Source: Bacteroides uniformis | Lineage (GTDB): Bacteria > Bacillota > Clostridia > Oscillospirales > Acutalibacteraceae | Reading direction: 5' to 3' | Length of the DNA stretch: 64,000 nt | Assembly (NCBI GenBank): GCA_963611165.1 | Contig: CAVDQG010000003.1 | Span: 17,827 to 81,826 of the forward strand | In this document: positions 1-64,000 of the stretch, in pieces | Position numbering within the stretch: position 1 is the stretch's first letter | How the letters are laid out: each line of letters starts with the position of its first letter | Position numbers and translations under genes: made by a program | Notes under the pieces: generated by a model | Seen by the model: the letters and a program-made list of their open reading frames with translations, nothing else | What the model was told of the DNA's origin: nothing | Database searches by the model: none

Positions 1-1
1 C

Positions 2-133
2 AGATTTGACACTGACGATGTTGTTGTGGCAAGCGGCAGCTGTTCGGGTAACTGCTCGGATGTATGCGAAGGCGTCTGCGAAAGGGTTTGCGAGCCTAAG
101 TGCATGCCAAACTGCAATCCATACGTACTGTAA
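2..133 (+). CDS. 5'-truncated small Cys-rich precursor-like peptide, class A (...RFDTDDVVVASGSCSGNCSDVCEGVCERVCEPKCMPNCNPYVL*)
   Basis: My own frame-2 translation runs open from the window edge to TAA at 131-133. It shares the RFDT(D/E)DVVVAS motif with the next gene. It has seven Cys at exact i,i+4 spacing. Confidence 0.55.
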   Translation, partial: RFDTDDVVVASGSCSGNCSDVCEGVCERVCEPKCMPNCNPYVL

Positions 134-152
134 TGTTGAGGGGTGAAGGTAA

Positions 153-314
153 ATGAAAAAGTTAGTAAAACCCAATATGGAGATAGTCAGATTTGACACA
201 GAAGATGTTGTAGTGGCAAGTGACGGATGCTATGGCTATTGCAAATCTGTTTGTCCGTCAGAATGTCACTCTGTTTGTGATTTAAAGTGCAATTCAGTAA
301 CAACAGAAGGCTGA
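153..314 (+). CDS. 53-aa Cys-rich precursor-like peptide, class A (MKKLVKPNMEIVRFDTEDVVVASDGCYGYCKSVCPSECHSVCDLKCNSVTTEG)
   Basis: ATG at 153 follows a purine-rich SD (gaggggtgaagg); stop TGA at 312-314. It is below the ORF-track length cutoff. It is a paralogue of the truncated upstream peptide and has six Cys at i,i+4 spacing. Confidence 0.6.
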   Translation: MKKLVKPNMEIVRFDTEDVVVASDGCYGYCKSVCPSECHSVCDLKCNSVTTEG

Positions 315-427
315 TTGAATCAATAAATTGAAAATTTAATAAAATCAGTTTTGTAAAGCAATTTTAGGTTTATTTTTTACAGAAGCGAGAGATTGAAAAA
401 GCAAAAGCCGAAAGTGAGGATAAACGA

Positions 428-574
428 ATGAAAAAGGTTTACAAAACACCCGTGGTCGATAAGGTTAATTTCGACTACAAGAATCAGGTAGTTGCATCAG
501 GATGCACAAGACAGTGGGGATATCAGGGCGATAATTGCCACGACCATTCCACAGTATACGACAACCTTTCTTGA
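428..574 (+). CDS. 48-aa precursor-like peptide, class B (MKKVYKTPVVDKVNFDYKNQVVASG|CTRQWGYQGDNCHDHSTVYDNLS)
   Basis: ATG at 428 with SD agtgagga 7 nt upstream; TGA at 572-574. The 25-aa N-terminus is conserved with the three following genes and the C-terminus is variable. Confidence 0.65.
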   Translation: MKKVYKTPVVDKVNFDYKNQVVASGCTRQWGYQGDNCHDHSTVYDNLS

Positions 575-591
575 TTTGGGGGTGTATCGAT

Positions 592-741
592 ATGAAAAAA
601 GTCTATGAAACACCTCTGGTAGAAAAGGTTGATTTTGATTACAAAAATCAGGTCGTAGCTTCGGGCGGTGGCTGTTATTACAGAAATATCGGAGACGAGT
701 CTTGTGTAAGCGGCGGCGAGTTTATTCTGCAGAACTCCTGA
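592..741 (+). CDS. 49-aa precursor-like peptide, class B (MKKVYETPLVEKVDFDYKNQVVASG|GGCYYRNIGDESCVSGGEFILQNS)
   Basis: This is the internal Met of track ORF 535..741. Start at 592 is chosen by homology to its paralogues and by the G-rich SD (ttggggg) upstream. Confidence 0.65.
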   Translation: MKKVYETPLVEKVDFDYKNQVVASGGGCYYRNIGDESCVSGGEFILQNS

Positions 742-784
742 TTTGTAAGCAAAAACAAAATTCGAAAGAAGTGAGGACAAACAT

Positions 785-943
785 ATGAAAAAAATCTATG
801 AAACACCTGCAGTTGAAAAAGTTAATTTTGACTACAAGAATCAGGTAGTTGCTTCGGGTACTTGCGGTACCGTTTATGGTTGGAGAACACCTACAACGGA
901 GACAACATGCCATGAACAGCATTATAGTGAGAATCAGGTTTGA
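785..943 (+). CDS. 52-aa precursor-like peptide, class B (MKKIYETPAVEKVNFDYKNQVVASG|TCGTVYGWRTPTTETTCHEQHYSENQV)
   Basis: ATG at 785 with SD agtgagga; TGA at 941-943. The leader is conserved and the core is variable with two Cys. Confidence 0.65.
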   Translation: MKKIYETPAVEKVNFDYKNQVVASGTCGTVYGWRTPTTETTCHEQHYSENQV

Positions 944-958
944 TTGGAGGAAGAAAAA

Positions 959-1120
959 ATGAGAAAGCTGTATACTACACCTTCAGTTGAGAAGATAGAG
1001 TTTGATTATAATAATCAGGTAGTTGCGTCAGGTTGTAGCTATGTTTATAACAATTACGACCCGGCTTCAGGAGGAAGCTGTGTTGTAGATCCAGTACACT
1101 CTCGAACATACAAAGTTTAA
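959..1120 (+). CDS. 53-aa precursor-like peptide, class B (MRKLYTTPSVEKIEFDYNNQVVASG|CSYVYNNYDPASGGSCVVDPVHSRTYKV)
   Basis: ATG at 959 with SD ttggaggaag; TAA at 1118-1120. The leader is conserved and the core is variable with two Cys. Confidence 0.65.
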   Translation: MRKLYTTPSVEKIEFDYNNQVVASGCSYVYNNYDPASGGSCVVDPVHSRTYKV

Positions 1121-1136
1121 GCAACGATAATTAAAA

Positions 1137-1166
1137 GGCAGAGGCCTGTTTGGCTCTGCCTTTTTT
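1137..1166 (+). terminator. Rho-independent terminator/attenuator after the peptide gene array
   Basis: Hairpin ggcagaggcc-tgtt-tggctctgcc followed by TTTTTT, located between the last peptide gene and the kinase-like gene. Confidence 0.6.
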
Positions 1167-1208
1167 CGGTAATTGATGTAAAAAAGAAAAACAACACAAA
1201 AGATAGAG

Positions 1209-2336
1209 ATGAAATATTTACTTCCGGGCGTAATTCTTGATTCAGAATTAAAATTGGAGGAATTTTCGGATTTTGAAGCCGAGAATCCCTCTTCTTTTGC
1301 TGTCCCAGAGATAAGCTTAAAGGTGACGGAAGAAGAGCCCACCCCCGAGGTGAAAAGAGCTTACGCTCACGCTCAGATAAACATAAGCGAAATCGAGGGC
1401 GGCTGGCTTTTTTCGGACACGACTGGCGGAGCTAAGCTTCTCGTTTCTGAGGACTACCGAATGCTCACCGCATGGGTGAGGGGCGAAAGAAACATGGAGG
1501 CGCTAAAGACCAATCTTCTTCGCACCGCACTCGAGTGCGCAAGCGTGGCAAACGGCATAGTCAGCTTTCACTCGGCTTGCGTTGAGGCGGACGGCTTTGC
1601 CGTGGCTTTCACGGGCAAGAGCGGAACGGGAAAATCCACCCGTGCAAACGCATGGATAGAGAATCTCGGCTACAGCTTTGTCAGCGGCGACAGACCCGCT
1701 ATTTTCAGCGAAAACGGCGTTCTTACCGTCAGCGGAGTTCCGTGGGACGGCAAGGAGAAGATTTTCAGAAATGTGCGTCTTCCCCTCAAGGCTATTTTGG
1801 ACGTTCACAGAAGCGACAACGAGTTTTTTGAATTAAGAGAGCTCACGCAAAAACAGAAATTCAGAGTGCTCATGCAGCAGGCATTCATTCCGATGTGGGA
1901 CACAAAGACCGCAAGCGGAGTGATAGGCATGCTCCATGTGCTTTCAAGAAAAGCACCGATGCTTCGCCTTTTCTGCGGCCCCGACGGGGAATCCGCAAAG
2001 AAGACGCACGATGTTTTATTTAATCATCCCGAACTAATAAAGGAGGCAAGACCCGAGATGAAGGTTAAGGAAGGATTCACTCTCCGCAATGTTATCGGAG
2101 AGAACATTTTGATGCCGACAGGCGACAACATAGGCAAATTTGACGGAACTGTTATTTTCAACGAAGTTTCTGCATTCGTATGGGAGAAGATGCAGACTCC
2201 TGTTTCAAGAGAGGATCTTCTCGGAGCGATTTTAGGTGAATTTGAGGTTGATAAGGAGACGGCAGAGAAGGATCTCGACGCTCTGCTCGAGAAGCTCTCA
2301 AGTCTCGGACTTATCGACGAAAACGCAACAGACTGA
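1209..2336 (+). CDS. HPr-kinase-like P-loop protein fused to a C-terminal PqqD/RRE-like peptide-binding domain (putative peptide kinase)
   Basis: 375-aa ORF. Its central part (FHSACVEADGFAVAFTGKSGTGKSTRANAW...FVSGDRP) resembles the HprK C-terminal/HprK-related kinase P-loop. The last ~90 aa (FTLRNVIGENILMP...FNEVSAFVWEKMQTPVSREDLLGAILGEFEVDKETAEKDLDALLEKLSSLGLID) match the PqqD-family pattern. Both calls rest on motif recognition only. Confidence 0.6.
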   Translation: MKYLLPGVILDSELKLEEFSDFEAENPSSFAVPEISLKVTEEEPTPEVKRAYAHAQINISEIEGGWLFSDTTGGAKLLVSEDYRMLTAWVRGERNMEALKTNLLRTALECASVANGIVSFHSACVEADGFAVAFTGKSGTGKSTRANAWIENLGYSFVSGDRPAIFSENGVLTVSGVPWDGKEKIFRNVRLPLKAILDVHRSDNEFFELRELTQKQKFRVLMQQAFIPMWDTKTASGVIGMLHVLSRKAPMLRLFCGPDGESAKKTHDVLFNHPELIKEARPEMKVKEGFTLRNVIGENILMPTGDNIGKFDGTVIFNEVSAFVWEKMQTPVSREDLLGAILGEFEVDKETAEKDLDALLEKLSSLGLIDENATD

Positions 2337-2355
2337 TATTTAATAAAGGATAAAC

Positions 2356-4104
2356 ATGCTTACATTACTTAAAGCAAGTTATAAGGAAGATAAGCGTGGC
2401 TTTATCGAGATTTTCATACTGAACATAATCTCGTCTTTAATGGGCGGCATAAGCATAGTCGTGCTCTTGCCGATGCTCGAGCTTTTGGAGGATGTTCCCT
2501 CTTCGCTTGAGGGCAGTGTGGTGGAGGCGGCTGTCAGCACCATGTCACCCTTGATGAGAGTTATTGTTTTGGCTGGCGGCTATTTGTTTTTATTGACGGT
2601 TAAGGCTCTCCTTAGCCGTCAAATGTCGCTAAGGCAAAATGCTTACCTTTGCCGCTACACGCAAAGGCAGAGACAAACTCTCTATGAGCTTATGGAGAAA
2701 TCAAGCTGGCAGTACCTCGCAAAGCAGAAGAGAACGGATCTCATCAATCTTTTCACCTCGCTTTGCGGTCAGGTGACGAGCGGAATTTCCTCTTCAATCG
2801 GTATGCTCTCGAATATCGTCATAGCTATAGTTCAGCTTATAATTGCACTTTGTATGAGCGTGCCCATCACGCTGTTTGTTTGCGTGGCGGGTGCTGTTTT
2901 GATGGCGGTTTTCTGGCCGCTAAAAAAGAAAAGCAAGGCTTTCGGCAAGGAAATGATTGATGTCAGCCGAAATTTCTACTCGGAGCTTCTGAATCAGCTC
3001 GGCAGCGTCAAGGAGATAAGAGCCTATGATGTCGAGAGTGAACATGAGGAGAGGTTCACCAAGATAAACGAGAAGTTTACCACCATGCAGACCGAGTATG
3101 CCAAAGTGAGCTCGCTTCCGGGACTTGTCTATAACATTGCGGCGGCACTTGTTATCGCACTTCTCTTTGTGTTTTCCACAATGGGCATTCACATTGAGAC
3201 GGCAAGACTTTTGGTTCTCGTTCTCGTTTTCTCAAGATTGTGGCCGATTTTCTCAGGCTTTCAGGGAACGGTGCAGAGCATTCAGACGAATCTCCCGGCG
3301 CTCGAAGACCTCGAAAAAGCCATGAGGGAAATGCGTGAGGCAAGAGAAGAACCCGACGACGGCAGAACTCTCGACTTCAAGGAGAATGTCACATTTGACG
3401 GCGTTCATTTCTCGTATTTCGATGACGGCAAGGATGTTCTCGGCAACATGAGCTTCGAGATAAAATTCGGCGAAATAGTCGCTCTTTGCGGCAGAAGCGG
3501 AGCAGGCAAGAGCACCGTGGCTAATCTTCTCATGGGATTTTTGAATCCCACATCGGGAAGCATAAGCGTGGATGGAAATGTTCTCACGGGCAAGGACTTG
3601 CACGCTTGGCGAAGAGTTATCGGCTATGTTCCGCAGGATCCGCTTGTATTAAACGCATCCGTGCGAGAGAATCTCTCACGTTTCCACCCGAACGTCACCG
3701 AGGAAGAGATGATAGACGCACTCAAGCGTGCTCAGGCTTGGGGATTTGTCGAAAAGCTTAATGACGGACTTGATACGCTTCTCGGCGATCAGGGAGTCAG
3801 ACTTTCGGGCGGCGAAAGACAGAGAATAATTCTCGCAAGGGTTCTTCTGGGAAAACCGAGGTTCATAATTCTTGACGAGGCGACCAGCGCACTTGATTAT
3901 GACAGCGAAATTTCCATAAGAAATGTGCTGTACGAGCTAAAAGGTGAGGTTAGTGTATTGATTATTGCCCACCGACTTGCTACAATAAGGATTGCGGACA
4001 AAGCGCTTGTTCTTGAGAACGGTTCAATCAGCGAGACGGGCACGATAGCCGAGCTTATCAAAAAGCCGGGCGGCTATCTCAACTGTATGGCTGATCTCGG
4101 ATGA
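2356..4104 (+). CDS. ABC exporter, fused permease/ATPase, with no N-terminal C39 peptidase domain
   Basis: 582 aa. It has N-terminal TM helices, Walker A GRSGAGKST, signature LSGGERQR, Walker B IILDEATSALD and H-loop IAHRL. Confidence 0.85.
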   Translation: MLTLLKASYKEDKRGFIEIFILNIISSLMGGISIVVLLPMLELLEDVPSSLEGSVVEAAVSTMSPLMRVIVLAGGYLFLLTVKALLSRQMSLRQNAYLCRYTQRQRQTLYELMEKSSWQYLAKQKRTDLINLFTSLCGQVTSGISSSIGMLSNIVIAIVQLIIALCMSVPITLFVCVAGAVLMAVFWPLKKKSKAFGKEMIDVSRNFYSELLNQLGSVKEIRAYDVESEHEERFTKINEKFTTMQTEYAKVSSLPGLVYNIAAALVIALLFVFSTMGIHIETARLLVLVLVFSRLWPIFSGFQGTVQSIQTNLPALEDLEKAMREMREAREEPDDGRTLDFKENVTFDGVHFSYFDDGKDVLGNMSFEIKFGEIVALCGRSGAGKSTVANLLMGFLNPTSGSISVDGNVLTGKDLHAWRRVIGYVPQDPLVLNASVRENLSRFHPNVTEEEMIDALKRAQAWGFVEKLNDGLDTLLGDQGVRLSGGERQRIILARVLLGKPRFIILDEATSALDYDSEISIRNVLYELKGEVSVLIIAHRLATIRIADKALVLENGSISETGTIAELIKKPGGYLNCMADLG

Positions 4105-4156
4105 GGCTCTGCCGTAATTAACAGCAAAACTGCTGTATAGAGGGGTATTTTATACA

Positions 4157-6130
4157 ATGGCAAAAACTAATGAAAGACGCCGAATTTTGCACTGGCAGAT
4201 GGTCAGTGCGATTCTGGTGGCTTACGATCTGGTTGCGGTGGTTTTTTCTTACTTTATCGCACTTTTGGTACGATTTGACTGCAGGTTCTCGCTCATACCG
4301 AGAGATTATCTCGAAGGCTACTATAAAAGTATAATCGTCTATGCGATTATCGTGGCTGTGGTGTTCCAGTGCTTCAGGCTCTATCAATCGATTTGGCGGT
4401 TTGCGAGCTTCGTGGAGCTGTGCCGACTTCTGCTGGCGACGGTGATAACCTCGGTTATCTATGTTTTGTTCGAGACGATATGCATTCAGAGGATGCCTGT
4501 TTCGTACTTCATTTTCGGAATCATTGTTCAGCTTACACTCACCGTTGGCGTGAGATTTTCTTACCGCTTCATTCTTCTTCTTCGTGAGAGAAATTATTTC
4601 GGCACGGACAAGACTAAGCCCGAGGAATCGAAAGTTATGCTTATCGGTGCGGGACAGGCGGGTCAGGCAATTATCCGTGACGTAAGAAGAAGCACTTCAC
4701 TCAATGACAAAATCGTCTGCATCATTGACGACAACTCAAACAAATGGAGCCGCTTTATCGACGGTATTCCCGTTGTCGGCGGCAGAGAGAGTATAGTCGA
4801 GAACTGCAAGAAATTCGGCATTGATAAAATCTACTATGCTATTCCGAGTGCGAACATGAAGACCGAGAAGGAAATTCTCGAGATATGCAGTGAAACGGGA
4901 TGCAAGATGAAGAAGCTTCCCGGTATGTTCCAGCTTATCAGCGATCAGGTCACCATTGCCGACATGAAGGACGTTCAGATTGAAGACCTTCTCGGCAGAG
5001 AACCGATTAAGGTTGATATGAACGAGATTTTCTCTTATATTCGTGACAAGGTTATACTCGTCACGGGCGGCGGCGGATCTATCGGCTCTGAACTTTGCAG
5101 ACAGATTGCCGCACATGAGCCGAAAATGCTCATCATATTCGATATTTACGAGAACAATGCCTATTCAATTCAGCTTGAACTCAAGAGAAAATATCCTAAC
5201 TTAAAGCTTGAGACGATAATCGGCTCGGTTCGTGACGGAAAAAAGCTTCTTGACCTCATGGAGAAATATCATCCGCAGATTATCTATCATGCGGCTGCTC
5301 ACAAGCATGTTCCGCTTATGGAGGATTCTCCGTGCGAGTCAATCAAGAATAACGTAATGGGCACATACAACACTGCCCTTTGTGCGGCTTTGACGGGTTG
5401 CGAGAGATTTGTCCTTATAAGCACCGACAAGGCGGTAAATCCCACCAACATCATGGGCGCAAGCAAGCGTCTTTGCGAAATGGTTGTTCAGTCCTTTGAC
5501 GCACTTGTCAAGACCGGAAAAGCCGACAAACTTCTTCCTACGTTCTTAAGCTGGGCACACACCGAGGATAACGAAGGTCTTGCCGAGAGGCTAAAGAGCG
5601 CAAAGGTAGAGTATGTTGCCGTTAGATTTGGTAATGTTCTTGGCAGTAACGGCTCCGTCATTCCGCTTTTCAAAAGGCAGATTGAGCTTGGCGGCCCCGT
5701 AACGGTCACTCATCCGAACATCATCCGCTACTTTATGACTATCCCCGAAGCGGTTTCACTCGTTCTTCAGGCGGGAACATATGCAAACGGCGGAGAAATT
5801 TTTGTTCTCGATATGGGCGAGCCCGTCAAGATAGATACCCTTGCGAGAAACCTCATCAGACTTTCGGGTCACGAGCCTGACGGCGATATTAAAATCGTTT
5901 ACACGGGACTGCGACCGGGCGAAAAGCTTTTCGAGGAGAAGCTTATGGCTGAAGAGGGCTTGAAGAAAACCAAGAACAAACTTATTCACATCGGTTGTCC
6001 GATTCCTTTTGATACCGATGAGTTTGTCGTACAGTTGGATTCTTTAAGCCGTGCGGCTTACGATAATGCCGAGAATATAAGAGAGCTTGTCGAGGAAATT
6101 GTCACGACCTACAAGCCCGAGAATATTTAG
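4157..6130 (+). CDS. Membrane-anchored polysaccharide biosynthesis protein, CapD/PglF/WbpM-like NDP-sugar 4,6-dehydratase
   Basis: 657 aa. It has N-terminal TM helices, two Rossmann motifs (IGAGQAGQ, VTGGGGSIGSEL) and SDR-type motifs (STDKAV...PTNIMGASKR). Confidence 0.8.
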   Translation: MAKTNERRRILHWQMVSAILVAYDLVAVVFSYFIALLVRFDCRFSLIPRDYLEGYYKSIIVYAIIVAVVFQCFRLYQSIWRFASFVELCRLLLATVITSVIYVLFETICIQRMPVSYFIFGIIVQLTLTVGVRFSYRFILLLRERNYFGTDKTKPEESKVMLIGAGQAGQAIIRDVRRSTSLNDKIVCIIDDNSNKWSRFIDGIPVVGGRESIVENCKKFGIDKIYYAIPSANMKTEKEILEICSETGCKMKKLPGMFQLISDQVTIADMKDVQIEDLLGREPIKVDMNEIFSYIRDKVILVTGGGGSIGSELCRQIAAHEPKMLIIFDIYENNAYSIQLELKRKYPNLKLETIIGSVRDGKKLLDLMEKYHPQIIYHAAAHKHVPLMEDSPCESIKNNVMGTYNTALCAALTGCERFVLISTDKAVNPTNIMGASKRLCEMVVQSFDALVKTGKADKLLPTFLSWAHTEDNEGLAERLKSAKVEYVAVRFGNVLGSNGSVIPLFKRQIELGGPVTVTHPNIIRYFMTIPEAVSLVLQAGTYANGGEIFVLDMGEPVKIDTLARNLIRLSGHEPDGDIKIVYTGLRPGEKLFEEKLMAEEGLKKTKNKLIHIGCPIPFDTDEFVVQLDSLSRAAYDNAENIRELVEEIVTTYKPENI

Positions 6131-6154
6131 TGGCAAAAAGAGAAAGAGATTGAA

Positions 6155-6196
6155 AAAGTGCAGAGGGTACACGCTTAGGTGACTTCTGCACTTATT
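6155..6196 (+). terminator. Hairpin terminator after the capD-like gene
   Basis: agtgcaga...tctgcact stem followed by tatttt. Confidence 0.4.
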
Positions 6197-6227
6197 TTGA
6201 AATTTGAGAATTTGTGAGAATGAGAAA

Positions 6228-7988
6228 ATGAAAAAAACAGCTGATATAATTCAAAATATATACCGATTTTTGGTTGTCGGATGCTTTCTGATTATCATAA
6301 CCTTTTTGTGTGCATATAATGCGGCGTCCACCGCAGTTCTTATAAACTGGGAGCACACGGCTTATATTGCCGACTCCGTCAAGCTTCACTTGGCGTTCAT
6401 CGTTCTTTCGCTTATTTTGGTGATTTTACTGAAGAGAAGCGGAGCTTACCGTTTTGTCTGCCAAAAGCTTGAGGACGACAAAATATTCGGAAGATGCAAG
6501 TTTTTTCTTATAATCACAATCTTGGCTCTTTCCTGTCTGTGGGTGCTCAGCACGCAGTTTAAACCGGGCGTTGACGAATATGCCGTTCAGCAGGCTGTGG
6601 AGGAGGTTTTGGAGGGGAACTACGAATCTTTTGCTCCGCTTGCCTACATGGATGAATATCCGAACAACTGGGGATTTTTCCTTTTTTCCTATATTGTTGC
6701 CCGTATTTTCGGAAAAATGAACTATATCGTTATCCAGCTTATAATAGCCGTAACGATAGCATTAGCCTTTAAGGCACTCTCAGAGATAGCAGAGCTTTTT
6801 GAGATTGGCAGAGCGGGTCAATTACTCGTGCTTTTGGTCGGCGTGCTGTTTATCCCGTTCACTTTCTACTCCATGATGGTTTACGGAAATTTGCCGGGTG
6901 TAGCCTTTGCGCTCATTGCCGTGAAGTATGAGATTAAGTATCTTAAAGACGGCGGTAAAATTTATCATGCCGTTATCAGCGGAGTTTCAATAGCCGTAGG
7001 AGTTGCGTTCAAGAGCAACATGCAGATTTATTTTCTTGCCATGATTTTCACGGCGGTCATTCATGTGTTCAAATCTTGGAAAAAGGCACTTGCCTTAGTT
7101 TTGATTTTGATTGCCGCATATGCCGTTCAGTCGTTCGGAATAGCGCTAATCATAAGGAGCATGACGGGCTGTGCGCTTGATAAGCCGATAACTTCGCTTG
7201 CGTGGGTTGCCATGGGACTTCAGGACGGCGATCTTGCTCCCGGATGGTGGAATAATTACAGCGTAAAGACCTATTTTGAGTGCGGCGGCGACGCCGTCAA
7301 GCATTCGGCTGTGGTTAAATCGAGCATAAGCGATTCGCTTTCTAATTTTATTTCAAATCCCGATTATGCCGTAGAATTTTTCACGAAGAAAATTCTTTCC
7401 ACATGGGCAAACCCAACCTTCCAGTGCTATGCTACCGTCAGGAACGGCACCTATTTGGCTGTTCCCAAGTGGATGCTTGAGATGCTTTCCTATTCATCGC
7501 AGAAAAGCATGACAGAATATCTTGATGTGATAGCCTTTCTTGTTTATTTCGGCTCGCTTCTCTATGTGCTTACAGAGGACTTCAAGCGAACAGACAAGCT
7601 GATTTTGCCGATGACTTTTGTCGGCGGATTCGTTTTCTATCTCGTGTGGGAAGCAAAGGCAAGATACGGAATGATGTTCTTTATTGTTCTCATTCCCTGT
7701 GCGGTGAAGGGTTTCAGCCGAACAGCTACGCTCATAACAGAAAAAATCAAGAAGATTAAGCAAAACAGACAGACAAAGAGCACCGAAAGCGGCGAAAGAA
7801 AAATCAATCGCAAGCTTGCCGCAAGATTCTGTGTGGTGGCGGTTTCACTTGCCGTGTTTGTCGCTTTGTATGCCGTTAAATTTAATTTCGTTCTCAATCA
7901 GGATACGGGGGAATATCTCAGCTATGTCGAAAACTCTCCGGACGAGGAGGAAATAAAGTATCTCGGTCAGGCTGATGACAGTAAATAA
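6228..7988 (+). CDS. Large polytopic membrane protein, possibly a GT-C/PMT_2-like glycosyltransferase
   Basis: The ORF is listed as 6204..7988, but 6204 is a TTG, so I prefer ATG 6228 (MKKTADI). It has many predicted TM segments and acidic loop motifs (GVDEY, MDEYPNNWG). The function is a guess. Confidence 0.35.
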   Translation: MKKTADIIQNIYRFLVVGCFLIIITFLCAYNAASTAVLINWEHTAYIADSVKLHLAFIVLSLILVILLKRSGAYRFVCQKLEDDKIFGRCKFFLIITILALSCLWVLSTQFKPGVDEYAVQQAVEEVLEGNYESFAPLAYMDEYPNNWGFFLFSYIVARIFGKMNYIVIQLIIAVTIALAFKALSEIAELFEIGRAGQLLVLLVGVLFIPFTFYSMMVYGNLPGVAFALIAVKYEIKYLKDGGKIYHAVISGVSIAVGVAFKSNMQIYFLAMIFTAVIHVFKSWKKALALVLILIAAYAVQSFGIALIIRSMTGCALDKPITSLAWVAMGLQDGDLAPGWWNNYSVKTYFECGGDAVKHSAVVKSSISDSLSNFISNPDYAVEFFTKKILSTWANPTFQCYATVRNGTYLAVPKWMLEMLSYSSQKSMTEYLDVIAFLVYFGSLLYVLTEDFKRTDKLILPMTFVGGFVFYLVWEAKARYGMMFFIVLIPCAVKGFSRTATLITEKIKKIKQNRQTKSTESGERKINRKLAARFCVVAVSLAVFVALYAVKFNFVLNQDTGEYLSYVENSPDEEEIKYLGQADDSK

Positions 7989-8001
7989 CCTATATACAGT
8001 A

Positions 8002-8035
8002 AAAACCGCAGTCGGATAAAAACGACTGCGGTTTT
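8002..8035 (+). terminator. Rho-independent terminator
   Basis: aaaaccgcagtcg-gataaaaa-cgactgcggtttt. Confidence 0.75.
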
Positions 8036-8184
8036 GTGCATTCTCATAAAAATACTTGTGCACGGGGGAAAAACAAAATTCTTGATTTCATAAGAATAAA
8101 TCGTCAATTTAACACAAGATAGAGTAGTTTTTAACTGTTTAAATTAAATGACAAATAATTTACTTTTTTGTAACATTACTTTTA

Positions 8185-8213
8185 TTGCCTTGAAAGGGAT
8201 AATTTGTTATACT
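8185..8213 (+). promoter_or_regulatory. Sigma-A-type promoter (TTGCCT, 17 nt spacer, TATACT)
   Basis: Read directly from the sequence: -35 at 8185-8190 and -10 at 8208-8213. Confidence 0.5.
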
Positions 8214-8219
8214 AATTAT

Positions 8220-8384
8220 AGATGTTGTGTTACTGTATACATTTTGTCGATTGGGATACATACATAGTGTGATTGCTTCTAAGCCAAGCAATCCGCTTTG
8301 GCGAATGAAATGTATGTATGAAATGTATGTATGTGTCAGAAAATAGGATGACCAAAAATTGAAAGAAAGAAAGGAGAGCTTTGT
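8220..8384 (+). promoter_or_regulatory. Structured 5' leader upstream of the DUF1538/P-II-like genes (candidate cis-regulatory RNA)
   Basis: atacatacat (8256-8265) is complementary to either copy of a tandem 13-nt repeat aaatgtatgtatg (8308-8320 and 8321-8333). It encloses a perfect hairpin, gattgctt/aagcaatc (8271-8293). Confidence 0.3.
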
Positions 8385-9905
8385 TTGCAGTTTTTCAGCC
8401 AGCTCAAAGAGAAAACGGGCGAATCCATGGCGGCGGTTTTGCCGATAACCGTCATTGTTTTCGTGCTGTCCGTCACACTTGCTCCCCTTGACCCCGGCAC
8501 GCTGATACTGTTCCTTTTCGGTGCGGTTCTGCTTGTTGCGGGAATGGGCTTTTTTACTATGGGGGTCGATATGGCAATGACGCCGCTCGGTGAGGGCGTC
8601 GGTTCGGTTCTCAGTAAAAAGAAAAAATTCATTATTCCGGCAGTGGCATTTTTTCTGCTCGGAATGCTTGCCACGGTTGCGGAGCCTGATTTACAGGTGC
8701 TCGCAAATCAGGTTTCGGCAATCAACACTCAGGTGCTCATCTGGACGGTTGCGATAGGCGTGGGATTTTTCCTTGTTATCGCAACAATCAGAATAAGAAA
8801 GGGGATTCCGCTTCGTCGGCTTTTGCTCATTTTCTATTTCATCGTGTTCGCAATGGCGTTCATAGCACCGAACAACTTCGTTCCCGTTTCATTTGATTCG
8901 GGCGGAGTTACCACGGGTCCGATAACGGTTCCGTTCATTATGGCTTTGGGTCTCGGTATAGCCTCGAGCCGCAGTGACAAAAACAGCGCAAGCGACAGCT
9001 TCGGTCTTGTTTCGCTTTGCTCGATAGGCCCGATTCTCTCCGTGCTTATTTTAAGCATAGTTTATAAGCCGCAGACGGTTGATGTCAGCCTTGCCGAGGT
9101 ACCCGAGGTATCCACAAGCGCACAGGTGGCGCATTACTTTATCCGTGCGTTTCCGAGTTATTTTGAGGAGGTTGCGATAGCAATTTTACCGCTTGTGGCG
9201 GTATTTGTGATTTTTCAGCTCATCACGAAAAATTATTCGGGAAATGAGCTTATCAAAATCGCAATGGGATTTATCTATACCTACATCGGACTTGTCATGT
9301 TCCTTTGCGGAGTTAACGTCGGCTTCATGCCCGCCGGTCAGACTATCGGTGCGGCTATCGCTTCGAGCTCGCAGAGATGGCTTCTTATTCCTATCGGTAT
9401 GCTCATCGGCTTCTTCATCGTAAAAGCCGAGCCGGCGGTTGCCGTTTTGCAGAAGCAGGTTGAGGAGGTTTCCAACGGTGCTATTTCCGCCCGTGCGATG
9501 GGTGTTGCGCTTTCTGTCGGCGTCTGTGTTTCTGTCGGACTTGCCATGGTGCGTATGCTTACGGGCATGAATATTTTCTTCCTTCTCATTCCCGGTTATG
9601 CGATTGCACTTGGCTTAAGCTTCTTTGTGCCGAACATCTTCACCGGTATCGCATTCGACTCCGGCGGAGTTGCCAGCGGCCCGATGACGGCTACATTCCT
9701 TTTGCCGTTCGCTCAGGGCGCATGCCAGGCAATAGGCGGAAACATGATGACTGACGCATTCGGAATTGTCGCAATGATTGCCATGACGCCGCTTGTCACC
9801 ATTCAGATTATGGGACTTTCAAGCATCGTCCGTCACAATATTCAGATAAGAAAGCTTCATTTCCACATGGAAAAGGTCGAGGATACAGTCCTCTTCTACG
9901 ATTAA
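8385..9905 (+). CDS. DUF1538-family integral membrane protein (internally duplicated)
   Basis: 506 aa. TTG start lies 6-7 nt after SD aaggagag. The protein is polytopic and has an internal repeat: FDSGGVTTGPITVPF versus FDSGGVASGPMTATF. Confidence 0.65.
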   Translation: MQFFSQLKEKTGESMAAVLPITVIVFVLSVTLAPLDPGTLILFLFGAVLLVAGMGFFTMGVDMAMTPLGEGVGSVLSKKKKFIIPAVAFFLLGMLATVAEPDLQVLANQVSAINTQVLIWTVAIGVGFFLVIATIRIRKGIPLRRLLLIFYFIVFAMAFIAPNNFVPVSFDSGGVTTGPITVPFIMALGLGIASSRSDKNSASDSFGLVSLCSIGPILSVLILSIVYKPQTVDVSLAEVPEVSTSAQVAHYFIRAFPSYFEEVAIAILPLVAVFVIFQLITKNYSGNELIKIAMGFIYTYIGLVMFLCGVNVGFMPAGQTIGAAIASSSQRWLLIPIGMLIGFFIVKAEPAVAVLQKQVEEVSNGAISARAMGVALSVGVCVSVGLAMVRMLTGMNIFFLLIPGYAIALGLSFFVPNIFTGIAFDSGGVASGPMTATFLLPFAQGACQAIGGNMMTDAFGIVAMIAMTPLVTIQIMGLSSIVRHNIQIRKLHFHMEKVEDTVLFYD

Positions 9906-9917
9906 CGGAGGCATAAT

Positions 9918-10583
9918 ATGGAAAAAATCAAAGCGGTTGTCTCCATCGTGGAGCGTGGACAGGGTGCTGTTCTGCAAAGGCACTACGGCAAGCAGGGAAT
10001 ATATTTCCACACGCAGTGCCTTGGAAGAGGAACGGCAACCAGTGAAATCATGGATATTCTGGGACTTGACTCCAAGGACAAGGATGTTGTAATCAGCCTT
10101 GCTACGAGCAGTCTTGTTATGAACCTTTTCAAGGTGATTAATTCTGACCTCAGGGGCAGTATGGGCGTAAAGGGCGTTGCGTGCAGTGTGCCCATCTCGG
10201 GAATTAACAATATATTGGCAAATTTGCTTGCCTATCAGTCCGAAAAGCATAAAAAGGAATCCGGAGGAGAAGAAGTGGAACGCACTAAAAATACAATGAT
10301 AATCGTTCTTTGCAACCGAGGAACTACGGGTGATGTTATGGCAACCGCAAAGGAAAACGGCGCAAGGGGCGGAACAATAATCAAATCGAGAATATCGGGC
10401 TTCGAGGAGCTCGAACAGGCATACAGCTTGAAGGTCGATGACAACAAGGATATTCTCGCCATAATGGTTTCCACCGATAAGCGTGCCGCCATCATGGAGG
10501 CAATCAATAAGGAGCACGGACTTCAGAGCAAGGCTCAGTCTTTCCTTTTCTGCCTGCCTATCGAGGAAATGACAAAACTTTAA
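9918..10583 (+). CDS. Tandem P-II-like (GlnB-fold) regulatory protein
   Basis: 221 aa with SD ggagg upstream. It has two P-II-like halves (KIKAVVSIVERGQG... and MIIVLCNRGTTGDVM...). DUF1538 proteins commonly pair with P-II-like proteins. Confidence 0.55.
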   Translation: MEKIKAVVSIVERGQGAVLQRHYGKQGIYFHTQCLGRGTATSEIMDILGLDSKDKDVVISLATSSLVMNLFKVINSDLRGSMGVKGVACSVPISGINNILANLLAYQSEKHKKESGGEEVERTKNTMIIVLCNRGTTGDVMATAKENGARGGTIIKSRISGFEELEQAYSLKVDDNKDILAIMVSTDKRAAIMEAINKEHGLQSKAQSFLFCLPIEEMTKL

Positions 10584-10603
10584 ATTTAAAAATTGATGTT
10601 TTG

Positions 10604-10632
10604 GGGAGTCTGTTTAAACAGGCTCCTTTTGT
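10604..10632 (+). terminator. Rho-independent terminator
   Basis: ggagtctg-tttaaa-caggctcc followed by tttt. Confidence 0.55.
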
Positions 10633-10751
10633 TCACAAAAAGTTTTTGCTTTTTTCTTGTTACATAAATATACATGTGTTATATTTATGCTACAAAGTGT
10701 GTTAAATATTTTAGACTATTGCATCTAAGGAAATCGGGGAATCTGAATAAA

Positions 10752-12308
10752 ATGAGCGCAAATACCTTGGAGAGCAGAAAGAACGTCCAAAACGGAGTTC
10801 GAAGGCTGATTTTCTGCGGCATTTCCATTTTGCTGCAGCTCGGCTTTTTTGCTCTTCTCTTAACAAAACTTTATAACTGGGCGTCGATAATCGACATCGT
10901 GGTGAGAATGGCGGCTTTTGCTCTGGCACTGGTGCTGTACGGACAAAACAAGACTACTCTCAATATGACTACGCCGTGGATAATTCTGATATTGTCCTTT
11001 CCGATTTTGGGAATAGGACTTACACTGCTTATCGGTCTTGACGGCGGTACATACAAAATGAAAAAGCGTTATGCCGAGATAGATTATCGGCTTTTGCCTA
11101 TGCTTGGGAAAAACGATGAGGAGCTTGAAAGGCTCACGGATAAAAACCCCCGTGCAGGCTCGATTGCAAGATATATTGCGAAAAACTCGAAGTATCCCGT
11201 CTATGATGGTTCGAGTGTGAGATATTTTGACGAGGCGATAAACGGTCTTGAAAGCCAGCTTGAGGATCTTAGGAAGGCAGAGAGATTTATCTTTATGGAA
11301 TATCATGCCATTGAGGACGCTAAGGCTTGGTCGAGAATAGAGGCGGTTCTGGCGGAAAGAGCGGCGGCAGGCGTTGAGGTTCGTGTTTTCTATGACGACA
11401 TGGGCTCAATCGGATTTATAAACACAACATTTATCGAGAAATTAAAGGCAAAGGGAATAAGATGCAGAGTTTTTAACCCCTTTGCTCCTATGGTGAATGT
11501 GTTTCTTAACAACCGTGACCATCGAAAGATAACCGTTATAGACGGAAAAATCGGTTACACGGGAGGATATAATTTAGCGGACGAATATTTTAACTATACT
11601 CACCCGTACGGAATGTGGAAAGATACGGGAATAAGAATTGAGGGCGATGCGGTCGCAAACCTTACGGCGGCTTTCCTCGAGATGTGGAACGCCGCAAAGG
11701 ACGGCAACCGTGATACGGACGAGAGATTCGAGGAATTTCTCAGAACAGAAAGGGCAGAAAATCCCGAGGGGTTTGTCCAGCCATATGCCGACATTCCTAT
11801 CGACCATGAGAAAGTGGGCGAGGAGGTGTATATCAGTCTTATCAATAAGGCTGAAAGATACTGCTACTTTATCACGCCGTATCTTATTATCACGGACGAA
11901 ATGAAACATGCGCTCAACTTAGCCGCCAAGCGTGGAGTTGACGTGAGAATAATCACACCGGGAATACCCGACAAAAAGCTTATTTACAGCGTAACGAGAT
12001 CGTTTTACAGCGAGCTTGTGCCAAGCGGTGTGAGAATTTATGAGTGGACTCCGGGATTTTGTCACGCTAAGATGTGCGTGGTTGATGATGAAATGGCTAC
12101 ATGCGGAACGATAAATCTTGATTACCGCAGTCTTTATCATCACTTTGAGAACGGCTGCTTTATGGCTCACTGTGAAGCGGTTCTCAAAATTAAAGAGGAT
12201 ATGCTTAAAACGATGGGGGAATCAAGAGAGGTGACGGACGACTACGCAAAGACAGACAAAAAGAGGATAGGACAGCTTATCATGCGGCTGTTTGCAGGAC
12301 TATTGTAA
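10752..12308 (+). CDS. cls: Cardiolipin synthase
   Basis: It has two PLD HKD motifs (HRKITVIDG and HAKMCVVDD) and N-terminal TM helices. Start is taken at ATG 10752 (MSANTLE) rather than the track start 10674. Confidence 0.85.
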   Translation: MSANTLESRKNVQNGVRRLIFCGISILLQLGFFALLLTKLYNWASIIDIVVRMAAFALALVLYGQNKTTLNMTTPWIILILSFPILGIGLTLLIGLDGGTYKMKKRYAEIDYRLLPMLGKNDEELERLTDKNPRAGSIARYIAKNSKYPVYDGSSVRYFDEAINGLESQLEDLRKAERFIFMEYHAIEDAKAWSRIEAVLAERAAAGVEVRVFYDDMGSIGFINTTFIEKLKAKGIRCRVFNPFAPMVNVFLNNRDHRKITVIDGKIGYTGGYNLADEYFNYTHPYGMWKDTGIRIEGDAVANLTAAFLEMWNAAKDGNRDTDERFEEFLRTERAENPEGFVQPYADIPIDHEKVGEEVYISLINKAERYCYFITPYLIITDEMKHALNLAAKRGVDVRIITPGIPDKKLIYSVTRSFYSELVPSGVRIYEWTPGFCHAKMCVVDDEMATCGTINLDYRSLYHHFENGCFMAHCEAVLKIKEDMLKTMGESREVTDDYAKTDKKRIGQLIMRLFAGLL

Positions 12309-12337
12309 GAACTGTTTCGGTTTATGGGGGTAACTGA

Positions 12338-12583
12338 ATGAAAAATCCGTTTTACGGAATGCTTGGAATGTTTGCGGTTTTTAAGGTGTTTGGAACATTC
12401 CTCGTGATTTATTTGATTATGTTTTTGGCGGTTATTGCATTGGCTTATATTTTCTGTGCGGTAACTCAAAGGTCGGTTGACGGAAAAACGGTCAGAATAT
12501 GCGCTTTGACAGCGATTATTCCCGCAGTGATTTTCACGGCGGTTATAGCGTTTGTTTTATCGAAAATCCCTATGCTTATTTGA
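12338..12583 (+). CDS. Small hydrophobic membrane protein (81 aa)
   Basis: ORF with two to three TM-like segments and SD ggggg upstream. I recognise no family. Confidence 0.4.
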   Translation: MKNPFYGMLGMFAVFKVFGTFLVIYLIMFLAVIALAYIFCAVTQRSVDGKTVRICALTAIIPAVIFTAVIAFVLSKIPMLI

Positions 12584-12613
12584 TTAGGAAATGTATATTT
12601 GCGGAGGTTAATT

Positions 12614-13153
12614 ATGACAGAAAAGTTTAAGCTTGACGATTACAAGGTGTTCGATATGTTCAAGAACAGCTGGGCACTCGTAACGGCAGGAAATCTCGAC
12701 AGCTACAATTCGTGCACGGTCGGCTGGGGAAGTCTGGGAACGCTCTGGTCAAGACCCGGCAATGACGGCGCAAGCGTTACGGTTTATATTCATCCGGCGC
12801 GTTTTACGGAGCATTTTCTTGAGGAAAACTCAAGCTTCACGGTAAGCTTTTTCCCAAAGAAATATAAGAAAGCTCTCGGCTACATGGGTTCGCACTCGGG
12901 AAGAAACGAGGACAAGGCGAAAAACTGCGGTTTGACACCAATGAAAGCGGGCGACAGCGTAAGCTTCGAGGAGGCAGAACTCACCTTTGTTTGCAGAAAG
13001 GTCTATGCTCATCAGTTTGCCAAGGAGGGTATCGCACAGGATATTCAGGATTATTATGCCGCAAATCCCAAGGTTTACCCTGACGGAACAGAGGGCGGAT
13101 GGCAGCCGCACTATGTGTTTGTCGGAGAAATCACCGAGGTCATTAAGAAATAA
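12614..13153 (+). CDS. Flavin reductase-like domain protein
   Basis: ATG 12614 lies 7 nt after GGAGG; the track start 12599 is a TTG. The sequence resembles the flavin-reductase-like fold (WALVTAGN...CTVGWGSLG). Confidence 0.55.
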   Translation: MTEKFKLDDYKVFDMFKNSWALVTAGNLDSYNSCTVGWGSLGTLWSRPGNDGASVTVYIHPARFTEHFLEENSSFTVSFFPKKYKKALGYMGSHSGRNEDKAKNCGLTPMKAGDSVSFEEAELTFVCRKVYAHQFAKEGIAQDIQDYYAANPKVYPDGTEGGWQPHYVFVGEITEVIKK

Positions 13154-13171
13154 TCAAAAATAATCAAACTA

Positions 13172-13206
13172 AAAGGAAAGCTTTTCGAAAAAGGCTTTCC
13201 TTTTTG
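13172..13206 (+). terminator. Rho-independent terminator
   Basis: aaaggaaagc...gctttccttttt. Confidence 0.7.
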
Positions 13207-13417
13207 TGTTTAGACGCCAAGTTTTAAACAATTGCCTTCAAGATGTTGAAAACTTGATGCGGCTTCGCTTTGATATATAGAAAAATCCGCACAATTCCAC
13301 TGTTTTTTGTCGGTTAATATAACCGATTTTTCTTGACATAACGGGTAAGTGTTATTAAAATAAAGGGTGCATTAGCAGAAAATTTTGCAGATTTTTTTCA
13401 AACGGAGATATTTTATC

Positions 13418-14524
13418 ATGACTTTAAGAGGGGATATCCTTAAAAATATAGTTGCTTTTGTGTTGGCTCTGACTATTGCGTTGCCTATTGTTTTTTCGAG
13501 TGGTATGACGGCATTTGCCGATGAATCTTCAAGCGAAGAGGCAAGCGTATCTGAAGAAAGCAGTGATACTTCTGATGCTTCTGACGCTTCCTCAAGTGAG
13601 GCTTCGAGCGAATCAAGCACAGAGAGCTCGACTGCGGCAACAAACTATACCATTCCCTCGGCATCAAGCGATTTTTATGTGTACGATGAGATGAACACGA
13701 TTTCTGACGCTACACGTCAGTCTATCGTTCAGACGGGAGAGTATCTGAACACGCAGTACGGCGCACAGATTGTGGTAGCGGTGTTTAATACGCTTGGTGA
13801 TTACAACATCGAGAGTTTTACAAATGAACTGCTTACTTCTTGGAAAGTCGGCGGTGATGCGGGATACGGTCTTGTCTTCCTGATGGATGTTTCCGAGGAC
13901 GATTACTACTGTATTTCCGGTGAGGGTCTAAAACAGCTTTTCACTTCATCTAAAATTCAGACTATTCTCGATGACAATATCGAGTCGGTCTTTGCTCAGA
14001 AGAACTATGATGCGGCGGCTTTAGCCTTTGTCAATGCCTGTACAAGCGATCTCGAGAAGTATATGCAAGACCTTGCCGCTTCGGGCGTAGTGCTTGTTAA
14101 AAATTCAAACACTACCGCCACGACAGCTTCTGCAAGCGATTCGACTGACGCTCAGTCGGCTGACGCACAGAGCACTGCCCAAGAGACCACAAAGAAATCA
14201 GGCGGATTTTTGGGCTTCCTCAAGGTGCTTGTCATCATAATTCTCGTGCTTGTCATTCTTCTTTGCATCCTGTTTGTCCTTGCATATCTGCACGGTCAAA
14301 AGGTCAAGCGTGAGAGAGCAGAGGCAAGGCGCAGAAACGCTCAGAGAAGAGGAAATTCTTCTTCTGCACCGAGAAGCTCACAGCGTTCATCTTCGTCTTC
14401 GAGAGGAAACACTTCATCTTCAAGACAGCGTTCATCGGGCGGCACACGCTCGGGTACCACTGTTAACAGAGCAAGAAGCTCATCTTCCCAGAGAAGTGAT
14501 TACAGAAGCCGATATGACAGATAA
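13418..14524 (+). CDS. TPM-domain (TLP18.3/Psb32-like) membrane protein with low-complexity tails
   Basis: It has a signal/TM segment, an acidic Ser-rich linker, a TPM-like core (YVYDEMNTISDATRQ...GLVFLMDVSEDDYY), a C-terminal TM helix and an Arg/Ser-rich tail. ATG 13418 is preferred over TTG 13385. Confidence 0.6.
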   Translation: MTLRGDILKNIVAFVLALTIALPIVFSSGMTAFADESSSEEASVSEESSDTSDASDASSSEASSESSTESSTAATNYTIPSASSDFYVYDEMNTISDATRQSIVQTGEYLNTQYGAQIVVAVFNTLGDYNIESFTNELLTSWKVGGDAGYGLVFLMDVSEDDYYCISGEGLKQLFTSSKIQTILDDNIESVFAQKNYDAAALAFVNACTSDLEKYMQDLAASGVVLVKNSNTTATTASASDSTDAQSADAQSTAQETTKKSGGFLGFLKVLVIIILVLVILLCILFVLAYLHGQKVKRERAEARRRNAQRRGNSSSAPRSSQRSSSSSRGNTSSSRQRSSGGTRSGTTVNRARSSSSQRSDYRSRYDR

Positions 14525-14548
14525 TTAAAAATTAAAAAAGTAAAAATT

Positions 14549-14584
14549 AAGCACGGTGAAATTGAACATTCACCGTGCTTTTTG
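14549..14584. terminator. Bidirectional terminator between convergent genes
   Basis: aagcacggtgaa-attgaaca-ttcaccgtgctt with A/T runs on both sides. Confidence 0.7.
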
Positions 14585-14592
14585 TCTGTTTA

Positions 14593-15336
14593 TTATAGAA
14601 CCATTCCGCCGTTCACTCCGAGAACCTGACCCGTGATGAATTTGGCGTCGGCAAGGAAAGCGCATGCCTTTGCAACATCATCGGGAGTTCCGATAGTGCC
14701 TAAAGGAATTTCCTCACGAATGGCATTGACATCCTCTTCGCTCAGGTGAGAATTCATCTTGGTGTCTATCATACCGGGGGAAACGCAGTTGACTGTAATT
14801 CCGCTTGGGCCGACTTCCTGTGCGAGTGCCTTGGTCATTGCTATGAGTCCGCCCTTTGAAGCCGAGTAAGCAACCTCACAGCTTGCGCCGACTTGTCCCC
14901 ACATGGACGAGACATTTATGATACTGCCACTTTTCTCGTGTATCATATTTCTTATGCATCGCTTGGAGACGAGAAACGCTCCCGTGAGATTTATGTTTAT
15001 TATATCGTTCCACTCTGAAAGTGTGGTTTCGTCAAAAAGCTTTATCAGAGATATTCCCGCATTGTTGACGAGAACGCTGACATTTCCGAGCGTGCTTTCA
15101 ATTTCGTTCAGCATGCTGTCGATTTCTTCTTCCGACCTTAGGTCTGCATGAAAAGCCTTTGCGTTGTATCCTCCAGAATTAAGTTCGTTTTCGAGTTCGA
15201 GTGCCGAAGAAGAATTGCTCATATAGTGAATTGCGACAGAATAGCCCTTTTCGGCGAGGACACGGCAAATCGCTCTGCCGATGTCTCCTGAACCGCCTGT
15301 CACAAGTGCGGTTTTCGTTTTATTTAAATTTGTCAT
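14593..15336 (-). CDS. SDR-family oxidoreductase, 3-oxoacyl-ACP reductase (FabG)-like
   Basis: 247 aa with TGGSGDIG and the YSASK catalytic motif. Confidence 0.75.
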   Translation of the reverse strand: MTNLNKTKTALVTGGSGDIGRAICRVLAEKGYSVAIHYMSNSSSALELENELNSGGYNAKAFHADLRSEEEIDSMLNEIESTLGNVSVLVNNAGISLIKLFDETTLSEWNDIININLTGAFLVSKRCIRNMIHEKSGSIINVSSMWGQVGASCEVAYSASKGGLIAMTKALAQEVGPSGITVNCVSPGMIDTKMNSHLSEEDVNAIREEIPLGTIGTPDDVAKACAFLADAKFITGQVLGVNGGMVL

Positions 15337-15353
15337 AGTGCCCCTTTGATGAT

Positions 15354-16082
15354 TTACTCCAAATTGCCCGTGAGTGCCATAATTACCGAAATGGCGGCAA
15401 TCGGTGCGGTTTCCGTGCGAAGAATTCTCTTTCCTAGAGTGGCAATCAAAACGCCGTTTTCTTTTGCGAATTCAACTTCATTTTCTGAAAATCCGCCCTC
15501 GGAGCCGATGAAAATCGAGATGTCGGAGTTTTCTTCCGACCTTCCGACAAGGCTTGTGAACGGTTCTCCGCCGTGCTCATAGCACATGATTTTGAGTCCG
15601 CCTGCATTCTTTACCGCATCCTTGAATTTGACGGGCTTTTTCACCTCGGGAATAATTCCCCGACCGCATTGCTTTGCGGCTTCAAGTGCGATTTTTTGCC
15701 AGCGGGCAATTTTCTTTTCTTCCTTGCCGTCAAGCTTGGCAACGCAAAATTCACTCGTGACCGGCACAATGGCGTATGCGCCGAGTTCGACCGCTTTTTG
15801 CGTGACTAAATCGAATTTATCTGATTTTGTTATGCACTGGTAAAGCGTAACTCTGCGGTTTGGCTCGGTTTCGCATTTCTTTTTCTCGAGAATGTCGGCA
15901 AAAACGCTGTTTCCTGCGATTTCTGTCACGGCGGCACGGTAGTCGAAACCCTCGCCGTCACAAAGGGTGATTTCTTCGCCCACACGAACACGAAGGCTCT
16001 TTGCAAGGTGAGTTCCGTTCTCGCCGTCTATTTCGATTGAAGTTTGGTTAAGCTTATCCGCATCTATAAAAAATCTTGGCAT
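15354..16082 (-). CDS. rsmE: 16S rRNA (uracil1498-N3)-methyltransferase
   Basis: 242 aa with MPRFF... N-terminus, a PUA-like domain and a SPOUT C-terminus (IGSEGGFSENE). Confidence 0.8.
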   Translation of the reverse strand: MPRFFIDADKLNQTSIEIDGENGTHLAKSLRVRVGEEITLCDGEGFDYRAAVTEIAGNSVFADILEKKKCETEPNRRVTLYQCITKSDKFDLVTQKAVELGAYAIVPVTSEFCVAKLDGKEEKKIARWQKIALEAAKQCGRGIIPEVKKPVKFKDAVKNAGGLKIMCYEHGGEPFTSLVGRSEENSDISIFIGSEGGFSENEVEFAKENGVLIATLGKRILRTETAPIAAISVIMALTGNLE

Positions 16083-16256
16083 ATTCCCTCCGAAAGGCTA
16101 ATATACGGGTGGTTTGTTTTCGGTCTGAAAATGATTTTACAACAGTGCGTGCGGCTTGTCAAATTACAAAAGAGAGGGCGGAGTTTACGGCTTTTTATCT
16201 TCACAGAGTTGTTTTTTTATGGTATACTGTGAAAGTGTAATATGTGTGGAGGAGGG

Positions 16257-17675
16257 ATGAATATGCTCGGCTATTTTAAGAGATTTTTGGCTCTTGTCTT
16301 GCTTGGAACCATGCTGTCATTTAGTTTTTCGGGATGTGCGGAAGCGGACTATTCCTCTGACAATCTAATGACTGCGCCAAAGGTGAGTGCGGTTCAGCAG
16401 AGTATATGTAAGCTTCTCGGCACGGACGATGAGACGGTAAACCTCATGTATCCTCAGAACGGAGATTACCGCTCGGCGATTATCATGTGTGACTTCACCG
16501 GGGACGGATATCAGGACGCTGTAGGTTTTACTATGCATGACGACGACAGTGTGATTACCGTAAGCTTTATGACAGAGACGGACGGCGTGTGGAAGATTGT
16601 TTCGTCATACAAGTCCAATACGGCGCAGATAGACAAGGTGCTTTTCGGAGATGTGACCGGTGACGGCGTGACGGACATTGTCATCGGCTGGGGAAGTGCC
16701 AAGGGCCTTGCGAACTCGGCTGGACTTTATTACTATGAAAACGGCACGGTGAAGGGCTTTTCACTCGGACATTCCTACACGGAGATTGAGCTTTTGGACC
16801 TTAACGGAAGCGGTACAAAGGATATTTTCACGGTTTCTTTGGCAACACTTGTTTCACAGCAATCGGTGGAAGCCGGCAGTTCTATGGCTAATCTTTACAG
16901 CTTTGTCGGCGATGAGCTTGTCTGCACTCACAGATGCACTCTTTATAATAATTTGAGCAGCTTCTCTTCAATCACTCTAGGCGAAAGTCTTGACGGAAGA
17001 ACCTGCGTTACGGTGGACGGCGTTATGGCTGACGGTTCGATGATAACCCAGTTACTGTATATCAACCCGTTCTCGGGGAATATGCTCTCTCCGCTATCCT
17101 TTTCGGGAGTATATGAGACATATAACTATTTCTACCGTGCACGACAGGTTGCGATAACGTCACGGGATATTGACGGAGACGGAATAATCGAGATGCCGCA
17201 GTGCATTTACAAGAATGACGAAGAGAAGAAAATATACTCGACCGATTATGTCATAGAATGGCTGAAATTCGATATTGCGGCAAGGGACGCAACTCTCTCA
17301 AAAATTCAGATTTATAATCAGGATGATGCTTACACCGTGGATATTCCTGAGGAAATCGAAGATACAATCAGGTGCTACAGAGACTCGCAGACGAGGACGG
17401 CAAGTTTTTATTTATGCGAATTTAACGATTTCGGTAAGGTGACGGACAAAACGGAGCTGTTCAGTATAAGAGTTTTCTCAAAGGAAACATGGGATAAGCT
17501 TCCGCTTAAGGACGCTCCGAACAGCCTTTCCGAGAGAAGAAGCTACCGTGAAGAAAATTATGCTTTTCTTACGAGTGCAAGGCTTGACGGTGAAGAGGTC
17601 GTTTATGCGGCAAAGATAGATAACGAGTCTAATATATATTCGTCAATACCGTATACAATAGAGATTGTGGATTAG
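16257..17675 (+). CDS. Lipoprotein with FG-GAP/VCBS-like repeats
   Basis: It has a lipobox (LSFSFSGC) and repeated DxxGDGxxD motifs (FTGDGYQDAV, VTGDGVTDIV, DIDGDGIIEM). The start is ambiguous: 16257 or 16263, both after GGAGGAGGG. Confidence 0.55.
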   Translation: MNMLGYFKRFLALVLLGTMLSFSFSGCAEADYSSDNLMTAPKVSAVQQSICKLLGTDDETVNLMYPQNGDYRSAIIMCDFTGDGYQDAVGFTMHDDDSVITVSFMTETDGVWKIVSSYKSNTAQIDKVLFGDVTGDGVTDIVIGWGSAKGLANSAGLYYYENGTVKGFSLGHSYTEIELLDLNGSGTKDIFTVSLATLVSQQSVEAGSSMANLYSFVGDELVCTHRCTLYNNLSSFSSITLGESLDGRTCVTVDGVMADGSMITQLLYINPFSGNMLSPLSFSGVYETYNYFYRARQVAITSRDIDGDGIIEMPQCIYKNDEEKKIYSTDYVIEWLKFDIAARDATLSKIQIYNQDDAYTVDIPEEIEDTIRCYRDSQTRTASFYLCEFNDFGKVTDKTELFSIRVFSKETWDKLPLKDAPNSLSERRSYREENYAFLTSARLDGEEVVYAAKIDNESNIYSSIPYTIEIVD

Positions 17676-17688
17676 GGAGGATAAACAA

Positions 17689-18393
17689 ATGAAAAGATTA
17701 CTTGTTTGCGAGGACGAGCAGAATATCAGAGAATTTGAAGTAATAAATTTGAGAAGAGCAGGCTATGAAGTCATAGAAGCGTCAAACGGAGACGAGGCTC
17801 TCGAGATTTATCACCGTGAAAACGGAAATTTCGACGTTGTGATTCTCGATATCATGATGCCCGGAAGACATGACGGTCTTGCGGTCTGCAAGGAGCTCAG
17901 AAAGCTCAGCGACACCATAGGAATAATTCTCCTTTCGGCTAAAACGCAGGAGATGGATAAGGTCACAGGTCTTATGGTCGGAGCGGACGACTACATCACG
18001 AAGCCGTTTTCGCCCAGTGAACTCACCGCAAGAGTGGATGCCGTAAACCGCAGAGTAGAGCTTGTAAGGGGAGCGACGGCAAATGCCTTTTCAAAGGAAA
18101 TTGTTTCCGGTGACTTCGTGCTCAACCTTATGGACAGAAGCTTTTCCAAAAAGGGCGAAAAGATTGACCTCACGCAGGTTGAATTTCAGATAATCGAATA
18201 TTTCCTCACAAATCCGACTATTCCGCTTTCGAGAACGGATATTCTCACTCATGTCTGGGGCACAAGCTATGCCGGTGACGAGAAAATCGTTGACGTAAAC
18301 ATCAGAAGAATAAGGATGAAGATTGAGGACGACCCGTCTGTTCCGGCCCACATAATCACAGTCTGGGGCCACGGCTACAGATGGGAAGCGTGA
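17689..18393 (+). CDS. OmpR-family response regulator
   Basis: It has a receiver domain (DVVILDIMMPG) and a winged-helix C-terminus (GHGYRWE). ATG 17689 follows SD agggagg. Confidence 0.85.
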   Translation: MKRLLVCEDEQNIREFEVINLRRAGYEVIEASNGDEALEIYHRENGNFDVVILDIMMPGRHDGLAVCKELRKLSDTIGIILLSAKTQEMDKVTGLMVGADDYITKPFSPSELTARVDAVNRRVELVRGATANAFSKEIVSGDFVLNLMDRSFSKKGEKIDLTQVEFQIIEYFLTNPTIPLSRTDILTHVWGTSYAGDEKIVDVNIRRIRMKIEDDPSVPAHIITVWGHGYRWEA

Positions 18394-18498
18394 AATAAGT
18401 GTGGAGTTTGGAGAGTGGCGTTGTTTTGGATGAAGCTTTGCCAATAACTTCAAACTCCACTCTCAACACTCCAAACTCAAAAAGGGGAGGTGCCGCGA

Positions 18499-19926
18499 TT
18501 GAAAAACAATAAAATATCAAACCGCTGGTTTTTCAACAATTTAATAATTGTGATTGCACTCATCGTGGCAAGCGTTATTCTGATTAGCCTGCTTTACCGC
18601 AGGTCGCTTTATGTCTCCATAAAGCAGGTGCTTATAGGAAGAAGCGAGGAAATTTATTCAAGCTTTCAGACCAAGAATGACACGGAGTACTCCACTGATG
18701 ATTTTGAGTATATCGGCAGAAGTTATGTTCAGAATTTTACCGATAAATCAAGAATGGAAGTAATGATTATTTCTGTCGAAGGAAAGGTTTTGCTGTCTTC
18801 CTCGGGATTTGCTCCCGATAATTCCGAAGCTATTCCCGATTTTAACTCAGCACTTACTTCAAGCAAGAAGTACGGCTACTTCGAGGGAATAGACGATTCC
18901 CAAAGGATAATTGCCGTGACAAGGCTCATTCATTCGTCATCGGGAAAGCTTATCGGTGCGGTGAGATATGTCGTTTCCACCGATGGCGCCGACAAATCCG
19001 TTAGACGCCTTATTGGAATTTTGGTGCTTGCGGGATTTTTGATTATTGCGCTGATAACCCTGATGGGTTTATACTTTATCCGTTCGATTGTCGTGCCGAT
19101 TAAGAAGATAACGGCGAGTGCGAAAACCATTGCCGACGGAGATTTTGACGTAAGAATCGAGAAAGAGCGAAATGATGAAATCGGCAAGCTTACCGACACG
19201 ATTAACGAAATGGCAGTCGAGCTTGGCACAACTGAAAAGCTGAAGAATGATTTTATATCCTCGATTTCTCATGAGCTGAGAACTCCTCTCACGGCAATCA
19301 CGGGCTGGGCACAAACGCTTGACGGCTCGACAAACAGCCCCGAAACCGTGAAAAGAGGAATGAACATCATCGTCAAGGAGTCGGAAAGACTGACGGGTCT
19401 TGTTGACGAGCTCCTCGACTTCTCGAGGATTGAGACGGGCAGAATGAAGCTCATTCTCCAAAAGACGGATATAATCGCAGAACTTGACGAGGTCTATTTC
19501 ATGTTCACCGAGAGGGCAAAGAGCGAGAAAAAGAAGCTGAGCTTCTCCGATGAGGGATACATCACGCCCGTGATATGCGATTCTAACCGTATGAGACAGG
19601 TTTTCATCAATGTAATCGACAATGCGATAAAATACAGCGAGGAGGGCGACAGCATAATCGTCTCTGCCTTTGAGCGTGGGGATAATGCCGTTGTCACCGT
19701 GAGAGATACGGGAATAGGCATTCCCGAGGAGCATTTGCCGAATGTCAAAAAGAAATTTTATAAAGCGAATCTGCAGATTAAGGGTTCGGGAATCGGACTT
19801 GCCGTGGCAGACGAGATAGTTAATCTTCACGGCGGAAGTTTGACGGTGAGAAGTAAAGAGGGAGAGGGTACAGAGGTCACGATTTCTTTGCCTACCGTCA
19901 AGAATCCGAAGAGCCTTTCAATCTGA
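18499..19926 (+). CDS. Sensor histidine kinase (TM, extracytoplasmic domain, TM, HAMP, HisKA, HATPase)
   Basis: It has the H-box SHELRTPL and N/G boxes (DNAIKYS, GSGIGLAV). TTG 18499, 8 nt after GGGGAGG, is preferred over GTG 18490. Confidence 0.85.
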   Translation: MKNNKISNRWFFNNLIIVIALIVASVILISLLYRRSLYVSIKQVLIGRSEEIYSSFQTKNDTEYSTDDFEYIGRSYVQNFTDKSRMEVMIISVEGKVLLSSSGFAPDNSEAIPDFNSALTSSKKYGYFEGIDDSQRIIAVTRLIHSSSGKLIGAVRYVVSTDGADKSVRRLIGILVLAGFLIIALITLMGLYFIRSIVVPIKKITASAKTIADGDFDVRIEKERNDEIGKLTDTINEMAVELGTTEKLKNDFISSISHELRTPLTAITGWAQTLDGSTNSPETVKRGMNIIVKESERLTGLVDELLDFSRIETGRMKLILQKTDIIAELDEVYFMFTERAKSEKKKLSFSDEGYITPVICDSNRMRQVFINVIDNAIKYSEEGDSIIVSAFERGDNAVVTVRDTGIGIPEEHLPNVKKKFYKANLQIKGSGIGLAVADEIVNLHGGSLTVRSKEGEGTEVTISLPTVKNPKSLSI

Positions 19927-19981
19927 GTAAATACAATTGTTTCAAACGTAAGGCGCAAGCCTTAAGCGGAGGTCTTTATCA

Positions 19982-20911
19982 ATGAGCAGAATTACATCAA
20001 TAGGCGGTGAGGCTTTACTCGAGGGAATTATGATGAGAGGCCCCTTCAGAACGACATGCGCGTTCCTTGACCCGAAGGGAAATATCTCAACAGAGGACAT
20101 CGAGATGGAGTATCTCACAAAGAAATATAAAATATGTTCGCTTCCGATAATAAGAGGCGTATTTAGCTTTATCGACAGCCTGAGACTCGGCTCGAGAGCC
20201 ATGAATCTCTCTGCCGAAAAGGCGGGGCTTGACGATGAAGAGGAGCTTTCGGGCTTTGACAAATGGCTAAACGATAAGCTTGGCGACAAGCTGACGGGAA
20301 TCATTGTCGGAATAGGCTCGGTTTTGGGTGTTGCCCTTGCCGTCGTGCTTTTCATGCTCGTTCCCACTTTGCTTTTTAACGGAATCAAGCATTTGACGGG
20401 AGACTCGATAGAGCCGTTTCGTTCGGTTTTTGAGGGTGTTTTAAAGATGCTTGTTTTTGTCCTTTATATTTTCATCATATCGAGAATTCCCGATATTCAC
20501 CGTGTCTTTATGTTCCACGGTGCCGAGCACAAGTGCATTTTCTGCTATGAAAACGAGCTTGAGCTCACGGTTGAGAATGTCAGAAAGCAGCCCCGTCTTC
20601 ATCCGAGATGTGGAACGAGCTTCATGGTGCTTATGATTATTGTCGGTATATTTATCGGCTTTTTCATCAAAATACAAAATCCCGCACTAAGAACCTGCGT
20701 CAAGATTTTGACTTTGCCGCTTGTTATGGGCTTTGGATATGAGCTTATCAAATACTGCGGAAAGCACAACAATCTTTTCACAAAGATTGTTGCCGCACCG
20801 GGAAAATGGCTTCAGAAGCTCACTACTCAGGAGCCTGACGACGATATGATAAGAGTCGGCATTGAAGCAATTAAAGCGGTTATCCCCGAAAACGGCGAGG
20901 ATCTTCTCTGA
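19982..20911 (+). CDS. DUF1385-family membrane protein
   Basis: N-terminus IGGEALLEGIMMRGP is typical of DUF1385. The family is commonly found upstream of prmC. Confidence 0.7.
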   Translation: MSRITSIGGEALLEGIMMRGPFRTTCAFLDPKGNISTEDIEMEYLTKKYKICSLPIIRGVFSFIDSLRLGSRAMNLSAEKAGLDDEEELSGFDKWLNDKLGDKLTGIIVGIGSVLGVALAVVLFMLVPTLLFNGIKHLTGDSIEPFRSVFEGVLKMLVFVLYIFIISRIPDIHRVFMFHGAEHKCIFCYENELELTVENVRKQPRLHPRCGTSFMVLMIIVGIFIGFFIKIQNPALRTCVKILTLPLVMGFGYELIKYCGKHNNLFTKIVAAPGKWLQKLTTQEPDDDMIRVGIEAIKAVIPENGEDLL

Positions 20912-21771
20912 TGGCAAGCATAAAAGAGCTTTATTTCTTTGCAAAAAAAGAACTGAAGTCGGTAGATTCTCCCGAATTCGACGCTATGTGTCTTGTCGAG
21001 GAATTCTTGCATGCAGACAGAAATAAGCTCTATCTTTATGGGGAAGAATCAGTTAATGCCGCTGATGAGGAGAAATTCCGTCAGGCGGTGGAAAAGCGAA
21101 AAAGCTTCTATCCGCTTCAGTATATTTTGGGATACTGGTATTTCCGTGATATGAAGTTAAAGGTGAGGGACGGCGTTCTTTGCCCCAGAGAGGATACCGA
21201 GGTACTGGTGAACGAAAGCCTTGAGAGAATAAAGGAGATTTACGGAAATAAAGCTGTTTTCGGAGTTGACCTTTGCTCGGGAACGGGCTGTGTGGCACTG
21301 GGAATTGCACGAAGCAACAAAAATATAATCATGGAAGCCGTGGAGCTTTTTGATACGCCGTATGAATGCCTTTGCGAGAATATCGAAAGGTGGGGGACGG
21401 GCAGAGTGAAAGCTATCCGAGGAGATGTTTTTTCGGACGAGAGCCTCGAAAAATATCACGAGCTTGATTTTCTCACGGCGAATCCGCCGTATATAAGCGA
21501 GGACGAGATGGCGTCTCTTCAAGCCGAGGTGCAGAAAGAGCCGAGAGAGGCGCTCACGGACGGCGCAGACGGGCTTAAGTTCTACCGAAGGATTATTGCC
21601 GACTGGAAGAAAGCGGTCAAAATCGGCGGTTTTATTGCCCTTGAGATAGGTGAAACTCAGGCGGCGGCTGTGAAGTCGCTTTTTGAGGCAAACGGTTTCG
21701 GCGATGTGCGTATAGAAAAAGACTTCGGAGACCTCGACAGATGTGTTTCTGCGGTCAAGTTGAGTGATTAA
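20911..21771 (+). CDS. prmC: Peptide chain release factor N5-glutamine methyltransferase
   Basis: NPPY motif (TANPPYI) and SAM motif (DLCSGTGC). The start overlaps the upstream stop codon. Confidence 0.85.
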   Translation: MASIKELYFFAKKELKSVDSPEFDAMCLVEEFLHADRNKLYLYGEESVNAADEEKFRQAVEKRKSFYPLQYILGYWYFRDMKLKVRDGVLCPREDTEVLVNESLERIKEIYGNKAVFGVDLCSGTGCVALGIARSNKNIIMEAVELFDTPYECLCENIERWGTGRVKAIRGDVFSDESLEKYHELDFLTANPPYISEDEMASLQAEVQKEPREALTDGADGLKFYRRIIADWKKAVKIGGFIALEIGETQAAAVKSLFEANGFGDVRIEKDFGDLDRCVSAVKLSD

Positions 21772-21822
21772 GCGCAAGACGGCGCTTGATATATTTGTTT
21801 TTAAAACGGGAGGAAAAAAGAA

Positions 21823-23070
21823 ATGTCTATTTCCGGAAAGAGAGAATTTGATTTACTGAACAAAATCGGATTTATTCGTACAGCCGGTTCAGAAGAGGAG
21901 CTTAAGGCTGCGAATATCCTTAAGTCCGAGGTCGAGAGCATGGGTCTCAAGGCTAAGATTGAGCCGTTCGAGATTTGGGATGCCGTCATCGAGAAAGCCG
22001 AGCTTGAGGTTATCGAGCCGTATCACAAGTCTTACACCGTAACTTGCTACAAGGGTGCGGGAAATGTCGAGGGCTTAGAGGCTGATTTCCTTTATGTTGA
22101 GAACGGCGGAGACGTTGCTCTTAAGAATGCCAAGGGAAAGATTGTAATGTTCAACGGATATTTGAGATATCCGCTTTACAAGAAGCTTTGCGAGGCAGGC
22201 GTAGCCGGTATTGTTTCATATTCGGGAACACTTCTCGAGAAAGAGGACGATTCCGACCTTTTCACAAGAACAATAAGAGCCAAGCTTCGTGAGTGCGGAA
22301 GACTTCCCGCAGTTAATATGCGTGCGACAGATGCATTTGATATCATCAAGAACAAGGCAAGCAAGGTAAGAATGACTACGCTTAACCACGATATAACTCT
22401 TGAGTCAAGAAATGTTGTAACCGAGATTAAGGGTACAAAACATCCTGACGAGGTTATCGTATTCGGCTCTCACATGGATTCTGTTCCGTTCTCGACAGGC
22501 GTTTACGATAACGGTGCAGGCAGTGTCATTCACATGGAGGTGCTTCGCCACTTTGTCGAAAACCCACCCGAAAGAACTGTCCGCTTCTGCTGGTACGGCT
22601 CTGAGGAGATCGGACTTGAAGGTTCAAAGGCATTTTGCCGTGACCACGCAGAAGAGCTCAAGAATGTCATTTACATGGTAAATACCGATGTCGGCGGATG
22701 CGTTCTCGGTTCTGAGTCGGCTGTTGTTTTGGGCAGCAAGGAGTTCACAAATTACACCGACGCTTACATGAAGGCTAACGGCTATGAGGTTGAGGTCAAG
22801 CAAGATATTTATTCCTCCGATTGTATTCCTTTTGCAGACAACGGCATTCCGAGCATCAACTTCATGAGATTCAGCCGTGACGGCGGCGCATTCATCCATT
22901 GTCGCTATGATATTATCGATTTCCTGTCCGCTGAGTCGCTTGAGCACACAACAGAGCATGTTGTCGCTTATACTGACCATCTTGTCAATTCCGTTGTTTT
23001 CCCAGAGAAGAGAGAAATTCCCGAGGAAATGAAGGAGAAGGTAGACAAGTATCTCTACAAGAAAGATTAA
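21823..23070 (+). CDS. M28-family aminopeptidase with PA domain
   Basis: Metal ligand motifs HMDSV, DNGAGS and EEIGLEGS. Confidence 0.75.
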   Translation: MSISGKREFDLLNKIGFIRTAGSEEELKAANILKSEVESMGLKAKIEPFEIWDAVIEKAELEVIEPYHKSYTVTCYKGAGNVEGLEADFLYVENGGDVALKNAKGKIVMFNGYLRYPLYKKLCEAGVAGIVSYSGTLLEKEDDSDLFTRTIRAKLRECGRLPAVNMRATDAFDIIKNKASKVRMTTLNHDITLESRNVVTEIKGTKHPDEVIVFGSHMDSVPFSTGVYDNGAGSVIHMEVLRHFVENPPERTVRFCWYGSEEIGLEGSKAFCRDHAEELKNVIYMVNTDVGGCVLGSESAVVLGSKEFTNYTDAYMKANGYEVEVKQDIYSSDCIPFADNGIPSINFMRFSRDGGAFIHCRYDIIDFLSAESLEHTTEHVVAYTDHLVNSVVFPEKREIPEEMKEKVDKYLYKKD

Positions 23071-23092
23071 TAGAATAAAACTATATTTAAGG

Positions 23093-23116
23093 GGACGCAT
23101 TTTTCGTGCGTCCTCT
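23093..23116 (+). repeat. Copy 1 of a 24-nt hairpin repeat (ggacgcatttttcgtgcgtcctct)
   Basis: Exact 24-nt identity with 23350-23373. The stem is ggacgca/tgcgtcc. This copy has no T-run after it. Confidence 0.8.
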
Positions 23117-23349
23117 CAGACTGCCGATAAACCCACGCACCGCAAAAATGCCGATGTAGTTTATGGAAGCAATTATCACAAAATAAATACTATTCGCAGA
23201 GCCTGAAAATGGTTTTGAAAATACATTTTTGCTTACTGCGTCAATCGCCCCTCAACGTACCTTTGTACGCTTATCGGGGCGATTTTCTTGTCTGCGTGTG
23301 TTTCTCGGTGTCTGTAGCATGCCGAAAATAACTTTTCGACACGCTGTAA

Positions 23350-23385
23350 GGACGCATTTTTCGTGCGTCCTCTTTTGTTTTTTTG
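23350..23385 (+). terminator. Copy 2 of the hairpin repeat, with a T-run (functional-looking terminator)
   Basis: Same 24 nt as copy 1, followed by tttgttttttt. Confidence 0.65.
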
Positions 23386-23444
23386 AGAAAGCTGTTACAA
23401 TGGGAGCAGTTAAAATGAAATTTTCTCGTTGGTGAGGTTGAAAT

Positions 23445-24374
23445 ATGGCAGTAAATAAAAACGGAATTGTCGTTGTCGGTGCGGTTTTTGTGGATATTAA
23501 GGGATTTCCGATTTCACAGTATATTCCCGGCGGAAGAAATGCGGGAAACATTAAGCAGGTTCACGGCGGAGTGTGCAGAAATATTGCCGAGGACATTGCA
23601 AATCTTGAGCTGAGGCCGACTCTTATAAGCCTTGTGGATGACAGCGGAATAGGCACAGACGTTATCTGTAAGCTTCAAAGACACAAGGTGAATACGGAGT
23701 ATATGCGTGCGAAAACGGACGGTATGGGCACTTGGCTTGCTATATTTGACAACGGCGGTGACGTGACCGCGTCTATCTCCAAAAGACCCGACCTTATGCC
23801 GATATGCGACATTCTGGACGAAAAGGGCGATGAGATTTTCTCCGAGTGCGACAGCATCGTTTTTGAAATGGACATAGAAAAAGAAATTGCCAAAAAGCTG
23901 TTTTATTACGCCGAGAAATACAACAAGAAAATTTACTGCCCGGTTTCCAACATAAGCATTGCGTCGGAGAGAAGAGACTTTTTGAGATTGGTGGACTGCT
24001 TTGTCTGCAATGACCACGAGGCAGAAATGCTGTTTTATGATAATTTTGAAGATTTAAGCACAGAGGAAATACTCGAAAAGCTCAGGCAGAATGTAAGAAA
24101 TGCAGATTTAAACAGCATGGTGGTCACATTAGGCGAAAGAGGTGCGGTCTGGGCTGATAAATTCGGGGAAAGCGGATTTTGTCCAGCAAAAAGAGTTGAT
24201 GTGAGAGATACCACGGGTGCTGGAGATTCGTTCTTTGCCGGGGTGGCGTCTGCGCTCACCTACGGAAAGAGCTTAGCTGAGGCTTGCGAGATAGGCTCAC
24301 GTCTTGCCGCTTCGGTTATCACAACAACCGATAACGTTTGTCCGAGATTTCTTCCCGAGGAGCTTGGGCTTTGA
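23445..24374 (+). CDS. PfkB-family carbohydrate/nucleoside kinase (ribokinase/pseudouridine-kinase-like)
   Basis: 309 aa with the DTTGAGDSF anion-hole motif. Confidence 0.7.
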   Translation: MAVNKNGIVVVGAVFVDIKGFPISQYIPGGRNAGNIKQVHGGVCRNIAEDIANLELRPTLISLVDDSGIGTDVICKLQRHKVNTEYMRAKTDGMGTWLAIFDNGGDVTASISKRPDLMPICDILDEKGDEIFSECDSIVFEMDIEKEIAKKLFYYAEKYNKKIYCPVSNISIASERRDFLRLVDCFVCNDHEAEMLFYDNFEDLSTEEILEKLRQNVRNADLNSMVVTLGERGAVWADKFGESGFCPAKRVDVRDTTGAGDSFFAGVASALTYGKSLAEACEIGSRLAASVITTTDNVCPRFLPEELGL

Positions 24375-24448
24375 AACGGCTTGTTTTAGGCGAAAAATCG
24401 GTGCTCAAAAAAGAAATTTTAAAAATTTAAATTTTTTTGAAAAAAGTG

Positions 24449-24477
24449 TTGACATTTTTATTTGAAAGTGGTATCAT
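24449..24477 (+). promoter_or_regulatory. Strong sigma-A promoter (TTGACA, 17 nt spacer, TATCAT) with an AT-rich upstream element
   Basis: Read directly from the sequence; it lies ~45 nt upstream of the first 5S gene. Confidence 0.6.
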
Positions 24478-24519
24478 AACGGAGTCGTCAGGAACGACAA
24501 CAAATTAAATAAGAAATAA

Positions 24520-24635
24520 GTTGGTATTGATTGTGACGAGGGTCCACCTGTTCCCATCCCGAACACAGAAGTTAAGCTCGCTCACGTCGACAATACTCGG
24601 CTGGCAACGGCCTGGGACGATAGATTTTTGCCAAC
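24520..24635 (+). rRNA. rrf: 5S ribosomal RNA, copy 1
   Basis: It carries the conserved 5S core CCACCTGTTCCCATCCCGAACACAGAAGTTAAGC and a terminal helix GTTGGTA/TGCCAAC. Length is ~116 nt. Confidence 0.85.
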
Positions 24636-24643
24636 ATATTTCA

Positions 24644-24759
24644 GTTGGTATTGATTGCGACGAGGGTCCACCTGTTCCCATCCCGAACACAGAAGTTAAG
24701 CTCGTTCGCGCCGACGATACTCGGCTGGCAACGGCCCGGGACAATAGGTTTTTGCCAAC
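24644..24759 (+). rRNA. rrf: 5S ribosomal RNA, copy 2
   Basis: Same architecture as copy 1, starting 8 nt after it. It differs from copy 1 by 8 substitutions. Confidence 0.85.
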
Positions 24760-24766
24760 ACTAAAG

Positions 24767-24797
24767 CAGTCAACCAATAGGTTGGCTGTTTTTATTT
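24767..24797 (+). terminator. Rho-independent terminator after the 5S pair
   Basis: cagtcaacc-aata-ggttggctg followed by tttttatttt. Confidence 0.65.
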
Positions 24798-24831
24798 TGT
24801 CTTTTTCAAGCTTTATTCAATACAACAAATA

Positions 24832-24870
24832 AACGGTACGTTCAAATCAGAGCGTACCGTTTTTGTTTTT
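24832..24870. terminator. Terminator hairpin serving argD (minus strand)
   Basis: aacggtacg...cgtaccgtt with T-rich flanks on both strands. Confidence 0.6.
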
Positions 24871-24884
24871 AGGAATGATTAAGT

Positions 24885-26057
24885 TTATCCGCCGATAACC
24901 TCTTCAAAGATTTTGAGGCCTGCGTCTATTTCATCGTAGGAAATATTAAGCGGAGGGAGGAAACGGCATACATCACCCTTTGCGGTTAAGATGAGAAGTC
25001 CTTTCTCGATGCACTTCTCCATGATGGTGTGAGCGTCCATATCGCTCTTTACTTTGATGCCGAGGATAAGACCCTTGCCGCGAGTATAGCTGACATTCTT
25101 CATCTGGGAGAGCTTATCGACGAAGTAATCGCCCTTGCGTCTGACAGATGCGAGGAACTTTTCGTCGGAAACGGTTTTGACAATTTCTACTCCGCCTGCA
25201 CAAACAACGGGGTTGCCGCCGAAGGTTGAGCCGTTATCGCTCGGAACGAAAACATCCTTGTGCTTTTCAGATACCATGCATGCGCCGATCGGAAGTCCGC
25301 CTGCGAGTCCCTTTGCGCTTGTTGCAACGTCGGGGATGATATCGGCACTCTGATAGGAATAGAAGTATCCTGTTCTGCCGACGCCTGTCTGAACTTCGTC
25401 CATAATCATGAGAATGTCTTTATCGTCACAGAGCTTTCTGACAGCCTTGAGGTACTCGGTATCCATGGGGATAACTCCGCCCTCACCTTGAACGCCCTCG
25501 AGCATGACGGCGCAGACATCGTCTGTTATAGCGTCCTCGAGTGCCTTAATGTCGTTTGCTCCGACATAGATGAAGCCCTCGGTGAGCGGTAAAAAGGTCT
25601 TGTGGAACACATCCTGACCTGTTGCGGCAAGTGTGGTAAGAGTTCTGCCGTGGAAAGAGTTTACGAGTGTGATAATCTTATAAGCGCCCTTGGCACTTCC
25701 GACCTTACGTGCAACCTTGATGGCGCACTCGTTTGCTTCAGCACCTGAGTTGCAGAAGAAAACTCTCGACATTCCCGATGCTTTGCAGAGCTTTTCGGCA
25801 AGCTCGGTGCAGTTGTCGTTTATGTAATAGTTGCAGACATGCTGAACCTTGGAAAGCTGGTTTGTGACAGCCTGAACCCAGTTATCGGGGCAGTAGCCGA
25901 GAACATTAACACCGATGCCCGCTGTGAAATCTATGTATTTTTTGCCGTCGTAATCTTCAGCAATAGCGCCCTTGCCGCTTTTTATGGCAACGGGAGCACG
26001 ACCGTAGGCATGAAGAAGATATTCATCGTCCTGAGCCTTTAAATTATCGTATATCAT
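24885..26057 (-). CDS. argD: Acetylornithine aminotransferase
   Basis: 390-aa class-III PLP aminotransferase in arg operon context. Confidence 0.85.
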   Translation of the reverse strand: MIYDNLKAQDDEYLLHAYGRAPVAIKSGKGAIAEDYDGKKYIDFTAGIGVNVLGYCPDNWVQAVTNQLSKVQHVCNYYINDNCTELAEKLCKASGMSRVFFCNSGAEANECAIKVARKVGSAKGAYKIITLVNSFHGRTLTTLAATGQDVFHKTFLPLTEGFIYVGANDIKALEDAITDDVCAVMLEGVQGEGGVIPMDTEYLKAVRKLCDDKDILMIMDEVQTGVGRTGYFYSYQSADIIPDVATSAKGLAGGLPIGACMVSEKHKDVFVPSDNGSTFGGNPVVCAGGVEIVKTVSDEKFLASVRRKGDYFVDKLSQMKNVSYTRGKGLILGIKVKSDMDAHTIMEKCIEKGLLILTAKGDVCRFLPPLNISYDEIDAGLKIFEEVIGG

Positions 26058-26104
26058 TTTTATGTCCTTTCATCTGACGCAAATCAGAAAAGCTGTTTTA
26101 AAAA

Positions 26105-26962
26105 TTAATAGAACATTGTGCCGATACCTTCATCGGTGAAGAGCTCGATAAGAATGGAGTGAGGTTCTCTGCCGTCTATGATGTGAGCACGGTGAACACC
26201 GCCTCTTACGGCGTCAACACAGCAGTTGATTTTCGGAATCATACCGCCTGAGATGATACCTTCTTTTTTAAGCTTGGCAACGTCTGCGATTTTGACAACG
26301 GGGATGAGTGTGCTCTCATCGTCCTTGTCTCTGAGAAGTCCTCTTATATCGGTCATTAAGATAAGCTTGCTTGCACCGACCTTTTCGGCGATTTTAGCGG
26401 CTGCGACGTCGGCGTTGATGTTGAACATCTCGCCGTGGTAGCCTGTTGCAATTGTTGAGACAACGGGGATATAGCCCATGTCTGCGTTGACCTTGAGAAC
26501 ATCGGTGTTAACTTCTCTTATCTCGCCGACAAAGCCCAAATCATCAGAAAGCTTGTCTGCCTTGAGGAGAGATCCGTCCGTTCCGCAAAGTCCGACTGCC
26601 TTGCCGCCGTTGGACTCGATGAGCTGAACGAGGTCTTTGTTGACCTTGCCTGCAAGAACCTGCTGGACGATGTCCATGGTCTCCTGGTCGGTGTATCTCA
26701 TTCCGTTGACGAATTTTGATTCCTTGTTGATTTTTTTGAGCATGGAGTTAATCTCGGGGCCACCGCCGTGAACCAAAATTACATTGATTCCGACTGTCTG
26801 CATAAGGATTATATCCTTGATGACGGCGTCCTTGAGTTCCTCGTTAATCATAGCGTTTCCGCCGTATTTAACTACGATGGTTTCGCCTGTATATTTCTTG
26901 ATGTAGGGAAGAGCCTGAACCAGAATGTGAGCTCTGTCCGAATTTGTGATGCTTGAATTCAT
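26105..26962 (-). CDS. argB: Acetylglutamate kinase
   Basis: 285 aa with VVKYGGNAM and VHGGGPEI motifs. Confidence 0.9.
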   Translation of the reverse strand: MNSSITNSDRAHILVQALPYIKKYTGETIVVKYGGNAMINEELKDAVIKDIILMQTVGINVILVHGGGPEINSMLKKINKESKFVNGMRYTDQETMDIVQQVLAGKVNKDLVQLIESNGGKAVGLCGTDGSLLKADKLSDDLGFVGEIREVNTDVLKVNADMGYIPVVSTIATGYHGEMFNINADVAAAKIAEKVGASKLILMTDIRGLLRDKDDESTLIPVVKIADVAKLKKEGIISGGMIPKINCCVDAVRGGVHRAHIIDGREPHSILIELFTDEGIGTMFY

Positions 26963-26988
26963 TTTTACCCTCGCCGATTCTCAGCTTT

Positions 26989-28212
26989 TTAGCTTCTGTA
27001 TTCTCCGTTTATCTTGACGTAATCGTATGTGAGGTCACAGCCGAATGCTGTTGCCTCTTCATTTCCTTCGTGCATATCGACATAAACGGTGACTTCGTCC
27101 TCTTTCATGATTTTGAGTGCATAGTCCTCGTCAAAATCAAGCGGAACACCGTGGTCGAATACCTCGAGTCTGCCAGCCTTGCTCTCGTAGAAGAGCTCGA
27201 CATCCTCTTGATTAAACTGTGCGCCTGAATAACCCATAGCGCAGAGGAATCTGCCGAAGTTTGCGTCACAGCCGAAAATAGCCGCTTTGGAGAGGTTTGA
27301 GCCTACAATGCTTCTTGCAAGAGTTCTTGCGTCGTCCTTTGTCTTTGCGTTCACTACGTGAGCTTCGAAAAGCTTGGTTGCGCCCTCGCCGTCGCTTGCC
27401 ATTCTTCTTGCAAGGTAGCGGCAAACAGTGAAAAGTGCCTCGTAGAACTTATCGTAGCTCTCGCCCTCAGAGACTATCTCCTCGTTCTCCGCCAAGCCGT
27501 TAGCCATGAAGAGAAGAGTATCGTTAGTCGAAGTGTCACCGTCAACTGTAATCATATTGAAGGTGTCCTTGATGACAGCGGAAAGAGCCTTCTGAGCCAT
27601 TTCCTTGCTGATGGCAACGTCACTTGTGAGGAAGCCGAGCATGGTGCACATATTGGGGTGAATCATACCCGAGCCTTTGCTCATGCCGCCGAGGGTTACC
27701 TTTTTGCCGTCAAGCTCGAATGTAACCGCATACTCCTTGTTGACGGTATCTGTTGTCATGATTGCGTGAGAAGCGGCTGTGCCTGATTCAATCGAGCTGT
27801 CGAGCGTCTTTGACATCATGTTGACGCCGTTCACGAGTTTTTCTACGGGGAGCTGCATACCGATAACACCCGTTGATGCAACGGCAACGCCTGAATAAGG
27901 AACGCCGAGAGCGTTTTCAACCGCTTTAGCGGTTGCTTCACAGGCATCGAAGCCCTCTTTGCCCGTGCAGGCGTTAGCGATACCGGAGTTTACGACTACT
28001 GCGTGCATGGGCTCGCCTGATTTTACAATCTGCATATCCCACTGAACGCAAGCCGCCTTGACTACGTTTGAAGTGAATGTTCCTGCGCTTACGCACGGCT
28101 TTTCGGAATAAACCATAGCCATGTCGGTTCTGCCGACATATTTTATATTTGCCTCACAGCTTGAAGCCGAGAAGCCCGATGCGGCTGTTACGCCGCCTTT
28201 GATAATTTCCAT
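26989..28212 (-). CDS. argJ: Bifunctional glutamate N-acetyltransferase / amino-acid acetyltransferase
   Basis: 407 aa with the autoprocessing-site region (HPNMCTMLGF). Confidence 0.9.
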   Translation of the reverse strand: MEIIKGGVTAASGFSASSCEANIKYVGRTDMAMVYSEKPCVSAGTFTSNVVKAACVQWDMQIVKSGEPMHAVVVNSGIANACTGKEGFDACEATAKAVENALGVPYSGVAVASTGVIGMQLPVEKLVNGVNMMSKTLDSSIESGTAASHAIMTTDTVNKEYAVTFELDGKKVTLGGMSKGSGMIHPNMCTMLGFLTSDVAISKEMAQKALSAVIKDTFNMITVDGDTSTNDTLLFMANGLAENEEIVSEGESYDKFYEALFTVCRYLARRMASDGEGATKLFEAHVVNAKTKDDARTLARSIVGSNLSKAAIFGCDANFGRFLCAMGYSGAQFNQEDVELFYESKAGRLEVFDHGVPLDFDEDYALKIMKEDEVTVYVDMHEGNEEATAFGCDLTYDYVKINGEYRS

Positions 28213-28244
28213 TTTAAACCCTCTTTTTTATTAACGAAGCTGAA

Positions 28245-29285
28245 TCAGAATGCCGGCGGAACAAAATCAAGACCTGTCTTTTCGTCAAGACCGAAGATTA
28301 TGTTCATGTTCTGCACAGCCTGACCTGCCGCACCCTTGACCATGTTGTCGATTGCGCTGATTGCAATGAAAAGGTGGTTTTCCCAGTCGAAGAAGAGGGA
28401 AACATCACAGCAGTTTGTGTACTTTATATTGTGAATATCGGCACACTTTCCCTTTGGGAGAAGTCTGACGAAGAACTCGTTGTCATAAGCCTCATGATAT
28501 GCATTCCAGAACATTTCCTCGGTTACGTTCTCGTTCATCTTTGCATAGCATGTGGCGAGAATGCCTCGGTTGACGGGGAGCAGATGGGGGACGAATGTAA
28601 CTTTAACGTCTTCTCCTGTGACCTTGGAGAGAGTCTGATTAATCTCGGGGCCGTGGCGGTGGTTTGCAACCTTGTAAGCATAGAAGCCCTCGTTGAGGTC
28701 AGGGTAATGGTTGCTCTGAGTCGGCTTTCTGCCTGCGCCCGTGACGCCAGATTTGCAGTCGGCTATGATTCCCTCACTGCTTATAAGTCCTGCCTTAAGA
28801 GCCGGAACAAGGGCAAGCGGAACTGCCGTTGTGTAACAGCCGGGGTTTGCAACGATGGATTTTCCCTTGATGTACTCTCTGAAAAGCTCGGGAAGACCGT
28901 AAACAGCCTTTTCGTGAAGAGTTTTATCGGTAAAGCTTGGGCCGTACCATTTTTTGTAGACCTCTTCGTCCTTGAGACGGAAGTCTGCGCCGAAATCTAT
29001 GAATTTCTTTCCTGCCTTGTCGCATTTTTCGGCTAACTCCTGAGAAAGGCCGTGTGGAAGAGCGGCGAAAACAACATCACTCTTCTCGACAACCTCGTCT
29101 TCACCGACGAGAATATTATCAAGTCTTTCACGGTATGCGGGATAAACATCACTGAGAGCCTGACCCTCGAAGCTGACAGAGCTGACAGCGACAAGCTCGG
29201 CTTCGGGATGAGAATAGATTATTCTGCAAAGCTCTGCGCCTGCGTAGCCGGTAGCACCGACAACGCCAACTTTAATTTTAGACAT
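28245..29285 (-). CDS. argC: N-acetyl-gamma-glutamyl-phosphate reductase
   Basis: 346 aa with GATGYAG and the active-site region NPGCYTT. Confidence 0.9.
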   Translation of the reverse strand: MSKIKVGVVGATGYAGAELCRIIYSHPEAELVAVSSVSFEGQALSDVYPAYRERLDNILVGEDEVVEKSDVVFAALPHGLSQELAEKCDKAGKKFIDFGADFRLKDEEVYKKWYGPSFTDKTLHEKAVYGLPELFREYIKGKSIVANPGCYTTAVPLALVPALKAGLISSEGIIADCKSGVTGAGRKPTQSNHYPDLNEGFYAYKVANHRHGPEINQTLSKVTGEDVKVTFVPHLLPVNRGILATCYAKMNENVTEEMFWNAYHEAYDNEFFVRLLPKGKCADIHNIKYTNCCDVSLFFDWENHLFIAISAIDNMVKGAAGQAVQNMNIIFGLDEKTGLDFVPPAF

Positions 29286-29332
29286 TCTTCTTTCTCCTCT
29301 ATATACGAAAGTGTGTTTCTTACAGTTTGAAA

Positions 29333-30709
29333 TTAATCGTTTACAAGGGACTTAACTCTCTTTGCCTGAGCGACAACATTGCTCGGAGCGGGGCCGCCGA
29401 GAACGGTTCTGTCGTTTACGCACTTTTCAAGATTGATAGCCGTGTAAACACCGTCGTCAAACTCGGGGCAAATCTTCTTGTATTCTTCAAGCGGAAGCTC
29501 CTCGAGAGTAGTGCCCTTTTCGATGCAAAGAGCGACAAGCTCGCCTGTGATTTTGTAAGCGTCTCTGAAAGGTACGCCCTTATTTGCTACGAGGTAATCT
29601 GCACAGTCGGTAGCGTTGATAAATCCGCCTGCAGCCGCTTTTCTCATGTTAGCCTTGATGACGGTCATTGTTTTGACCATTGGGATGAGCGGAGTGAGGC
29701 AAAGCTTGAGAGTATCGACTGCATCGAACACAGCCTCCTTGTCCTCCTGCATATCTTTGTTGTATGCGAGCGGAAGTCCTTTCATCATGGTGAGAAGTCC
29801 CATCAAATCGCCGAAAACTCTGCCGCTCTTTCCACGGATGAGCTCTGCAAGATCGGGATTTTTCTTCTGCGGCATGATGCTTGAGCCTGTTGAGAACGCA
29901 TCGTCAAGCTCGATAAACTTGAATTCCCATGAGCACCAGAGAACAAGCTCCTCACAGAAACGGGAAAGGTGAACCATGGTGAGCGATGATGCAAATGCAA
30001 GCTCTGCACAGAAATCTCTGTCGGAAACACCGTCAAGGCTGTTCTGAGTTGGACCCTTGAAGCCGAGAAGCGATGCGGTGAGCTCTCTGTCGAGCGGATA
30101 GGTTGTTCCTGCAAGTGCGCCTGAGCCGAGGGGACAATAGTCCATTCTGTCCTTGGCGTCCTTGAAGCGGTCGATGTCACGAAGAAGCATCTCGCAGTAA
30201 GCAAGAAGGTGGTGACCGAAGGTTACGGGCTGTGCACGCTGCATATGAGTGTAGCCGGGCATTACGGTGTCGGAATATTCCTCCGCCTTGTCGGCAAGCA
30301 TGGAAACAAGCTCTTTAAGCTGAGATACGATTGTATCGATTTCAGGCTTTAATGTGAGACGAATGTCAAGCGCAACCTGATCGTTTCTCGATCTTGCGGT
30401 GTGAAGTCTCTTGCCTGTCTGACCGATTCTTGCGGTGAGCTCACCCTCGATAAAGGTATGGATGTCCTCGGCGTCGGGGTCTATGGTGAGAGCACCGCTT
30501 ATGATGTCCTCTCTTATCTTTTTGAGCTCGGCGACTATTTTTTCGCTCTCGGACTCCTCAATTATGCCCTGCTTTCCGAGCATGGTTGCGTGGGCAATAC
30601 TGCCCTCTATGTCCTCCTTGAACATTCTTGAGTCGAATGCTATTGAGGAATTAAAATCGTTAGTTTCGGGTGCGGCTTCCTTTGAGAAGCGACCTTTCCA
30701 AAGCTTCAT
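29333..30709 (-). CDS. argH: Argininosuccinate lyase
   Basis: 458 aa with the fumarate-lyase signature GSSIMPQKKNPD. Confidence 0.9.
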   Translation of the reverse strand: MKLWKGRFSKEAAPETNDFNSSIAFDSRMFKEDIEGSIAHATMLGKQGIIEESESEKIVAELKKIREDIISGALTIDPDAEDIHTFIEGELTARIGQTGKRLHTARSRNDQVALDIRLTLKPEIDTIVSQLKELVSMLADKAEEYSDTVMPGYTHMQRAQPVTFGHHLLAYCEMLLRDIDRFKDAKDRMDYCPLGSGALAGTTYPLDRELTASLLGFKGPTQNSLDGVSDRDFCAELAFASSLTMVHLSRFCEELVLWCSWEFKFIELDDAFSTGSSIMPQKKNPDLAELIRGKSGRVFGDLMGLLTMMKGLPLAYNKDMQEDKEAVFDAVDTLKLCLTPLIPMVKTMTVIKANMRKAAAGGFINATDCADYLVANKGVPFRDAYKITGELVALCIEKGTTLEELPLEEYKKICPEFDDGVYTAINLEKCVNDRTVLGGPAPSNVVAQAKRVKSLVND

Positions 30710-30768
30710 GCGGTTCTCCTTGCTGTATGGTAGTTTGATTGATTAAATTCTGACAATATTAAAATGAA

Positions 30769-30798
30769 TGACGGGCATACGATGAAATATGCCCGTCA
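30769..30798 (-). terminator. Perfect 11-bp hairpin between argG and argH (intra-operon attenuator/terminator)
   Basis: tgacgggcata-cgatgaaa-tatgcccgtca, with a partial T-run on the minus strand. Confidence 0.45.
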
Positions 30799-30816
30799 AT
30801 AAGTTCTTTTTAGGAA

Positions 30817-32049
30817 TTATTCCTTTATAAGGCCCTTCTTGCCGGCAACCTTTACCGGGAGACCGAAGAGGTTGATGAATCCTGCGGAATCAGCCTGATT
30901 GTAAACATCATCCTCGTCGAATGTTGCGATTTCCTCGTCGTAGAGTGAGTACGGGCTTGTTACGCCTGCATCAATGATGTTGCCCTTGTAGAGCTTGAGC
31001 TTAACATCACCTGTAACTGTCTCCTGAGTTGAGTTAACAAAAGCTGTGAGTGCGCTTCTGAGCGGTGTGAACCACTGTCCGAAGTAGACAAGCTCTGCAA
31101 ACTTCAAGCCGACCTGCTGCTTGTAGTGGAATGTGTCTCTGTCAAGGCAGATCTCCTCAAGCTTGTTGTGTGCGTGATAGAGGATTGTTCCGCCGGGAGT
31201 CTCGTAAACGCCACGGCTCTTCATGCCGACAAGTCTGTTCTCAACGATGTCTGCAAGACCGATGCCGTTCTTTCCGCCGAGCTCGTTAAGCTTTGTGACC
31301 ATATCCTTGCCGCCAAGCTTCTCGCCGTTGAGCTCTGTCGGAATGCCCTTCTCAAAGTGAAGAGTGATGTATGTCGGCTCATCGGGAGCGTCAATCGGAG
31401 AAACTCCGAGCTCGAGGAAGCCGGGCTTCTCATACTGCGGCTCGTTTGCCGGATCCTCAAGGTCGAGACCCTCGTGGGAAAGATGCCAGAGGTTCTTATC
31501 CTTGGAGTAGTTTGTCTCACGGTTTATCTTAAGCGGAATGTTGTGAGCCTCAGCGTACTCAATCTCCTCCTCACGGGACTTGATTGACCACTCACGCCAA
31601 GGAGCGATGATTGTCATATCAGGAGCGAATGCCTTGATTGTGAGCTCGAAACGAACCTGGTCGTTGCCCTTACCTGTGCATCCGTGGCAGATTGCGTCTG
31701 CACCCTCTTTGAGAGCGATGTCAACAATCTTCTTTGCGATAATCGGACGAGCAAAGCTTGTGCCGAGAAGATACTTGTTCTCGTAAACTGCGCCGGCCTG
31801 AACTGTCGGATAAACGTAATCTGTGATGAACTCCTCTGTGAGGTCGAGAATATAGAGCTTGGAAGCGCCTGTCTTAAGGGCCTTCTCCTCGAGACCGTCA
31901 AGCTCGGTGCCCTGTCCTACGTCACCGGAAACAGCGATAACCTCGCAGTTGTTATAGTTTTCCTTGAGCCAAGGAATGATGATTGATGTATCAAGTCCTC
32001 CGGAATAAGCGAGGACAACCTTTTTGATGTCTTTCTTTGACTTAGCCAT
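30817..32049 (-). CDS. argG: Argininosuccinate synthase
   Basis: 410 aa with AYSGGLDTS and [12 protein letters not shown]. Confidence 0.9.
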
Positions 32050-32208
32050 GATATTCTTCCTTCCTTCGGCTAAAGCGGTGAAGCTTTCTCCGAACAGCGA
32101 TCACAACAGACCGTTGTATTTAAATTTAAATAAATTACTTTTTTAAGTAGCCGTTGTTTCCGACCACAATGATTATTATACACGGGATTTATAAAAAATC
32201 AAGACCTA

Positions 32209-32275
32209 ATTTGAATATTTATACAGAAATTTATGAATAAAACGGTGAATATTCACGGAATTTATGCATATTCTG
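32209..32275. promoter_or_regulatory. Cluster of ARG-box-like half sites (candidate ArgR/AhrC operator) upstream of argG
   Basis: TGAAT occurs at 32212, 32233 and 32246. There is a perfect palindrome GTGAATATTCAC (32245-32256). TTTGAATATTTATACA resembles the TGAAT-W4-ATTCA consensus. A TTGATT/TGnTATAAT promoter lies on the minus strand just downstream (~32176-32204). Confidence 0.45.
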
Positions 32276-32301
32276 CCTTCTGAGGGTGATTTCTGCGGAA
32301 A

Positions 32302-33897
32302 TCAAAGTTCGATTGCATTCACTGCGGCTTTTTCTGCCTCGAGAAGCTTTGAGTAGGACTTGATGTATTTGTCAAAGCCTTCTTTTCCCTCATTGTCCGG
32401 AGCAATGACCGAGCACTCACTCTTTGCGAAAACCTTATTTTCGAGGAATTTCTCGAGGGTTTCGCCTTCGTCTTTATTTATGAGATAGCTTGCAAGAAGA
32501 GCCATGCCCCAGGGGCCGCCCTCGCCTGCTGTCTCCATTACAGAAACGGGGATGCCCAGAGCATTTGCCATAACGCTCTGACCTACGCCCTTTGCCTTGA
32601 AGAAACCGCCGTGACCGTAGAATTTATCCATAGTGACGCCCTCGTCCTCAAAGAGAATGTCGTTGCCGATTTTAAGAGCGGCGCATGCTGAATAGAGAAG
32701 TGATCTCGAGAGATTTTGGAATGAGAACTCCGATTCGGGACTTCTCGCAAGAAGCGGTCTGCCCTCGCTTAATCCCGTGACGGGCTCGCCTGAGAAATAT
32801 CCTATGCTGACGATATTATCGCAGTCGGGCTTGCCCTTTGCGGCTGCGGCAAAGATTGCCGAAAGAGCGTCATAGTAGCTCAGCTTAAAGCCGAATCCTT
32901 CGGCGGCTGAAACAAACATTTTCGCATAAGCGTTTATATCGGACGTGCAGTTGTTGACATGAACCATGGCGCACGGCTTGCCTGTCGGCGTTGTTACCAT
33001 GTCGATTTCGGGATGAACCTTTTTAAGCGGCTTTTCTATAACGCTCATCGAAAAAACCGATGTGCCTGCCGAAACATTTCCTGTTCTCACTGCTACGCTG
33101 TTGGTTGCGGTCATGCCCGTGCCCGCATCGCCCTCGGGCGGAGCGACGGGACAGCCTGCCTCAAGTTCGCCAGTCGGGTCGAGATAGAGTGCGCCTTCTT
33201 TTGTGAGCACGCCTGCGTTTTCGCCTGCCGTGAGAACCTTGGGCAGAATGTCGAAAAGCTTATATTCCATGCCGTTATCTGCGAGAATGCCGTCAAAAAT
33301 CTCTGCCATGTGTTTATCATAATCGTTTATTGCGGAGTCAATGGGGAACATTCCCGATGCGTCACCGATGCCGAGAACCTTTTCGCCCGTCAAGACCATA
33401 TGAACATAGCCCGCAAGGGTGGTCATAAACGCAATGTCCTTTGCGAACGGCTCTTGGTCAAGAATAACCTGATAGAGGTGGGAGATACTCCAGCGAAGCG
33501 GAATGTTAAAGTTGAATTTCTCCGTCAAAATTGCGGCGGCTTCGCCCGTGTTAGTGTTTCTCCATGTGCGGAATTCTCCGAGCTGAGCACCGTTTTTGTC
33601 AAACGCAAGGAAACCGTGCATCATGGCAGAAAAGCCCATTGCACTGATTTTTGTAAGCTTGATGCCGTATTTTTTCGAAACATCCTTTTTGAGATCGGCA
33701 AAAGCGTCCTGAATGCCGCTTTTAACTTCTTCGAGAGAATATGTCCAGAGGTTATTTTTGAGTAAATTTTCCCACTCGTGACTGCCTGAGGCAACGGGGG
33801 AGAAGTCCTCGCCGATGAGGACAGCCTTTATTCTTGTGGAGCCGAGCTCAATGCCCAAAACGGCTTTGCCGCTTTCGATATAATCATTGATTGACAT
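32302..33897 (-). CDS. FGGY-family carbohydrate kinase (xylulokinase/ribulokinase-like)
   Basis: 531 aa with the N-terminal ATPase motif LGIELGSTRIKAVL. Substrate is not assignable. Confidence 0.6.
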   Translation of the reverse strand: MSINDYIESGKAVLGIELGSTRIKAVLIGEDFSPVASGSHEWENLLKNNLWTYSLEEVKSGIQDAFADLKKDVSKKYGIKLTKISAMGFSAMMHGFLAFDKNGAQLGEFRTWRNTNTGEAAAILTEKFNFNIPLRWSISHLYQVILDQEPFAKDIAFMTTLAGYVHMVLTGEKVLGIGDASGMFPIDSAINDYDKHMAEIFDGILADNGMEYKLFDILPKVLTAGENAGVLTKEGALYLDPTGELEAGCPVAPPEGDAGTGMTATNSVAVRTGNVSAGTSVFSMSVIEKPLKKVHPEIDMVTTPTGKPCAMVHVNNCTSDINAYAKMFVSAAEGFGFKLSYYDALSAIFAAAAKGKPDCDNIVSIGYFSGEPVTGLSEGRPLLARSPESEFSFQNLSRSLLYSACAALKIGNDILFEDEGVTMDKFYGHGGFFKAKGVGQSVMANALGIPVSVMETAGEGGPWGMALLASYLINKDEGETLEKFLENKVFAKSECSVIAPDNEGKEGFDKYIKSYSKLLEAEKAAVNAIEL

Positions 33898-34082
33898 TTT
33901 ATCACACCTTTTTAAACATAATTGATATGCTAATATTAAAACAAACGGGCAATGTTTTCAAGCGTGAACTTAGCGCACGCATATTACTTTTTTATTGATA
34001 TAATCTCAGATTTATGTTATAAAATAGAGTAATATTTATTTAAAACAGAATTAATTATTTATAGAATTTAAAGGAAATACAA

Positions 34083-35888
34083 ATGGATCAGAGTAAAATC
34101 AGAAATTTCAGCATTATAGCTCATATAGACCACGGAAAGAGCACTCTTGCCGACCGTATTCTCGAGCAGACAAAGTCGGTTGCACTTCGTGACATGGAAG
34201 ATCAGCTTCTCGACAACATGGATCTCGAGAGGGAGAGAGGAATCACAATCAAGGCTCATGCCGTCACGCTCAACTACACGGCAAAGGACGGCGAGGAATA
34301 TGTCTTCAATCTGATTGATACCCCCGGCCATGTCGACTTCAACTATGAGGTTTCCCGTTCGCTTGCCGCATGTGAGGGAGCTGTTCTGGTTGTTGACGCA
34401 TCTCAGGGCATTGAGGCTCAGACCCTTGCGAACACCTACCTTGCGGTTGACGCAGGACTTGAGGTTATTCCGGTTCTCAACAAGATTGACCTTCCCAGTG
34501 CCGACCCCGACAGAGTGGCAAACGAGATTGAGGATGTTATCGGACTTCCTGCCGACGACGCACCGAGAATAAGTGCAAAGACGGGACTTAACATAGATCA
34601 GGTCATGGAGAAAATCGTCTCCGATTGTCCGCCTCCTGTCGGCGATGTGAACGCACCGCTTCAGGCACTCATTTTCGATTCCTATTACGATGCATACAAG
34701 GGCGTTATCGCTTATGTCAGAATAAAAGAGGGAACCGTACGCACGGGCGACGTCATTAAGATGATGGCTGTCGGCTCGGAGTTTACCGTCACCGAATGCG
34801 GATATTTAAGAGCGACAAGCTTCGATCCTGTCGGAACTCTTGAAGCCGGCGAGGTTGGCTACATTGCCGCTTCTATCAAAAATGTCCGTGATGCACGAGT
34901 CGGTGATACTATCACTCATGTCGAGCGTCCTGCTGCCGAGGCACTTCCCGGATACCGCTCTGTTCAGCCGATGGTTTTCTGCGGAATTTATCCTGCAGAC
35001 GGCGCACACTATGCCGACCTTCGTGAGGCACTCGAGAAGCTTCAGCTAAACGACGCTTCGCTCACATTCGAGCCCGAGACCTCCATTGCGCTTGGATTCG
35101 GCTTTAGATGCGGTTTCTTGGGACTTCTTCACACGGAGATTATTCAGGAGAGACTCGAGAGAGAATTTAACCTTGACCTCATCACGACCGCACCGAGCGT
35201 TGTTTACAGAATAACAAAGACGGACGGTGAGGTAATGCTTATTGATAACCCGACCAATTACCCCGACCCGAGCAACATCAAGGAGGCTGAAGAGCCGATT
35301 GCAAACGCTCATATCTATTCGCCGACGGAGTATGTCGGAAACATCATGGAGCTTTGCCAGGACAGACGAGGCGTATTTAAGGATATGAGTTATATCGATA
35401 CCGACCGAGTTGATATTCACTATGAATTGCCGCTCAACGAGATTATCTACGATTTCTTCGATGCGCTCAAATCGAGAACAAGGGGTTACGCAAGCTTTGA
35501 CTACGAAGTTAAGGGCTACCAGAAGTCGAGCCTTGTAAAGCTTGACATCATGCTCAACGGCGAGGTTGTCGACGCACTTTCGTTCATCATTCACTCGGAT
35601 AAGGCATATTCCCGTGCGAGAAGAATGTGCGAAAAGCTGAAGGAGAAAATTCCGCGTCATCTCTTTGAAATTCCTGTTCAGGCTTGCATAGGCGGTAAGA
35701 TTATCGCACGAGAGACAGTCAAGGCAATGAGAAAAGACGTTCTTGCCAAGTGCTACGGCGGTGATATCACAAGAAAGAAAAAGCTTCTCGAAAAGCAGAA
35801 AGAAGGAAAGAAGCGTATGCGCCAGCTGGGTACGGTTGAAGTTCCGCAGGATGCGTTTATGGCTGTTCTTAAGCTTGACGAGGAATAA
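34083..35888 (+). CDS. lepA: Translation elongation factor 4
   Basis: 601 aa with [21 protein letters not shown] and the LepA C-terminal domain. Confidence 0.95.
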
Positions 35889-35914
35889 AACTAAGATACA
35901 GAAACAAGACATTG

Positions 35915-37039
35915 ATGAAAAATTTCGGAATTTACATTCATGTGCCCTTTTGCGAGAGCAAGTGCCCTTACTGCGATTTTTACTCAAGACCGCCTAAGGG
36001 CTCGGGCAAAACGAAAGAAGAATATGTCAGAGAATACACAGCCGGCGTAAAAAGTCGGCTTGTTTCTTATGCCGAAAAGTACGGGGAGCGAGAAGTCGAC
36101 TCTGTTTATTTCGGCGGTGGCACGCCGAGCGTTCTGGGAGAAGATGCACTTTGTGAGATTTTATCTGAGATTAAATCCCGTTTTCATGTGACGGACGATG
36201 CGGAAATCACATGTGAGGCAAACCCGTGTTCTGTCGGTGAAAGTTTTTTCAGGAGACTGAAAGAGGGCGGATTCAATCGGCTTTCCATGGGACTGCAGTC
36301 GGCAAATGAGGACGAATTGAAGCTTCTCGGCAGACGGCACACGGCACCCGAGGCGGCACAAAAGGTGAGACTTGCACGGGAATGCGGATTTGATAACATT
36401 TCGCTTGATTTGATGATTGCCTTGCCGAATCAGACAAAAGAGAAACTCTTGCACTCGATAGAATTTTGCTCGGATTTAGATGTAGAGCACATCTCTTCAT
36501 ACATATTAAAGATTGAAGAAAACACCGTTTTCGGTAAAAAGGGAATCAAAACGCTTGACGATGACGAAACGGCGGAGCTGTATCTTTTTATGGTTGATGA
36601 GCTGAAAAATCACGGCTACTCCCAGTACGAGATAAGCAATTTTTCCAAGCCGAATTTTGAAGCAAGGCACAACACAAGGTACTGGAGAGATGAGGAGTAC
36701 CTCGGAATAGGCCCTGCGGCACATTCTTTCATGGACGGAAAAAGATTTTATTTCGAGAGAAGTCTTGACGGATTTCTTTCGGGTAACGAGCCTGTCCCCG
36801 ACGGTACGGGCGGCGATGTCGAGGAGAAAATCATGCTTAAGCTGCGGCTTTGCGAGGGACTTACGAGAGAGGATTTGAGTGCATACGAAAACGGCGAAGA
36901 AGTTTTTGAAGATGCACTTAAAGCCGCAAAGAAGCTGCCGCAAAATCTAGTCACTGCCGACAATAATTCAATCAGTCTTACCGCCGAGGGATTTCTTGTT
37001 TCAAACAGCATAATCGAGTTCATTCTCGAGAGAATATGA
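35915..37039 (+). CDS. hemW: Radical SAM heme chaperone HemW (coproporphyrinogen-III-oxidase-like)
   Basis: It has the CESKCPYCDF cluster motif and sits downstream of lepA, its usual position. ATG 35915 is preferred over the adjacent TTG. Confidence 0.85.
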   Translation: MKNFGIYIHVPFCESKCPYCDFYSRPPKGSGKTKEEYVREYTAGVKSRLVSYAEKYGEREVDSVYFGGGTPSVLGEDALCEILSEIKSRFHVTDDAEITCEANPCSVGESFFRRLKEGGFNRLSMGLQSANEDELKLLGRRHTAPEAAQKVRLARECGFDNISLDLMIALPNQTKEKLLHSIEFCSDLDVEHISSYILKIEENTVFGKKGIKTLDDDETAELYLFMVDELKNHGYSQYEISNFSKPNFEARHNTRYWRDEEYLGIGPAAHSFMDGKRFYFERSLDGFLSGNEPVPDGTGGDVEEKIMLKLRLCEGLTREDLSAYENGEEVFEDALKAAKKLPQNLVTADNNSISLTAEGFLVSNSIIEFILERI

Positions 37040-37316
37040 GTTAATTTTTGGATACATATTTAAAAGAATAAGCTTTGTGCAAAAGTGAATATATACTAAC
37101 TTTACAAATGTTAATTTTTATTGAACTTGTTTAATGCGTTAGTTTTGCCTAATGCTCAAATTGTTACAAATGCACTACAAATATCTTTGTACAATCAACC
37201 AAAATTAAATCGAGGTGAAGAAAATCCCTTGATTTTTGCATTGATTGTGTTATCATAAAGTCGTGTTAAGAAGTTAATTTACAGCAGTTGGCTGTAAGAT
37301 TAACTCGCAGTTGTAA

Positions 37317-37508
<192 letters not shown>

Positions 37509-37539
37509 TTTTCAGACAGAAAACTAAAGATGAACTTTT

Positions 37540-37570
37540 AGCCGAGGCTTTCAGTCTCGGCTTTTAGTTT
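37540..37570 (+). terminator. Rho-independent terminator
   Basis: agccgag-gctttcagt-ctcggct followed by tttagtttt. Confidence 0.65.
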
Positions 37571-37767
37571 TATTTACTGTTGGTATTTTGTTTCAAATAT
37601 TGTATAATCTAAGTGCAGAAGTGAAAACTGCCCGTGATTTGTGATTTTTTAATCGGAGCAAAGTCTGCAATTGGTTATGTGAAAAAAGCTGTCTGACATA
37701 GGAGCGACCTTAGACAAAGCCAAACAAATAACGGATTTAAAGAAAAAAGAAGAATTTAGGAGCAATT

Positions 37768-38910
37768 ATGCTTGATATATACGAAAATATAGAGGTGAGC
37801 CTCGAGGAGTGGCAGACGGGACGGGATAAGTATTCTCCCGTTGATATCCGAGACGACATCGCTTACGCTTACGGCCATTTGCCCGGCTCTGTCAATATTC
37901 CGCAGGCTGAAATCGAAAAGGATTTTTCGGTTTTGCCGAAAAGACCGCTGCTTATCTGCCGTTCGGGAGAAATAAGCCTTGCTTTGGCGGAAACCTTGAG
38001 AGAATCTGGAATTGACGCTTACTCTTTTTCGCCCGGCTATGCCGGTTGGCTTCGTGAAACTCTCAGAACCGAGGAGAGCAAGGCGAAGGATGTCGAGGCG
38101 TCTATTAGAAAGAAATTCACAAAGAAAATCTGGAGACGCTTTGCGGGGGCGGTCAAGTCTTATGAACTCGTTAAACCGGGTGATTCAATAGCCGTTTGCA
38201 TTTCGGGCGGCAAGGACAGTATGCTCATGGCAAAGTGCTTTCAGGAGCTCAAGCGACACAACAAATTTCCGTTTGAGGTGAAATTCCTCGTTATGGACCC
38301 GGGCTATACCCCGGCAAACAGGGAGATTATCGAGAATAATCTTAAGATGCTCGATATTCCTGCTCATATATTCGAGAGCGATATTTTCGAGTCGGTTTTC
38401 GGCGTTGAAAAAAATCCGTGCTATCTCTGCGCAAGAATGAGAAGAGGCTATCTCTACGAGGAGGCAAAGAAGCTCGGATGCAACAAAATTGCGCTCGGTC
38501 ACCACTTTGACGATGTAATCGAAACCACCCTCATGAGCATGCTTTCGGGCGGTCAGATTCAGGGAATGATGCCAAAGCTTCATTCCACCTCGCACCCAGG
38601 CATGGAGATAATCAGACCGCTTTATCTTATTCGTGAGGATGACATCAAGCACTGGAGAGACTACAACGGACTATACTTTTTGCAGTGTGCATGCAAATTC
38701 ACCGAGACCTGCACCACCTGTCACACGGGAGAGGGCCCGACGGGCTCAAGGCGAGTCGAGACAAAGAAACTGATTCAGGAAATCAAGAAAACAAACCCTC
38801 AGGTTGAAGCGAATATTTTCCACAGCCTTGAAAACGTCATGCTTGATACCGTTATCAGATACAAGAAAAACGGCGAGATTCATTCATTCCTTGATGACTA
38901 CGATGATTGA
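37768..38910 (+). CDS. Rhodanese domain fused to a TtcA-like PP-loop tRNA thiolase
   Basis: The N-terminus has a rhodanese active-site loop (LLICRSGEIS). The C-terminal part has the PP-loop SGGKDS and Cys motifs (CYLCARMRRG, CACKFTETCTTC). Confidence 0.6.
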   Translation: MLDIYENIEVSLEEWQTGRDKYSPVDIRDDIAYAYGHLPGSVNIPQAEIEKDFSVLPKRPLLICRSGEISLALAETLRESGIDAYSFSPGYAGWLRETLRTEESKAKDVEASIRKKFTKKIWRRFAGAVKSYELVKPGDSIAVCISGGKDSMLMAKCFQELKRHNKFPFEVKFLVMDPGYTPANREIIENNLKMLDIPAHIFESDIFESVFGVEKNPCYLCARMRRGYLYEEAKKLGCNKIALGHHFDDVIETTLMSMLSGGQIQGMMPKLHSTSHPGMEIIRPLYLIREDDIKHWRDYNGLYFLQCACKFTETCTTCHTGEGPTGSRRVETKKLIQEIKKTNPQVEANIFHSLENVMLDTVIRYKKNGEIHSFLDDYDD

Positions 38911-38981
38911 CAATTTGCAATTTAAAATCGTTAAATTCATGGCAAATAAACATAAATTAACTATATAACGGAGGACAAACC

Positions 38982-39161
38982 ATGAGCGTACATACTTTAA
39001 TCGAGAAGCACAGAATCGAAGAGGCAAAGAAAAAAGAGGAGATCGAGAAAATTCACCGTGAGGAGCTCTCTCAGAAGTTCAAGGACGGCTTTGTTTTGGG
39101 CACGATAGTCGGCTCAGTCATCGGTACTCTTGCCGCATGCATTATGAACGACAATGACTGA
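38982..39161 (+). CDS. 59-aa tail-anchored small membrane protein
   Basis: ATG follows SD cggagga. It has a charged helical N-terminus and one C-terminal TM segment (FVLGTIVGSVIGTLAACIM). It is below the ORF-track cutoff. Its stop overlaps the next gene's start. Confidence 0.4.
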   Translation: MSVHTLIEKHRIEEAKKKEEIEKIHREELSQKFKDGFVLGTIVGSVIGTLAACIMNDND

Positions 39162-39900
39162 TTTTTGTTCGGAGAACTTAGTCGGAAAATGGGAGCCGCT
39201 CGGAAAAAAGGCAAAGGTTTTTGTCACAAGAGAGCACTCCTTTAATACGGATACGATACTTTTGGCACATTTTTCTTCGCCCAAACGCAAGGAGAAATGT
39301 GCCGACTTCGGCACGGGTTGCGGAACAATTCCGCTTATATGGGCGTCTCGTTATGAACCGAGGGAGATAAGTGCGGTGGAGCTTCAGGAAAAGGCATATC
39401 TTCAGGCTAAAATGTCGATTGAAGAATGCGGCTTTGACATTGAGCTTATAAAAAACGATGTCAACAATTACCGTGAACTTTTTCCGAAGCAAAATCTCGA
39501 CCTCATTTCGTGCAATCCGCCGTACAAAGCAGACGGCAGAGGAATTAAAAACGGGATTGAGAATATGAAAATCGCACGCCATGAAGATTTTTTAAGCTTG
39601 GAACAGCTTGCCGATGCGGCTAAGTTTTCGCTGAAATTCGGCGGTAGACTTTGCATTTGTCAGCGGCCCGAGAGACTTTGCGACGCAATGAATATTTTTC
39701 GTGAAAGACAGCTTGAGCCGAAAAAATTGAGGCTTGTGCAGACGAGAAAGGATACTGCGCCGTTTATTTTTCTGCTGGAGTCAAGACGCGGCGGAAAGCC
39801 GGGGCTTGAAATTTTGCCGACTCTCATTCTCGAGGAGAACGGGGAGACGACAAAAGAGATGCTCGAAATTTACGGAGATTACAAGGATTATCAAAAATGA
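39154..39900 (+). CDS. tRNA (adenine37-N6)-methyltransferase-like (TrmN6/YfiC family)
   Basis: 248 aa with SAM motif DFGTGCG and NPPY motif (CNPPYK). Confidence 0.65.
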   Translation: MTDFCSENLVGKWEPLGKKAKVFVTREHSFNTDTILLAHFSSPKRKEKCADFGTGCGTIPLIWASRYEPREISAVELQEKAYLQAKMSIEECGFDIELIKNDVNNYRELFPKQNLDLISCNPPYKADGRGIKNGIENMKIARHEDFLSLEQLADAAKFSLKFGGRLCICQRPERLCDAMNIFRERQLEPKKLRLVQTRKDTAPFIFLLESRRGGKPGLEILPTLILEENGETTKEMLEIYGDYKDYQK

Positions 39901-40811
39901 TATATGAAGAAACAGAGCTTCTGAAGGAAAACGAAGAGGAATTTTCGGAAATTCCCTTTGAAGCCGAAAGCAAAAACGAGATAAAAAAGGGTGCGCTTTA
40001 TGTTGTGGGAACTCCGATAGGCAATCTCTCGGATTTTTCCCCAAGAGCTGTGCACACCCTTGCGAATGTTGATTTCATTGCGGCGGAGGATACCCGTGTC
40101 ACCGTCAAGCTTTTAAATCATTTCGGAATAAAAAAACCGCTTGTCAGCTATTTTGAGCACAACAAGCTTCAGCGTGGCGACATCATCTGCCAGAGAATTT
40201 TGGCTGGAGAAAGCTGCGCTCAGGTGTCCGATGCCGGTATGCCTGCGATAAGCGACCCGGGAGAATTGCTCGTGAAGCAGTGTGCCGAGCTTAATATTCC
40301 CGTTTATGTTGTGCCGGGGCCGACTGCCATGGCGTCTGCGTTGGCGGTGTCGGGACTTCCCACGGGAAGATTTACCTTTGAGGGCTTTTTGAGCGTGAAC
40401 AAAAGAAATCGCCGAGAGCACCTCGATGAGGTAAAAAACGAAAAGCGTACAATGGTTTTCTATGAAGCGCCGCATAAGCTTTTGAATACCTTGAAGGATA
40501 TGCTTGAGGTTTTCGGTGACAGAAACATCGCACTTGTCAGAGAGCTCACGAAAATTCACGAAGAGGTAAAGCGCACCACGCTGAGCGAGGCGATTGCTTA
40601 CTATTCGGAAAATCCGCCAAAGGGAGAATTTGTTCTTGTGATTGACGGCGCAAAGCAGTCAGAGGAGAAAGAACTCACGATTGAAGATGCGCTGAAGCTG
40701 GCAAGGGAGAAAATCGAGGGCGGTATGAGTGCTTCGTTTGCCGCAAAGGAAGCCGCAAAGGAAACGGGTTTCAAAAAGAACGAGATTTATAAGCTTCTTG
40801 TGGAAGAATAA
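39897..40811 (+). CDS. rsmI: 16S rRNA (cytidine1402-2'-O)-methyltransferase
   Basis: It has LYVVGTPIGNLSD and AEDTR motifs. It carries a ~30-aa acidic N-terminal extension. The start overlaps the upstream stop. Confidence 0.85.
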   Translation: MIYEETELLKENEEEFSEIPFEAESKNEIKKGALYVVGTPIGNLSDFSPRAVHTLANVDFIAAEDTRVTVKLLNHFGIKKPLVSYFEHNKLQRGDIICQRILAGESCAQVSDAGMPAISDPGELLVKQCAELNIPVYVVPGPTAMASALAVSGLPTGRFTFEGFLSVNKRNRREHLDEVKNEKRTMVFYEAPHKLLNTLKDMLEVFGDRNIALVRELTKIHEEVKRTTLSEAIAYYSENPPKGEFVLVIDGAKQSEEKELTIEDALKLAREKIEGGMSASFAAKEAAKETGFKKNEIYKLLVEE

Positions 40812-41009
40812 GAAGAATAAAAAGTAAAAACAGAATCGAGAGATTTTTGATTTTCTTTCGGCTCTGTTTTTGTTTGTTGATTTGAATTTGATATTCAAAA
40901 ACACGGCAAAAGGGAGAATAGAGAAAGTAACTGCTTGAAAAAAATATAGGCTTTTGATATAATTAAGCACACAAACATTAAAGTGAGATTGAATGTAGGC
41001 GGAGGGAAG

Positions 41010-41417
41010 ATGAAAATACTGGTAATTGACGCTCAGGGCGGAGGAATAGGCCGCCAGCTTGTGACGGGAATAAAAGAGAACATAAAGGACGCATTTGTGA
41101 CGGCGGTCGGCACGAACAGCGCCGCAACGAGTGCGATGCTTAAGGCGGGCGCAGATGTTGCCGCAACGGGAGAGAATGCAGTTAAGGTTGGTGCAAGAAA
41201 AGCTGACGTAATAGTCGGCCCGATAGGAATTGTTATCGCAGATTCGCTTTACGGTGAGATTACCCCCGAAATGGCTGTTGCGGTCGGAAGCAGTGACGCC
41301 AAGAAGGTTCTCATACCGATAAACCACTGCGACAACGTGATAGCGGGCGTGCCCGATTTGAGCGTGGGAAGACTGATTGAGTCGGCTGTCAGGATTATTG
41401 CAGAGAATGCCTGTTAA
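41010..41417 (+). CDS. DUF3842-family protein
   Basis: MKILVIDAQGGGIGRQLV N-terminus. ATG 41010 follows GGAGGG. Confidence 0.6.
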   Translation: MKILVIDAQGGGIGRQLVTGIKENIKDAFVTAVGTNSAATSAMLKAGADVAATGENAVKVGARKADVIVGPIGIVIADSLYGEITPEMAVAVGSSDAKKVLIPINHCDNVIAGVPDLSVGRLIESAVRIIAENAC

Positions 41418-41445
41418 GGCTAAAAAACAAATATCAGAATTACAC

Positions 41446-41474
41446 TTTACAAAATTTGTTTTGCCGACTATAAT
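41446..41474 (+). promoter_or_regulatory. Sigma-A promoter (TTTACA, 17 nt spacer, TATAAT)
   Basis: Read directly from the sequence, upstream of the T-box leader. Confidence 0.6.
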
Positions 41475-41481
41475 ACTAGGT

Positions 41482-41745
41482 AGAAATTAACAGACAAAAT
41501 TAAATGCAATGATCGGAAAGAGTAGCTTTTCAAAAGCACAACAGAAAGCGTGGGCCGTCGGCTGAGAGCCCGTGCGGTGAAAGGGAAAGTGAAGTGCGTC
41601 CGTGAGCAGACGGAGGGAAATAAAGTATCTCCGTACGTGAGGTTGAGAGAATCAATCAGCTGCGTTAAGGCAAAAAAGTTATAAAACGAAGTGGAACCGC
41701 GAATTTTCGCCTTCGATGCCTTTTTGGTATCGGAGGCTTTTTTGT
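41482..41745 (+). promoter_or_regulatory. T-box leader, cysteine-specific
   Basis: It has AGAGA/GNGA-like stem I elements and a candidate specifier UGC at 41595-41597. The T-box sequence is aagtggaaccgcg (41688-41702). The terminator is gccttcgat/atcggaggc plus T6 (41709-41743). It sits upstream of cysE-cysS. Confidence 0.75.
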
Positions 41746-41764
41746 TGTCGGAAAGAGGGAGAGT

Positions 41765-42433
41765 ATGTTTGATAAGCTGAAAGCGGAGCTTGATTTGGTC
41801 ATGGAGAGAGACCCTGCGGCGAGATCAAGATTTGAGGTCTATTTTCTGTATTCGGGCTTCAAGGCGATAAGGTCGTACCGCAAGGCGCACTGGTTTCAGA
41901 CCCACGGGATGAAGTTTATCGCAAGGTTCATTTCCCAGAGGTCACGCCATAAGACGGGAATAGAAATTCACCCCGGCGCTACGATAGGAAAGAATTTATT
42001 TATCGACCACGGCATGGGAGTTGTCATCGGAGAGACCACGGAGATAGGCGATAACTGCACGCTTTATCAGGGAGTTACCTTAGGCGGAACGGGTAAGGAT
42101 CAGGGCAAGCGTCACCCCACTCTCGGAAACAACGTTCTTGTCGGCTCGGGAGCAAAGGTTCTCGGCCCGTTCAAGGTGGGAGATAACGCAAGAATTGCGG
42201 CAGGCGCAGTGGTTCTGAGCGAGGTTCCCGCCAACGCAACGGCGGTCGGCGTTCCTGCAAGGATAGTAAGACTCAACGGCGAGAGAATCAATTCCGATTT
42301 AGACCAGATTCATGTATCGGATCCCGTATCTCAGGAGCTTTGCCGACTTCAGCTTGAGCTTGATTCCGCTTGGAAGGTAATTAACGAATTAAGCCGCAAG
42401 GTGAACCGTGAGGAAGATACCGTTTCTGAATAA
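41765..42433 (+). CDS. cysE: Serine O-acetyltransferase
   Basis: 222 aa with hexapeptide repeats (GIEIHPGATIG...IGETTEIGDNC). Confidence 0.85.
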   Translation: MFDKLKAELDLVMERDPAARSRFEVYFLYSGFKAIRSYRKAHWFQTHGMKFIARFISQRSRHKTGIEIHPGATIGKNLFIDHGMGVVIGETTEIGDNCTLYQGVTLGGTGKDQGKRHPTLGNNVLVGSGAKVLGPFKVGDNARIAAGAVVLSEVPANATAVGVPARIVRLNGERINSDLDQIHVSDPVSQELCRLQLELDSAWKVINELSRKVNREEDTVSE

Positions 42434-42486
42434 TCAGGTAAATTTAAAATTGACATACAATCGTAAAAACATAAAGGAGCAAGCAT

Positions 42487-43902
42487 ATGAAGCTTTATAA
42501 CACACTTACAAGAACAAGAGATGAGTTTGTCCCCCACGAGGAGGGCAAGGTTAAAATGTACACATGCGGCCCTACCGTTTATCATTTTGCCCATATCGGT
42601 AACCTGAGAACCTACATCATGGAGGATGTCCTCGAGAAGTTTCTGCGTTTTCAGGGTTATGATGTAACAAGAGCCATGAACATCACCGATGTCGGCCACC
42701 TTTCCAGCGATGCCGATACGGGTGAGGACAAGATGCTCAAGGGCGCAAGAAGAGAGCACAAGTCGGTTCTCGAGATTGCAAAGTTCTATACGGACGCTTT
42801 CTTTGCGGACTGCAAGAAACTCAATATCAAGTATCCTGACATTGTTTCTCCCGCAACTCAGAATATCCCCGAGTATATCACAATGATAACAAAGCTTCTC
42901 GATGAGGGATATGCTTATCAGGCAGGCGGAAATGTTTACTTCGATACTTCAAAGCTTAAGAATTACTATGTTTTCGGAAATGTTGACGAGAACGACCTCG
43001 CAGTAGGCGTTCGTGACAGCGTTGAGGAGGACAGCAACAAGAAGAACAAGGCGGACTTCGTTCTCTGGTTCACTAAGTCGAAATTTGACGATCAGGAGCT
43101 CAAGTGGGATTCCCCGTGGGGCTATGGCTATCCGGGCTGGCACATCGAGTGCTCATGCATTTCCATTAAGTATCTCGGAGAGTACCTTGACATTCACTGC
43201 GGCGGAATCGACAATGCTTTCCCGCATCACACAAACGAAATTGCTCAGTCGGAGGCTTATCTCGGACATCCGTGGTGCAAAAACTGGTTCCATGTTCTTC
43301 ACCTTAATGACGAGACAGGCAAGATGAGTAAGTCAAAGGGTGATTTCCTTACGGTTTCTCTTCTCGAAGAAAAGGGATATGACCCGATTGCTTACAGATT
43401 CTTCTGCTTGCAGTCTCACTACAGAAAGCCGCTTGTTTTCTCTTATCAGAATCTCGACAACGCAGTGACGGCATATGATAAGCTTGTGAAGAAAATTGCG
43501 GCTGTTCCGAACGAGGGCGAGGTAGATATGGCTGTCGCAGACGAGCAGAAGAAAATCTTCATTCAGCTTGTCGGAAACGACCTCACAACATCACTTGGTA
43601 TCACTAAGGTTTATGATGTTCTCAAGCTTGACACGAACGGCGCAACAAAGAGATATATCATCGGAGAATTTGACAAGGTTCTCGGACTCAACCTTTTGAA
43701 TCCGAACAAGAAGCCTGTAAATCACGGTGATGTTACCGCTGAGGAGGCTGCCGAGATTGAGGAGCTCATCGCAAAGAGAACCGAGGCAAGAAAGAACAAG
43801 GACTGGGCGGCGGCTGACGCAATCCGTGACGAGCTTAATGCAAGAGGCGTAACGGTTAAGGATACCGCAAACGGAATCGAGTGGACAGTAAGCAAGAAGT
43901 AA
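42487..43902 (+). CDS. cysS: Cysteine--tRNA ligase
   Basis: 471 aa with HIGN and KMSKS motifs. Confidence 0.95.
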   Translation: MKLYNTLTRTRDEFVPHEEGKVKMYTCGPTVYHFAHIGNLRTYIMEDVLEKFLRFQGYDVTRAMNITDVGHLSSDADTGEDKMLKGARREHKSVLEIAKFYTDAFFADCKKLNIKYPDIVSPATQNIPEYITMITKLLDEGYAYQAGGNVYFDTSKLKNYYVFGNVDENDLAVGVRDSVEEDSNKKNKADFVLWFTKSKFDDQELKWDSPWGYGYPGWHIECSCISIKYLGEYLDIHCGGIDNAFPHHTNEIAQSEAYLGHPWCKNWFHVLHLNDETGKMSKSKGDFLTVSLLEEKGYDPIAYRFFCLQSHYRKPLVFSYQNLDNAVTAYDKLVKKIAAVPNEGEVDMAVADEQKKIFIQLVGNDLTTSLGITKVYDVLKLDTNGATKRYIIGEFDKVLGLNLLNPNKKPVNHGDVTAEEAAEIEELIAKRTEARKNKDWAAADAIRDELNARGVTVKDTANGIEWTVSKK

Positions 43903-43961
43903 GAAAAAAGTAGCTTTCGGCTTTAAGTTTTCCACTTGCAAATAAAATATGTTGAAAATTC

Positions 43962-43993
43962 GGGTGCTGTTTTCGCAGTGCCCGTTTTGTTTT
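43962..43993 (+). terminator. Terminator after cysS
   Basis: gggtgctg-ttttcg-cagtgccc (with G-U pairs) followed by gttttgtttt. Confidence 0.55.
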
Positions 43994-44232
43994 GTGGGTA
44001 AATTTGAAAATAAATAATTTGCAGAGGATAAGACGGTTATGTTTTCAACCAAGCGGGAATATTTGGTGAAAATATTCTTCAGAAACGGTATTTAAATTTG
44101 TCCGTATTCTGTCCGTCTCGGCTTGCTATAATTTAGTCACAACAAAGGAAAACAAAGAGAAAAGAAAAAACAAGAACAAAAATCGTATTAAAACAACAAA
44201 CAGAAAAAGGAGAAGAAAAAGGAGATTTATTT

Positions 44233-44316
44233 ATGACAATTGCAATGGCAGCTGTCGGAGCATCCGCAATAGTGATGTGCTTCATAGGCAGAGGAACGCC
44301 ATTCGGAAAGGCGTGA
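44233..44316 (+). CDS. Candidate 27-aa hydrophobic micropeptide (MTIAMAAVGASAIVMCFIGRGTPFGKA)
   Basis: A strong SD (aaaaggagat) lies 7 nt upstream of the ATG. There is an 18-residue hydrophobic stretch. No homology is recognised. Confidence 0.3.
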   Translation: MTIAMAAVGASAIVMCFIGRGTPFGKA

Positions 44317-44358
44317 AACCGAAAAAGAGAAACGAAAAGAAAGCAAGAGGAAACTCAA

Positions 44359-44457
44359 ATGCAGATTTTTAAGAAAATTTTCAGATATATAGACAGAATG
44401 TTTGAAATAACGGGAGAGACAAGAGAATATCTCTATACCCAAACGGAAATGTTCTGA
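44359..44457 (+). CDS. Candidate 32-aa micropeptide (MQIFKKIFRYIDRMFEITGETREYLYTQTEMF)
   Basis: SD aagagg lies 8 nt upstream of the ATG. No homology is recognised. Confidence 0.25.
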   Translation: MQIFKKIFRYIDRMFEITGETREYLYTQTEMF

Positions 44458-44680
44458 TGAAATAAATTTGATTACAACCCTTCAATAACATATACCTTTA
44501 AATCGGAGCAAAACTCTGCTTTGCTTGCAATAAGCAGAGTTTGCGACAGATTGCAAACAAAGCAAAAGGAGCGTTAGCTCCTTATTCATTCAGTGGGAGT
44601 TTTAATCTTCCACTGAATGAATGGATGTTCCCCGTCTATATAGGCGGGGAACATCTGCTATAGGTTATACCACACTTAAC

Positions 44681-44716
44681 AAAAACGGCGTCCGCAGAAA
44701 GCGAACGCCGTTTTTG
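44681..44716 (+). terminator. Rho-independent terminator (A-run / stem / T-run)
   Basis: aaaaacggcgt-ccgcagaaagcga-acgccgttttt. Confidence 0.65.
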
Positions 44717-44812
44717 TGTTTTCTCCAAAACTCTTTTCTATTGAAAAAAACGCTGTGTTCCTGTAAAATGAACAGGAAAACCAAAATAAATTTAACGGAA
44801 AAGAAGTACAAA

Positions 44813-45802
44813 ATGAAAATAGGAAATTTGGAAATTAACGGTCAGGCGATACTCGCTCCCATGGCTGGGGCTACCGACTCGACCTTCAGAAAAATATGCT
44901 CGGATTTCGGCTCGGCTTACACCGTCACGGAAATGGTGTCGTCAAAGGCGATAACTTTCGGTCAGAAGAACACATATGAAATTATGAATCTCGAAGGGGA
45001 CAATCACCCCGTTTCCATTCAGCTTTTCGGAGACGATCCGTTCACCTTTGCCCGTGCGGCAAAAAAGGCTATGGAGTTCGGCCCCGATATGATTGATATA
45101 AATATGGGCTGTCCTGTACCGAAAATTGCAGGAAACGGCTCGGGAAGCGCATTGATGAAAAGACCCGACCTTTGCGGAAACATCGTGAGGGCGGTAAAGG
45201 AAGCTGTTCCCGTGCCTGTCACAGTTAAAATTCGCAAGGGCTGGGACGAAAACAGCGTGAATGCCGTTGAGGTTGCGAAAATTTGCGAGGAGGCAGGAGC
45301 CGATGCGATTGCCGTTCACGGCAGAACAAGAGCTCAGATGTATGAGCCGCCCGCAGACTGGGAGATAATCAGACTTGTCAAAAATGCGGTCAAGATTCCC
45401 GTTATCGGAAACGGTGACGTAAAGGACGCTGTTTCAGCCGCACTTATGATAGACAAAACGGCGTGCGATGCGGTTATGATAGGAAGAGCGGCTCTCGGTA
45501 ATCCTTGGATTTTCAGAGAGATCAACGCTTGTCTTCGTGAGGACGTGAGAATTATGCCGCCGCCCTCCGTGGAAGAAAAAATCATCGTGATAAGAAAGCA
45601 CATCGGCTTGATGTGCGAAGAAAAGGGCGAGATGCGTGCGATGAAAGAGGCAAGAAAGCATGTCGGCTGGTATATGCACGGCTTAAGAAATGCTGCCGAA
45701 TTCAGAAGAAGAGCGGGTTATCTTTCGACTCTTTCCGAGCTTGACGAATTACTCAGGGATGTTTACATAGAGAACAAAAGAACAGACGAAGACGGAGAAT
45801 AA
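44813..45802 (+). CDS. dus: tRNA-dihydrouridine synthase
   Basis: It has LAPMAGATDSTFR and a TIM-barrel FMN fold. I chose Met 44813 (MKIGNLEING) because the listed N-terminal extension from 44621 runs through hairpins and a terminator. Confidence 0.85.
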   Translation: MKIGNLEINGQAILAPMAGATDSTFRKICSDFGSAYTVTEMVSSKAITFGQKNTYEIMNLEGDNHPVSIQLFGDDPFTFARAAKKAMEFGPDMIDINMGCPVPKIAGNGSGSALMKRPDLCGNIVRAVKEAVPVPVTVKIRKGWDENSVNAVEVAKICEEAGADAIAVHGRTRAQMYEPPADWEIIRLVKNAVKIPVIGNGDVKDAVSAALMIDKTACDAVMIGRAALGNPWIFREINACLREDVRIMPPPSVEEKIIVIRKHIGLMCEEKGEMRAMKEARKHVGWYMHGLRNAAEFRRRAGYLSTLSELDELLRDVYIENKRTDEDGE

Positions 45803-45804
45803 AA

Positions 45805-48399
45805 ATGAAGCTGCTTGTTATAGACGGAAACAGTATAGCGAACCGTGCTTTTTACGGAATAAAACTGCTCACAACAAAAAACGGTGAGTACACAAATGCA
45901 ATTTACGGTTTCCTTTCGATAGTCAATAAAATAAAATCGGAGCTTGAGCCTGACGGAATTGCCGTTGCGTTCGACGTGCACGCACCGACTTTCAGACACA
46001 AAGTGTATGCAGGATATAAGGCAGGAAGAAAGCCTATGCCCGAGGAGCTCTCGTCCCAGATGCCGATTTTGAAGGAACTTCTTTCTTATCTCGGCTGTAC
46101 GGTTGTTTCTCTCGAGGGCTATGAAGCTGACGATATTCTCGGAACTCTTGCCAAGAAATGCGAGAGCACGGGTGACATATGCTATATCGCAACGGGAGAC
46201 AGAGACAGCTTGCAGTTAGTCTCCGATGTAACGACTGTAAGACTTGCAACGACAAAATTCGGCAAAAGCACCGTCACGCTCTATGATACCGAGATGATTA
46301 AGGAGACTTACGGCGTAACTCCGCCTCAGCTTATCGATATCAAGGCCATTCAGGGCGATACCTCCGATAAAATCCCCGGTGCGGCTGGAATAGGCGAAAA
46401 GGGCGCAAAGGAGCTGATTTCAAAATTCGGTTCGGTAGAATATATCTACTCTCACATTGACGAGATAGACATCAAGCCGAAAACAAAGGAAAAACTTCTT
46501 GCCTCCAAGGATACGGTGGAATTATCGTATTTCCTCGGAAAAATCAACACGAATGTTCCGATTGACACCGAGATAGAAAATTACCGCTTAAAGCCGATTG
46601 ATATGCCGAAGGCATCGGCTCTAATGACAAGGCTGGAGCTTTTCAAGCTTATGGAGCAGATGAATATCACCTTGGGAGCGGTAAATCCTGTTGAGGCTGA
46701 GGAAGAAGACAAGACGGAATATGTTTTCAAAACTCTCTCGGACGGTGCGTCTTTGCTTGCGATGACGGCTGACGAGGGAAAGGCTTATTTCATAAACGAC
46801 TATGACGACAGCGGTGAAATAATCGGGATGTATTTTGTTGTCGGCGAAACGGTGTATTCCTTTAAGCCGAGCGATATTTTCCTTAGAAGCTTTTGCGAAA
46901 ATAAGTCGATAGAAAAATACACCAACGATATCAAGCTTTTCCACAAGGTACTTCTTAAAAAAGATATTTCTCTCGAGAATATTAAAATGGACAGCTCTTT
47001 GGCGGCTTATCTTCTCAATCCGTCAGAGAAAAAGCAGAAAATCACACGCTTTGAAAAGCTAATCCGACTTGAAGCCGAATACGGCATTTCCGTTCCGTCA
47101 TCAGAAAATGAAAATGCGGCGGCAGTCGCAGTGTTTCCCAAGCTTTGCGATAAGCTCAAAAAGGTAATTGACGAGAGAAATCAGTCGGAGCTTCTGGAGA
47201 AAATAGAAATTCCTTTCTCGCTTGTTTTGGCGGCAATGGAGATTGAGGGCGTCATGGTAAACCGTGACGACATTGTTTCCTACGGAGAAAAGCTGAAGAC
47301 GAGAAAAGACGAGCTTGAAGCGAAAATCAAGGAGCAGACGGGCGACATCAATCTCAATTCTCCCAAGCAGCTGGGAACGGTTCTTTTTGAGGATATGGGC
47401 TTGCCGCACGGCAAGAAAACAAAAACGGGATATTCCACGGACGCATCTGTTCTTGAGCCGTTAAAGTGGGATTATCCGATAGTTGCCGATATTCTCGAAT
47501 ACAAGGCTCTCGGAAAGCTATATTCCACATATGTGGAGGGACTTCTTAAGGTTATCGGCGAGGACGGAAGAATTCATTCCACCTTTAACCAGACGGAGAC
47601 GAGAACGGGAAGAATAAGCTCGACAAATCCGAATTTACAGAATATCCCCGTGAGAACGGAGCTCGGCAGAGAGATGAGAAAATTCTTTGTTGCAAAGGAA
47701 AATCACGTGCTTGTCGACGCCGACTACTCACAGATTGAGCTGAGAGTTTTGGCTCATGTCGCAAACGATGAGGTTATGATAGAAAGCTTTGTCGGCGGCA
47801 AGGATATTCACAGAGCGACTGCGGCAAAGGTTTTCGGCTTGCCCGAGGAGATGGTCACGCCGCAGATGAGATCGAGTGCAAAGGCTGTTAATTTCGGTAT
47901 TGTCTACGGAATCGGCGCATTCTCGCTTTCCAAGGATATCGGTGTCAGCGTGAGAGAGGCGAAGGCTTATATTGAGGAGTATCTCAAAAACTTCAGCGGC
48001 GTCCGTGATTACATGGAAAGGGTGATAAGCGACGCCAAGAAGAATGGCTATGTCGAGGATATTTTCGGCAGAAGAAGATATTTGCCCGAGCTTTCAAGCT
48101 CAAATGCAATCGCAAGAGCCGCAGGAGAGAGAATCGCAAGAAACATGCCGATTCAGGGTGCCGCAGCAGATATAATCAAAATCGCCATGATTAAGGTTTA
48201 TGCACGCTTAAAGGAAGAGAAGCTTGAAGCTAAGCTTATTTTACAGATTCACGATGAGCTTATCGTCGAGTGCCCCGAGAGCGAAGCAGAGACAGTTAAG
48301 AAAATTCTCGAAGAAGAAATGTCGGGTGCCGTGAATATGGCAGTTCCGATGACGGCGGACGCACACATCGGAAAAACATGGTATCAGGCAAAGGGATAA
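45805..48399 (+). CDS. polA: DNA polymerase I
   Basis: 864 aa with a 5'-nuclease domain and pol motifs A (DYSQIELR), B (RSSAKAVNFGIVYG) and C (QIHDEL). Confidence 0.95.
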   Translation: MKLLVIDGNSIANRAFYGIKLLTTKNGEYTNAIYGFLSIVNKIKSELEPDGIAVAFDVHAPTFRHKVYAGYKAGRKPMPEELSSQMPILKELLSYLGCTVVSLEGYEADDILGTLAKKCESTGDICYIATGDRDSLQLVSDVTTVRLATTKFGKSTVTLYDTEMIKETYGVTPPQLIDIKAIQGDTSDKIPGAAGIGEKGAKELISKFGSVEYIYSHIDEIDIKPKTKEKLLASKDTVELSYFLGKINTNVPIDTEIENYRLKPIDMPKASALMTRLELFKLMEQMNITLGAVNPVEAEEEDKTEYVFKTLSDGASLLAMTADEGKAYFINDYDDSGEIIGMYFVVGETVYSFKPSDIFLRSFCENKSIEKYTNDIKLFHKVLLKKDISLENIKMDSSLAAYLLNPSEKKQKITRFEKLIRLEAEYGISVPSSENENAAAVAVFPKLCDKLKKVIDERNQSELLEKIEIPFSLVLAAMEIEGVMVNRDDIVSYGEKLKTRKDELEAKIKEQTGDINLNSPKQLGTVLFEDMGLPHGKKTKTGYSTDASVLEPLKWDYPIVADILEYKALGKLYSTYVEGLLKVIGEDGRIHSTFNQTETRTGRISSTNPNLQNIPVRTELGREMRKFFVAKENHVLVDADYSQIELRVLAHVANDEVMIESFVGGKDIHRATAAKVFGLPEEMVTPQMRSSAKAVNFGIVYGIGAFSLSKDIGVSVREAKAYIEEYLKNFSGVRDYMERVISDAKKNGYVEDIFGRRRYLPELSSSNAIARAAGERIARNMPIQGAAADIIKIAMIKVYARLKEEKLEAKLILQIHDELIVECPESEAETVKKILEEEMSGAVNMAVPMTADAHIGKTWYQAKG

Positions 48400-48411
48400 G
48401 GCGGAACAATT

Positions 48412-49233
48412 ATGAATAAACCTATACTTTTTTGCTGTCCCGTTTGCGGATGCGGCTTGTCGGAGCAGGGAAATTCCCTCGTCTGCGAAAATGAAGAAAA
48501 AAAGCATTCTTTTGACCTTGCGAGACAAGGCTATGTTCATCTTGTGAAGTCAAACAAAATGCACTCGAAAAATCCGGGCGACACCGCACTAATGGTAAAT
48601 TCAAGAAGAGAATTTTTGGATGCAGGCTATTACGGAATTTTTGCCGATAAGCTTTTGGAGCTTGTGGAAAAATATTCTGCGGAAACCCCCGTGATTCTCG
48701 ACTGCGGAAGCGGTGAGGGGTACTACACCGCAAAGCTTGCTTCCGCTTTTGACGGAGTGCACGGATTTGATATTTCAAAGCTTGCCGTAAAGGCGGCTGC
48801 CGGAAAATACAAGACAATAAATTTTGCGGTGGCAAGCGTGTTTGATATTCCATTTTCGGACGAAAGAGTCGATGTTTTGACGGATGTTTTCTCTCCGCTT
48901 GCCGAAAAGGAATTTTTGAGGGTTCTTAAAAAAGGCGGAGTTTTCATTTATGCCGTTCCGGGAGAAAGGCATTTGTGGGGACTCAAAGAGGTTCTCTATG
49001 AGAATCCTTACGAAAACGAGCACAAGGATACTGATTATGACGGCTTTTCTCTTTTGGAGAGGGTGAGCGTTAAGGGAAATATTCACCTTGACGAAAACCG
49101 CCAAATTATGAATCTTTTCAGCATGACGCCGTATTACTGGAAAACCGATGTTTCGGGAAGCGAGAGGCTTAAAAAGCTTGATTCGCTCGATACCGAAATT
49201 CACTTTGATTTTCTTGTTTACAGAAAGGACTAA
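48412..49233 (+). CDS. rlmA: 23S rRNA (guanine-N1)-methyltransferase, RlmA family
   Basis: It has an N-terminal Zn-ribbon (CPVCG...LVCENEEKKHSFDLARQGYVHL) and a SAM motif (LDCGSGEGYY). Confidence 0.75.
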   Translation: MNKPILFCCPVCGCGLSEQGNSLVCENEEKKHSFDLARQGYVHLVKSNKMHSKNPGDTALMVNSRREFLDAGYYGIFADKLLELVEKYSAETPVILDCGSGEGYYTAKLASAFDGVHGFDISKLAVKAAAGKYKTINFAVASVFDIPFSDERVDVLTDVFSPLAEKEFLRVLKKGGVFIYAVPGERHLWGLKEVLYENPYENEHKDTDYDGFSLLERVSVKGNIHLDENRQIMNLFSMTPYYWKTDVSGSERLKKLDSLDTEIHFDFLVYRKD

Positions 49234-49234
49234 A

Positions 49235-49759
49235 ATGGAGCTTTTTGATTTGATGTACTCGAGAAGGAGTATCCGCAAATATACCGATGAAAAAATAACA
49301 GAGGAAAAGCTTGAGAAAATAGTCAAGTCGGGACTTCTCGGGGCTACGGGCAGAAACACCCACTCACCCGAATTTATAGTCGTAACAGATAAGACTGTAC
49401 TCGAAAAGCTCTCTCACGCAAGAGTCGGTGCGGCAAAAATGCTCGTCGATGCTTCGGCGGCGATAGTCACGCTCGGCAATGAGGAAAAAACGGATACTTT
49501 TGTGGAGGACGCTTCCATCGCACTCGAAAATATGCATCTCACGGCTTTTTCACTGGGCGTCGGCTCGTGCTGGATTCAGGGCAAGGGAAGAGAGGCTGAA
49601 AACGGCGAGAGCACCGAAGATTATGTCCGCTCAGTTCTTGGTTTTCCGAAAAACTTAAAGCTGATTGCGATTTTGTCGCTCGGAATACCCAGTGAATTCC
49701 CGAAAGCTTACACGGATGACAATATAGATTTTTCCCGTGTTCACAGGGAGAAATACTGA
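49235..49759 (+). CDS. Nitroreductase-family protein
   Basis: MELFDLMYSRRSIRKY N-terminus. The ATG lies directly after the rlmA stop. Confidence 0.75.
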   Translation: MELFDLMYSRRSIRKYTDEKITEEKLEKIVKSGLLGATGRNTHSPEFIVVTDKTVLEKLSHARVGAAKMLVDASAAIVTLGNEEKTDTFVEDASIALENMHLTAFSLGVGSCWIQGKGREAENGESTEDYVRSVLGFPKNLKLIAILSLGIPSEFPKAYTDDNIDFSRVHREKY

Positions 49760-49940
49760 GATTTAAAATAAAAACGAAAATCGGCGTTGGTTTTGAAATC
49801 ACGCCGATTTTTTGTGTGCCTGAAGTTTGTTCTTTGCGGTAAATTGCTTGTATTTGACAATTTGCTATGTTATTATTTAACTGACGAAAGTTGCGATTTG
49901 AAGCCAAGCGGCTTTTTGAAAAGAAGGTAGATTAAGAATA

Positions 49941-50375
49941 ATGATTAAGGTGTTATTTGTTTGCACGGGCAACACCTGCCGCAGTCCCATGGCTGAGGGA
50001 ATTTTCAGGGCGATGCTGCGTGCGGACGGAAATGAAAACATAATGTGCCAAAGTGCGGGAATTGCGGCTTTGCCGGGACAGGATGCGGCAGAAAATGCAA
50101 TTAAAGCTATGGCAGAGGAAAATATAGATATTTCTTCGCACGAATCAAGAAGAATCACTCCCGAGGAGATTATGACATGGGATGTGTATTTTGTAATGAG
50201 CGAAACTCACGGATACATTCTCGAGAAGGCCGGTGTGCCGAGAGACAGAATCTACGTGGGCGAAACAATAGACGATCCTTTTGGCGGTGACATTGAGGTT
50301 TATCGCAAATGCAGAGACGACATCAAGCGTGCGGTCTCCGATTTTTACGGAAAGCTGAAGGCTTACGCTTCATGA
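49941..50375 (+). CDS. Low-molecular-weight protein phosphatase (Tyr/Arg)
   Basis: It has the CTGNTCRSPMAE P-loop and a DP motif. Confidence 0.85.
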   Translation: MIKVLFVCTGNTCRSPMAEGIFRAMLRADGNENIMCQSAGIAALPGQDAAENAIKAMAEENIDISSHESRRITPEEIMTWDVYFVMSETHGYILEKAGVPRDRIYVGETIDDPFGGDIEVYRKCRDDIKRAVSDFYGKLKAYAS

Positions 50376-50803
50376 CGGAAATAATGCGTGAGGAACACAT
50401 AAAAGCGGTGGCACGGCTTGAAAGAGAGTGCTTTTCCGAGCCGTGGAGCGAAAAATCTCTGCTTGACGAAATTGATAATCCCGACGCTTATTTTATAGTT
50501 GAAACGGAGAACGGAGAAGTAGTCGGCTATGCCGGCATGCACACTCCTTGCGGAGACTGCTATGTCGATAATATTGCCGTTTTTGAGAAGCATCGGGGCA
50601 AGGGCTATGGCGAGAGGCTCACTCTTTCGCTTATCGAAAAAGCAAGAGAGCTCGGTGATTTTATTTCTCTTGAGGTGAGACAGTCCAACGCTCCCGCAAT
50701 CGGACTTTACGAAAAGCTTGGCTTTTCGGCGGTCGGAAAGAGGAAAAATTTCTACACATCCCCACGGGAGGATGCTGTTATCTATACAAAGTTTTTTAAT
50801 TAA
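50372..50803 (+). CDS. rimI: Ribosomal-protein-alanine N-acetyltransferase
   Basis: GNAT fold (HRGKGYGERL). It has an ATGA overlap with the upstream gene and lies upstream of tsaD. Confidence 0.75.
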   Translation: MTEIMREEHIKAVARLERECFSEPWSEKSLLDEIDNPDAYFIVETENGEVVGYAGMHTPCGDCYVDNIAVFEKHRGKGYGERLTLSLIEKARELGDFISLEVRQSNAPAIGLYEKLGFSAVGKRKNFYTSPREDAVIYTKFFN

Positions 50804-50817
50804 GGAGAGAAAAAAGA

Positions 50818-51828
50818 ATGTTGATTCTCGGAATTGAGAGCTCCTGTGACGAGACTGCCGCTTCGGTGGTCGAGGACGGCAGAAGGGTTCTCTCCAATAT
50901 AGTTGCAACTCAGGTTGAGGAGCACAAGCTTTACGGCGGTGTTGTTCCCGAGATTGCGTCAAGACGGCACAGCGAGGCAATCACGGGAGTTGTCCGTGAG
51001 GCGCTTTCAGCCGCTGACAAAACAATAGACGAAATCGATGCCATTGCCGTGACCTATGCGCCCGGACTTATCGGAGCACTTCTCGTAGGCGTGAACTTTG
51101 CAAAGGGACTTTCTCTTGCAAGCGGTAAGCCGCTTGTGCCGGTTCATCACCTGAGAGGTCATATCGCATCGAACTACATAACAAGCGAAGAGCTTGAGCC
51201 GCCGTTTCTCTGCTTGGTTGTGTCGGGCGGACACAGCCACATAATCAGCGTTGATTCTTACACCGAGCTTCATATTCTCGGCAGAACAAGGGACGATGCG
51301 GCAGGCGAGGCGTTTGATAAGGCGGCAAGAAGCATGGGAATGCCGTATCCCGGCGGAATTATGATGGATAAGGTGGCAGAAAACGGAAACCCGAACGCTT
51401 ATAAACTTCCACGACCGAGCGTAGCGGGCGCACCGCTTGATTTCTCTTTCTCGGGACTCAAGACGGCTGTCATAAACATCATCCACAATGCCGAGCAGAG
51501 GGGCGAGACAATAAATGTTCCCGATTTGTCGGCTTCTTACAGAAAGGCTGTTGTAGACAGCTTAACAGGCAATTTCGTTAAGGCGGCAGAGCAGACGGGT
51601 TACAAAAAGCTTGTAATTGCGGGCGGCGTTTCCGCAAACTCGCTTCTTAGAAGAAATATGGAGAAAATCTGTGAGCAGAGGGGCTGGGAGTTCTATCGTC
51701 CCGATCTTAAGTATACAGGCGACAATGCGGCAATGATTGCAAGTCAGGGCTACTATGAGTATCTTGCGGGAAATACCGCAGGGCTTGACCTCAACGCCTG
51801 CGCACAGCGATCAATCGATTTAGGCTGA
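50818..51828 (+). CDS. tsaD: tRNA N6-adenosine threonylcarbamoyltransferase
   Basis: 336 aa with GIESSCDETA, HHLRGH and VSGGHS motifs. Confidence 0.95.
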   Translation: MLILGIESSCDETAASVVEDGRRVLSNIVATQVEEHKLYGGVVPEIASRRHSEAITGVVREALSAADKTIDEIDAIAVTYAPGLIGALLVGVNFAKGLSLASGKPLVPVHHLRGHIASNYITSEELEPPFLCLVVSGGHSHIISVDSYTELHILGRTRDDAAGEAFDKAARSMGMPYPGGIMMDKVAENGNPNAYKLPRPSVAGAPLDFSFSGLKTAVINIIHNAEQRGETINVPDLSASYRKAVVDSLTGNFVKAAEQTGYKKLVIAGGVSANSLLRRNMEKICEQRGWEFYRPDLKYTGDNAAMIASQGYYEYLAGNTAGLDLNACAQRSIDLG

Positions 51829-51884
51829 TTCGGATTTTGTAGGATTTTACCGCAAGGTAATTTGAATATGTGAGAGGATAAAAA

Positions 51885-54527
51885 ATGAAGAGATTATCAA
51901 AGGTGTTTGTCCTTTTTGTGGCACTCGCTCTGACAATGACGGTTTGCTCGCCGATTGTCGAGAAGACGGGTGTGACGGCTGTGGCAGACTCGACATCAAT
52001 CAATTTTTACGGTGCTCTGAATGCACACACTCCGCTTTTGGCAACAGCCAAGGAAAACTCTCTTATCTATCAGAGAATAGGCAAAGGAACGACCGTGGAA
52101 ATTCTTTCCGAAACCGGAAACTATTACTACGTTAAAGTTGGCAGTCTGACGGGCTATCTCCCAAAGAACAGAGTTAATACATTCAATGCCAATTTGATAT
52201 CAAATGCCGATTTCAAGGTTGGTGCGGGACGTAGTTACAGGACGATAGCTTCGCTTTCTTCGGGAACAAATATATTTGTTATTTCAAAGAAAACAAACTG
52301 GAGCTATGTCATGTATAACGGACAGAAGGGATGGATTCCCAATTCCGCTATCAGAAGATACTCGATAAGCAAGGTTTCCACAGCTACCGACAGCGTGGCT
52401 ACCTTTAATGTCAAGGCAAGCGTTCGCAGTGCCGCATCGTCCGCCTCCGAAAGCCTTACTTATTGCGGAGTCGGCACACAGGTTAAGGTTCTTTCAGTCG
52501 GTGAGAGCTGGACGAGAGTTCAGGTCGATTCAAAGGTCGGCTATGTTTCCACCAACTACTTAAGACGAGGAAACGGATATGTTAAATCCGCAAATACAAA
52601 ATTAAGAGGCTCTGCTTCCGATACGGGAAGTGTTCTCTCGGTTCTTTACAGAGACGAAAGAATAACTATTGTAAATCAGGGCACCAAGTGGACTCAGGTT
52701 ATCGTAGGCGGAGTAAGAGGTTATATTCTTACAAGTGCCATTGCCAAGGATAAGGTTTATTCTATAAGCGGCTCTGCTTCTGCAACTCAGATTTACACCG
52801 TGACGGCTACTGTTCCGCTGAAGAGCGGAAAGGGCTCAGGCTCAACTCTTGCTACCCTCGAAAAGGGCGATACGGTCTATTATGTTTCACAGTCCGGCAG
52901 CTACTATCAGGTTAAGTCCGGCACAAAAACAGGCTACGTTCCTGCAAGCAAGGTAAAATACGGCAACGCAAAAATTCTTGCAAACGATACTCCCGTTAAG
53001 AGAGTGGCTGCCGCTTCGGGCGATACCATCCGCACATTAAGTCAGGGAACAAGAGTATGCGTTCTTTCAATAGTCAGAAGCTGGGCGAAGATTCAGATAG
53101 GTGAAATTACAGGCTATGTTCAGGTAGGACTTTACGAGAAGGACTACACCGCAAACACAGACATAAGCCCCGACAGCCGGCTTCTCTTCACAACAAAGGC
53201 AACAAAGCTTTATAAGAGCACAAGCTCATCATCGGGCACGATTGCAAGCCTTCCCAAGGGAACAATTCTCAATAAGGTTTGCAAGAGCTCAAGCGGCGCA
53301 TTCTATCAGGTTGTTGTCGCGGGCAGAATCGGTTATGTTTATGCAAAGGATATCAGCTACGGCAACGGTATCGTAAGAGCAAACGGCACTCAGCTTTTGA
53401 GCTCACCGAACGCATCTTCATCTGTTGTCAGAACACTCAGCAGATACAACAAAATCACCATTCTCAAGGAGAGCGGAGATTACTATTACATCACATACAG
53501 CGGAAAAACAGGCTATGTTCTCAAGCCGTTTGTCTGCAAGATAACAACGGGCTATTCTTTCTCGACTCTTGGGGCAAAGAAGCTTGTTATTAACGGAAAT
53601 CTTTACAGCAGTGCATCGACATCAAGTTCTGTTAAGACATCAATTTCAGGCGGTCAGAGCGTATATGTAATCGAGAACAGCGGTGATTTCTACAAGGTGG
53701 TTTACGGCAACAGAATAGGCTATGTCCACAAGGATGCGTTCAACCCTGTTTCATCGGGCAGAACAAACGCAGATCTTAAGCTTTATTCTTCAACCGATTC
53801 AAATCATTCGACTCTCGCATACATTCCGTCAGGCTCATCTGTTTCTATCGTCAAGGACTATGATGACAACTGGATGCAGATAAAATATGATGGCAAGACG
53901 GGTTATGTTCTCTCAACTTATATCGACAGAACAAACAGCTCCGATTACACATGGAGAAACGAGAACGGCTACTGGTTTGCTTACGATAAGGCAGGAAACC
54001 GTGTAAGAGATGTCTCCGATATCGTAAGCGGCCCTTACAAAATCGTTACCTACAAGTACCAGTGCATTACCGTTGTTTACGCAAGATCAAGCGACGGCAG
54101 TTACAATCTGCCCGTTAAGGCTATGATTTGCTCACCCGGATACGGCACTCCCGAGGGAACCTACTATTCGCCGTCAAGCTTCCGCTGGTTGCAGATGGTC
54201 GGTGATACTTATGCTCAGTGGTGCACCGATATTATCGGAAGCTACCTTTACCATACAGTTCCCGATTGGACTCTCAACAATCTCGACCTTGAGGTTGACG
54301 AGTTCAATTACCTCGGCTCTATCCGCTCACTCGGATGCATAAGACTTCTTGCTTCCGACTGCAAGTGGATTTATGACAACACGAGTGCGGGTCAGGAGAT
54401 TGAGATTACTCCGTACAACAATTCTCCTGTAAGCAAGCCTGCAAACATCTATGTTCCGAGCTGGCATTCTTGGGATCCGACAGATCCTACTGCTCACTAC
54501 AAGTGTCTCGAGAACGGATGTCACTAA
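51885..54527 (+). CDS. Secreted protein with about 10 SH3b repeats and a C-terminal L,D-transpeptidase (YkuD) domain
   Basis: It has a signal peptide. There are ten repeats of ~75 aa, each ending in G(Y/W)(V/I/L)xxxx(V/I/L/F). The C-terminal motif is GSIRSLGCIRL. Confidence 0.75.
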   Translation: MKRLSKVFVLFVALALTMTVCSPIVEKTGVTAVADSTSINFYGALNAHTPLLATAKENSLIYQRIGKGTTVEILSETGNYYYVKVGSLTGYLPKNRVNTFNANLISNADFKVGAGRSYRTIASLSSGTNIFVISKKTNWSYVMYNGQKGWIPNSAIRRYSISKVSTATDSVATFNVKASVRSAASSASESLTYCGVGTQVKVLSVGESWTRVQVDSKVGYVSTNYLRRGNGYVKSANTKLRGSASDTGSVLSVLYRDERITIVNQGTKWTQVIVGGVRGYILTSAIAKDKVYSISGSASATQIYTVTATVPLKSGKGSGSTLATLEKGDTVYYVSQSGSYYQVKSGTKTGYVPASKVKYGNAKILANDTPVKRVAAASGDTIRTLSQGTRVCVLSIVRSWAKIQIGEITGYVQVGLYEKDYTANTDISPDSRLLFTTKATKLYKSTSSSSGTIASLPKGTILNKVCKSSSGAFYQVVVAGRIGYVYAKDISYGNGIVRANGTQLLSSPNASSSVVRTLSRYNKITILKESGDYYYITYSGKTGYVLKPFVCKITTGYSFSTLGAKKLVINGNLYSSASTSSSVKTSISGGQSVYVIENSGDFYKVVYGNRIGYVHKDAFNPVSSGRTNADLKLYSSTDSNHSTLAYIPSGSSVSIVKDYDDNWMQIKYDGKTGYVLSTYIDRTNSSDYTWRNENGYWFAYDKAGNRVRDVSDIVSGPYKIVTYKYQCITVVYARSSDGSYNLPVKAMICSPGYGTPEGTYYSPSSFRWLQMVGDTYAQWCTDIIGSYLYHTVPDWTLNNLDLEVDEFNYLGSIRSLGCIRLLASDCKWIYDNTSAGQEIEITPYNNSPVSKPANIYVPSWHSWDPTDPTAHYKCLENGCH

Positions 54528-54558
54528 GTCAAGCAAAGTAAAATAGAATAAACGGATG

Positions 54559-54590
54559 AAGACGCTCTCAGAATTTGAGAGCGTCTTTTT
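54559..54590 (+). terminator. Rho-independent terminator
   Basis: aagacgctctca-gaatt-tgagagcgtctt followed by ttt. Confidence 0.75.
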
Positions 54591-54758
54591 GAATAATTTT
54601 ATGTCTTGAAATTCATAAACTCGGGCTTGATATATTGCAACGATAGTTTTTTTTATGTTACAATTATCAATTGTACGGATTTAACTAAGATTAGTGTGTA
54701 TCGATGAAAATCCTTACGGATAAAAAAGAGTAAATTACAACGAAGGGGAGAAATTTAA

Positions 54759-56570
54759 TTGGAGAAGAAACAGAAAAAAAGCACTATACTGCGTTTTTTC
54801 CCGTTTACGAAGGGCTTTAGGGGAATGTTCTTGACGTCGTTTCTTTTGGTTCTTATAAGCGTCGTCGCAAACTATCTGACACCTCAGGTGATAAGAATAA
54901 CGGTCGATTCTGTAATCGGAACAGAGCCGTTTGCACTGCCTGATTTTGCCGTTAACTTGATAAACAAAATCGGCGGAAGAGATGAGCTTGTGAAGCACAT
55001 TGCAATTTGTGCGGCGGTATCTTTGGTGCTTGCGGTAATCACGCAGACGGCAGACCTTTTTGCAAGGCGGCTTCTTGCCAAGTCCTGCGAGGGCACCATT
55101 AAGAGAATAAGGGACAGACTTTTTTCGCACATTCAGCGCCTTCCGTATGAGTGGCATAACCGCAACCAGACAGGCGATATAATTCAGCGCTGTTCGACAG
55201 ATGTCGAGACTATTCTGAGCTTTTTGAACGAACAGCTAACTGCCATGCTAAGAACCGTATTTTTGATAGTGGTTGCACTTATATTTATGATACCGATGAG
55301 CGCAAAGCTAAGCCTTATCGCAATAGGTTTTTTGCCGCTTACCATTGTCTATTCGTTCCTTTCGTATTCGCTTACGGCAAAGTTCTTTAAGGATGCGGAC
55401 GAATGCGAGGGTCAGCTTACGGCGATCGCTCAGGAGAATTTCACGGGAGTTCGTGTGGTAAGAGCATTCGGAAGAGAGAAGTTCGAGCTTGAGAAGTTCC
55501 ACGCAAAAAACGAGGAGTTCACGCAGAAATGGCAGAAACTTGGCAGAATCATGGGCTTTAACTGGGGTGCGGGAGATTTTCTCTCCTCTGCTCAGGCGAT
55601 AGTCATTTGTATCGTGGGAGTTGTTTTCACGGTTAAGGGAGAGCTGACAAGCGGAGAATTTCTCGCATTTGTATCCTACAATTCCATGCTTATCTGGCCG
55701 GTGAGAAACTTCGGAAGAATTTTGGCGGAGCTTTCCAAGACGAGTATAAGCTCGACGAGAATTTTCGAGATACTCGACGAGGAGGAAGAAAAGGACTGCG
55801 AAAATCCGTACACGGGAGAGATTAAGGGCGACATAGAATTTAAGAATGTCAGCTTTTCTTATAACGAAAACGGAGAAACTCTCGATAACATAAGCTTCAC
55901 CGTCAAGGAGGGAACAACACTCGGCATTCTCGGTTCGACCGGCTCGGGAAAGTCAACGCTTATGTATCTTCTCGACAGGCTCTATGAATTGCCGCGTGAA
56001 AACGGCAGCATAACCATAGGCGGAGTGGACATAAGGGACATGAAGCTCGAAAGCCTGAGAAGTAAAATCGGAATTGTTCTTCAGGAGCCGTTTCTTTTCT
56101 CAAAAAGCTTCAAGGAGACTATATCGGACGGTTCGCAGTATCACGACCTCGAGAGCGTGAGAAAATATGCTTCCTATGCGGTTATCGATGACACTATCGC
56201 AAATTTTGCCGAGGGCTATGACACTCAGATAGGCGAAAGGGGAGTCACGATTTCGGGCGGTCAAAAGCAGAGAGTTGCCATTGCGAGAATGCTCATGCAG
56301 GAGACTCCGATAAAGATTTTTGACGATTCCCTTTCGGCTGTAGATATGGAAACGGACGCCATGATAAGAGAGTCGATTAACAAAAATGTCAGCGGAACCA
56401 CGATAATCATTGCGCACAGAATTACAACGATTATGAATGCCGATAAAATCATCGTTCTCGATAAGGGCAGACTTGTCGAGGAGGGCACTCACGAGGAGCT
56501 TATCCGTGAGGACGGATTCTATAAGCGCATTTACGAAACTCAGAAGGCACCGACCGAAGGAGGGGAATAA
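54759..56570 (+). CDS. ABC exporter subunit (permease-ATPase), first of a heterodimeric pair
   Basis: 603 aa. TTG start lies after aaggggag. It has Walker A GSTGSGKST, signature ISGGQKQR and Walker B IFDDSLSAVD. Confidence 0.85.
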   Translation: MEKKQKKSTILRFFPFTKGFRGMFLTSFLLVLISVVANYLTPQVIRITVDSVIGTEPFALPDFAVNLINKIGGRDELVKHIAICAAVSLVLAVITQTADLFARRLLAKSCEGTIKRIRDRLFSHIQRLPYEWHNRNQTGDIIQRCSTDVETILSFLNEQLTAMLRTVFLIVVALIFMIPMSAKLSLIAIGFLPLTIVYSFLSYSLTAKFFKDADECEGQLTAIAQENFTGVRVVRAFGREKFELEKFHAKNEEFTQKWQKLGRIMGFNWGAGDFLSSAQAIVICIVGVVFTVKGELTSGEFLAFVSYNSMLIWPVRNFGRILAELSKTSISSTRIFEILDEEEEKDCENPYTGEIKGDIEFKNVSFSYNENGETLDNISFTVKEGTTLGILGSTGSGKSTLMYLLDRLYELPRENGSITIGGVDIRDMKLESLRSKIGIVLQEPFLFSKSFKETISDGSQYHDLESVRKYASYAVIDDTIANFAEGYDTQIGERGVTISGGQKQRVAIARMLMQETPIKIFDDSLSAVDMETDAMIRESINKNVSGTTIIIAHRITTIMNADKIIVLDKGRLVEEGTHEELIREDGFYKRIYETQKAPTEGGE

Positions 56571-58406
56571 ATGGATTTTAAATATGAGGATATGAAAGGC
56601 GTTTCGGGTTTCTCAACATGGAAGAAGCTCATGCCGACGATTAAGCCGTATGTGGGGCTTATGGCGAAGCTTGCCTTTTTCATGCTGCTTGCCTCGGCAG
56701 TGGACACATTTACGCCGCTAATGTCGGGCTATGCCGTAGACCTTTTTATCACAAAGGGCACGACAAAGGGACTTCCGATTTTTGCGATTGTGTGCGCCTT
56801 GGGCGGTCTTGCACTCGTGGTGAGTACCGTTATGATGGCAAAAATAGCCATTGATATCGAGATGTACATAAGCCGTGACTTGAAAAACAAGCTTTTTGAC
56901 CACCTTCAAATTTTAGGTTTTGACTACTACAACACCACGCCTGTCGGAACGATACTTGCAAGAGCACTTTCCGATTCGGGAAAAATCGGAACGGTTTTTG
57001 CGTGGAGTATGGTTGATATCGTGTGGTCTGTTGCTTTTGTTCTCGGCTCGATAGTTGTCATGTGCGTTATCAACATTAAGCTTGCCGCTCTCATCATTGT
57101 GATAATCCCGTTTATCGGCGTTATAACCTACTTTTTCCAGAAGAAGATATTGGCGGCAAACAGAGAGGTTCGTCATATCAATTCCGAGATAACAAGAAAC
57201 TTCAACGAGGGCATTTCGGGAGCGAAAACCTCGAAAACACTTGTTATCGAGAAGAAGAATGAGGAGCATTTTGAGGAGACAACCGAGCAGATGAGGCAGT
57301 CTTCCATCCGTGCCGTAACGATAAATGCGATTTATGTTCCTATAGTCTCGTTTCTCACGTCCCTTGCCGTTGCGTTCGTTCTGACAAAGGGCGGTTCATC
57401 GGTAATTCTTGGGGACATAAGCGTTGGCGAGCTCACAATCTTTTTCAACTACGCACTTGTCATTGCCGACCCCGTTCAGCAGTTTGCAAGGACGCTTTCA
57501 AGGCTTATTTCGACACAGGTAAATATCGAGAGATGCAATTATCTTCTTGAGATAGAGCCGCTTATCAAGGATAAGCCCGAGGTTGTGGAAAAATACGGAA
57601 CGGTGTTCGAGCCGAAAAAAGAGAATTGGGAGCCGATTGAGGGTCATATCGTCTTTGACGACATAAGCTTTAAGTATCCTGACGGAACGGACTACGTTTT
57701 GGAGCACTTCAGTCTTGATGTTCCCGCAGGCACAACGGTTGCGATAGTCGGAGAGACGGGAGCGGGAAAATCCACGCTTGTCAATTTGGCCTGCAGATTC
57801 TTTGAGCCGACAGACGGCAGAATTTTGATAGACGGTGTTGATTACCGTGAGAGAAGCTCGCTTTGGCTTCACTCGAACATCGGCTATGTTCTCCAGACGC
57901 CGCATCTTTTCTCGGGAACGGTCAAGGAAAATATCCGTTACGGAAGACTTGACGCTACAGATGAGGAGATTGTGGCGGCGGCTAAGCTTGTCTCGGCTCA
58001 TGACTCGATTATGAGAATGGAAAAGGGATACGACAGCGATGTCGGCGAGGGCGGCGACCAGCTTTCAACCGGAGAAAAACAGCTGATTTCCTTTGCGAGA
58101 GCGGTTCTTGCAGACCCGAAAATCTTCGTTCTCGATGAGGCGACCGCTTCAATCGATACGAGAACGGAACAGCTCATCCAGAATGCAATTTCCAAGCTTC
58201 TCGGAACAAGAACAAGCTTCCTTATTGCTCACCGACTTTCCACTATCCGTCAGGCGGATATGATTTTGGTGGTTAAGGGCGGAAAGATAATTGAGCGTGG
58301 AACGCACTTCGAGCTTATGAAGCAAGGCGGTTACTATGCTGATCTTTACAATAAGCAGTTCTCTGAGGAGAGTACAAAGAAAATCTTCGAGAGTGAAAAT
58401 GCCTGA
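56571..58406 (+). CDS. ABC exporter subunit (permease-ATPase), second of the pair
   Basis: 611 aa with Walker A GETGAGKST, signature LSTGEKQL and Walker B FVLDEATASID. Confidence 0.85.
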   Translation: MDFKYEDMKGVSGFSTWKKLMPTIKPYVGLMAKLAFFMLLASAVDTFTPLMSGYAVDLFITKGTTKGLPIFAIVCALGGLALVVSTVMMAKIAIDIEMYISRDLKNKLFDHLQILGFDYYNTTPVGTILARALSDSGKIGTVFAWSMVDIVWSVAFVLGSIVVMCVINIKLAALIIVIIPFIGVITYFFQKKILAANREVRHINSEITRNFNEGISGAKTSKTLVIEKKNEEHFEETTEQMRQSSIRAVTINAIYVPIVSFLTSLAVAFVLTKGGSSVILGDISVGELTIFFNYALVIADPVQQFARTLSRLISTQVNIERCNYLLEIEPLIKDKPEVVEKYGTVFEPKKENWEPIEGHIVFDDISFKYPDGTDYVLEHFSLDVPAGTTVAIVGETGAGKSTLVNLACRFFEPTDGRILIDGVDYRERSSLWLHSNIGYVLQTPHLFSGTVKENIRYGRLDATDEEIVAAAKLVSAHDSIMRMEKGYDSDVGEGGDQLSTGEKQLISFARAVLADPKIFVLDEATASIDTRTEQLIQNAISKLLGTRTSFLIAHRLSTIRQADMILVVKGGKIIERGTHFELMKQGGYYADLYNKQFSEESTKKIFESENA

Positions 58407-58420
58407 TATTTGAAAGAAAA

Positions 58421-58460
58421 CAGCCTATGAGAAATTTCATTGAAAAATTCTCATAGGCTG
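58421..58460. terminator. Bidirectional terminator between convergent genes
   Basis: cagcctatgagaa...ttctcataggctg, a 13-bp perfect stem. Confidence 0.7.
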
Positions 58461-58474
58461 TTAATTTTGGCTTA

Positions 58475-59164
58475 TTACAAAATGTGCGAATAGATCGATA
58501 CTCCGACAACAGTGAGTATACCTGCGACAACGACAGCAAGGCTTGAAAGAGCACCTTCGATTTCTCCGAGCTCCATTGCCTTTGATGTGCCGATTGCGTG
58601 GGACGCTGTGCCGAGGGCGATGCCTTTTGCGATAGGCTCTTCTATGCGGAAAATCTTAAGAATGAGATCGCCGAAAACATTTCCGAGTATTCCCGTGACG
58701 ATGATTACCGCAACCGTGACGGCAACATAGCCGCCTTGCTCCTCAGAAACCGCCATACCGATTGCCGTTGTGATTGATTTCGGTAAAAAGGTGACGTATT
58801 CTTCATGACTGAACCTGAATAAAAGAGCGAGAACAAGAACTGTTGTGAGAGATGTTACCGCTCCTGCTGTTACGCCGGCAATGATTGCTTTCCAGTTATT
58901 TTTGAGAATCTGAAATTGCTCATAAAGCGGAATCGCAAGGCAAACAGTAGCCGGGGTGAGAAGATAGCTTATATATTTTGCGCCTTCGTAGTAGGTGTCA
59001 TAGTCAATTCTGCATACGATAACGAAGATTATCGTGATAATAATTGAAATCAGAAGCGGATTTAAAAACGAACGGTTCCATTTCTTTTTCAGGTACATTC
59101 CCGCATAGTAAGCGGCAAGAGAGATGACCGCACCCATAAAGGTGGATTCTTGAAGTAAACTCAT
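58475..59164 (-). CDS. lrgB: LrgB/CidB-family membrane protein
   Basis: 229 aa, polytopic, overlapping the lrgA-like gene by 4 nt. Confidence 0.75.
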   Translation of the reverse strand: MSLLQESTFMGAVISLAAYYAGMYLKKKWNRSFLNPLLISIIITIIFVIVCRIDYDTYYEGAKYISYLLTPATVCLAIPLYEQFQILKNNWKAIIAGVTAGAVTSLTTVLVLALLFRFSHEEYVTFLPKSITTAIGMAVSEEQGGYVAVTVAVIIVTGILGNVFGDLILKIFRIEEPIAKGIALGTASHAIGTSKAMELGEIEGALSSLAVVVAGILTVVGVSIYSHIL

Positions 59165-59526
59165 AGCTCTGTCTCCTTATCCTGAGATTTTCTGACGATG
59201 AGCTGAGTGACGACTCCTGCCACGCCCATAACCAAGAAGGTGGTTACGATGGTTACGATTATATACGAAACCCAAGATGAACCGATTACCTCCCATGATT
59301 CTACCAGTCCCACGGCTGCGGGGATGAACATAACGGGCATAATCTCAACCAAGAATTTTCCTGTTTCTTTGACGCTCTCAAGCGGTAAGATTTTGGTTTG
59401 AAGTAAAATGAACAGCAGAATAATTCCGTAGATGCTTCCCGGTACGGGCAGCGGCAGAACGCTGTGAAGAAGATCTCCCGCAAAAGAGATGAGCAAAATA
59501 ATTGTGAATTGCTTCAGATATTTCAT
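59161..59526 (-). CDS. lrgA: LrgA/CidA-family holin-like protein
   Basis: 121 aa with four TM segments, directly upstream of lrgB. Confidence 0.75.
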   Translation of the reverse strand: MKYLKQFTIILLISFAGDLLHSVLPLPVPGSIYGIILLFILLQTKILPLESVKETGKFLVEIMPVMFIPAAVGLVESWEVIGSSWVSYIIVTIVTTFLVMGVAGVVTQLIVRKSQDKETEL

Positions 59527-59739
59527 ATTTATTCCTTCTTTCCTCTGTTATGCCGGGATACGAAACGAGCATAACCGTATATTAAAATAGACCTCATTTT
59601 TCCATTCGTCAATAGGAAATTAAATTTTTTTTGGTAAATATGAAACAATTTCATACTTAGGCTTAGTGCTAAATCCACAAAGAGAAGATGTTTAATTTTG
59701 GAATTAAGAAATAAAAGCGAAAGTTCTGACAAAAGAAAT

Positions 59740-59762
59740 GCACTCCGTTTTGTTCGGAGTGC
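59740..59762 (-). terminator. Terminator after the DUF1015 gene
   Basis: gcactccg-ttttgtt-cggagtgc, with a T-rich tail on the minus strand. Confidence 0.55.
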
Positions 59763-59772
59763 ACCAATAAGT

Positions 59773-61059
59773 TTACTTTAATTTAAGATCGTTTATGCAA
59801 AGCCCCGTGATGATTTTCGGGTAGAAGTAGGTGGATTTCTGCGGCATTTTCTCGCCTGCTCTTGCGACAGCGCCGATTTCTTCGACTCTTGTCGGATTGA
59901 TGATGAATGCGCACTGGGCGTTCTTTGCGTCAACCTCGCTTATTGCCTCGTCAAAGGAGCGAGTGTAAACAAGGTTTTTTCCGCTTGCCATGTTTTCCTT
60001 GTCGATTCCCAAGAGCTTCTCGAGAATGAGGGAGTGAAGAACGGATACATCAAGGCCACGGGACGCCTCGCTCTTATCGGGAAGAACGCTTTCCATTACG
60101 CTCAAATCCTTAAGCGTGAGAAGTGTCCACTTTCCGTTTCCACCGTAGTAGCCGAATGCTTTTTTGCCCTCGTTATAAAGCTCTGTGAGCTTTTTCTCCA
60201 TGTCGGAAACGTCTTCTCTTTCCTCTGCGAAGAAAAATTCCTTGCAGTCGTTCATGAGCTTTTCGCCGTCAAAGTTTTCAATACCCTTGATAAGGCGGTG
60301 AGTCGGGAAAACTACAAGACCGGGGTGAGCCATATCGACAAGCATCATCATGACGTAGTTTGAGCCCGGGCAGTAGATACCGTTTTCACGGCAGTAGTTT
60401 CTGAAATTGATTGCGGTTTCGTAGCGGTGGTGGCCGTCTGCGATATAGAGCTTTCTGTCGGCAAAGTCCTCGGCGATGGCGGCGATGGAAAGCTTGTCGT
60501 TTACTACCCACATGCGGTGAATGACAAGTCCGTTGTCAAACTCATATCTCGGCTTTGTTGTGGAAGCGAGGTTATCGAGCCTGTTGCTTGTGACATGCTT
60601 CTCGTCAATATATAGTGAATAAATCTGCGAGAAGTTGCAGAAGGTGGACTTCATAAGGTTAAGTCTGTCTTCTTTTGCCTTGGAGAGAGTTTCCTCATGC
60701 GGAAGGACTATTCCCGCAGAGAAGTCCTCAACCTGAACTCGGCAGATGAAGCCGCGAAGCTTCTTTGTTTCTCCGTGGTCAACCTGAGTTTTGAACTCCT
60801 CTTCGTAGATATAAATTCCCTCTTCCTCGTCGTGGGTCATGATATCGTTCTCGAGCCACTCGTCAAGAAGGCTCTTTGCCTCCTCGTAAGGATTCTCGCC
60901 CTTGGGGAGCTCAAGTCTAATCATATTGTAGGGATTGTTCTCAAGAAGTGAAAGTCGCTGACTTTCTGGTACAATGTCATACGGGGGACAGGTGAGGTCT
61001 TTGATGTCGCCTGCCTTCTCTGTGTATCGGACAGCTCTGAAAGCTTTGATTTCAGCCAA
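59773..61059 (-). CDS. DUF1015-family protein
   Basis: 428 aa. The N-terminus IKAFRAVRY...CPPYDIV is typical of DUF1015. Confidence 0.7.
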   Translation of the reverse strand: MAEIKAFRAVRYTEKAGDIKDLTCPPYDIVPESQRLSLLENNPYNMIRLELPKGENPYEEAKSLLDEWLENDIMTHDEEEGIYIYEEEFKTQVDHGETKKLRGFICRVQVEDFSAGIVLPHEETLSKAKEDRLNLMKSTFCNFSQIYSLYIDEKHVTSNRLDNLASTTKPRYEFDNGLVIHRMWVVNDKLSIAAIAEDFADRKLYIADGHHRYETAINFRNYCRENGIYCPGSNYVMMMLVDMAHPGLVVFPTHRLIKGIENFDGEKLMNDCKEFFFAEEREDVSDMEKKLTELYNEGKKAFGYYGGNGKWTLLTLKDLSVMESVLPDKSEASRGLDVSVLHSLILEKLLGIDKENMASGKNLVYTRSFDEAISEVDAKNAQCAFIINPTRVEEIGAVARAGEKMPQKSTYFYPKIITGLCINDLKLK

Positions 61060-61274
61060 AATAATTCTTCCTTTCCTGTTTTTTTCTTTGGGGTGTTTGA
61101 TTTGATTTTACAGTGAAACAGCACTTTAGTCAACTAAAATTTGAGGCTGAAAACGGCAGTCCCGTTTTTCTTGTGTGAACAATTTTATACGATAACATTC
61201 ACATATCCGTCACTTTACCGTTATATCATATCAAGCGGCAAAAAATATATACGACACGAAAGGAATGAATATAT

Positions 61275-62252
61275 ATGATAGAGGTAAAAAACCTCACCAA
61301 GCGTTACGGCGGCTTTACGGCGCTTAATAACGTATCCTTCAGCATTGACGAAGGACAGGTTATCGGTTTTCTTGGCCCTAACGGTGCGGGTAAGTCCACG
61401 GCAATGAACATAATCACGGGTTATCTCTCGGCAAGCGAGGGCTCCGTGACGGTTATGGGCAAGAGCATTCTTGACGAGCCGAACGAGGTAAAGTCCATGA
61501 TTGGCTATCTTCCCGAGATTCCGCCCGTTTACACGGATATGACGGTCAAGGAGTATCTTGGCTTCATGTACAATCTCAAAAAGGTAAAGATAAACAAAAA
61601 GGAGCACATTGAGGAAATCTGCGAGGTCACGAAGATAAGCGATGTTTACGGCAGACTTATCGGCAATCTCTCAAAAGGCTACCGCCAGAGAGTTGGTATC
61701 GCACAGGCACTTCTGGGAAATCCGCCCGTGCTTATTCTCGATGAGCCGACAGTCGGACTTGACCCGAAGCAGATTATCGAAATAAGAAACCTTGTGAAGA
61801 GACTGGGCAAAAACCATACGGTTATTTTAAGCTCGCATATTCTCTCCGAGGTTCAGGCGGTTTGCGACAGAATTCTTGTTATCAACCGAGGCAGACTTGT
61901 GGCAGACGGCACGGCGGAGCAGCTGCGCCACAGCCTTTCCGACGACCACAAGCTCACTTTAAGGGTTGAGGGCGAGGAGTCCGAAGTAATCGGCATTCTC
62001 AGGGCTCTTCCGTATATTAAGCGTGTCGATTCTCTCGGAAGCAAAGAAAAAGGCACGGTCGATTATCAGATTGAAAGTGTTGACGACAAGGATATCAGAC
62101 GAGAGATTTTCTCCGTTCTTGCCGAAAAGAAGCGTCCTATCCTTGAGATGAGGAGCACGGAGCTCACGCTTGAGGAGGTATTCTTGAAGCTTACTTCAAG
62201 CGACGCGTCCAACATAGCTGATGAAGAAACAAACGAAGGGGGAGAAAACTGA
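61275..62252 (+). CDS. ABC transporter ATP-binding protein (ABC-2/GldA-like)
   Basis: Walker A GPNGAGKST, signature LSKGYRQR and Walker B LILDEPTVGLD. Confidence 0.85.
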   Translation: MIEVKNLTKRYGGFTALNNVSFSIDEGQVIGFLGPNGAGKSTAMNIITGYLSASEGSVTVMGKSILDEPNEVKSMIGYLPEIPPVYTDMTVKEYLGFMYNLKKVKINKKEHIEEICEVTKISDVYGRLIGNLSKGYRQRVGIAQALLGNPPVLILDEPTVGLDPKQIIEIRNLVKRLGKNHTVILSSHILSEVQAVCDRILVINRGRLVADGTAEQLRHSLSDDHKLTLRVEGEESEVIGILRALPYIKRVDSLGSKEKGTVDYQIESVDDKDIRREIFSVLAEKKRPILEMRSTELTLEEVFLKLTSSDASNIADEETNEGGEN

Positions 62253-62956
62253 TGGGTGCGATATTTAAAAGAGAGCTGAAAAGCTATTTTTCTTCACCCG
62301 TAGGTTACGTATGCGTTGCGGCTATTGCGGCAATTTACGGATTTTTCTACTATAACGTCATGCTCACGGGCTCAAGCTCGTACATCACGAGTGCATACAG
62401 CTCGATTTATCTTTTCGGCATGATGATAATTCCCGTTATCACAATGAAGAGTATGTCTGAGGACAGAAAGAACAAAACAGACCAAGCACTTTTGACTGCT
62501 CCCGTGGGAGTTACTTCAATAGTTCTCGGAAAGTTTCTTGCGGCTTATATGGTTTATATAATCGCATCAACTATGGGACTTGTGCCTGCCGTGGTTCTCG
62601 AGTTCTTCGGAAATCCGCCATGGGGCATCGTTATCGGAAACTACATCGCAACTTTACTTTACGGCGGCGCAATGGTTTCAATCGGCGTATTTATTTCTAG
62701 CCTTACCGTAAGCCAAGTTATTGCGGCTATTTCAACCTTTATTGTTTCCGTGGCACTTATGTATGTCAGCAGCATCACATCTTCACTTTCGGGAACAACT
62801 GCGGGAAAGATTATCGAATTTCTTTCTTTCTCAACAAGATACAATGTTTTCACAACAGGAATATTCAGTATAGCTAACTGTGTTTATTTCATAAGCGTTA
62901 TGGCGGTTTTCGTCTTTCTTACTGCAAGAAAGCTTGAGTCTAGACGCTGGAGCTGA
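62252..62956 (+). CDS. ABC-2 type permease (GldF-like)
   Basis: 234 aa with six TM segments. The start overlaps the upstream stop. Confidence 0.7.
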   Translation: MGAIFKRELKSYFSSPVGYVCVAAIAAIYGFFYYNVMLTGSSSYITSAYSSIYLFGMMIIPVITMKSMSEDRKNKTDQALLTAPVGVTSIVLGKFLAAYMVYIIASTMGLVPAVVLEFFGNPPWGIVIGNYIATLLYGGAMVSIGVFISSLTVSQVIAAISTFIVSVALMYVSSITSSLSGTTAGKIIEFLSFSTRYNVFTTGIFSIANCVYFISVMAVFVFLTARKLESRRWS

Positions 62957-62973
62957 GAAAGGAGGGGCGACTG

Positions 62974-63999
62974 ATGTTAGAAAGTAAAAATACAGGCAAG
63001 GAAAATGAACTCGAAACAGAGGTTGACACAAATGTCAACGAAGAGATTTTGAACGGACTTGCCGAAAAGGATAACGAAAAGAACGATTCAGGCGAAAAAA
63101 CGCCCGAAGAGCCGACAGAAACAGCGGCTGAAAACGAGGCTGATGAAGTTGAAAATTCCGAGGAATCGGAAGAAGCCGAGGACAAAAAATCGGCTGAAGA
63201 AACAGAGAAATTAAGCGTAGTCGAAGAAGAGCCGAAAAAGAAGAAAAAGAAGAAATCAAATCCATTCAAGACGGAGAAATTCCGCAGAGGTTCGATGGGA
63301 TTTGCTTTCACGGTTGTTTTCATCGCACTTTTGGTTGTTGTAAACGTAATTTTCTCGGTTCTCGAGGATAAGTATCCGTCGATGAAAATCGACCTCACAT
63401 CTCAGAAACTCAATTCGCTTTCGGAGAGCACGAAGAGCGTTGCCGAGAATCTGACATCGGATATTGAGATTTACATCATCGGCGAAGAGGACGCTGTCAG
63501 AAACGATCAGCTTTATTCAAGCTACAATGTAAAATATTCTCAGCTTGCAAACCTTTGCGACAGACTTGCCGAGAACGATAAGATTACCGTTAAGTATGTC
63601 GATCCCGATGCAGACCCGTCATTCATCAGCCAGTATTCGGACGATAATCTCTCGAGCGGTATGGTTCTTATCAAGAGCGACAAGAGATACCGTGTTCTCT
63701 CGGTATCGGACCTCTTTGAGATTAACTATGACGAGTCATATAATGCGGTGAACTACAGCAAGGTTGATGGTGCGCTTGCAAACGCAATGTACCTTGTCGA
63801 TATGGATACCGTTCCCGTTATTGCCGTTGACACCGGCTACGGAGAGCTTTTGAGCGATGATTACAGAACTTCGCTTGACGATCTTCTCGAGGGCAACTGC
63901 TTTGAGATTAAGGAATTCAATCTTTTGACAGACGATATTCCCGAGGATGCGACTATGGTTATGCTCCTCACTCCGACAACTGACCTTACAGATGAGGAT
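62974..63999 (+). CDS. GldG-like ABC-transport auxiliary protein, 3'-truncated by the window end
   Basis: My own translation starts at ATG 62974, after SD aaaggagg, and stays open to the window end. It has an acidic low-complexity N-terminus, a K7 run, a TM helix and then a GldG-like region (IEIYIIG..., VKYVDPD...). Confidence 0.6.
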   Translation, partial: MLESKNTGKENELETEVDTNVNEEILNGLAEKDNEKNDSGEKTPEEPTETAAENEADEVENSEESEEAEDKKSAEETEKLSVVEEEPKKKKKKKSNPFKTEKFRRGSMGFAFTVVFIALLVVVNVIFSVLEDKYPSMKIDLTSQKLNSLSESTKSVAENLTSDIEIYIIGEEDAVRNDQLYSSYNVKYSQLANLCDRLAENDKITVKYVDPDADPSFISQYSDDNLSSGMVLIKSDKRYRVLSVSDLFEINYDESYNAVNYSKVDGALANAMYLVDMDTVPVIAVDTGYGELLSDDYRTSLDDLLEGNCFEIKEFNLLTDDIPEDATMVMLLTPTTDLTDED

Positions 64000-64000
64000 G

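Follow-up and report, generated by a model that had tools for sequence, protein, structure and literature searches.

An uncharacterised RiPP cluster type of gut and rumen Clostridia that encodes an HprK-like–RRE fusion protein

The 64,000-nucleotide stretch of DNA analysed here (the window) opens with a group of genes, at positions 1-4104, that we consider, with somewhat more confidence than doubt, to be the downstream half of a composite RiPP cluster in a capsule-type locus, operating by the mechanism proposed below. Judged from sequence conservation, the core module of this cluster consists of a putative signal-peptidase-I-like (SpI-like) Ser/His leader peptidase, an rSAM/SPASM enzyme predicted to lack an RRE, the precursor peptides, an HprK-like–RRE fusion protein and an MsbA-like exporter.

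Six precursor genes were found in tandem on the forward strand, the first truncated at base 1, and all six products carry the FD-x4-VVAS block, in agreement with the initial annotation. They fall into two modules, type A and type B. The cores of the first two peptides (type A) are CxxxC repeats with 6-7 Cys. Only the 3' part of the first gene (2-133, RFDTDDVVVASGSCSGNCSDVCEGVCERVCEPKCMPNCNPYVL) lies in the window; its product has the leader end RFDTDDVVVAS followed by a CxxxC-repeat core with 7 Cys, and matches weakly to TIGR04117, a family of CXXX-repeat rSAM targets. A full-length homolog of 55 aa is encoded at 8737-8904 of contig L004, which is colinear with the window and 98.4% identical to it. 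The second gene (153-314, 53 aa; leader MKKLVKPNMEIVRFDTEDVVVAS, core DGCYGYCKSVCPSECHSVCDLKCNSVTTEG) matched our leader HMM with E = 3.8e-12 and TIGR04117 with E = 0.007. The last four peptides (type B) have exactly two Cys each, spaced by 9-14 residues, and are encoded at 428-574 (48 aa; leader MKKVYKTPVVDKVNFDYKNQVVAS, core GCTRQWGYQGDNCHDHSTVYDNLS; leader HMM E = 8e-15), 592-741 (49 aa; core GGGCYYRNIGDESCVSGGEFILQNS; E = 4e-16), 785-943 (52 aa; core GTCGTVYGWRTPTTETTCHEQHYSENQV; E = 1.4e-16) and 959-1120 (53 aa; core GCSYVYNNYDPASGGSCVVDPVHSRTYKV; E = 1e-15). The true ATG codons of the second and fourth of these are at 592 and 959, where the mechanical ORF list gave a TTG start at 535 and a start at 944, respectively. 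A GGAG/GAGG-like Shine-Dalgarno sequence is located 6-10 nt 5' of each of the five complete genes; the claim that every precursor gene has its own holds for these five, the start of the first gene being outside the window. Over the whole 64-kb window the 25-position leader HMM matched only the five complete precursors. The earlier view that the peptides could not be placed in a described RiPP class was not borne out, since the type B leader contains YxxP, the motif bound by lasso and LPP RREs, and the type A cores resemble CXXX-repeat rSAM target peptides.

The assignment of a multi-precursor RiPP locus is supported, and the same leader accompanies the fusion gene in other genomes more than chance would allow. 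In related loci the leader HMM gave 216 matches, clustered near and largely upstream of the fusion gene: 211 shared the orientation of the fusion gene closest to them, 200 were upstream of it and 183 were within 1.5 kb. The window and 88 loci, 89 sequence sets in all, yielded 173 unique precursors, which came from 83 of these sets; a core module has one to eight precursors. Their leader consensus is MKKxYxxPxxExVxFxYxxQVVA(x)S, with P8 conserved in 100%, F15 in 98% and Y5 in 95% of these sequences. All of 172 precursors had a Ser at Y+19 or Y+20, and 127 of the 172 had exactly two Cys with a spacing of 8-16. This invariant Ser at the leader/core junction could simply occupy position -1 of an A-x-S site cut by a signal peptidase, and the Cys pair of the core could form a disulfide.

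An intrinsic-terminator-like hairpin with a U tract (1136-1166, + strand; AAAAGGCAGAGGCC-UGUUU-GGCUCUGCCUUUUUU) separates the precursor array from the enzyme genes. Its folding energy (dG -23 kcal/mol, z = -4.2), equalled by none of 200 shuffled sequences, confirms the terminator proposed at this site, which a simple terminator scan did not pick up because of a bulge. The hairpin is probably an attenuator giving a high precursor:enzyme ratio, and would keep the precursor mRNA in excess over the enzyme mRNA.

The gene at 1209-2336 (+) encodes the 375-aa fusion protein, in which a β-rich N-domain (residues 1-115) is followed by an HprK/PEPCK-type P-loop domain that covers approximately residues 116-275 (bases 1554-2033) and, C-terminal to it, the PqqD/RRE domain (residues 284-375, bases 2058-2333). 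The assignment of the last ~90 aa to PqqD/RRE is well supported: Pfam PqqD matched residues 299-369 with 49.6 bits (cutoff 23.4), profile searches matched the lasso B1 proteins TfuB1 (E = 8e-5) and TbiB1 (E = 3e-4), and the AlphaFold2 model (pLDDT 91.7) has the canonical RRE fold of three strands and three helices. The central domain, on the other hand, is HprK-like only at the superfamily level. Its profile aligned to the HprK structure 1jb1, with conservation of the His, the GxGKS P-loop and the D-R of ADDR, and the top Foldseek matches of the predicted fold were all PEPCK (probability 1.0), but every curated HprK-type model scored below its cutoff, including Pfam Hpr_kinase_C (16.8 bits, cutoff 33.3) and TIGR04355 (26, cutoff 200). 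Among 38 family members, 36 matched TIGR04355/HprK_rel_B, 31 ScmC and 29 TIGR04352/HprK_rel_A, the HprK_rel_B and ScmC matches being likewise far below threshold. Only the second Asp of the HprK ADD motif is retained, in the form G-D-R. Residues invariant in 38 homologs, down to 45% identity, are H121, G139-G141-K142-S143-T144-R145, G160-D161-R162-P163 and P178-W-D-G-K-E183; these include the counterparts of the HprK catalytic residues (the P-loop Lys/Ser, His121 and Asp161), which are putatively catalytic here. Other domain arrangements occur in relatives, namely RRE-HprK in P0239 and P0257 and a single HprK-rSAM fusion, P0193, which is 43% identical to rSAM382.

Directly downstream, at 2356-4104 (+), is the gene of a 582-aa MsbA/HepA-like ABC exporter with transmembrane and nucleotide-binding domains. 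As had been proposed, this exporter has no C39 peptidase domain: ABC_membrane begins at residue 17, which leaves no room for one at the N-terminus. In many distant loci a homolog of about 50% identity comes directly 3' of the fusion gene. The next gene (4157-6130, +) encodes a CapD-like polysaccharide biosynthesis protein (Polysacc_synt_2), which is context rather than a RiPP enzyme and marks the capsule locus enclosing the cluster.

The locus continues upstream of position 1, as the initial annotation had anticipated. In L004 this region encodes the SpI-like peptidase, rSAM382, P-loop246, PqqD87 and rSAM457, preceded by Wzz, a Tyr-kinase-like ATPase and CpsB, and from such near-identical relatives the rSAM enzyme, the peptidase and the second module of the present locus are predicted to lie upstream of the window. 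Of 51 fully flanked loci, 50 have an rSAM homolog next to the fusion gene, which contradicts the earlier idea of a kinase-only pathway; the peptidase adjoins the fusion gene in 39 and an ABC exporter in 41 of these loci. rSAM382 has a CX3CX2C motif from residue 58 and conserved SPASM cysteines, and appears to be without an RRE of its own because its profile aligned to AlbA only from position 105 and to SkfB only from position 69. In the peptidase Ser35 and His75 are 100% conserved and are spaced like S29/H68 of LppS (PMC13381572). The P-loop246/PqqD87/rSAM457 set, with which the type A peptides go, is absent from 96%-identical relatives. NTP_transf_5 is adjacent in 25 of ~65 family loci and is missing at the window locus. 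Capsule genes near family loci include CpsB (22 loci), Bac_transf (21), Wzz/Tyr-kinase (~15-25) and LytR (10), together with GT1, GT2 and GT4 glycosyltransferases. Many genomes have the module inside a polysaccharide locus, and at many other loci the nearest 10 kb are free of capsule genes.

The activity of the kinase-like domain, its target and the reaction of the rSAM enzyme are inferred as follows. The RRE domain (residues 284-375) would bind the YxxP motif of the leader, because of its homology to the lasso B1 and LppB RREs, and the tethered HprK-like domain would phosphorylate the precursor using ATP. If this domain acts like LppK and the paeninodin kinases, the most likely target would be the invariant junction Ser, 19-20 residues after the Tyr. 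The same RRE may then hand the peptide on to the rSAM/SPASM enzyme, which has no RRE of its own, for cross-linking of the core, most likely by thioether bridges from the two Cys. The SpI-like peptidase, to judge from LppS, would cut off the leader and the ABC pump would export the product. The two type A peptides (2-314) would be served by a separate accessory module comprising the standalone P-loop protein, the discrete PqqD and the second rSAM/SPASM enzyme.

Of the systems described so far, the LPP family comes closest. These gene clusters for linear polyphosphorylated peptides (LppA/K/B/S/D/N; Popov et al., Nat Commun 2026, PMC13381572) occur in Bacilli; in them the HprK-like kinase LppK polyphosphorylates Ser3 of the core, leader cleavage by LppS requires the RRE, and the clusters are located in capsule loci. 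Both families combine an archaeal-type SpI-like leader peptidase (with a Ser/His pair) and an MsbA-like exporter with a lasso-type RRE and an HprK-like P-loop protein. Both also have MKKxYxxPxV precursors, from one to several, with hypervariable cores, and both lie in capsular polysaccharide loci; NTP_transf_5 is shared by ~40% of the loci of the present family. In contrast to LPP clusters, which encode the RRE separately and have no rSAM enzyme, the kinase-like domain and the RRE form one polypeptide here, an rSAM/SPASM enzyme is near-universal, the cores have two conserved Cys, the NTP transferase is absent from this window and the hosts are Clostridia. The junctions also differ (FETxxS in LPP, FD[YT]xxQVVA(x)S here), and HMMER pairs FET with FDY, so that the LPP phospho-Ser would face Gln and not Ser. 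LPP proteins are only 24-32% identical to those of the present family; SpI clusters 4 and 9, unstudied members of the PMC13381572 dataset, are closer (31-39%). In paeninodin-type lasso clusters (PadeK, ThcoK) an HprK-superfamily kinase phosphorylates Ser, and a PqqD-type RRE serves a [Y/W]xxP leader (PMC13381572, PMC12639078), whereas the present family has the kinase-RRE fusion and the rSAM. Neither a lasso cyclase nor a B2 protease was present among the annotated conserved neighbours, part of which were identifiable.

SynChlorMet (ScmC/D/E/F) and GeoRSP are systems defined in silico in TIGRFAM/NCBIfam, and also contain an HprK-like protein, a PqqD-family chaperone and rSAM/SPASM enzymes. They differ from the present family in its fused proteins, SpI-like peptidase, ABC pump and other precursor family. 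We know of no characterised product of either system, phosphorylated or otherwise, and a literature search on their products found no papers. With sacti- and ranthipeptides (SkfB, AlbA, PapB, CXXX-repeat/Cys-rich targets) the family shares rSAM/SPASM enzymes acting on Cys-containing cores; the best profile matches were SkfB and AlbA for rSAM382 and TIGR04463, CefB and PapB for rSAM457, all far below cutoffs. AlbA and SkfB have an N-terminal RRE that rSAM382 lacks, and the present family differs further in its kinase-like partner and in the predicted leader removal by an SpI-like enzyme instead of the usual C39 or other protease.

The rSAM linkage raises a less probable but serious alternative, in which the P-loop domain, instead of being a peptide kinase, would bind ATP as an accessory subunit of the rSAM maturase or serve as its scaffold. 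ATP turnover might be coupled to substrate loading or release, or the complex stabilised, and the products would be ordinary thioether-bridged sacti-/ranthipeptide-like peptides without phosphate. The near-constant company of an rSAM enzyme, the direct fusion to one in P0193, the same pairing of HprK-like, PqqD and rSAM/SPASM proteins in SynChlorMet and GeoRSP, and the sub-cutoff scores of all kinase models are consistent with such a role. However, the residues catalytic in HprK are invariant here, NTP_transf_5, the companion of the kinase in LPP and paeninodin clusters, recurs beside the fusion gene, and the characterised RiPP-associated members of the superfamily that are known to us, LppK and the paeninodin kinases, phosphorylate Ser (PMC13381572).

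A capsule role for the fusion protein, which would phosphorylate or otherwise activate a non-peptide capsule substrate while its RRE coupled capsule synthesis to the peptide in a regulatory manner, appears improbable. The polysaccharide surroundings of many loci would fit, but the fusion gene is linked most strongly to the precursors and the rSAM, not to any one capsule gene, the loci free of nearby capsule genes argue against it, and a peptide substrate is the simplest explanation of the tethering of RRE and kinase. Least probable is the initial annotation taken literally, a self-contained pathway of true LPP type, with the fusion protein as the sole modifying enzyme and export of linear phosphopeptides by the ABC pump. 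Kinase-only primary modification exists in the LPP family (PMC13381572) and positions 1-4104 hold no second modifying enzyme; against this stand the two rSAM/SPASM genes and the peptidase immediately upstream in the colinear contig, the rSAM adjacency across the family and the conserved number and spacing of the core Cys.

The reading that we favour remains a composite cluster in which the fusion protein would both recognise and phosphorylate the precursor ahead of rSAM cross-linking. Its cluster type is uncharacterised and widespread in gut and rumen Clostridia.

Six short precursor genes of two kinds stand in tandem on the forward strand at the start of the window. Type A is represented by the 3' part of one gene (2-133), whose start lies beyond the window edge, and by a complete gene for 53 aa (153-314); type B by genes for 48 (428-574), 49 (592-741), 52 (785-943) and 53 aa (959-1120). 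Each of the five complete genes has its own Shine-Dalgarno sequence in front of it, and the string FD-x4-VVAS is common to all six peptides. The type A leader reads MKKL(V/E)KPNMEIVRFDTxDVVVAS and is followed, in both peptides, by a core of CxxxC repeats with 6-7 Cys. The type B leader reads M(K/R)KxYxTPxVxK(V/I)xFDYxNQVVAS, and the four cores have exactly two Cys at a spacing of 9-14 residues. Pfam and NCBIfam scans of the peptides gave a single result, a weak match of type A to TIGR04117. The array is followed by a hairpin and U-run (1136-1166, +) that a simple consensus terminator scan did not pick up and folding did (-23 kcal/mol, z = -4.2, none of 200 shuffled sequences as stable). Next come the 375-aa ORF of the fusion protein (1209-2336, +), which joins an HprK-like P-loop domain to a C-terminal PqqD-type RiPP recognition element (RRE), and a 582-aa ABC exporter identified with Pfam (2356-4104, +). 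The membrane domain of the exporter begins at once at its start, indicating that the protein has no C39 peptidase domain, and C39-type export and cleavage was ruled out on this basis.

The exact fusion protein of the window was found only on contigs that break within the repeated peptide array. A 99%-identical fusion protein is encoded on a 118-kb contig of a close relative (CAVIHV010000003.1, locus L004), and the first 12 kb of the window are colinear with L004 8772-20791 at 98.4% DNA identity. The upstream order in L004 is capsule genes for Wzz, a Tyr-kinase-type ATPase and CpsB (1930-4171); a 161-aa signal peptidase I (SpI)-like peptidase with GTSMSP and LHRV motifs (4192-4677); a 382-aa radical SAM (rSAM)/SPASM enzyme, rSAM382; P-loop246, a standalone 246-aa paralog of the P-loop domain (29% identity over 146 residues); PqqD87, an 87-aa PqqD protein; and a 457-aa rSAM/SPASM enzyme, rSAM457, after which the precursor genes follow. 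The best match of the peptidase was TIGR02228, archaeal-type signal peptidase I, at 26.5 bits and below cutoff; its Ser35 and His75 are 100% conserved in 42 homologs. rSAM382 carries CX3CX2C at residues 58-65, and its SPASM cysteines are all present. The AlbA profile was matched only from position 105 and that of SkfB only from 69, indicating that rSAM382 lacks the N-terminal RRE of these enzymes. The best matches of rSAM457 were TIGR04463 'vs Cys-rich', CefB and PapB, all below cutoff.

Two loci whose fusion protein is 96% identical (L008 and L009) are without P-loop246, PqqD87, rSAM457 and type A peptides and retain the peptidase, rSAM382, type B peptides, the fusion protein and the ABC pump. 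This gene content indicates that the locus is composite, made up of a core module and an insert, the accessory module, which serves the type A peptides. The initial annotation had described the locus at 1-4104 correctly in every particular (precursor genes, hairpin, 375-aa ORF and ABC exporter), and its suspicion that the cluster continues upstream proved right: there L004 encodes two rSAM/SPASM enzymes together with an SpI-like peptidase and a further P-loop/PqqD pair. What the window covers is the downstream half of this composite RiPP cluster, a real and well-delimited feature. A small capsule-type locus encloses this cluster, with the Wzz, Tyr-kinase-like ATPase and CpsB genes on its upstream side and CapD on its downstream side; genes for CapD (Polysacc_synt_2) and for a polytopic membrane protein of 594 aa that no Pfam model matches occupy window positions 4157-7988 (+).

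Pfam placed PqqD (PF05402) on residues 299-369 of the fusion protein with 49.6 bits, against a gathering threshold of 23.4. Lasso PqqD models were matched by all 38 homologs, and a profile built from these homologs matched the lasso B1 proteins TfuB1 (E = 8e-5) and TbiB1 (E = 3e-4) in the PDB. In the AlphaFold2 model of the fusion protein (pLDDT 91.7, pTM 0.86) the RRE has strands at 283-286, 290-295 and 298-303 and helices at 319-327, 334-344 and 349-365, the canonical winged-helix fold of three strands and three helices.

Matches of the central domain to the HprK models were all below cutoff: 16.8 bits for Hpr_kinase_C (PF07475; cutoff 33.3), 26.4 for HprK-related kinase B (TIGR04355; 200), 18.0 for HprK-related kinase A (TIGR04352; 200), 16.3 for ScmC (TIGR04249; 125) and 16 for HprK itself (TIGR00679; 240). 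These sub-threshold matches recur among the 38 homologs (HprK-related B in 36, ScmC in 31, HprK-related A in 29), and TIGR00679, the model of bona fide HprK, was matched at E < 0.01 by only nine. Aligned with the HprK structure 1jb1, the family profile places H121 on the His of the MH motif, G139-x-G-K-S143 on the P-loop and G160-D161-R162 on the D-D-R motif, so that the fusion protein has Gly in place of the first Asp of the HprK D-D-R (ADD(R)) motif. H121, K142, S143, T144, R145, D161, R162, P163 and PWDGKE (178-183) are invariant in homologs down to 45% identity. When the whole three-domain model was compared with the PDB by Foldseek, the best 50 matches were all PEP carboxykinases (E ~1e-6, probability 1.0; query-normalised TM-score 0.28-0.40), with no HprK chain among these 50. 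The HprK catalytic domain belongs to the PEP carboxykinase fold class. We conclude that the central domain belongs to the HprK superfamily of P-loop domains and that its active site looks intact; it falls outside every curated HprK family. Both domains had been proposed in the initial annotation: the PqqD/RRE domain is borne out by the Pfam score above cutoff, the lasso B1 profile matches and the modelled fold, and of the HprK-like kinase the HprK-like character stands at the level of the superfamily, with support from curated HprK models falling below cutoff throughout.

Two Cys (Cys124 and Cys256) are also invariant in the HprK-like domain and a third (Cys110) is at least 90% conserved, adjoining the invariant His121; together these residues form a possible metal or redox site, and we know of no comparable Cys set in HprK. 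A precomputed Pfam match to PF27840.1 was seen on many homologs (P0014-P0120), and this may be a recently created family for exactly this P-loop domain. No curated NCBIfam model fits the fusion family.

At 90% clustering the fusion family numbers at least 1,266 proteins; at 50% identity, about 220 clusters have scores below 1e-30, a figure that takes in standalone P-loop proteins and standalone RREs. A scan of one genome per species gave 77 loci. The hosts are nearly all gut and rumen Clostridia MAGs (Acutalibacteraceae, Oscillospiraceae, Lachnospiraceae and Christensenellales), a few of them obviously mis-binned. Several bins (L012-L015, L023, L025, L038, L043, L048 and L059) have labels such as Bacteroidaceae, Prevotella, Phocaeicola, Alistipes and Succinivibrio, and the copies of this cluster in them are near-identical or clearly of Clostridia type. 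Since the remaining matches carry Clostridia-type labels, the odd labels most likely reflect mis-binning of contigs in 'cleanbin' assemblies rather than horizontal transfer, and these bins were left out of the taxonomy.

Neighbourhoods were counted on the same strand for the 51 fusion genes flanked by no less than 5 kb on the upstream and 3 kb on the downstream side. A homolog of rSAM382 was found near the fusion gene in 50 of the 51, an ABC exporter in 41 and an SpI-like peptidase in 39; in many loci the exporter directly after the fusion gene is an ortholog of that in the window (~50% identity). Precursors were sought with a leader HMM, a strict FD-x4-VVA[ST] regular expression having given almost no matches in loci below ~60% identity. 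With the HMM, 83 of 89 sequence sets (88 loci and the window) yielded precursors; the misses are mostly loci truncated just before the fusion gene, and the 64-kb window gave none outside the RiPP locus. Among the 216 matches in the loci, 211 share the strand of the fusion gene closest to them, 200 lie upstream of that gene and 183 are within 1.5 kb.

The consensus of 173 unique precursors is M-K-K-x-Y-x-x-P-x-[AV]-E-x-[VI]-x-F-x-Y-x-[DEN]-Q-V-V-A-(x)-S, in which P is conserved in 100%, F in 98%, Y in 95% and E in 86%. The Y/LxxP...F motif is present in 172 precursors, and all of these have a Ser 19-20 residues after the Tyr, at the junction of leader and core. The residue after this Ser is Gly in 122 of the 172, and 127 cores have exactly two Cys, spaced 8-16 residues apart and followed by a tail of ~11 residues.

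A search of 1.84 billion cluster representatives also showed the family in other forms, including standalone P-loop proteins, standalone RREs and several reverse-order fusions with the RRE N-terminal and the P-loop domain C-terminal (P0239 and P0257, for example). One protein, P0193 (L089 1440-3470), has an HprK-like domain fused N-terminally to a full rSAM382-like enzyme (43% identity to rSAM382 over 371 residues); it comes from a single 5-kb metagenome contig, and the fusion could be an assembly or frameshift artefact. A second, split module occurs in several Acutalibacteraceae (L029 11113-15120, and also L030, L031, L037, L039, L056, L072 and L073) and consists of a PqqD protein of ~90 aa, an rSAM enzyme of ~351 aa, an 85-aa precursor, a P-loop protein of ~255 aa, an SpI-like peptidase and NTP_transf_5. 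This precursor runs MKKxYxxPESxLxxINLxExIAxxSGG..., has two Cys and ends in FNCFRYQF; it represents a further precursor family with the same YxxP beginning.

Embedding in polysaccharide loci recurs across many distant loci of the family, the recurrent neighbours being CpsB, Bac_transf, Wzz/Tyr-kinase genes, LytR, UDP-glucose dehydrogenase, GT1, GT2 and GT4 glycosyltransferases and glycerophosphotransferase. NTP_transf_5 (PF14907) adjoins the module in 25 of ~65 family loci; BLAST found no homolog of it in the 64-kb window, and there is none in the L004 flanks.

Two other features were observed in the rest of the window. Tandem 5S rRNA genes lie at 24520-24636 and 24644-24760 (+; Rfam 72.5 and 81.1 bits), unaccompanied by 16S or 23S genes; they are flanked by genes for a pfkB-family kinase (23445-24374) and a class-III aminotransferase (24885-26057, -). 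A T-box leader at 41500-41717 (+; 94.3 bits, just over the gathering score of 93) precedes genes for a cysE-like hexapeptide acetyltransferase (41765-42433) and cysteinyl-tRNA synthetase (42487-43902), apparently a Cys-responsive T-box operon of the usual kind.

The closest described system is that of the linear polyphosphorylated peptides (LPP) of Bacilli, whose clusters encode an archaeal-type SpI-like leader peptidase (LppS), a discrete RRE (LppB) and an HprK-like kinase (LppK) (Popov et al., Nat Commun 2026, PMC13381572). They also carry an uncharacterised NTP transferase (LppN) and an MsbA-like pump and are sited in capsule loci; the leader motif is YxxPxVLxHQxIxFETxxS, and YxxP is the part bound by both lasso and LPP RREs (PMC13381572). 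By experiment, LppK places several phosphates on core Ser3, cleavage by LppS after Thr-1 requires LppB, and the unphosphorylated precursor is a poor cleavage substrate (PMC13381572). The window cluster resembles LPP in having the same kinds of part, a capsule context and the leader start MKKxYxxPxV (MKKVYEAPQV in one LPP precursor, MKKVYETPLV in the second type B peptide of the window). An SpI-like leader peptidase is likewise shared, here encoded outside the window (L004) and in 39 of the 51 loci. The HprK-like assignment in this comparison holds at superfamily level only.

On the other hand, the RRE is discrete in LPP and is fused here to the C-terminus of the P-loop protein in one chain, and NTP_transf_5, the counterpart of LppN, is missing from the window and the L004 flanks. 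Only MKKxYxxPxV and the Phe of the leader are shared with LPP; the best score of the leader HMM against an LPP precursor was 18 bits, and the junction motif is different. Whereas the LPP product is linear and made with no further core-modifying enzyme, an rSAM/SPASM enzyme is essentially obligatory here (50 of 51 loci and the 98.4%-identical relative), and the cores of the window family have a conserved Cys pair. Identity to the LPP proteins is low, 26-32% for the peptidase and about 21-24% for the RRE, compared with 31-39% (RREs 33-39%) to the unstudied SpI clusters 4 and 9 in the supplementary table of the LPP paper, which occur in Dehalobacter, Desulfosporosinus, Anaerocolumna and Ruminococcus (PMC13381572). 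The discrete RREs of these two clusters start with MKIKEGF, close to MKVKEGF at residues 284-290 of the fusion protein.

Other known systems are more distant. The window family differs from paeninodin-type lasso clusters in having no macrolactam cyclase and no B2 protease: neither an Asn-synthetase-like cyclase nor a transglutaminase-like B2 protease is present among the genes called in L004 and the window or among the annotatable recurrent neighbours. Lasso, lanthipeptide and YcaO classes were ruled out, no such enzymes occurring among the annotatable recurrent neighbour families. The rSAM enzymes of the cluster have CX3CX2C and SPASM cysteines and differ from curated sactipeptide and ranthipeptide maturases in scoring far below the family cutoffs (best scores against cutoff, in bits: SkfB 73.5/300, AlbA 71/850, TIGR04463 164/525, PapB 105/340). 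The nearest architecture is that of the NCBIfam-defined SynChlorMet and GeoRSP systems, which combine an HprK-like protein, PqqD and rSAM/SPASM; the window protein is a member of neither. A full-text literature search for SynChlorMet, GeoRSP and HprK-related gave nothing relevant, no paper was found for leader strings such as DQVVAAS or for this gene combination, and HPr kinases are not mentioned in the RRE-Finder, structure-based RRE and rSAM-compendium papers.

By homology, the RRE of the fusion protein would bind the YxxP leader of the cognate precursor. The tethered P-loop domain would then phosphorylate a Ser, for which the invariant junction Ser is the best candidate by analogy to LppK and the paeninodin kinases. 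This Ser lies 19-20 residues after the Tyr, compared with 18 for the LPP phospho-Ser; HMMER pairs the LPP FET with FD[YT] here, which sets the LPP phospho-Ser opposite Gln20 and not opposite the invariant Ser. Alternatively, the Ala and Ser of the invariant A-x-S may be positions -3 and -1 of a site cut by a signal peptidase. The main rival explanation takes the P-loop domain to be a non-kinase ATP-binding partner of the rSAM enzyme, which we think unlikely. The kinase-only pathway of the initial annotation, which had no rSAM enzyme, is essentially excluded by gene context, with two rSAM/SPASM enzymes upstream in L004 and an rSAM gene adjacent in 50 of 51 loci.

In the kinase-RRE scheme that we prefer, the same RRE would also hand the peptide to the rSAM enzyme, as suggested by the missing RRE of rSAM382, the 50/51 linkage and the single HprK-rSAM fusion P0193. 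The rSAM enzyme would cross-link the core, most likely through the two Cys, the SpI-like enzyme would take off the leader as LppS does, and the MsbA-like pump would export the product. The terminator 3' of the precursor array may act as an attenuator. A fuller reading is possible but doubtful as a whole. It holds that the clusters form a RiPP class of their own, very widespread among gut and rumen Clostridia, in which an RRE-tethered HprK-like kinase (poly)phosphorylates the invariant junction Ser and thereby controls both cross-linking by the rSAM enzyme and removal of the leader by the SpI-type peptidase. NTP_transf_5 and adjoining glycosyltransferases would, in many members, go on to elaborate the phosphate. 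The mature peptide would be phospho-glycosylated and thioether-bridged, would be flipped by the MsbA-like pump and would be functionally tied to the capsule, serving the cell envelope as a component or regulator and not acting as a bacteriocin.

The cluster is best described as an rSAM-containing sister, with kinase and RRE fused, of the LPP and paeninodin-type phosphopeptide systems. This uncharacterised family abounds in uncultured gut and rumen Clostridia, and neither the parts of the system nor their pairing is unprecedented. Their combination would join two RiPP strategies studied separately so far, RRE-guided Ser phosphorylation by HprK-like enzymes (paeninodin, LPP) and rSAM/SPASM cross-linking, and the cluster would be a second setting for SpI-like leader removal, hitherto shown for LPP only. 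The leader motif and the fusion protein provide a clean handle for genome mining, and with 173 natural cores available the system is a strong, testable lead. The structure of the product would bear on whether phosphorylation gates radical chemistry, on the role of HprK-like partners in the long-unexplained SynChlorMet and GeoRSP-type systems, and on the repeated siting of such peptide clusters in capsule loci.

What the first reader, a model, noticed from the sequence alone, without database searches (positions are those of the whole stretch)
2..314. Class A cores are strict (C-x3)n ladders: 7 and 6 cysteines at exact i,i+4 spacing
Read directly from translation: CSGNCSDVCEGVCERVCEPKCMPNC (7 Cys) and CYGYCKSVCPSECHSVCDLKC (6 Cys). 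Every Cys is separated by exactly three residues, and the residues between them are variable and often acidic. The leaders are near-identical (RFDT(D/E)DVVVAS). This periodicity would place all the thiols on one face of a helix. It resembles the repeated Cys motifs of thioether RiPPs: thuricin-type sactipeptides have CxxxC, and freyrasin-type ranthipeptides have repeated Cx3D. Here, however, the repeat unit is Cys-to-Cys and no acceptor region is obvious. The thiols could form thioether or disulfide ladders or bind metal. I cannot tell which.
Basis: partly seen in the sequence, partly recalled or inferred. Interest (0 to 1): 0.7.

Follow-up and report, generated by a model that had tools for sequence, protein, structure and literature searches.

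The report
Cysteine-ladder peptides for radical-SAM crosslinking
Two small genes at the window's start encode precursor peptides with a cysteine at every fourth position; they belong to a large, unnamed family from gut and rumen bacteria that a radical-SAM enzyme probably stitches into a chain of small sulfur-bridged rings, though this chemistry has not been tested.

Summary
Window 2-133 (cut by the window edge) and 153-314 encode peptides with 7 and 6 Cys at exact i,i+4 spacing behind near-identical leaders.

The maturase is not missing. Conspecific contigs (98.4% nt identity) carry these genes just upstream of the window start: SipW-like peptidase, rSAM (382 aa), ScmC-like P-loop protein, PqqD, and rSAM/SPASM (457 aa).

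The peptides belong to a large unnamed family:
- It has 730 representatives at 50% identity, with leader KFEKPxMExVxFxAEDVIxTSG.
- 102 of 248 retrieved members have strict Cx3 runs of 4-7 Cys.
- The true repeat is C-x-x-Z. The +3 residue is the only constrained non-Cys position (V/I 51%, D/N/E 34%). It alternates polar and beta-branched, and it is still present after the last Cys.

The rSAM/SPASM keeps 7 SPASM cysteines. Among the family models I can tie to a described reaction, PapB scores highest. It meets no NCBIfam family threshold.

Best reading: a leader-guided thioether RiPP with contiguous in-line four-residue rings, like a multiplied streptosactin or freyrasin. The chemistry is inferred, not shown. 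The helix-face idea is not supported.

Verdict: a new variant of a known kind, of moderate interest.

The parts
2..133 (+). Class A precursor 1, 3' part (the window starts inside the gene). Leader tail RFDTDDVVVASG at 2-37, core at 38-130, stop at 131-133. The 7-Cys C-x3 ladder is at 41-115.
   Evidence: full-length 55-aa gene with identical core in L001, L005 and L010
138..149 (+). Purine-rich Shine-Dalgarno-like stretch (GAGGGGTGAAGG) 3 nt upstream of the ATG of precursor 2.
   Evidence: read; inference
153..314 (+). Class A precursor 2, complete (53 aa). Leader MKKLVKPNMEIVRFDTEDVVVAS at 153-221, core at 222-311. The 6-Cys ladder is at 228-290, with units CYGY, CKSV, CPSE, CHSV, CDLK, CNSV, followed by T.
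   Evidence: the identical protein is on 10 contigs; it fits the 6-Cys family consensus
428..1120 (+). Context: four class B precursors (428-574, 592-741, 785-943, 959-1120) with a related leader ...FDYxNQVVASG and only 2 Cys each.
1133..1168 (+). Intrinsic terminator closing the precursor array (stem-loop followed by a U run).
   Evidence: dG -20.1 kcal/mol, z -3.6, 0 of 200 shuffles as stable
1209..2336 (+). Context: HprK-like P-loop domain fused to a C-terminal PqqD/RRE domain (375 aa). It is absent from ladder loci of other genomes, so it is probably tied to class B.
2356..4104 (+). ABC exporter (fused permease and ATPase, 582 aa), the likely exporter of the mature peptides.
   Evidence: ABC homologues flank most family loci

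Best explanation
The two class A genes encode leader-plus-core precursors of a radical-SAM-modified peptide (RiPP). INFERRED pathway: the leader (MKKLxKPNMEIVRFDTxDVVVASG) is bound by the discrete PqqD protein and/or by the N-terminal RRE-like domain of the 457-aa rSAM/SPASM enzyme. Both are encoded just upstream of the window start. The enzyme abstracts a hydrogen atom with 5'-deoxyadenosyl radical and joins the carbon radical to a Cys sulfur held at the auxiliary cluster, as described for CteB, NxxcB and PapB. It repeats this along the ladder. The most likely topology links each Cys to the residue three positions downstream in its own C-x-x-Z unit. This would give 6 (A2) or 7 (A1) contiguous, unnested four-residue thioether rings. 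A SipW-like signal peptidase then probably removes the leader after the small-residue motif (A/T)-S-G, and the ABC transporter exports the product. SHOWN: the peptide sequences, their conservation, the +3 constraint, the gene neighbourhood, and the enzyme's family relationships and cluster-binding cysteines. INFERRED: that Cys is the modified residue, that the bond is a thioether, which carbon it joins (alpha, beta or gamma), the ring topology, the cleavage site and the bioactivity. I put about 0.55 on a multi-thioether RiPP made by the 457-aa enzyme family, and about 0.3-0.35 on the specific i to i+3 in-line topology for all units.
For: (1) Context. Contigs 98.4% identical to the window over more than 10 kb carry, directly upstream, a SipW-like peptidase, rSAM 382, a ScmC-like P-loop protein, PqqD 87 and rSAM/SPASM 457, followed by the precursor array. 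(2) Minimal module. Ladder loci in other genomes (L015, L019, L020, L023, L031) keep the ScmC-like gene, PqqD, rSAM457, precursors and usually ABC genes, but lack rSAM382 and the HprK-PqqD fusion. (3) Enzyme. It has the CX3CX2C motif plus 7 conserved C-terminal Cys (6 invariant, one in 95% of the 20 sequences), the count reported for CteB, SuiB and TigE (PMC10878394). The AF2 model (pLDDT 87) shows an N-terminal strand/helix domain, a barrel and a SPASM domain. Its best structural matches are TigE and then the thioether synthase CteB. Among the NCBIfam models I can tie to a described reaction, PapB scores highest (105 bits over residues 111-423); uncharacterised Cys-peptide maturase models score higher (TIGR04463 164, Clo7bot 136, CefB 135). 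(4) Substrate logic. In ladder peptides +3 is V/I in 51% and D/N/E in 34%, while +1 and +2 vary. In 6-Cys ladders units 2, 4 and 6 are 95-100% V/I, and units 1 and 3 are mostly D/N/E/Y. The last Cys is still followed by x-x-V(-T). Non-ladder relatives in the same loci also show C-x-x-D/N, with D enriched 2.4-fold and V 3.0-fold at +3. (5) Precedent. PapB makes six in-line or nested Cys-Asp/Glu thioethers and accepts C-Xn-D with n = 0-6 (PMC9413430). NxxcB tolerates Asn, Ala, Gln or Asp as acceptor. Streptosactin has a pair of unnested 4-residue sactionine rings (PMC9389541). (6) Odd Cys counts (5 or 7) occur in 27 of 102 ladder peptides, so simple Cys-Cys pairing does not fit.
Against: No mass spectrometry, expression or activity data exist for any member. 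The enzyme reaches no curated family threshold, so chemistry cannot be transferred by homology. Only 2-3 of the 6 units carry a carboxylate or amide acceptor. The others have Val or Ile, and I found no reported rSAM Cys-Val/Ile thioether among the papers I could search. A1 departs from the alternating consensus (Z = N, V, V, V, K, N, Y). The conserved ScmC-like P-loop protein has no role in this model. The upstream genes are seen in conspecific contigs, not in the window itself. About 10 of 248 peptides with the same leader have no Cys, so the leader family is not exclusively tied to Cys chemistry.
Confidence: 0.55

Rival explanations
1. PapB-like chemistry occurs only at the acidic or amide acceptors. 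The enzyme links Cys to the 2-3 Asp/Glu/Asn residues per ladder (C-x-x-D, or the neighbouring Cys across C-x6-D). The remaining Cys stay free, pair as disulfides or bind metal. The V/I at +3 would then be a recognition or packing residue rather than an acceptor.
For: The acceptors described for PapB (Asp, Glu or a C-terminal carboxylate) and NxxcB (Asn, tolerating Ala, Gln, Asp) are mostly carboxylate or amide residues (PMC9413430, PMC12373016 abstract, PMC9389541). D/E occupies +3 in 29 of 37 unit-3 positions and D/N in 23 of 37 unit-1 positions of 6-Cys ladders. Non-ladder relatives are dominated by C-x-x-D/N.
Against: It leaves 3-4 invariant Cys per peptide, and the 95-100% V/I at units 2, 4 and 6 including the unit after the last Cys, without a direct role. 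NxxcB accepts Ala as acceptor, so a polar side chain is not a general requirement (PMC9389541).
Confidence: 0.15
2. The Cys are not crosslinked to carbon at all. The ladder is a disulfide-rich or metal/Fe-S-binding peptide, and the rSAM enzymes act elsewhere or on the class B peptides only.
For: Dense Cys arrays bind metals. 6 and 4 Cys are the commonest counts. The locus has a second precursor class that could be the real substrate.
Against: In other genomes, ladder peptides are the only precursors next to the PqqD-rSAM457 pair (L020) or sit with other Cys cores (L019, L031), with no class B peptide present. 27 of 102 ladder peptides have odd Cys counts. The +3 constraint is unexplained by this model. 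The leader is shared with the whole rSAM-linked family.
Confidence: 0.1
3. The enzyme modifies the conserved Val/Ile rather than Cys, for example forming cyclopropylglycine as TvgB and TigE do on repeating four- to six-residue motifs, or it performs another non-thioether reaction such as epimerisation or Cys-to-thiooxazole conversion.
For: The closest solved structure by sequence (34 bits) and by fold (E 2.9e-17, TM 0.62) is TigE, a cyclopropyl synthase that acts on a repeating TIGSVS motif (PMC10878394). V/I is the best-conserved non-Cys residue in a short repeat.
Against: The GYW motif that supplies the Tyr ligand of Aux I, described as unique to all cyclopropyl synthases (PMC10878394), is absent in 20 of 20 family representatives. 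Identity to TigE is only 18%, and CteB scores almost as well. Many family members have cores with Cys and D/N but few V/I. The Cys are the invariant feature.
Confidence: 0.1
4. A classical nested (hairpin, type 1) sactipeptide, in which N-terminal Cys link to alpha-carbons of residues in the C-terminal half, as in thuricin CD or subtilosin.
For: The second rSAM of the locus is closest to SkfB and AlbA (73 and 71 bits).
Against: There is no Cys-free acceptor half. Only 5-7 residues follow the last Cys. With 6-7 evenly spaced Cys, half of them would have to serve as acceptor positions. Ladder loci elsewhere lack the SkfB/AlbA-like enzyme.
Confidence: 0.05

Closest known systems
Freyrasin (PapA) / PapB ranthipeptide system
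   Same: A leader-guided rSAM/SPASM enzyme makes many (six) small thioether rings on a short periodic Cys motif. PapB is promiscuous for ring size, accepting C-Xn-D with n = 0-6 (PMC9413430). Among the NCBIfam models I can tie to a described reaction, PapB is the best hit to the 457-aa enzyme (105 bits).
   Different: The PapB score is far below the 340-bit cutoff. The freyrasin unit is C-x3-D, with an acidic acceptor in every unit. Here position +4 is the next Cys, the candidate acceptor is +3, and it is Val/Ile in half of the units. A ScmC-like P-loop protein and a discrete PqqD are conserved here.
Type 2 sactipeptides (streptosactin/GggB, QmpB) and NxxC/NxxcB
   Same: They have unnested small rings. 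[quoted passage not shown] NxxcB makes a beta-thioether with tolerance at the acceptor residue (PMC9389541). GggB and QmpB resemble ranthisynthases (PMC10288494).
   Different: Those peptides have one or two rings, not 4-7 contiguous ones. In NxxC the acceptor lies 3 residues upstream of Cys, whereas here the constrained residue is 3 downstream. I did not test sequence membership of the enzymes directly, and none of these models appeared among the top NCBIfam hits.
Haft's predicted 'CXXX-repeat' rSAM target systems (TIGR04114, TIGR04117, TIGR04118 peptides with TIGR04115 maturase), and CefA/CefB 'Cys-every-fifth'
   Same: The design idea is the same: a Cys at a fixed short period in a small peptide encoded next to an rSAM/SPASM maturase. 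The class A peptides give weak hits to TIGR04117 and TIGR04118 through the Cys repeat.
   Different: All scores are sub-threshold (13-17 bits against cutoffs of 50 and 35). The maturase scores 54.5 against 350 for TIGR04115 and 135 against 600 for CefB. The leader is unrelated to those models. I found no paper describing the chemistry of these predicted systems, so they explain nothing mechanistically.
SCIFF ranthipeptides (thermocellin CteA/CteB, Tte1186)
   Same: They are Cys-rich cores in Clostridia modified by rSAM/SPASM enzymes with an N-terminal RRE and 7 SPASM Cys. CteB is the second-best structural match. The characterised link there is Cys to Thr gamma-carbon (PMC10352776). Here 45% of ladders end in C-x-x-V-T.
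   Different: The ScfB model scores 43.5 against a cutoff of 425. The peptides do not hit the SCIFF model. The leader is different, and the ladder is strict and longer.
SynChlorMet cassette (ScmC, ScmD, ScmE, ScmF)
   Same: It combines an HprK-like P-loop protein, a PqqD-like protein and rSAM/SPASM enzymes in one cassette. There are weak hits to ScmC (16 bits), ScmD (12 bits) and ScmE/F (54-56 bits).
   Different: All scores are far below the cutoffs (125, 100 and 400). The function of that cassette is itself unknown as far as I know.

Membership tests
CXXX-repeat rSAM target system (TIGR04115/04117/04118) | Precursor scores at or above the curated cutoff of TIGR04117 (50 bits) or TIGR04118 (35 bits) | tested here: not met
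   13.4, 16.5 and 16.0 bits for the window and L006 class A peptides; homologues score 15-17 bits
CXXX-repeat rSAM target system (TIGR04115/04117/04118) | Adjacent maturase belongs to TIGR04115 (cutoff 350 bits) | tested here: not met
   54.5 bits, radical-SAM core region only
Freyrasin/PapB ranthipeptides | Maturase scores at or above 340 bits on NF047865 | tested here: not met
   104.9 bits over residues 111-423
Freyrasin/PapB ranthipeptides | Core made of Cys-X3-Asp/Glu motifs (PMC9413430) | tested here: not met
   Position +4 after Cys is Cys in 80% of cases; D/N/E sit at +3 in only 34% of units
Cys-every-fifth CefA/CefB | Maturase scores at or above 600 bits on NF038107; Cys at every fifth residue | tested here: not met
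   134.7 bits; the period here is 4
SCIFF (ScfA/ScfB) | Maturase scores at or above 425 bits on TIGR03974; precursor matches the SCIFF model | tested here: not met
   43.5 bits; no SCIFF peptide hit at E up to 1-10
TIGR04463 / Clo7bot rSAM-SPASM maturases | Score at or above 525 bits (TIGR04463) or 600 bits (TIGR04334) | tested here: not met
   164.3 and 136.3 bits; Clo7bot peptide model 7-8 bits against a cutoff of 31
Radical SAM cyclopropyl synthases (TvgB/TigE) | GYW motif whose Tyr ligates the Aux I cluster, stated to be unique to all CP synthases (PMC10878394) | tested here: not met
   No GYW, and no G[YFW]W, in any of 20 family representatives
rSAM/SPASM RiPP maturases (general) | CX3CX2C radical SAM motif plus a C-terminal SPASM domain with 7-8 Cys for two auxiliary clusters | tested here: met
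   C122, C126 and C129 are invariant. C348, C367, C401, C404, C410 and C416 are invariant and C422 is present in 95% of 20 sequences. Pfam Radical_SAM and Fer4_12 hit. The fold matches TigE, CteB, SuiB and anSME.
RRE-dependent RiPP cluster (general) | A PqqD-type RRE is encoded with the maturase, and several leader-plus-core precursors lie adjacent | tested here: met
   PF05402 E 8.9e-11 for the 87-aa protein. There are 6-8 precursors with a conserved leader and hypervariable cores. This is seen in conspecific contigs, since the enzyme genes lie outside the window.
Sactipeptide or ranthipeptide (class definition) | A Cys sulfur to alpha-carbon (sacti) or non-alpha-carbon (ranthi) thioether in the mature product | not testable with these tools
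   Needs MS/NMR of the modified peptide
SynChlorMet cassette | ScmC (at least 125 bits), ScmD (at least 100 bits), ScmE/F (at least 400 bits) | tested here: not met
   16.3, 12.3 and 54-56 bits; the 246-aa P-loop protein has no NCBIfam hit at E up to 0.1

The most novel reading that the evidence does not exclude
One leader-guided rSAM/SPASM enzyme links every ladder Cys to the residue three positions downstream, whether that residue is Asp/Asn/Glu or Val/Ile. This would produce 4-7 directly abutting four-residue thioether rings, a fully stapled rod. That topology, and the aliphatic acceptor scope (Cys-Val/Ile), are not reported for any characterised RiPP I could find. The conserved ScmC-like P-loop protein would be a new accessory factor of such maturation.
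Probability: 0.25. Interest if true: 0.7.

Novelty: new variant of a known kind. Interest (0 to 1): 0.5.

Why it matters
If the model holds, this is a large unannotated RiPP family: 730 representative clusters at 50% identity, from gut and rumen Clostridia and Bacteroidales. Pfam and NCBIfam do not name it. The antiSMASH ranthipeptide rule as listed in PMC13289728 keys on the SCIFF peptide model (TIGR03973), which these peptides did not hit, so that rule would probably miss them. The precursor design, contiguous C-x-x-Z units repeated 4-7 times, would give an unusually dense, programmable thioether scaffold. The same enzyme subfamily sits next to very different Cys patterns within a single locus, which suggests a substrate-tolerant stapling catalyst of the kind sought for peptide engineering, as with PapB. 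The bioactivity is unknown; it could be antimicrobial, signalling or metal-related. The finding does not overturn any concept. It is a well-defined mining lead with a clear first experiment.

Tried and rejected
- A word-index homologue search with A2 alone found only 2 clusters. The family appeared only after going through the rSAM and then searching with a profile.
- Pfam, NCBIfam and PDB sequence searches gave no family-level assignment for the peptides or the ScmC-like protein.
- Literature searches for Cys-every-fifth, CXXX repeat, TIGR04115, TIGR04463, Clo7bot, OhkG, FlmE, CefB and geopeptide returned nothing relevant.
- Searches for ranthipeptide with rumen and gut terms found only general mining papers.
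- Precord 2019 and Haft & Basu 2011 are not held in the library, so the exact freyrasin core sequence and the original CXXX-repeat description could not be checked.
- The TigE (cyclopropyl synthase) lead from the fold search was followed and rejected on the GYW criterion.
- The StsA/StsB lead, from a weak leader hit, proved irrelevant: it is a Streptomyces hairpin Cys-Gly sactipeptide.
- AlphaFold2 of the precursor alone was uninformative beyond showing no helix (pLDDT 64).
- The consensus promoter/terminator scan missed the real terminator, which was found by folding.
- Long tandem CxxxC proteins P0340 and P0357 in the exhaustive search were set aside as leaderless low-complexity matches.
Full report
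**1. What is in the sequence**

On the + strand, bases 2-133 (frame 2) read RFDTDDVVVASGSCSGNCSDVCEGVCERVCEPKCMPNCNPYVL*. Bases 153-314 read MKKLVKPNMEIVRFDTEDVVVASDGCYGYCKSVCPSECHSVCDLKCNSVTTEG*.

The first gene is cut by the window edge. Its full 55-aa form, MKKLEKPNMEIV... with an identical core, is present in contigs L001, L005 and L010. The 7 and 6 cysteines are all separated by exactly three residues.

Random placement of that many Cys in cores of these lengths gives a strict ladder with probability 2.4e-6 and 1.7e-5. The only other run of at least 4 Cys in the six-frame translation of the whole window is a 4-Cys run in an antisense ORF at 33190.

**2. The surroundings**

Downstream of the two class A genes lie:
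- Four more small genes with a related leader (...FDYxNQVVASG) and only two Cys each (class B: 428-574, 592-741, 785-943, 959-1120).
- A strong intrinsic terminator at 1133-1168.
- A 375-aa fusion of an HprK-like P-loop domain and a PqqD domain (1209-2336), and an ABC exporter (2356-4104).

No radical SAM gene lies in the 64 kb window. However, the window starts inside the cluster. Look-ups by identical protein found contigs that are 98.4% identical to the window over more than 10 kb. Immediately upstream they carry:
- a 161-aa signal-peptidase-I-like protein (archaeal/SipW-type model, sub-threshold);
- a 382-aa rSAM, closest to SkfB and AlbA;
- a 246-aa P-loop protein homologous to the N-terminal half of the HprK-PqqD fusion (E 1.4e-16);
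- an 87-aa PqqD;
- a 457-aa rSAM/SPASM enzyme.

These are followed by one or two class B, two class A and two to four more class B precursors.

**3. Relatives elsewhere**

A2 alone finds almost nothing by word search. The 457-aa enzyme, in contrast, has 1711 homologues at E < 1e-20.

A scan of one genome per species returned 80 loci, mostly gut and rumen MAGs labelled Clostridia, Lachnospiraceae, Oscillospiraceae, Bacteroidales or Prevotellaceae. An HMM of the leaders finds small ORFs next to these enzymes with the leader (K)KFEKPxMExVxFxAEDVIxTSG(G) and Cys-containing cores.

Strict C-x3 ladders recur next to enzymes only 49-57% identical to the one here:
- L015: RCTWDCVHVCEVDCKDVCSPDCRYVL
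- L020: CSRDCLDVCRGECSSVCEYNCRSVTAAG
- L023: CSGDCIKVCTNECQTVCQSNCNEVTP
- L019 and L031: 4-Cys ladders
- L031 and L032: 5-Cys ladders

A profile of such peptides retrieves 842 proteins in the 90%-identity collection. It retrieves 730 representatives at E up to 0.001 in an exhaustive HMMER scan of 1.84 billion 50%-identity representatives. Of the roughly 250 listed, none has a Pfam domain, and the only source-given names are 'hypothetical protein' and one 'predicted oxidoreductase'.

Of 248 distinct family peptides retrieved, 102 have a strict run of at least 4 Cys. In an overlapping set of 73 ladder cores the run lengths were 4 (23), 5 (6), 6 (37) and 7 (7).

**4. The real repeat unit**

Aligning on each Cys, positions +1 and +2 are variable. 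Position +3 is V (39%), D (21%), I (12%), N (10%), Y (5%) or E (4%).

In the 37 six-Cys ladders:
- Units 2, 4 and 6 have V/I in 37, 35 and 35 cases.
- Unit 1 has D, N, Y or Q in 31 of 37.
- Unit 3 has D or E in 29 of 37.
- Unit 5 is mixed.

The consensus is GG-C[ST]G[DN]-CxxV-Cxx[DE]-CxxV-Cxx[V/D/N]-CHxV-T.

The last Cys is still followed by x-x-V/I, and in 45% of cases then by Thr, although no Cys follows. The first Cys is preceded by Gly. The constrained residue therefore belongs to the Cys three positions before it, and the unit is C-x-x-Z rather than a bare Cys-to-Cys spacing.

A2 fits the consensus exactly, with Z = Y, V, E, V, K, V, then T. A1 is a divergent 7-unit form, with Z = N, V, V, V, K, N, Y.

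Non-ladder relatives, often in the same locus as a ladder peptide (L015, L023), show the same preference. An example is CSSN-CPQD-GSVH-CKQD; D is enriched 2.4-fold and V 3.0-fold at +3.

**5. Which genes go with the ladder**

Ladder loci in other genomes (L015, L019, L020, L023, L031) keep the ScmC-like P-loop gene, PqqD, the 457-type rSAM, the precursors and usually ABC genes. They have neither the 382-aa rSAM nor the HprK-PqqD fusion. Those two reappear together in loci with two-Cys, class-B-like cores (L057, L062).

I infer that class A is served by the PqqD/rSAM-457 module, and that the extra rSAM and the second RRE belong to class B.

**6. The enzyme**

- The family keeps the CX3CX2C motif and seven C-terminal Cys (six invariant, one in 95% of the 20 sequences). 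This is the count described for CteB, SuiB and TigE (PMC10878394).
- The AlphaFold2 model is confident (pLDDT 87.4, pTM 0.84). It shows an N-terminal strand/helix domain (residues 1-106), which I read as RRE-like, followed by the barrel and the SPASM domain.
- The best fold matches are TigE (8VPO), then CteB (5WHY, 5WGG), SuiB, anSME and SkfB.
- NCBIfam gives only sub-threshold hits: TIGR04463 164 bits, Clo7bot maturase 136, CefB ('Cys-every-fifth') 135, FlmE/OhkG 109, geopeptide maturase 106, PapB 105 and the CXXX-repeat maturase 54.5. Among the models I can tie to a described reaction, PapB scores highest.
- TigE makes cyclopropylglycine from Ile in a repeating motif. This made the conserved V/I suspicious. 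But the GYW motif that its authors give as unique to all cyclopropyl synthases is absent from 20 of 20 family members.

**7. Mechanism proposed**

Leader binding by PqqD and/or the enzyme's own N-terminal domain positions the core. Each Cys is then joined to a carbon of the residue at +3 by the radical mechanism described for NxxcB, CteB and PapB (PMC9389541, PMC9413430). This would give contiguous, unnested four-residue rings.

Precedents:
- PapB makes six Cys-Asp links and accepts C-Xn-D with n = 0-6 (PMC9413430).
- NxxcB tolerates Asn, Ala, Gln or Asp as acceptor (PMC9389541).
- Streptosactin carries a pair of unnested 4-residue sactionine rings (PMC9389541).
- The in-line sactisynthases resemble ranthisynthases (PMC10288494).

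Leader removal after (A/T)-S-G by the SipW-like peptidase fits the preference of type I signal peptidases for small residues at -1 and -3. That point rests on my own knowledge and is an inference. Export would go through the ABC transporter.

None of the chemistry is shown. Whether V/I can be an acceptor, and at which carbon, is open. The ScmC-like protein has no assigned role.

**8.

- Thioether: the most likely option, by context and enzyme kinship.
- Disulfide ladder: disfavoured, because 27 of 102 ladder peptides have 5 or 7 Cys.
- Metal binding: not excluded.
- Helix face: an i,i+4 spacing drifts 40 degrees per step. Pro is enriched 3.2-fold and Gly is frequent at +2. AlphaFold2 sees no helix in the core, at low confidence.

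**9. Novelty**

A periodic-Cys peptide beside an rSAM/SPASM maturase is a kind that database curators already recognise: the TIGR04114, TIGR04117 and TIGR04118 peptides with the TIGR04115 maturase, CefA/CefB, Clo7bot and SCIFF. Multi-ring thioether RiPPs are characterised (freyrasin).

This family meets none of those definitions (see the membership table). I found no paper describing it in the searchable library, but many subscription papers are not searchable. Its C-x-x-Z architecture with alternating polar and beta-branched +3 residues appears undescribed.

I rate it a new variant of a known kind, with interest 0.5.

Noticed in passing
window 428-1120: Four class B precursors share the leader MKKxYxTPxVEKVxFDYxNQVVASG but have only two Cys, 8-17 residues apart, in aromatic-rich cores. 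Two of them end in Ser. They are hypervariable between strains: near-identical contigs carry 4 to 6 of them, with different cores.
   Followed up: partly
window 1209-2336: A 375-aa fusion of an HprK-like P-loop domain with a C-terminal PqqD/RRE domain. Its N-terminal half is homologous to the 246-aa ScmC-like protein of the upstream module (E 1.4e-16). It co-occurs with the SkfB/AlbA-like 382-aa rSAM in L057 and L062, and is absent from ladder-only loci. Its role is unknown; it may be a second RRE for class B peptides.
   Followed up: partly
window 1133-1168: A strong intrinsic terminator (dG -20.1 kcal/mol, z -3.6, followed by a U run) lies between the precursor array and the HprK-PqqD gene. 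The consensus scan missed it because of its loop size.
   Followed up: yes
L004 3007-5248 and window 4157-6130: The peptide cluster is embedded in a capsule/exopolysaccharide locus. Wzz, a tyrosine-kinase-like AAA_31 protein and CpsB lie upstream. A CapD-like Polysacc_synt_2 protein lies downstream.
   Followed up: no
proteins P0307, P0345, P0347, P0353, P0354, P0356, P0362, P0366, P0369: About 10 of 248 peptides with the same EDVIxTSG leader have no cysteine at all in the core. The leader family is therefore not used only for Cys chemistry.
   Followed up: no
L015-L031 record titles: MAGs from one ENA 'cleanbin' project carry loci with the same architecture and 51-57% identical rSAMs. Yet they are labelled Prevotella, Bacteroidaceae, Holdemanella, Coriobacteriaceae, Faecalibacterium and Lachnospiraceae. 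Either the labels are unreliable or the cluster moves horizontally.
   Followed up: no
proteins P0340 (289 aa) and P0357 (764 aa): Long proteins made of tandem CxxxCxxx repeats (CSAWCTHV..., CQKECQKI...) without the leader matched the ladder part of the profile. They look like low-complexity, possibly eukaryotic, false positives.
   Followed up: no
window 33190-33228 (+): CAFFCEHACVFAC is the only other Cx3 run (4 Cys) in the six-frame translation of the window. It lies in an ORF antisense to the 531-aa gene at 32302-33897, and I take it as a chance match.
   Followed up: partly

What the first reader, a model, noticed from the sequence alone, without database searches (positions are those of the whole stretch)
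428..1120. Four paralogous class B precursors: invariant 25-aa leader and hypervariable two-Cys cores, two of which end in Ser
The leader M(K/R)K(V/I/L)Y-x-TP-x-V(E/D)K(V/I)-x-FDY(K/N)NQVVASG is nearly identical in all four genes, while the following 23-28 residues are unrelated. The one shared feature is a Cys within 1-3 residues of ASG and a second Cys 9-14 residues later (gaps of 10, 9, 14 and 14). The cores are also rich in Tyr/Trp/Ser/Thr. Two cores end in ...NLS and ...QNS. In paeninodin-type systems the HprK-like kinase phosphorylates the C-terminal Ser, which makes these termini notable. A conserved leader with diversified cores is the classic signature of combinatorial RiPP precursors. 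The shared FD-x4-VVAS block with class A suggests that one recognition domain serves two structurally different core families.
Basis: partly seen in the sequence, partly recalled or inferred. Interest (0 to 1): 0.7.

Follow-up and report, generated by a model that had tools for sequence, protein, structure and literature searches.

The report
Precursor peptides of kinase/radical-SAM RiPP cassette
The four small genes are real precursor peptides of a widespread, uncharacterised peptide-modification cassette of gut and rumen Clostridia, which combines the toolkit of the newly described phosphorylated "LPP" peptides with a radical SAM enzyme and sits inside capsule gene clusters.

Summary
Window 428-1120 holds four tandem small genes with a near-identical 25-residue N-terminus and divergent two-Cys C-termini.

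The RiPP-precursor reading is supported. Relatives 98% identical in DNA show the cluster begins upstream of the window. Across 77 loci one cassette recurs:
- a signal-peptidase-like leader peptidase
- a radical SAM/SPASM enzyme (nearest relatives SkfB and AlbA)
- 1-9 precursors
- the HprK-like kinase fused to a PqqD recognition domain (window 1209-2336)
- an MsbA-like exporter (window 2356-4104)

Two interpretations fail:
- C-terminal Ser is not conserved (9% of 205 homologues). The invariant Ser sits at the VVA(x)S junction.
- The Cys-rich "class A" genes have their own PqqD, kinase-like protein and radical SAM enzyme. That module is absent, together with class A, from sister strains. Only the peptidase and exporter look shared.

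The cores are not unrelated. They share a Gly/Ser linker, the first Cys, an aromatic residue four positions later, about 13 residues to the second Cys, and a 10-11-residue tail.

The closest known system is the LPP family (Nat Commun 2026). This cassette differs by adding a radical SAM enzyme, fusing kinase to recognition domain and lacking the NTP-transferase. I rate it a new variant of a known kind. The chemistry is inferred, not shown.

The parts
2..133 (+). Class A precursor, 5'-truncated by the window edge (...RFDTDDVVVASGSCSGNCSDVCEGVCERVCEPKCMPNCNPYVL). Its core is a CxxxC repeat.
   Evidence: The full gene is at L001 108-275 and L004 8737-8904. Weak hit to TIGR04117, the Cys-Xaa-Xaa-Xaa repeat radical SAM target.
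153..314 (+). Class A precursor 2 (MKKLVKPNMEIVRFDTEDVVVASDGCYGYCKSVCPSECHSVCDLKCNSVTTEG). Its leader has LxxP where class B has YxxP.
428..574 (+). Class B precursor B1
   Evidence: Orthologues in L001, L004, L008, L011 and L012.
592..741 (+). Class B precursor B2. The ATG at 592 lies inside the longer mechanical ORF 535-741.
785..943 (+). Class B precursor B3
959..1120 (+). Class B precursor B4. The ATG at 959 lies inside the mechanical ORF 944-1120.
1136..1166 (+). GC-rich hairpin followed by a U run, between the last precursor and the enzyme genes. Likely an intrinsic terminator or attenuator that sets the precursor:enzyme ratio.
   Evidence: -23 kcal/mol, z = -4.2, 0 of 200 shuffles as stable; conserved in 6 relatives, with 4 of 13 pairs kept through changes on both sides. 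Missed by the pattern scan because of a bulge.
1209..2336 (+). 375-aa fusion protein: an N-terminal beta-rich part plus an HprK/PEPCK-like P-loop kinase domain (about residues 1-280), then a PqqD-type RiPP recognition element (about 284-372).
   Evidence: Pfam PqqD 5e-13. AF2 model pLDDT 90.4. Foldseek hits PEPCK and HprK/P, and TbiB1 at TM 0.81. H121, GKSGTGKST and SGDR align with the His, P-loop and ADDR of HprK/P. These residues are invariant in 20 homologues. 1993 representatives reach E<=1e-10.
2356..4104 (+). 582-aa MsbA/HepA-like ABC exporter with no peptidase domain
   Evidence: Adjacent to the fusion gene in 65 of 83 cassettes.

Best explanation
The four ORFs are substrate genes of a conserved five-part RiPP cassette. 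Its first two genes lie just upstream of the window.

Proposed pathway:
1. The leader's invariant Y-x-x-P-x-V segment docks as a strand on the PqqD/RRE domain at the C-terminus of the 375-aa fusion protein. (Inferred from homology with lasso B1 and LppB RREs.)
2. The fused HprK-like P-loop domain uses ATP to phosphorylate the bound precursor. The most likely site is the only universally conserved Ser, in VVA(x)S-G at the leader/core junction, not the C-terminal Ser. (Inferred by analogy with LppK, which phosphorylates core Ser3.)
3. The 382-aa radical SAM/SPASM enzyme has no RRE of its own. It is recruited through the same RRE and modifies the core at its two conserved Cys, most likely as two thioether (sactionine- or ranthionine-type) cross-links. 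(Inferred from SkfB/AlbA relatedness and the two-Cys scaffold.)
4. The soluble Ser/His/Asp archaeal-type signal-peptidase homologue removes the leader. It cuts either after F-D-Y (the position aligned with the proven F-E-T cleavage site of LppA) or after V-A-S or A-x-S (the classical -3/-1 rule).
5. The MsbA-like ABC protein exports the product.

The class A Cys-repeat genes are served by a second, inserted module (HprK-like 246 aa, PqqD 87 aa, radical SAM 457 aa). They probably share only the peptidase and exporter.

Shown here: the genes, their conservation, the cassette architecture, the module assignment from presence/absence, and the selection pattern. Inferred: every chemical step.

Rough probabilities: genuine RiPP precursors of this cassette 0.9; RRE binding through YxxP 0.8; leader removal by the SpI-like peptidase 0.7; Cys thioethers 0.45; Ser phosphorylation 0.4.
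For: Cluster architecture:
- Full cluster seen in the 98.4% identical, colinear contig L004.
- Of 83 fusion genes in 77 loci from other species, these lie within 6 kb: a radical SAM homologue in 74, leader-bearing precursors in 76 (169 precursors), an ABC exporter in 65 and the peptidase in 55. Many contigs are cut.

Leader:
- YxxP in 203 of 205. The Y-to-F distance is always 10. A Ser follows VVA within 0-2 residues in 205 of 205.
- YxxP-type motifs are the recognition sequences of lasso/PqqD-type RREs (PMC12710340; PMC13381572).
- The RRE domain is 40% identical (1e-23) to a discrete Clostridial RRE that sits beside an SpI peptidase, and 29% identical (7e-7) to LppB.

Peptidase:
- 29% identical to LppS (9e-6).
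- Ser43 and His83 are invariant and Asp/Glu104 is conserved in 57 of 57. These align with the catalytic S29, H68 and D93 of LppS.
- LppS is experimentally an RRE-dependent leader peptidase (PMC13381572).

Radical SAM enzyme:
- Best NCBIfam hits are SkfB (1e-20) and AlbA (5e-20). The matches start at SkfB residue 69 and AlbA residue 105, so there is no RRE part.
- Best solved structure is SkfB, 6EFN.
- CX3CX2C plus the SPASM cysteines are conserved in 90 sequences.
- Loci with two radical SAM paralogues have two precursor types, each directly downstream of one paralogue.

Kinase domain:
- Catalytic motifs are invariant.
- Fused and split kinase/RRE forms both exist.

Module assignment:
- Rests on natural presence/absence of the class A module.
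Against: - No product has been observed. The type of cross-link and the existence and site of phosphorylation are untested.
- The radical SAM enzyme and the peptidase are not in the window itself. They are inferred from contigs 98-100% identical over the shared part.
- Similarity of the radical SAM enzyme to SkfB/AlbA is far below family cut-offs (73 bits against 300) and lies mostly in the generic radical SAM core.
- Similarity of the kinase domain to HprK/P is weak by sequence (E 0.007-0.1), and Foldseek TM scores are low for the whole chain.
- The conserved Ser is not in register with Ser3 of LppA in the alignment.
- LppK itself could not be compared because its sequence is not held.
- The conserved Ser could equally be the -1 residue of a classical signal-peptidase site.
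Confidence: 0.7

Rival explanations
1. Paeninodin-like logic. The HprK-like kinase phosphorylates the C-terminal Ser of the cores that end in Ser, and the peptides are otherwise lasso-like or linear.
For: B1 and B2 end in Ser, and their orthologues in close strains keep it. HprK-like kinases of paeninodin clusters do phosphorylate a C-terminal Ser (as reviewed in PMC7533575).
Against: - Only 18 of 205 homologues end in Ser; Asn is commonest at 24%.
- B3, B4 and the fifth gene do not end in Ser, yet they share the same leader and the same single kinase-RRE protein.
- A B1-like orthologue ends ...GNEA.
- No lasso cyclase or B2 protease is in the cluster.
Confidence: 0.08
2. Thioether peptide only. 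The radical SAM enzyme makes sactipeptide- or ranthipeptide-like cross-links. The HprK-like domain is a non-phosphorylating ATPase or scaffold that merely carries the RRE.
For: The radical SAM enzyme lacks an RRE and is always adjacent. HprK-like, PqqD and radical SAM trios recur as split genes and exist as NCBIfam systems of unknown function (ScmC/ScmD/ScmE-F hits).
Against: The P-loop, the His and the Asp-Arg that align with the catalytic residues of HprK/P are invariant in 20 diverse homologues. A pure scaffold would not need them. In the related LPP system the kinase is active and its action promotes leader cleavage (PMC13381572).
Confidence: 0.2
3. The two Cys form a disulfide (or bind a metal). 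The radical SAM enzyme modifies something else, such as the aromatic residue four positions after the first Cys (a C-C or C-S link to Trp/Tyr) or alpha-carbons (epimerisation).
For: An aromatic residue at first Cys +4 in 53%, Asn at +6 in 30% and Gly at +8 in 29%. SKF, the product of the nearest solved relative SkfB, has a disulfide spanning 14 residues in addition to one thioether (from memory). SPASM enzymes perform many chemistries (the family list).
Against: The aromatic residue is present in only about half of the cores, whereas two Cys are present in 83%. No thiol-disulfide oxidoreductase is in the cassette. The producers are strict anaerobes of the gut.
Confidence: 0.2
4. Spurious ORFs, or unmodified class II bacteriocins whose N-terminus is an ordinary secretion leader.
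For: No Pfam or NCBIfam family matches the peptides. All database homologues are unnamed.
Against: There is strong purifying selection on leaders. 169 leader-bearing ORFs are found beside 76 of 83 fusion genes. There is no double-glycine motif and no C39 peptidase domain in the exporter. The leader is not hydrophobic like a Sec signal.
Confidence: 0.02

Closest known systems
LPP (linear polyphosphorylated peptide) biosynthetic clusters of Bacilli: LppA/K/B/S/D/N (Popov et al., Nat Commun 2026, PMC13381572)
   Same: - Archaeal-type SpI-like leader peptidase: 29% identity, same Ser/His/Asp.
- PqqD-type RRE.
- HprK-like kinase.
- MsbA-like exporter.
- Leader MKK..YxxPxV...F-(E/D)-(T/Y), alignable with LppA.
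- Several precursors with a conserved N-terminus and variable C-terminus.
- Embedded in capsule loci.
   Different: - A radical SAM/SPASM enzyme is an obligate cassette member (74 of 83).
- No NTP-transferase.
- Kinase and RRE are fused into one protein.
- Cores are short (23-30 aa) two-Cys scaffolds, not long Gly/Asn/Pro-rich tails.
- The leader is 3 residues shorter between P and F.
- The conserved Ser is at +7, not +3, from the aligned cleavage site.
- Hosts are Clostridia. That paper studied only its SSN cluster 1 and lists Clostridial SpI+RRE pairs with precursors 'ND'.
Sactipeptide systems (SkfB/SKF, AlbA/subtilosin A)
   Same: The radical SAM enzyme's nearest named families and nearest solved structure. 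Cys-containing cores. RRE-dependent recognition.
   Different: - The RRE is supplied in trans by a kinase fusion, not as the N-terminal domain of the synthase.
- The two Cys are 9-17 residues apart, not clustered in an N-terminal half facing acceptors.
- The leader protease is SpI-like.
- Scores are far below family cut-offs.
Paeninodin-type phosphorylated lasso peptides
   Same: HprK-like kinase, PqqD-type RRE, a [Y/W]xxP leader motif and an ABC exporter.
   Different: No lasso cyclase and no B2 protease. C-terminal Ser is not conserved. No Thr at -2. A radical SAM enzyme is present.
NCBIfam/TIGRFAM 'SynChlorMet cassette' (ScmC HprK-like, ScmD PqqD-like, ScmE/F radical SAM) and the 'HPr-rel-A system'
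   Same: The same trio of HprK-like protein, PqqD-family chaperone and radical SAM/SPASM enzyme. Weak hits to all of them.
   Different: All hits are far below cut-off. Those systems are bioinformatic definitions without known products. No SpI-like peptidase is part of their definition (from memory).

Membership tests
LPP family (PMC13381572) | Archaeal-type SpI-like leader peptidase with a Ser/His/Asp triad | tested here: met
   L004 4192-4677 against LppS: 29% identity, E 9e-6. S43, H83 and D/E104 are conserved in 57 of 57. The gene lies upstream of the window and is seen in 98% identical contigs.
LPP family (PMC13381572) | Discrete RRE (LppB) that binds a YxxP leader | tested here: inconclusive
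   An RRE is present and homologous (7e-7 to LppB), and YxxP is present. But the RRE is fused to the kinase rather than discrete. Binding was not tested.
LPP family (PMC13381572) | HprK-like kinase that (poly)phosphorylates a core Ser | not testable with these tools
   The kinase-like fold and motifs are present. The LppK sequence is not held, and activity needs an experiment.
LPP family (PMC13381572) | NTP-transferase (LppN) among the core genes | tested here: not met
   No such gene lies between cpsB and capD in L004. Cassettes in other loci are contiguous, with no room for one.
LPP family (PMC13381572) | Linear product: no cyclising or cross-linking enzyme | tested here: not met
   A radical SAM/SPASM enzyme accompanies 74 of 83 fusion genes.
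LPP family (PMC13381572) | MsbA-like exporter and location in capsule loci | tested here: met
   A CpsB or BY-kinase gene abuts the cassette on the same strand in 40 of 41 loci that contain one.
Sactipeptides | Radical SAM/SPASM (or Twitch) sactisynthase | tested here: inconclusive
   Best hits are SkfB and AlbA, but at 73 and 71 bits against cut-offs of 300 and 850. The SPASM Cys pattern is conserved.
Sactipeptides | Cys sulfur to alpha-carbon thioether in the product | not testable with these tools
   Needs MS/NMR of the product.
Paeninodin-type lasso peptides | Lasso cyclase (Asn-synthetase-like) and B2 cysteine protease | tested here: not met
   Absent from the complete cluster in L004 and from the related loci.
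Paeninodin-type lasso peptides | Conserved C-terminal Ser as phospho-acceptor | tested here: not met
   9% of 205 homologues end in Ser.
PqqD/RRE domain (PF05402) | Pfam match above gathering score and a winged-helix RRE fold | tested here: met
   49.6 bits against 23.4. Foldseek TbiB1 5V1V, TM 0.81 on the target.
HprK/P-type P-loop kinases | P-loop GxSGxGKS with an upstream His and a downstream Asp-Arg, in a PEPCK-like fold | tested here: met
   Motif alignment to 1JB1. Invariant in 20 homologues. Foldseek hits PEPCK and HprK/P with probability 1.00 but low TM. The Pfam Hpr_kinase_C score is below cut-off (16.8 against 33.3).

The most novel reading that the evidence does not exclude
These peptides are the substrates of an undescribed RiPP class in which one RRE-kinase fusion protein coordinates two orthogonal modifications on a short two-Cys scaffold: Ser (poly)phosphorylation and radical SAM cross-linking. 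The cassette is translationally coupled to the capsule regulators Wzz, BY-kinase and CpsB. On this reading the products act on, or are attached to, the capsule or biofilm matrix of gut Clostridia rather than acting as bacteriocins. A second, homologous pathway (class A) co-exists in the same operon and is kept apart by a Y-versus-L switch in the xxP leader motif.
Probability: 0.3. Interest if true: 0.85.

Novelty: new variant of a known kind. Interest (0 to 1): 0.62.

Why it matters
- The cassette is common. In a 50%-clustered library the fusion protein has 1993 relatives at E<=1e-10. It occurs in many gut and rumen Clostridia, yet has no named family, no annotated precursors and no known product.
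- It links two fields that have been studied apart: phosphorylated leader-guided peptides (paeninodin, LPP) and radical SAM thioether peptides.
- It offers natural kinase-RRE fusions that could show how an RRE hands one substrate to three enzymes.
- The strict operonic coupling to capsule regulators, also noted for LPPs in Bacilli, makes the unknown biological role of this whole group testable in gut anaerobes.
- The co-resident class A and class B pathways are a ready-made case for studying leader discrimination.

Tried and rejected
- Pfam and NCBIfam scans of the four peptides gave no family.
- A PDB sequence search with the leader profile gave only chance matches to the Tk-subtilisin propeptide, E 0.5.
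- A PDB sequence search with the peptidase gave nothing meaningful. Homology to LppS had to be shown with the sequence taken from the paper's supplement.
- The pattern scan for terminators missed the hairpin at 1136-1166 because of a bulge. It was recovered by folding.
- Average-linkage clustering of radical SAM paralogues against the Cys count of the adjacent core was too coarse. One small clade of 5 goes with 3-4-Cys cores; the rest are unresolved.
- Lasso-peptide reading rejected: no cyclase or B2 protease.
- Double-glycine bacteriocin reading rejected: no GG motif, no C39 domain.
- Literature searches joining HprK-like kinase, radical SAM and RiPP found no description of this cassette.
- Haft & Basu 2011 is not held.
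- The meaning of the precomputed domain PF27840, seen on many homologues, could not be looked up. It is absent from the local Pfam copy.
Full report
**1. What is in the window**

Positions 428-1120 hold four + strand ORFs (B1 428-574, B2 592-741, B3 785-943, B4 959-1120). Each has a purine-rich ribosome-binding site. Each encodes M(K/R)K-x-Y-x-T-P-x-V-(D/E)-K-(V/I)-x-F-D-Y-(K/N)-N-Q-V-V-A-S-G followed by 23-28 divergent residues with exactly two Cys.

Upstream, 2-133 and 153-314 encode two 'class A' peptides with CxxxC-repeat cores. The first is cut by the window edge. Downstream come:
- a stable hairpin with a U run (1136-1166; -23 kcal/mol, z -4.2; conserved with compensatory changes in six relatives)
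- a 375-aa protein (1209-2336)
- an ABC exporter without a peptidase domain (2356-4104)

Polysaccharide and housekeeping genes follow.

**2. Is it more than chance?**

Yes. Between the four paralogous leaders, synonymous sites are nearly saturated (pS 0.52-0.84) while pN is 0.07-0.18. The peptide sequence is therefore maintained by selection.

Among close strains the ratios are as follows (counts are small):

| Region | pN/pS |
|---|---|
| Leader | 0-0.16 |
| Core | 0.47-1.06 |
| Adjacent 375-aa gene | 0-0.18 |

Core differences include Gly/Ser insertions or deletions between ASG and the first Cys. All ORFs are intact in every relative. A strain with 98% identical flanks (L005) carries two quite different cores where B3 and B4 lie in the window. 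That is cassette turnover.

**3. The window starts in the middle of the cluster**

Contigs carrying the identical 375-aa protein end among the precursor genes. The contig L004 is 98.4% identical and colinear from window position 1. Together with L005 and L006 it shows the full cluster:

| L004 position | Product |
|---|---|
| 4192-4677 | 161-aa signal-peptidase-I-like protein |
| 4681-5829 | 382-aa radical SAM/SPASM enzyme |
| 5822-6562 | 246-aa second HprK-like P-loop protein |
| 6860-7123 | 87-aa PqqD |
| 7123-8496 | 457-aa radical SAM enzyme (best hits TIGR04463 'vs C-rich', Clo7bot, CefB, PapB) |
| 8540-8707 | fifth class B gene |
| 8737-9085 | two class A genes |
| 9199-9912 | B1-B4 |
| 10001-11128 | the fusion protein |
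| 11148-12896 | the exporter |

The 3' end of the fifth class B gene is visible in L001, 148 nt upstream of the window start.

**4. Which enzyme goes with which peptide**

Strains L007-L009 (96% identical) and the related species L012 and L013 lack the 246-aa protein, the 87-aa PqqD, the 457-aa radical SAM enzyme and all class A genes. They keep the peptidase, the 382-aa radical SAM enzyme, four to six class B genes, the fusion protein and the exporter.

So class B belongs with peptidase + 382-aa radical SAM + fusion + exporter. Class A belongs with an inserted module that has its own RRE, its own kinase-like protein (29% identical to the fusion's kinase domain, 7e-17) and its own radical SAM enzyme.

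This contradicts 'one recognition domain serves two core families'. There is, however, only one peptidase and one exporter. The block shared by both leader classes, F-D-(T/Y)-x-x-x-V-V-A-S, may be what those shared components read (inference).

Class A leaders have L-x-x-P where class B has Y-x-x-P. A recent study shows that Y versus W at this position lets two co-resident RREs discriminate their leaders (PMC13381572). A Y/L switch here is a testable analogue.

**5. The cassette is widespread and conserved**

- The fusion protein has more than 1266 homologues in the 5.8-billion-protein collection.
- In a 50%-clustered library it has 81, 1993 and 7298 representatives at E<=1e-30, 1e-10 and 1e-3. 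Both fused and split (kinase-only, RRE-only) forms occur.
- A scan of species-representative genomes returned 77 loci. By their record titles most are MAGs of Clostridia from gut and rumen; a few carry other labels.
- Of 83 full-length fusion genes, these lie within 6 kb: a homologue of the 382-aa radical SAM enzyme in 74, leader-bearing small ORFs in 76 (169 in all, 1-9 per locus), the exporter in 65 and the peptidase in 55. Many contigs are truncated.
- Loci with two radical SAM paralogues have two precursor types, each directly after one paralogue, and a single fusion protein, peptidase and exporter (partial support). This fits leader-directed shared components and a core-specific radical SAM enzyme.

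**6. The precursor family**

A profile search found 75 further unnamed homologues. Pooled with the loci, 205 unique sequences carry the junction motif.

Leader features:
- YxxP in 203 of 205; the other two are truncated.
- The Y-to-F distance is always 10.
- F-x-(Y/F) is universal.
- A Ser follows VVA within 0-2 residues in 205 of 205, and Gly follows that Ser in 149.

Core features:
- 171 of 205 (83%) have exactly two Cys.
- The linker before the first Cys is Gly/Ser-rich, median 4 residues.
- W/Y/F sits at first Cys +4 in 53%, Asn at +6 in 30% and Gly at +8 in 29%.
- The Cys-Cys gap has median 13 (IQR 11-14).
- The tail after the second Cys has median 11 (IQR 10-11).
- The C-terminal residue is Asn 24%, Val 11%, Ser 9%.

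So the cores are hypervariable in sequence but share a scaffold. C-terminal Ser is not a family feature.

**7. The proteins**

*Fusion protein*
- Pfam PqqD at 299-369.
- AF2 model with pLDDT 90.4.
- Foldseek finds PEP carboxykinase and HprK/P for the N-terminal 280 residues, and TbiB1 in complex with its leader (5V1V, TM 0.81 on the target) for the C-terminal domain.
- By sequence, the RRE part matches TfuB1 and TbiB1, and the P-loop part matches HprK/P.
- His121, G136-KSGTGKST-144 and S159-GDR-162 align with the His, P-loop and A-D-D-R of HprK/P. They are invariant in 20 diverse homologues, as is P-W-D-G-K-E.

*382-aa radical SAM enzyme*
- CX3CX2C (C58, C62, C65), and C281...G294-x4-C299...C334-x2-C337...C346...C364, are conserved in 90 sequences. 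This is a SPASM pattern.
- The nearest families are SkfB and AlbA, aligned from their residues 69 and 105 onward. The N-terminal RRE of those enzymes has no counterpart here.
- The nearest solved structure is SkfB, 6EFN, 4e-20.

*Peptidase*
- G-x-S43-M-x-P, H83-R84, G97-D98 and D/E104 are conserved in 57 of 57.
- No N-terminal hydrophobic segment is evident by reading.

**8. Comparison with the literature**

Searches combining HprK-like kinase, radical SAM and RiPP found nothing that describes this cassette.

The closest system is the LPP family published in May 2026 (PMC13381572). In Bacilli it comprises:
- an archaeal-type SpI-like peptidase, LppS (catalytic S29, H68, D93)
- a discrete RRE, LppB
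- an HprK-like kinase, LppK
- an NTP-transferase, LppN
- an MsbA-like exporter, LppD

The cluster is often embedded in capsule loci. Precursors carry YxxPxVLxHQxIxFET|xxS. LppK polyphosphorylates core Ser3. LppS cleaves after Thr-1, needs the RRE, and works poorly on unphosphorylated precursor.

Using sequences from that paper's supplement:
- Our peptidase is 29% identical to LppS (9e-6), with Ser, His and Asp aligned.
- Our RRE domain matches LppB (7e-7).
- Our RRE domain is 40% identical (1e-23) to a discrete RRE next to an SpI peptidase in Dehalobacter. That pair belongs to an SSN cluster the paper lists but did not study, with precursors 'ND'.
- LppA aligns with both leader classes: MKK..Y-x-x-P-x-V, a 3-residue deletion, then (V/I)-x-F-(E/D)-(T/Y). 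Class A IVRFDT closely resembles LppA PVRFET.

That paper does not mention radical SAM enzymes.

**9. Capsule context**

In L004 the peptidase gene follows wzz, a BY-kinase gene and cpsB within 20 nt, and capD follows the exporter. Among the loci that contain any homologue of these capsule genes, the capsule gene abuts the cassette on the same strand in 40 of 41.

**10. Mechanism**

Inferred unless stated otherwise.
1. The Y-x-x-P-x-V segment binds the fused RRE.
2. The kinase domain phosphorylates the bound precursor, most plausibly at the invariant junction Ser.
3. The radical SAM enzyme is recruited through the same RRE and modifies the two-Cys scaffold, most plausibly as thioethers.
4. The SpI-like peptidase removes the leader. 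It cuts either after F-D-Y (aligned with the proven LppA site) or after V-A-S or A-x-S (the classical -3/-1 rule, which every one of the 205 sequences satisfies).
5. The ABC protein exports the product.

The conserved hairpin after the last precursor gene would give excess precursor transcript over enzyme transcript.

The rivals cannot be excluded without mass spectrometry. They are: no phosphorylation; a disulfide plus another radical SAM chemistry; C-terminal Ser phosphorylation.

**11. Verdict**

- The RiPP-precursor interpretation is supported.
- The C-terminal-Ser idea and the single-recognition-domain idea are not supported.
- The system is a new variant of a known kind: the LPP toolkit plus a radical SAM enzyme, with a kinase-RRE fusion. 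It is widespread and uncharacterised.

Limits: the radical SAM enzyme and peptidase lie outside the window and are inferred from near-identical contigs, and no chemistry has been observed.

Noticed in passing
window 2-314; L004 5822-9085: Two class A precursors have CxxxC-repeat cores and an LxxP (not YxxP) leader. In sister contigs they come with a separate module (HprK-like 246 aa, PqqD 87 aa, radical SAM 457 aa related to TIGR04463, CefB and PapB). This module is present in some strains and absent in others, and it is nested between class B genes.
   Followed up: partly
window 1136-1166: A conserved GC-rich hairpin plus U run lies between the last precursor gene and the enzyme genes. Four of 13 pairs show compensatory changes across six relatives. 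Likely a terminator or attenuator.
   Followed up: yes
L004 1930-4677 and 40 other loci (for example L015, L024-L026, L033, L040-L042): The RiPP cassette directly abuts, on the same strand and often overlapping, the capsule regulator genes (Wzz, BY-kinase, CpsB phosphatase). This holds in 40 of 41 loci that contain them. It suggests co-transcription with capsule genes, as reported for LPP clusters in Bacilli.
   Followed up: partly
L005 3101-3451, against window 785-1120: A strain with 98% identical flanking DNA has two quite different class B cores (DTCRKYYGLSGQPGSQCQEPSWYWDGNNA and VSPSPSGCKVIYNEFDHGACTDVQSKTYNI) where the window has B3 and B4. This is a precursor cassette swap.
   Followed up: partly
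L015, L016, L019, L024, L033, L082: Some cassettes carry two radical SAM paralogues. Each is followed by its own precursor type; the second type has longer cores with 3-4 Cys. They share one fusion protein, one peptidase and one exporter.
   Followed up: partly
L027-L029, L035, L037, L054, L070, L071 (about 11000-13500): Immediately downstream of the main cassette in several Acutalibacteraceae MAGs lies a second trio: a short PqqD, a radical SAM enzyme and a separate HprK-like protein. No precursor was detected for it with the class B leader model.
   Followed up: no
family-wide (205 precursors): The C-terminal residue is Asn in 24%, and the tail after the second Cys is almost constant at 10-11 residues. 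Neither feature is explained.
   Followed up: no
window 24520-24760: Two tandem 5S rRNA genes (81 and 72 bits). No 16S or 23S match was reported anywhere in the window.
   Followed up: no
window 41500-41717: A T-box leader (94 bits, just above the gathering score).
   Followed up: no
window 6204-7988: A 594-aa ORF in the polysaccharide region has no Pfam family and only a weak LA_3751/LA_3752-like glycosyltransferase hit (E 0.0015).
   Followed up: no
L010-L013 record titles: Contigs 77-94% identical to the window over the fusion protein (80-93% in DNA) are labelled Lachnospiraceae, Bacteroidaceae and Prevotella in their MAG records. These labels cannot all be right. The organism of the window was not determined.
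   Followed up: no
table: Many homologues of the fusion protein carry a precomputed Pfam domain PF27840 that is not in the local Pfam copy. It may be a recent family for the kinase-like part. Its name could not be checked.
   Followed up: no
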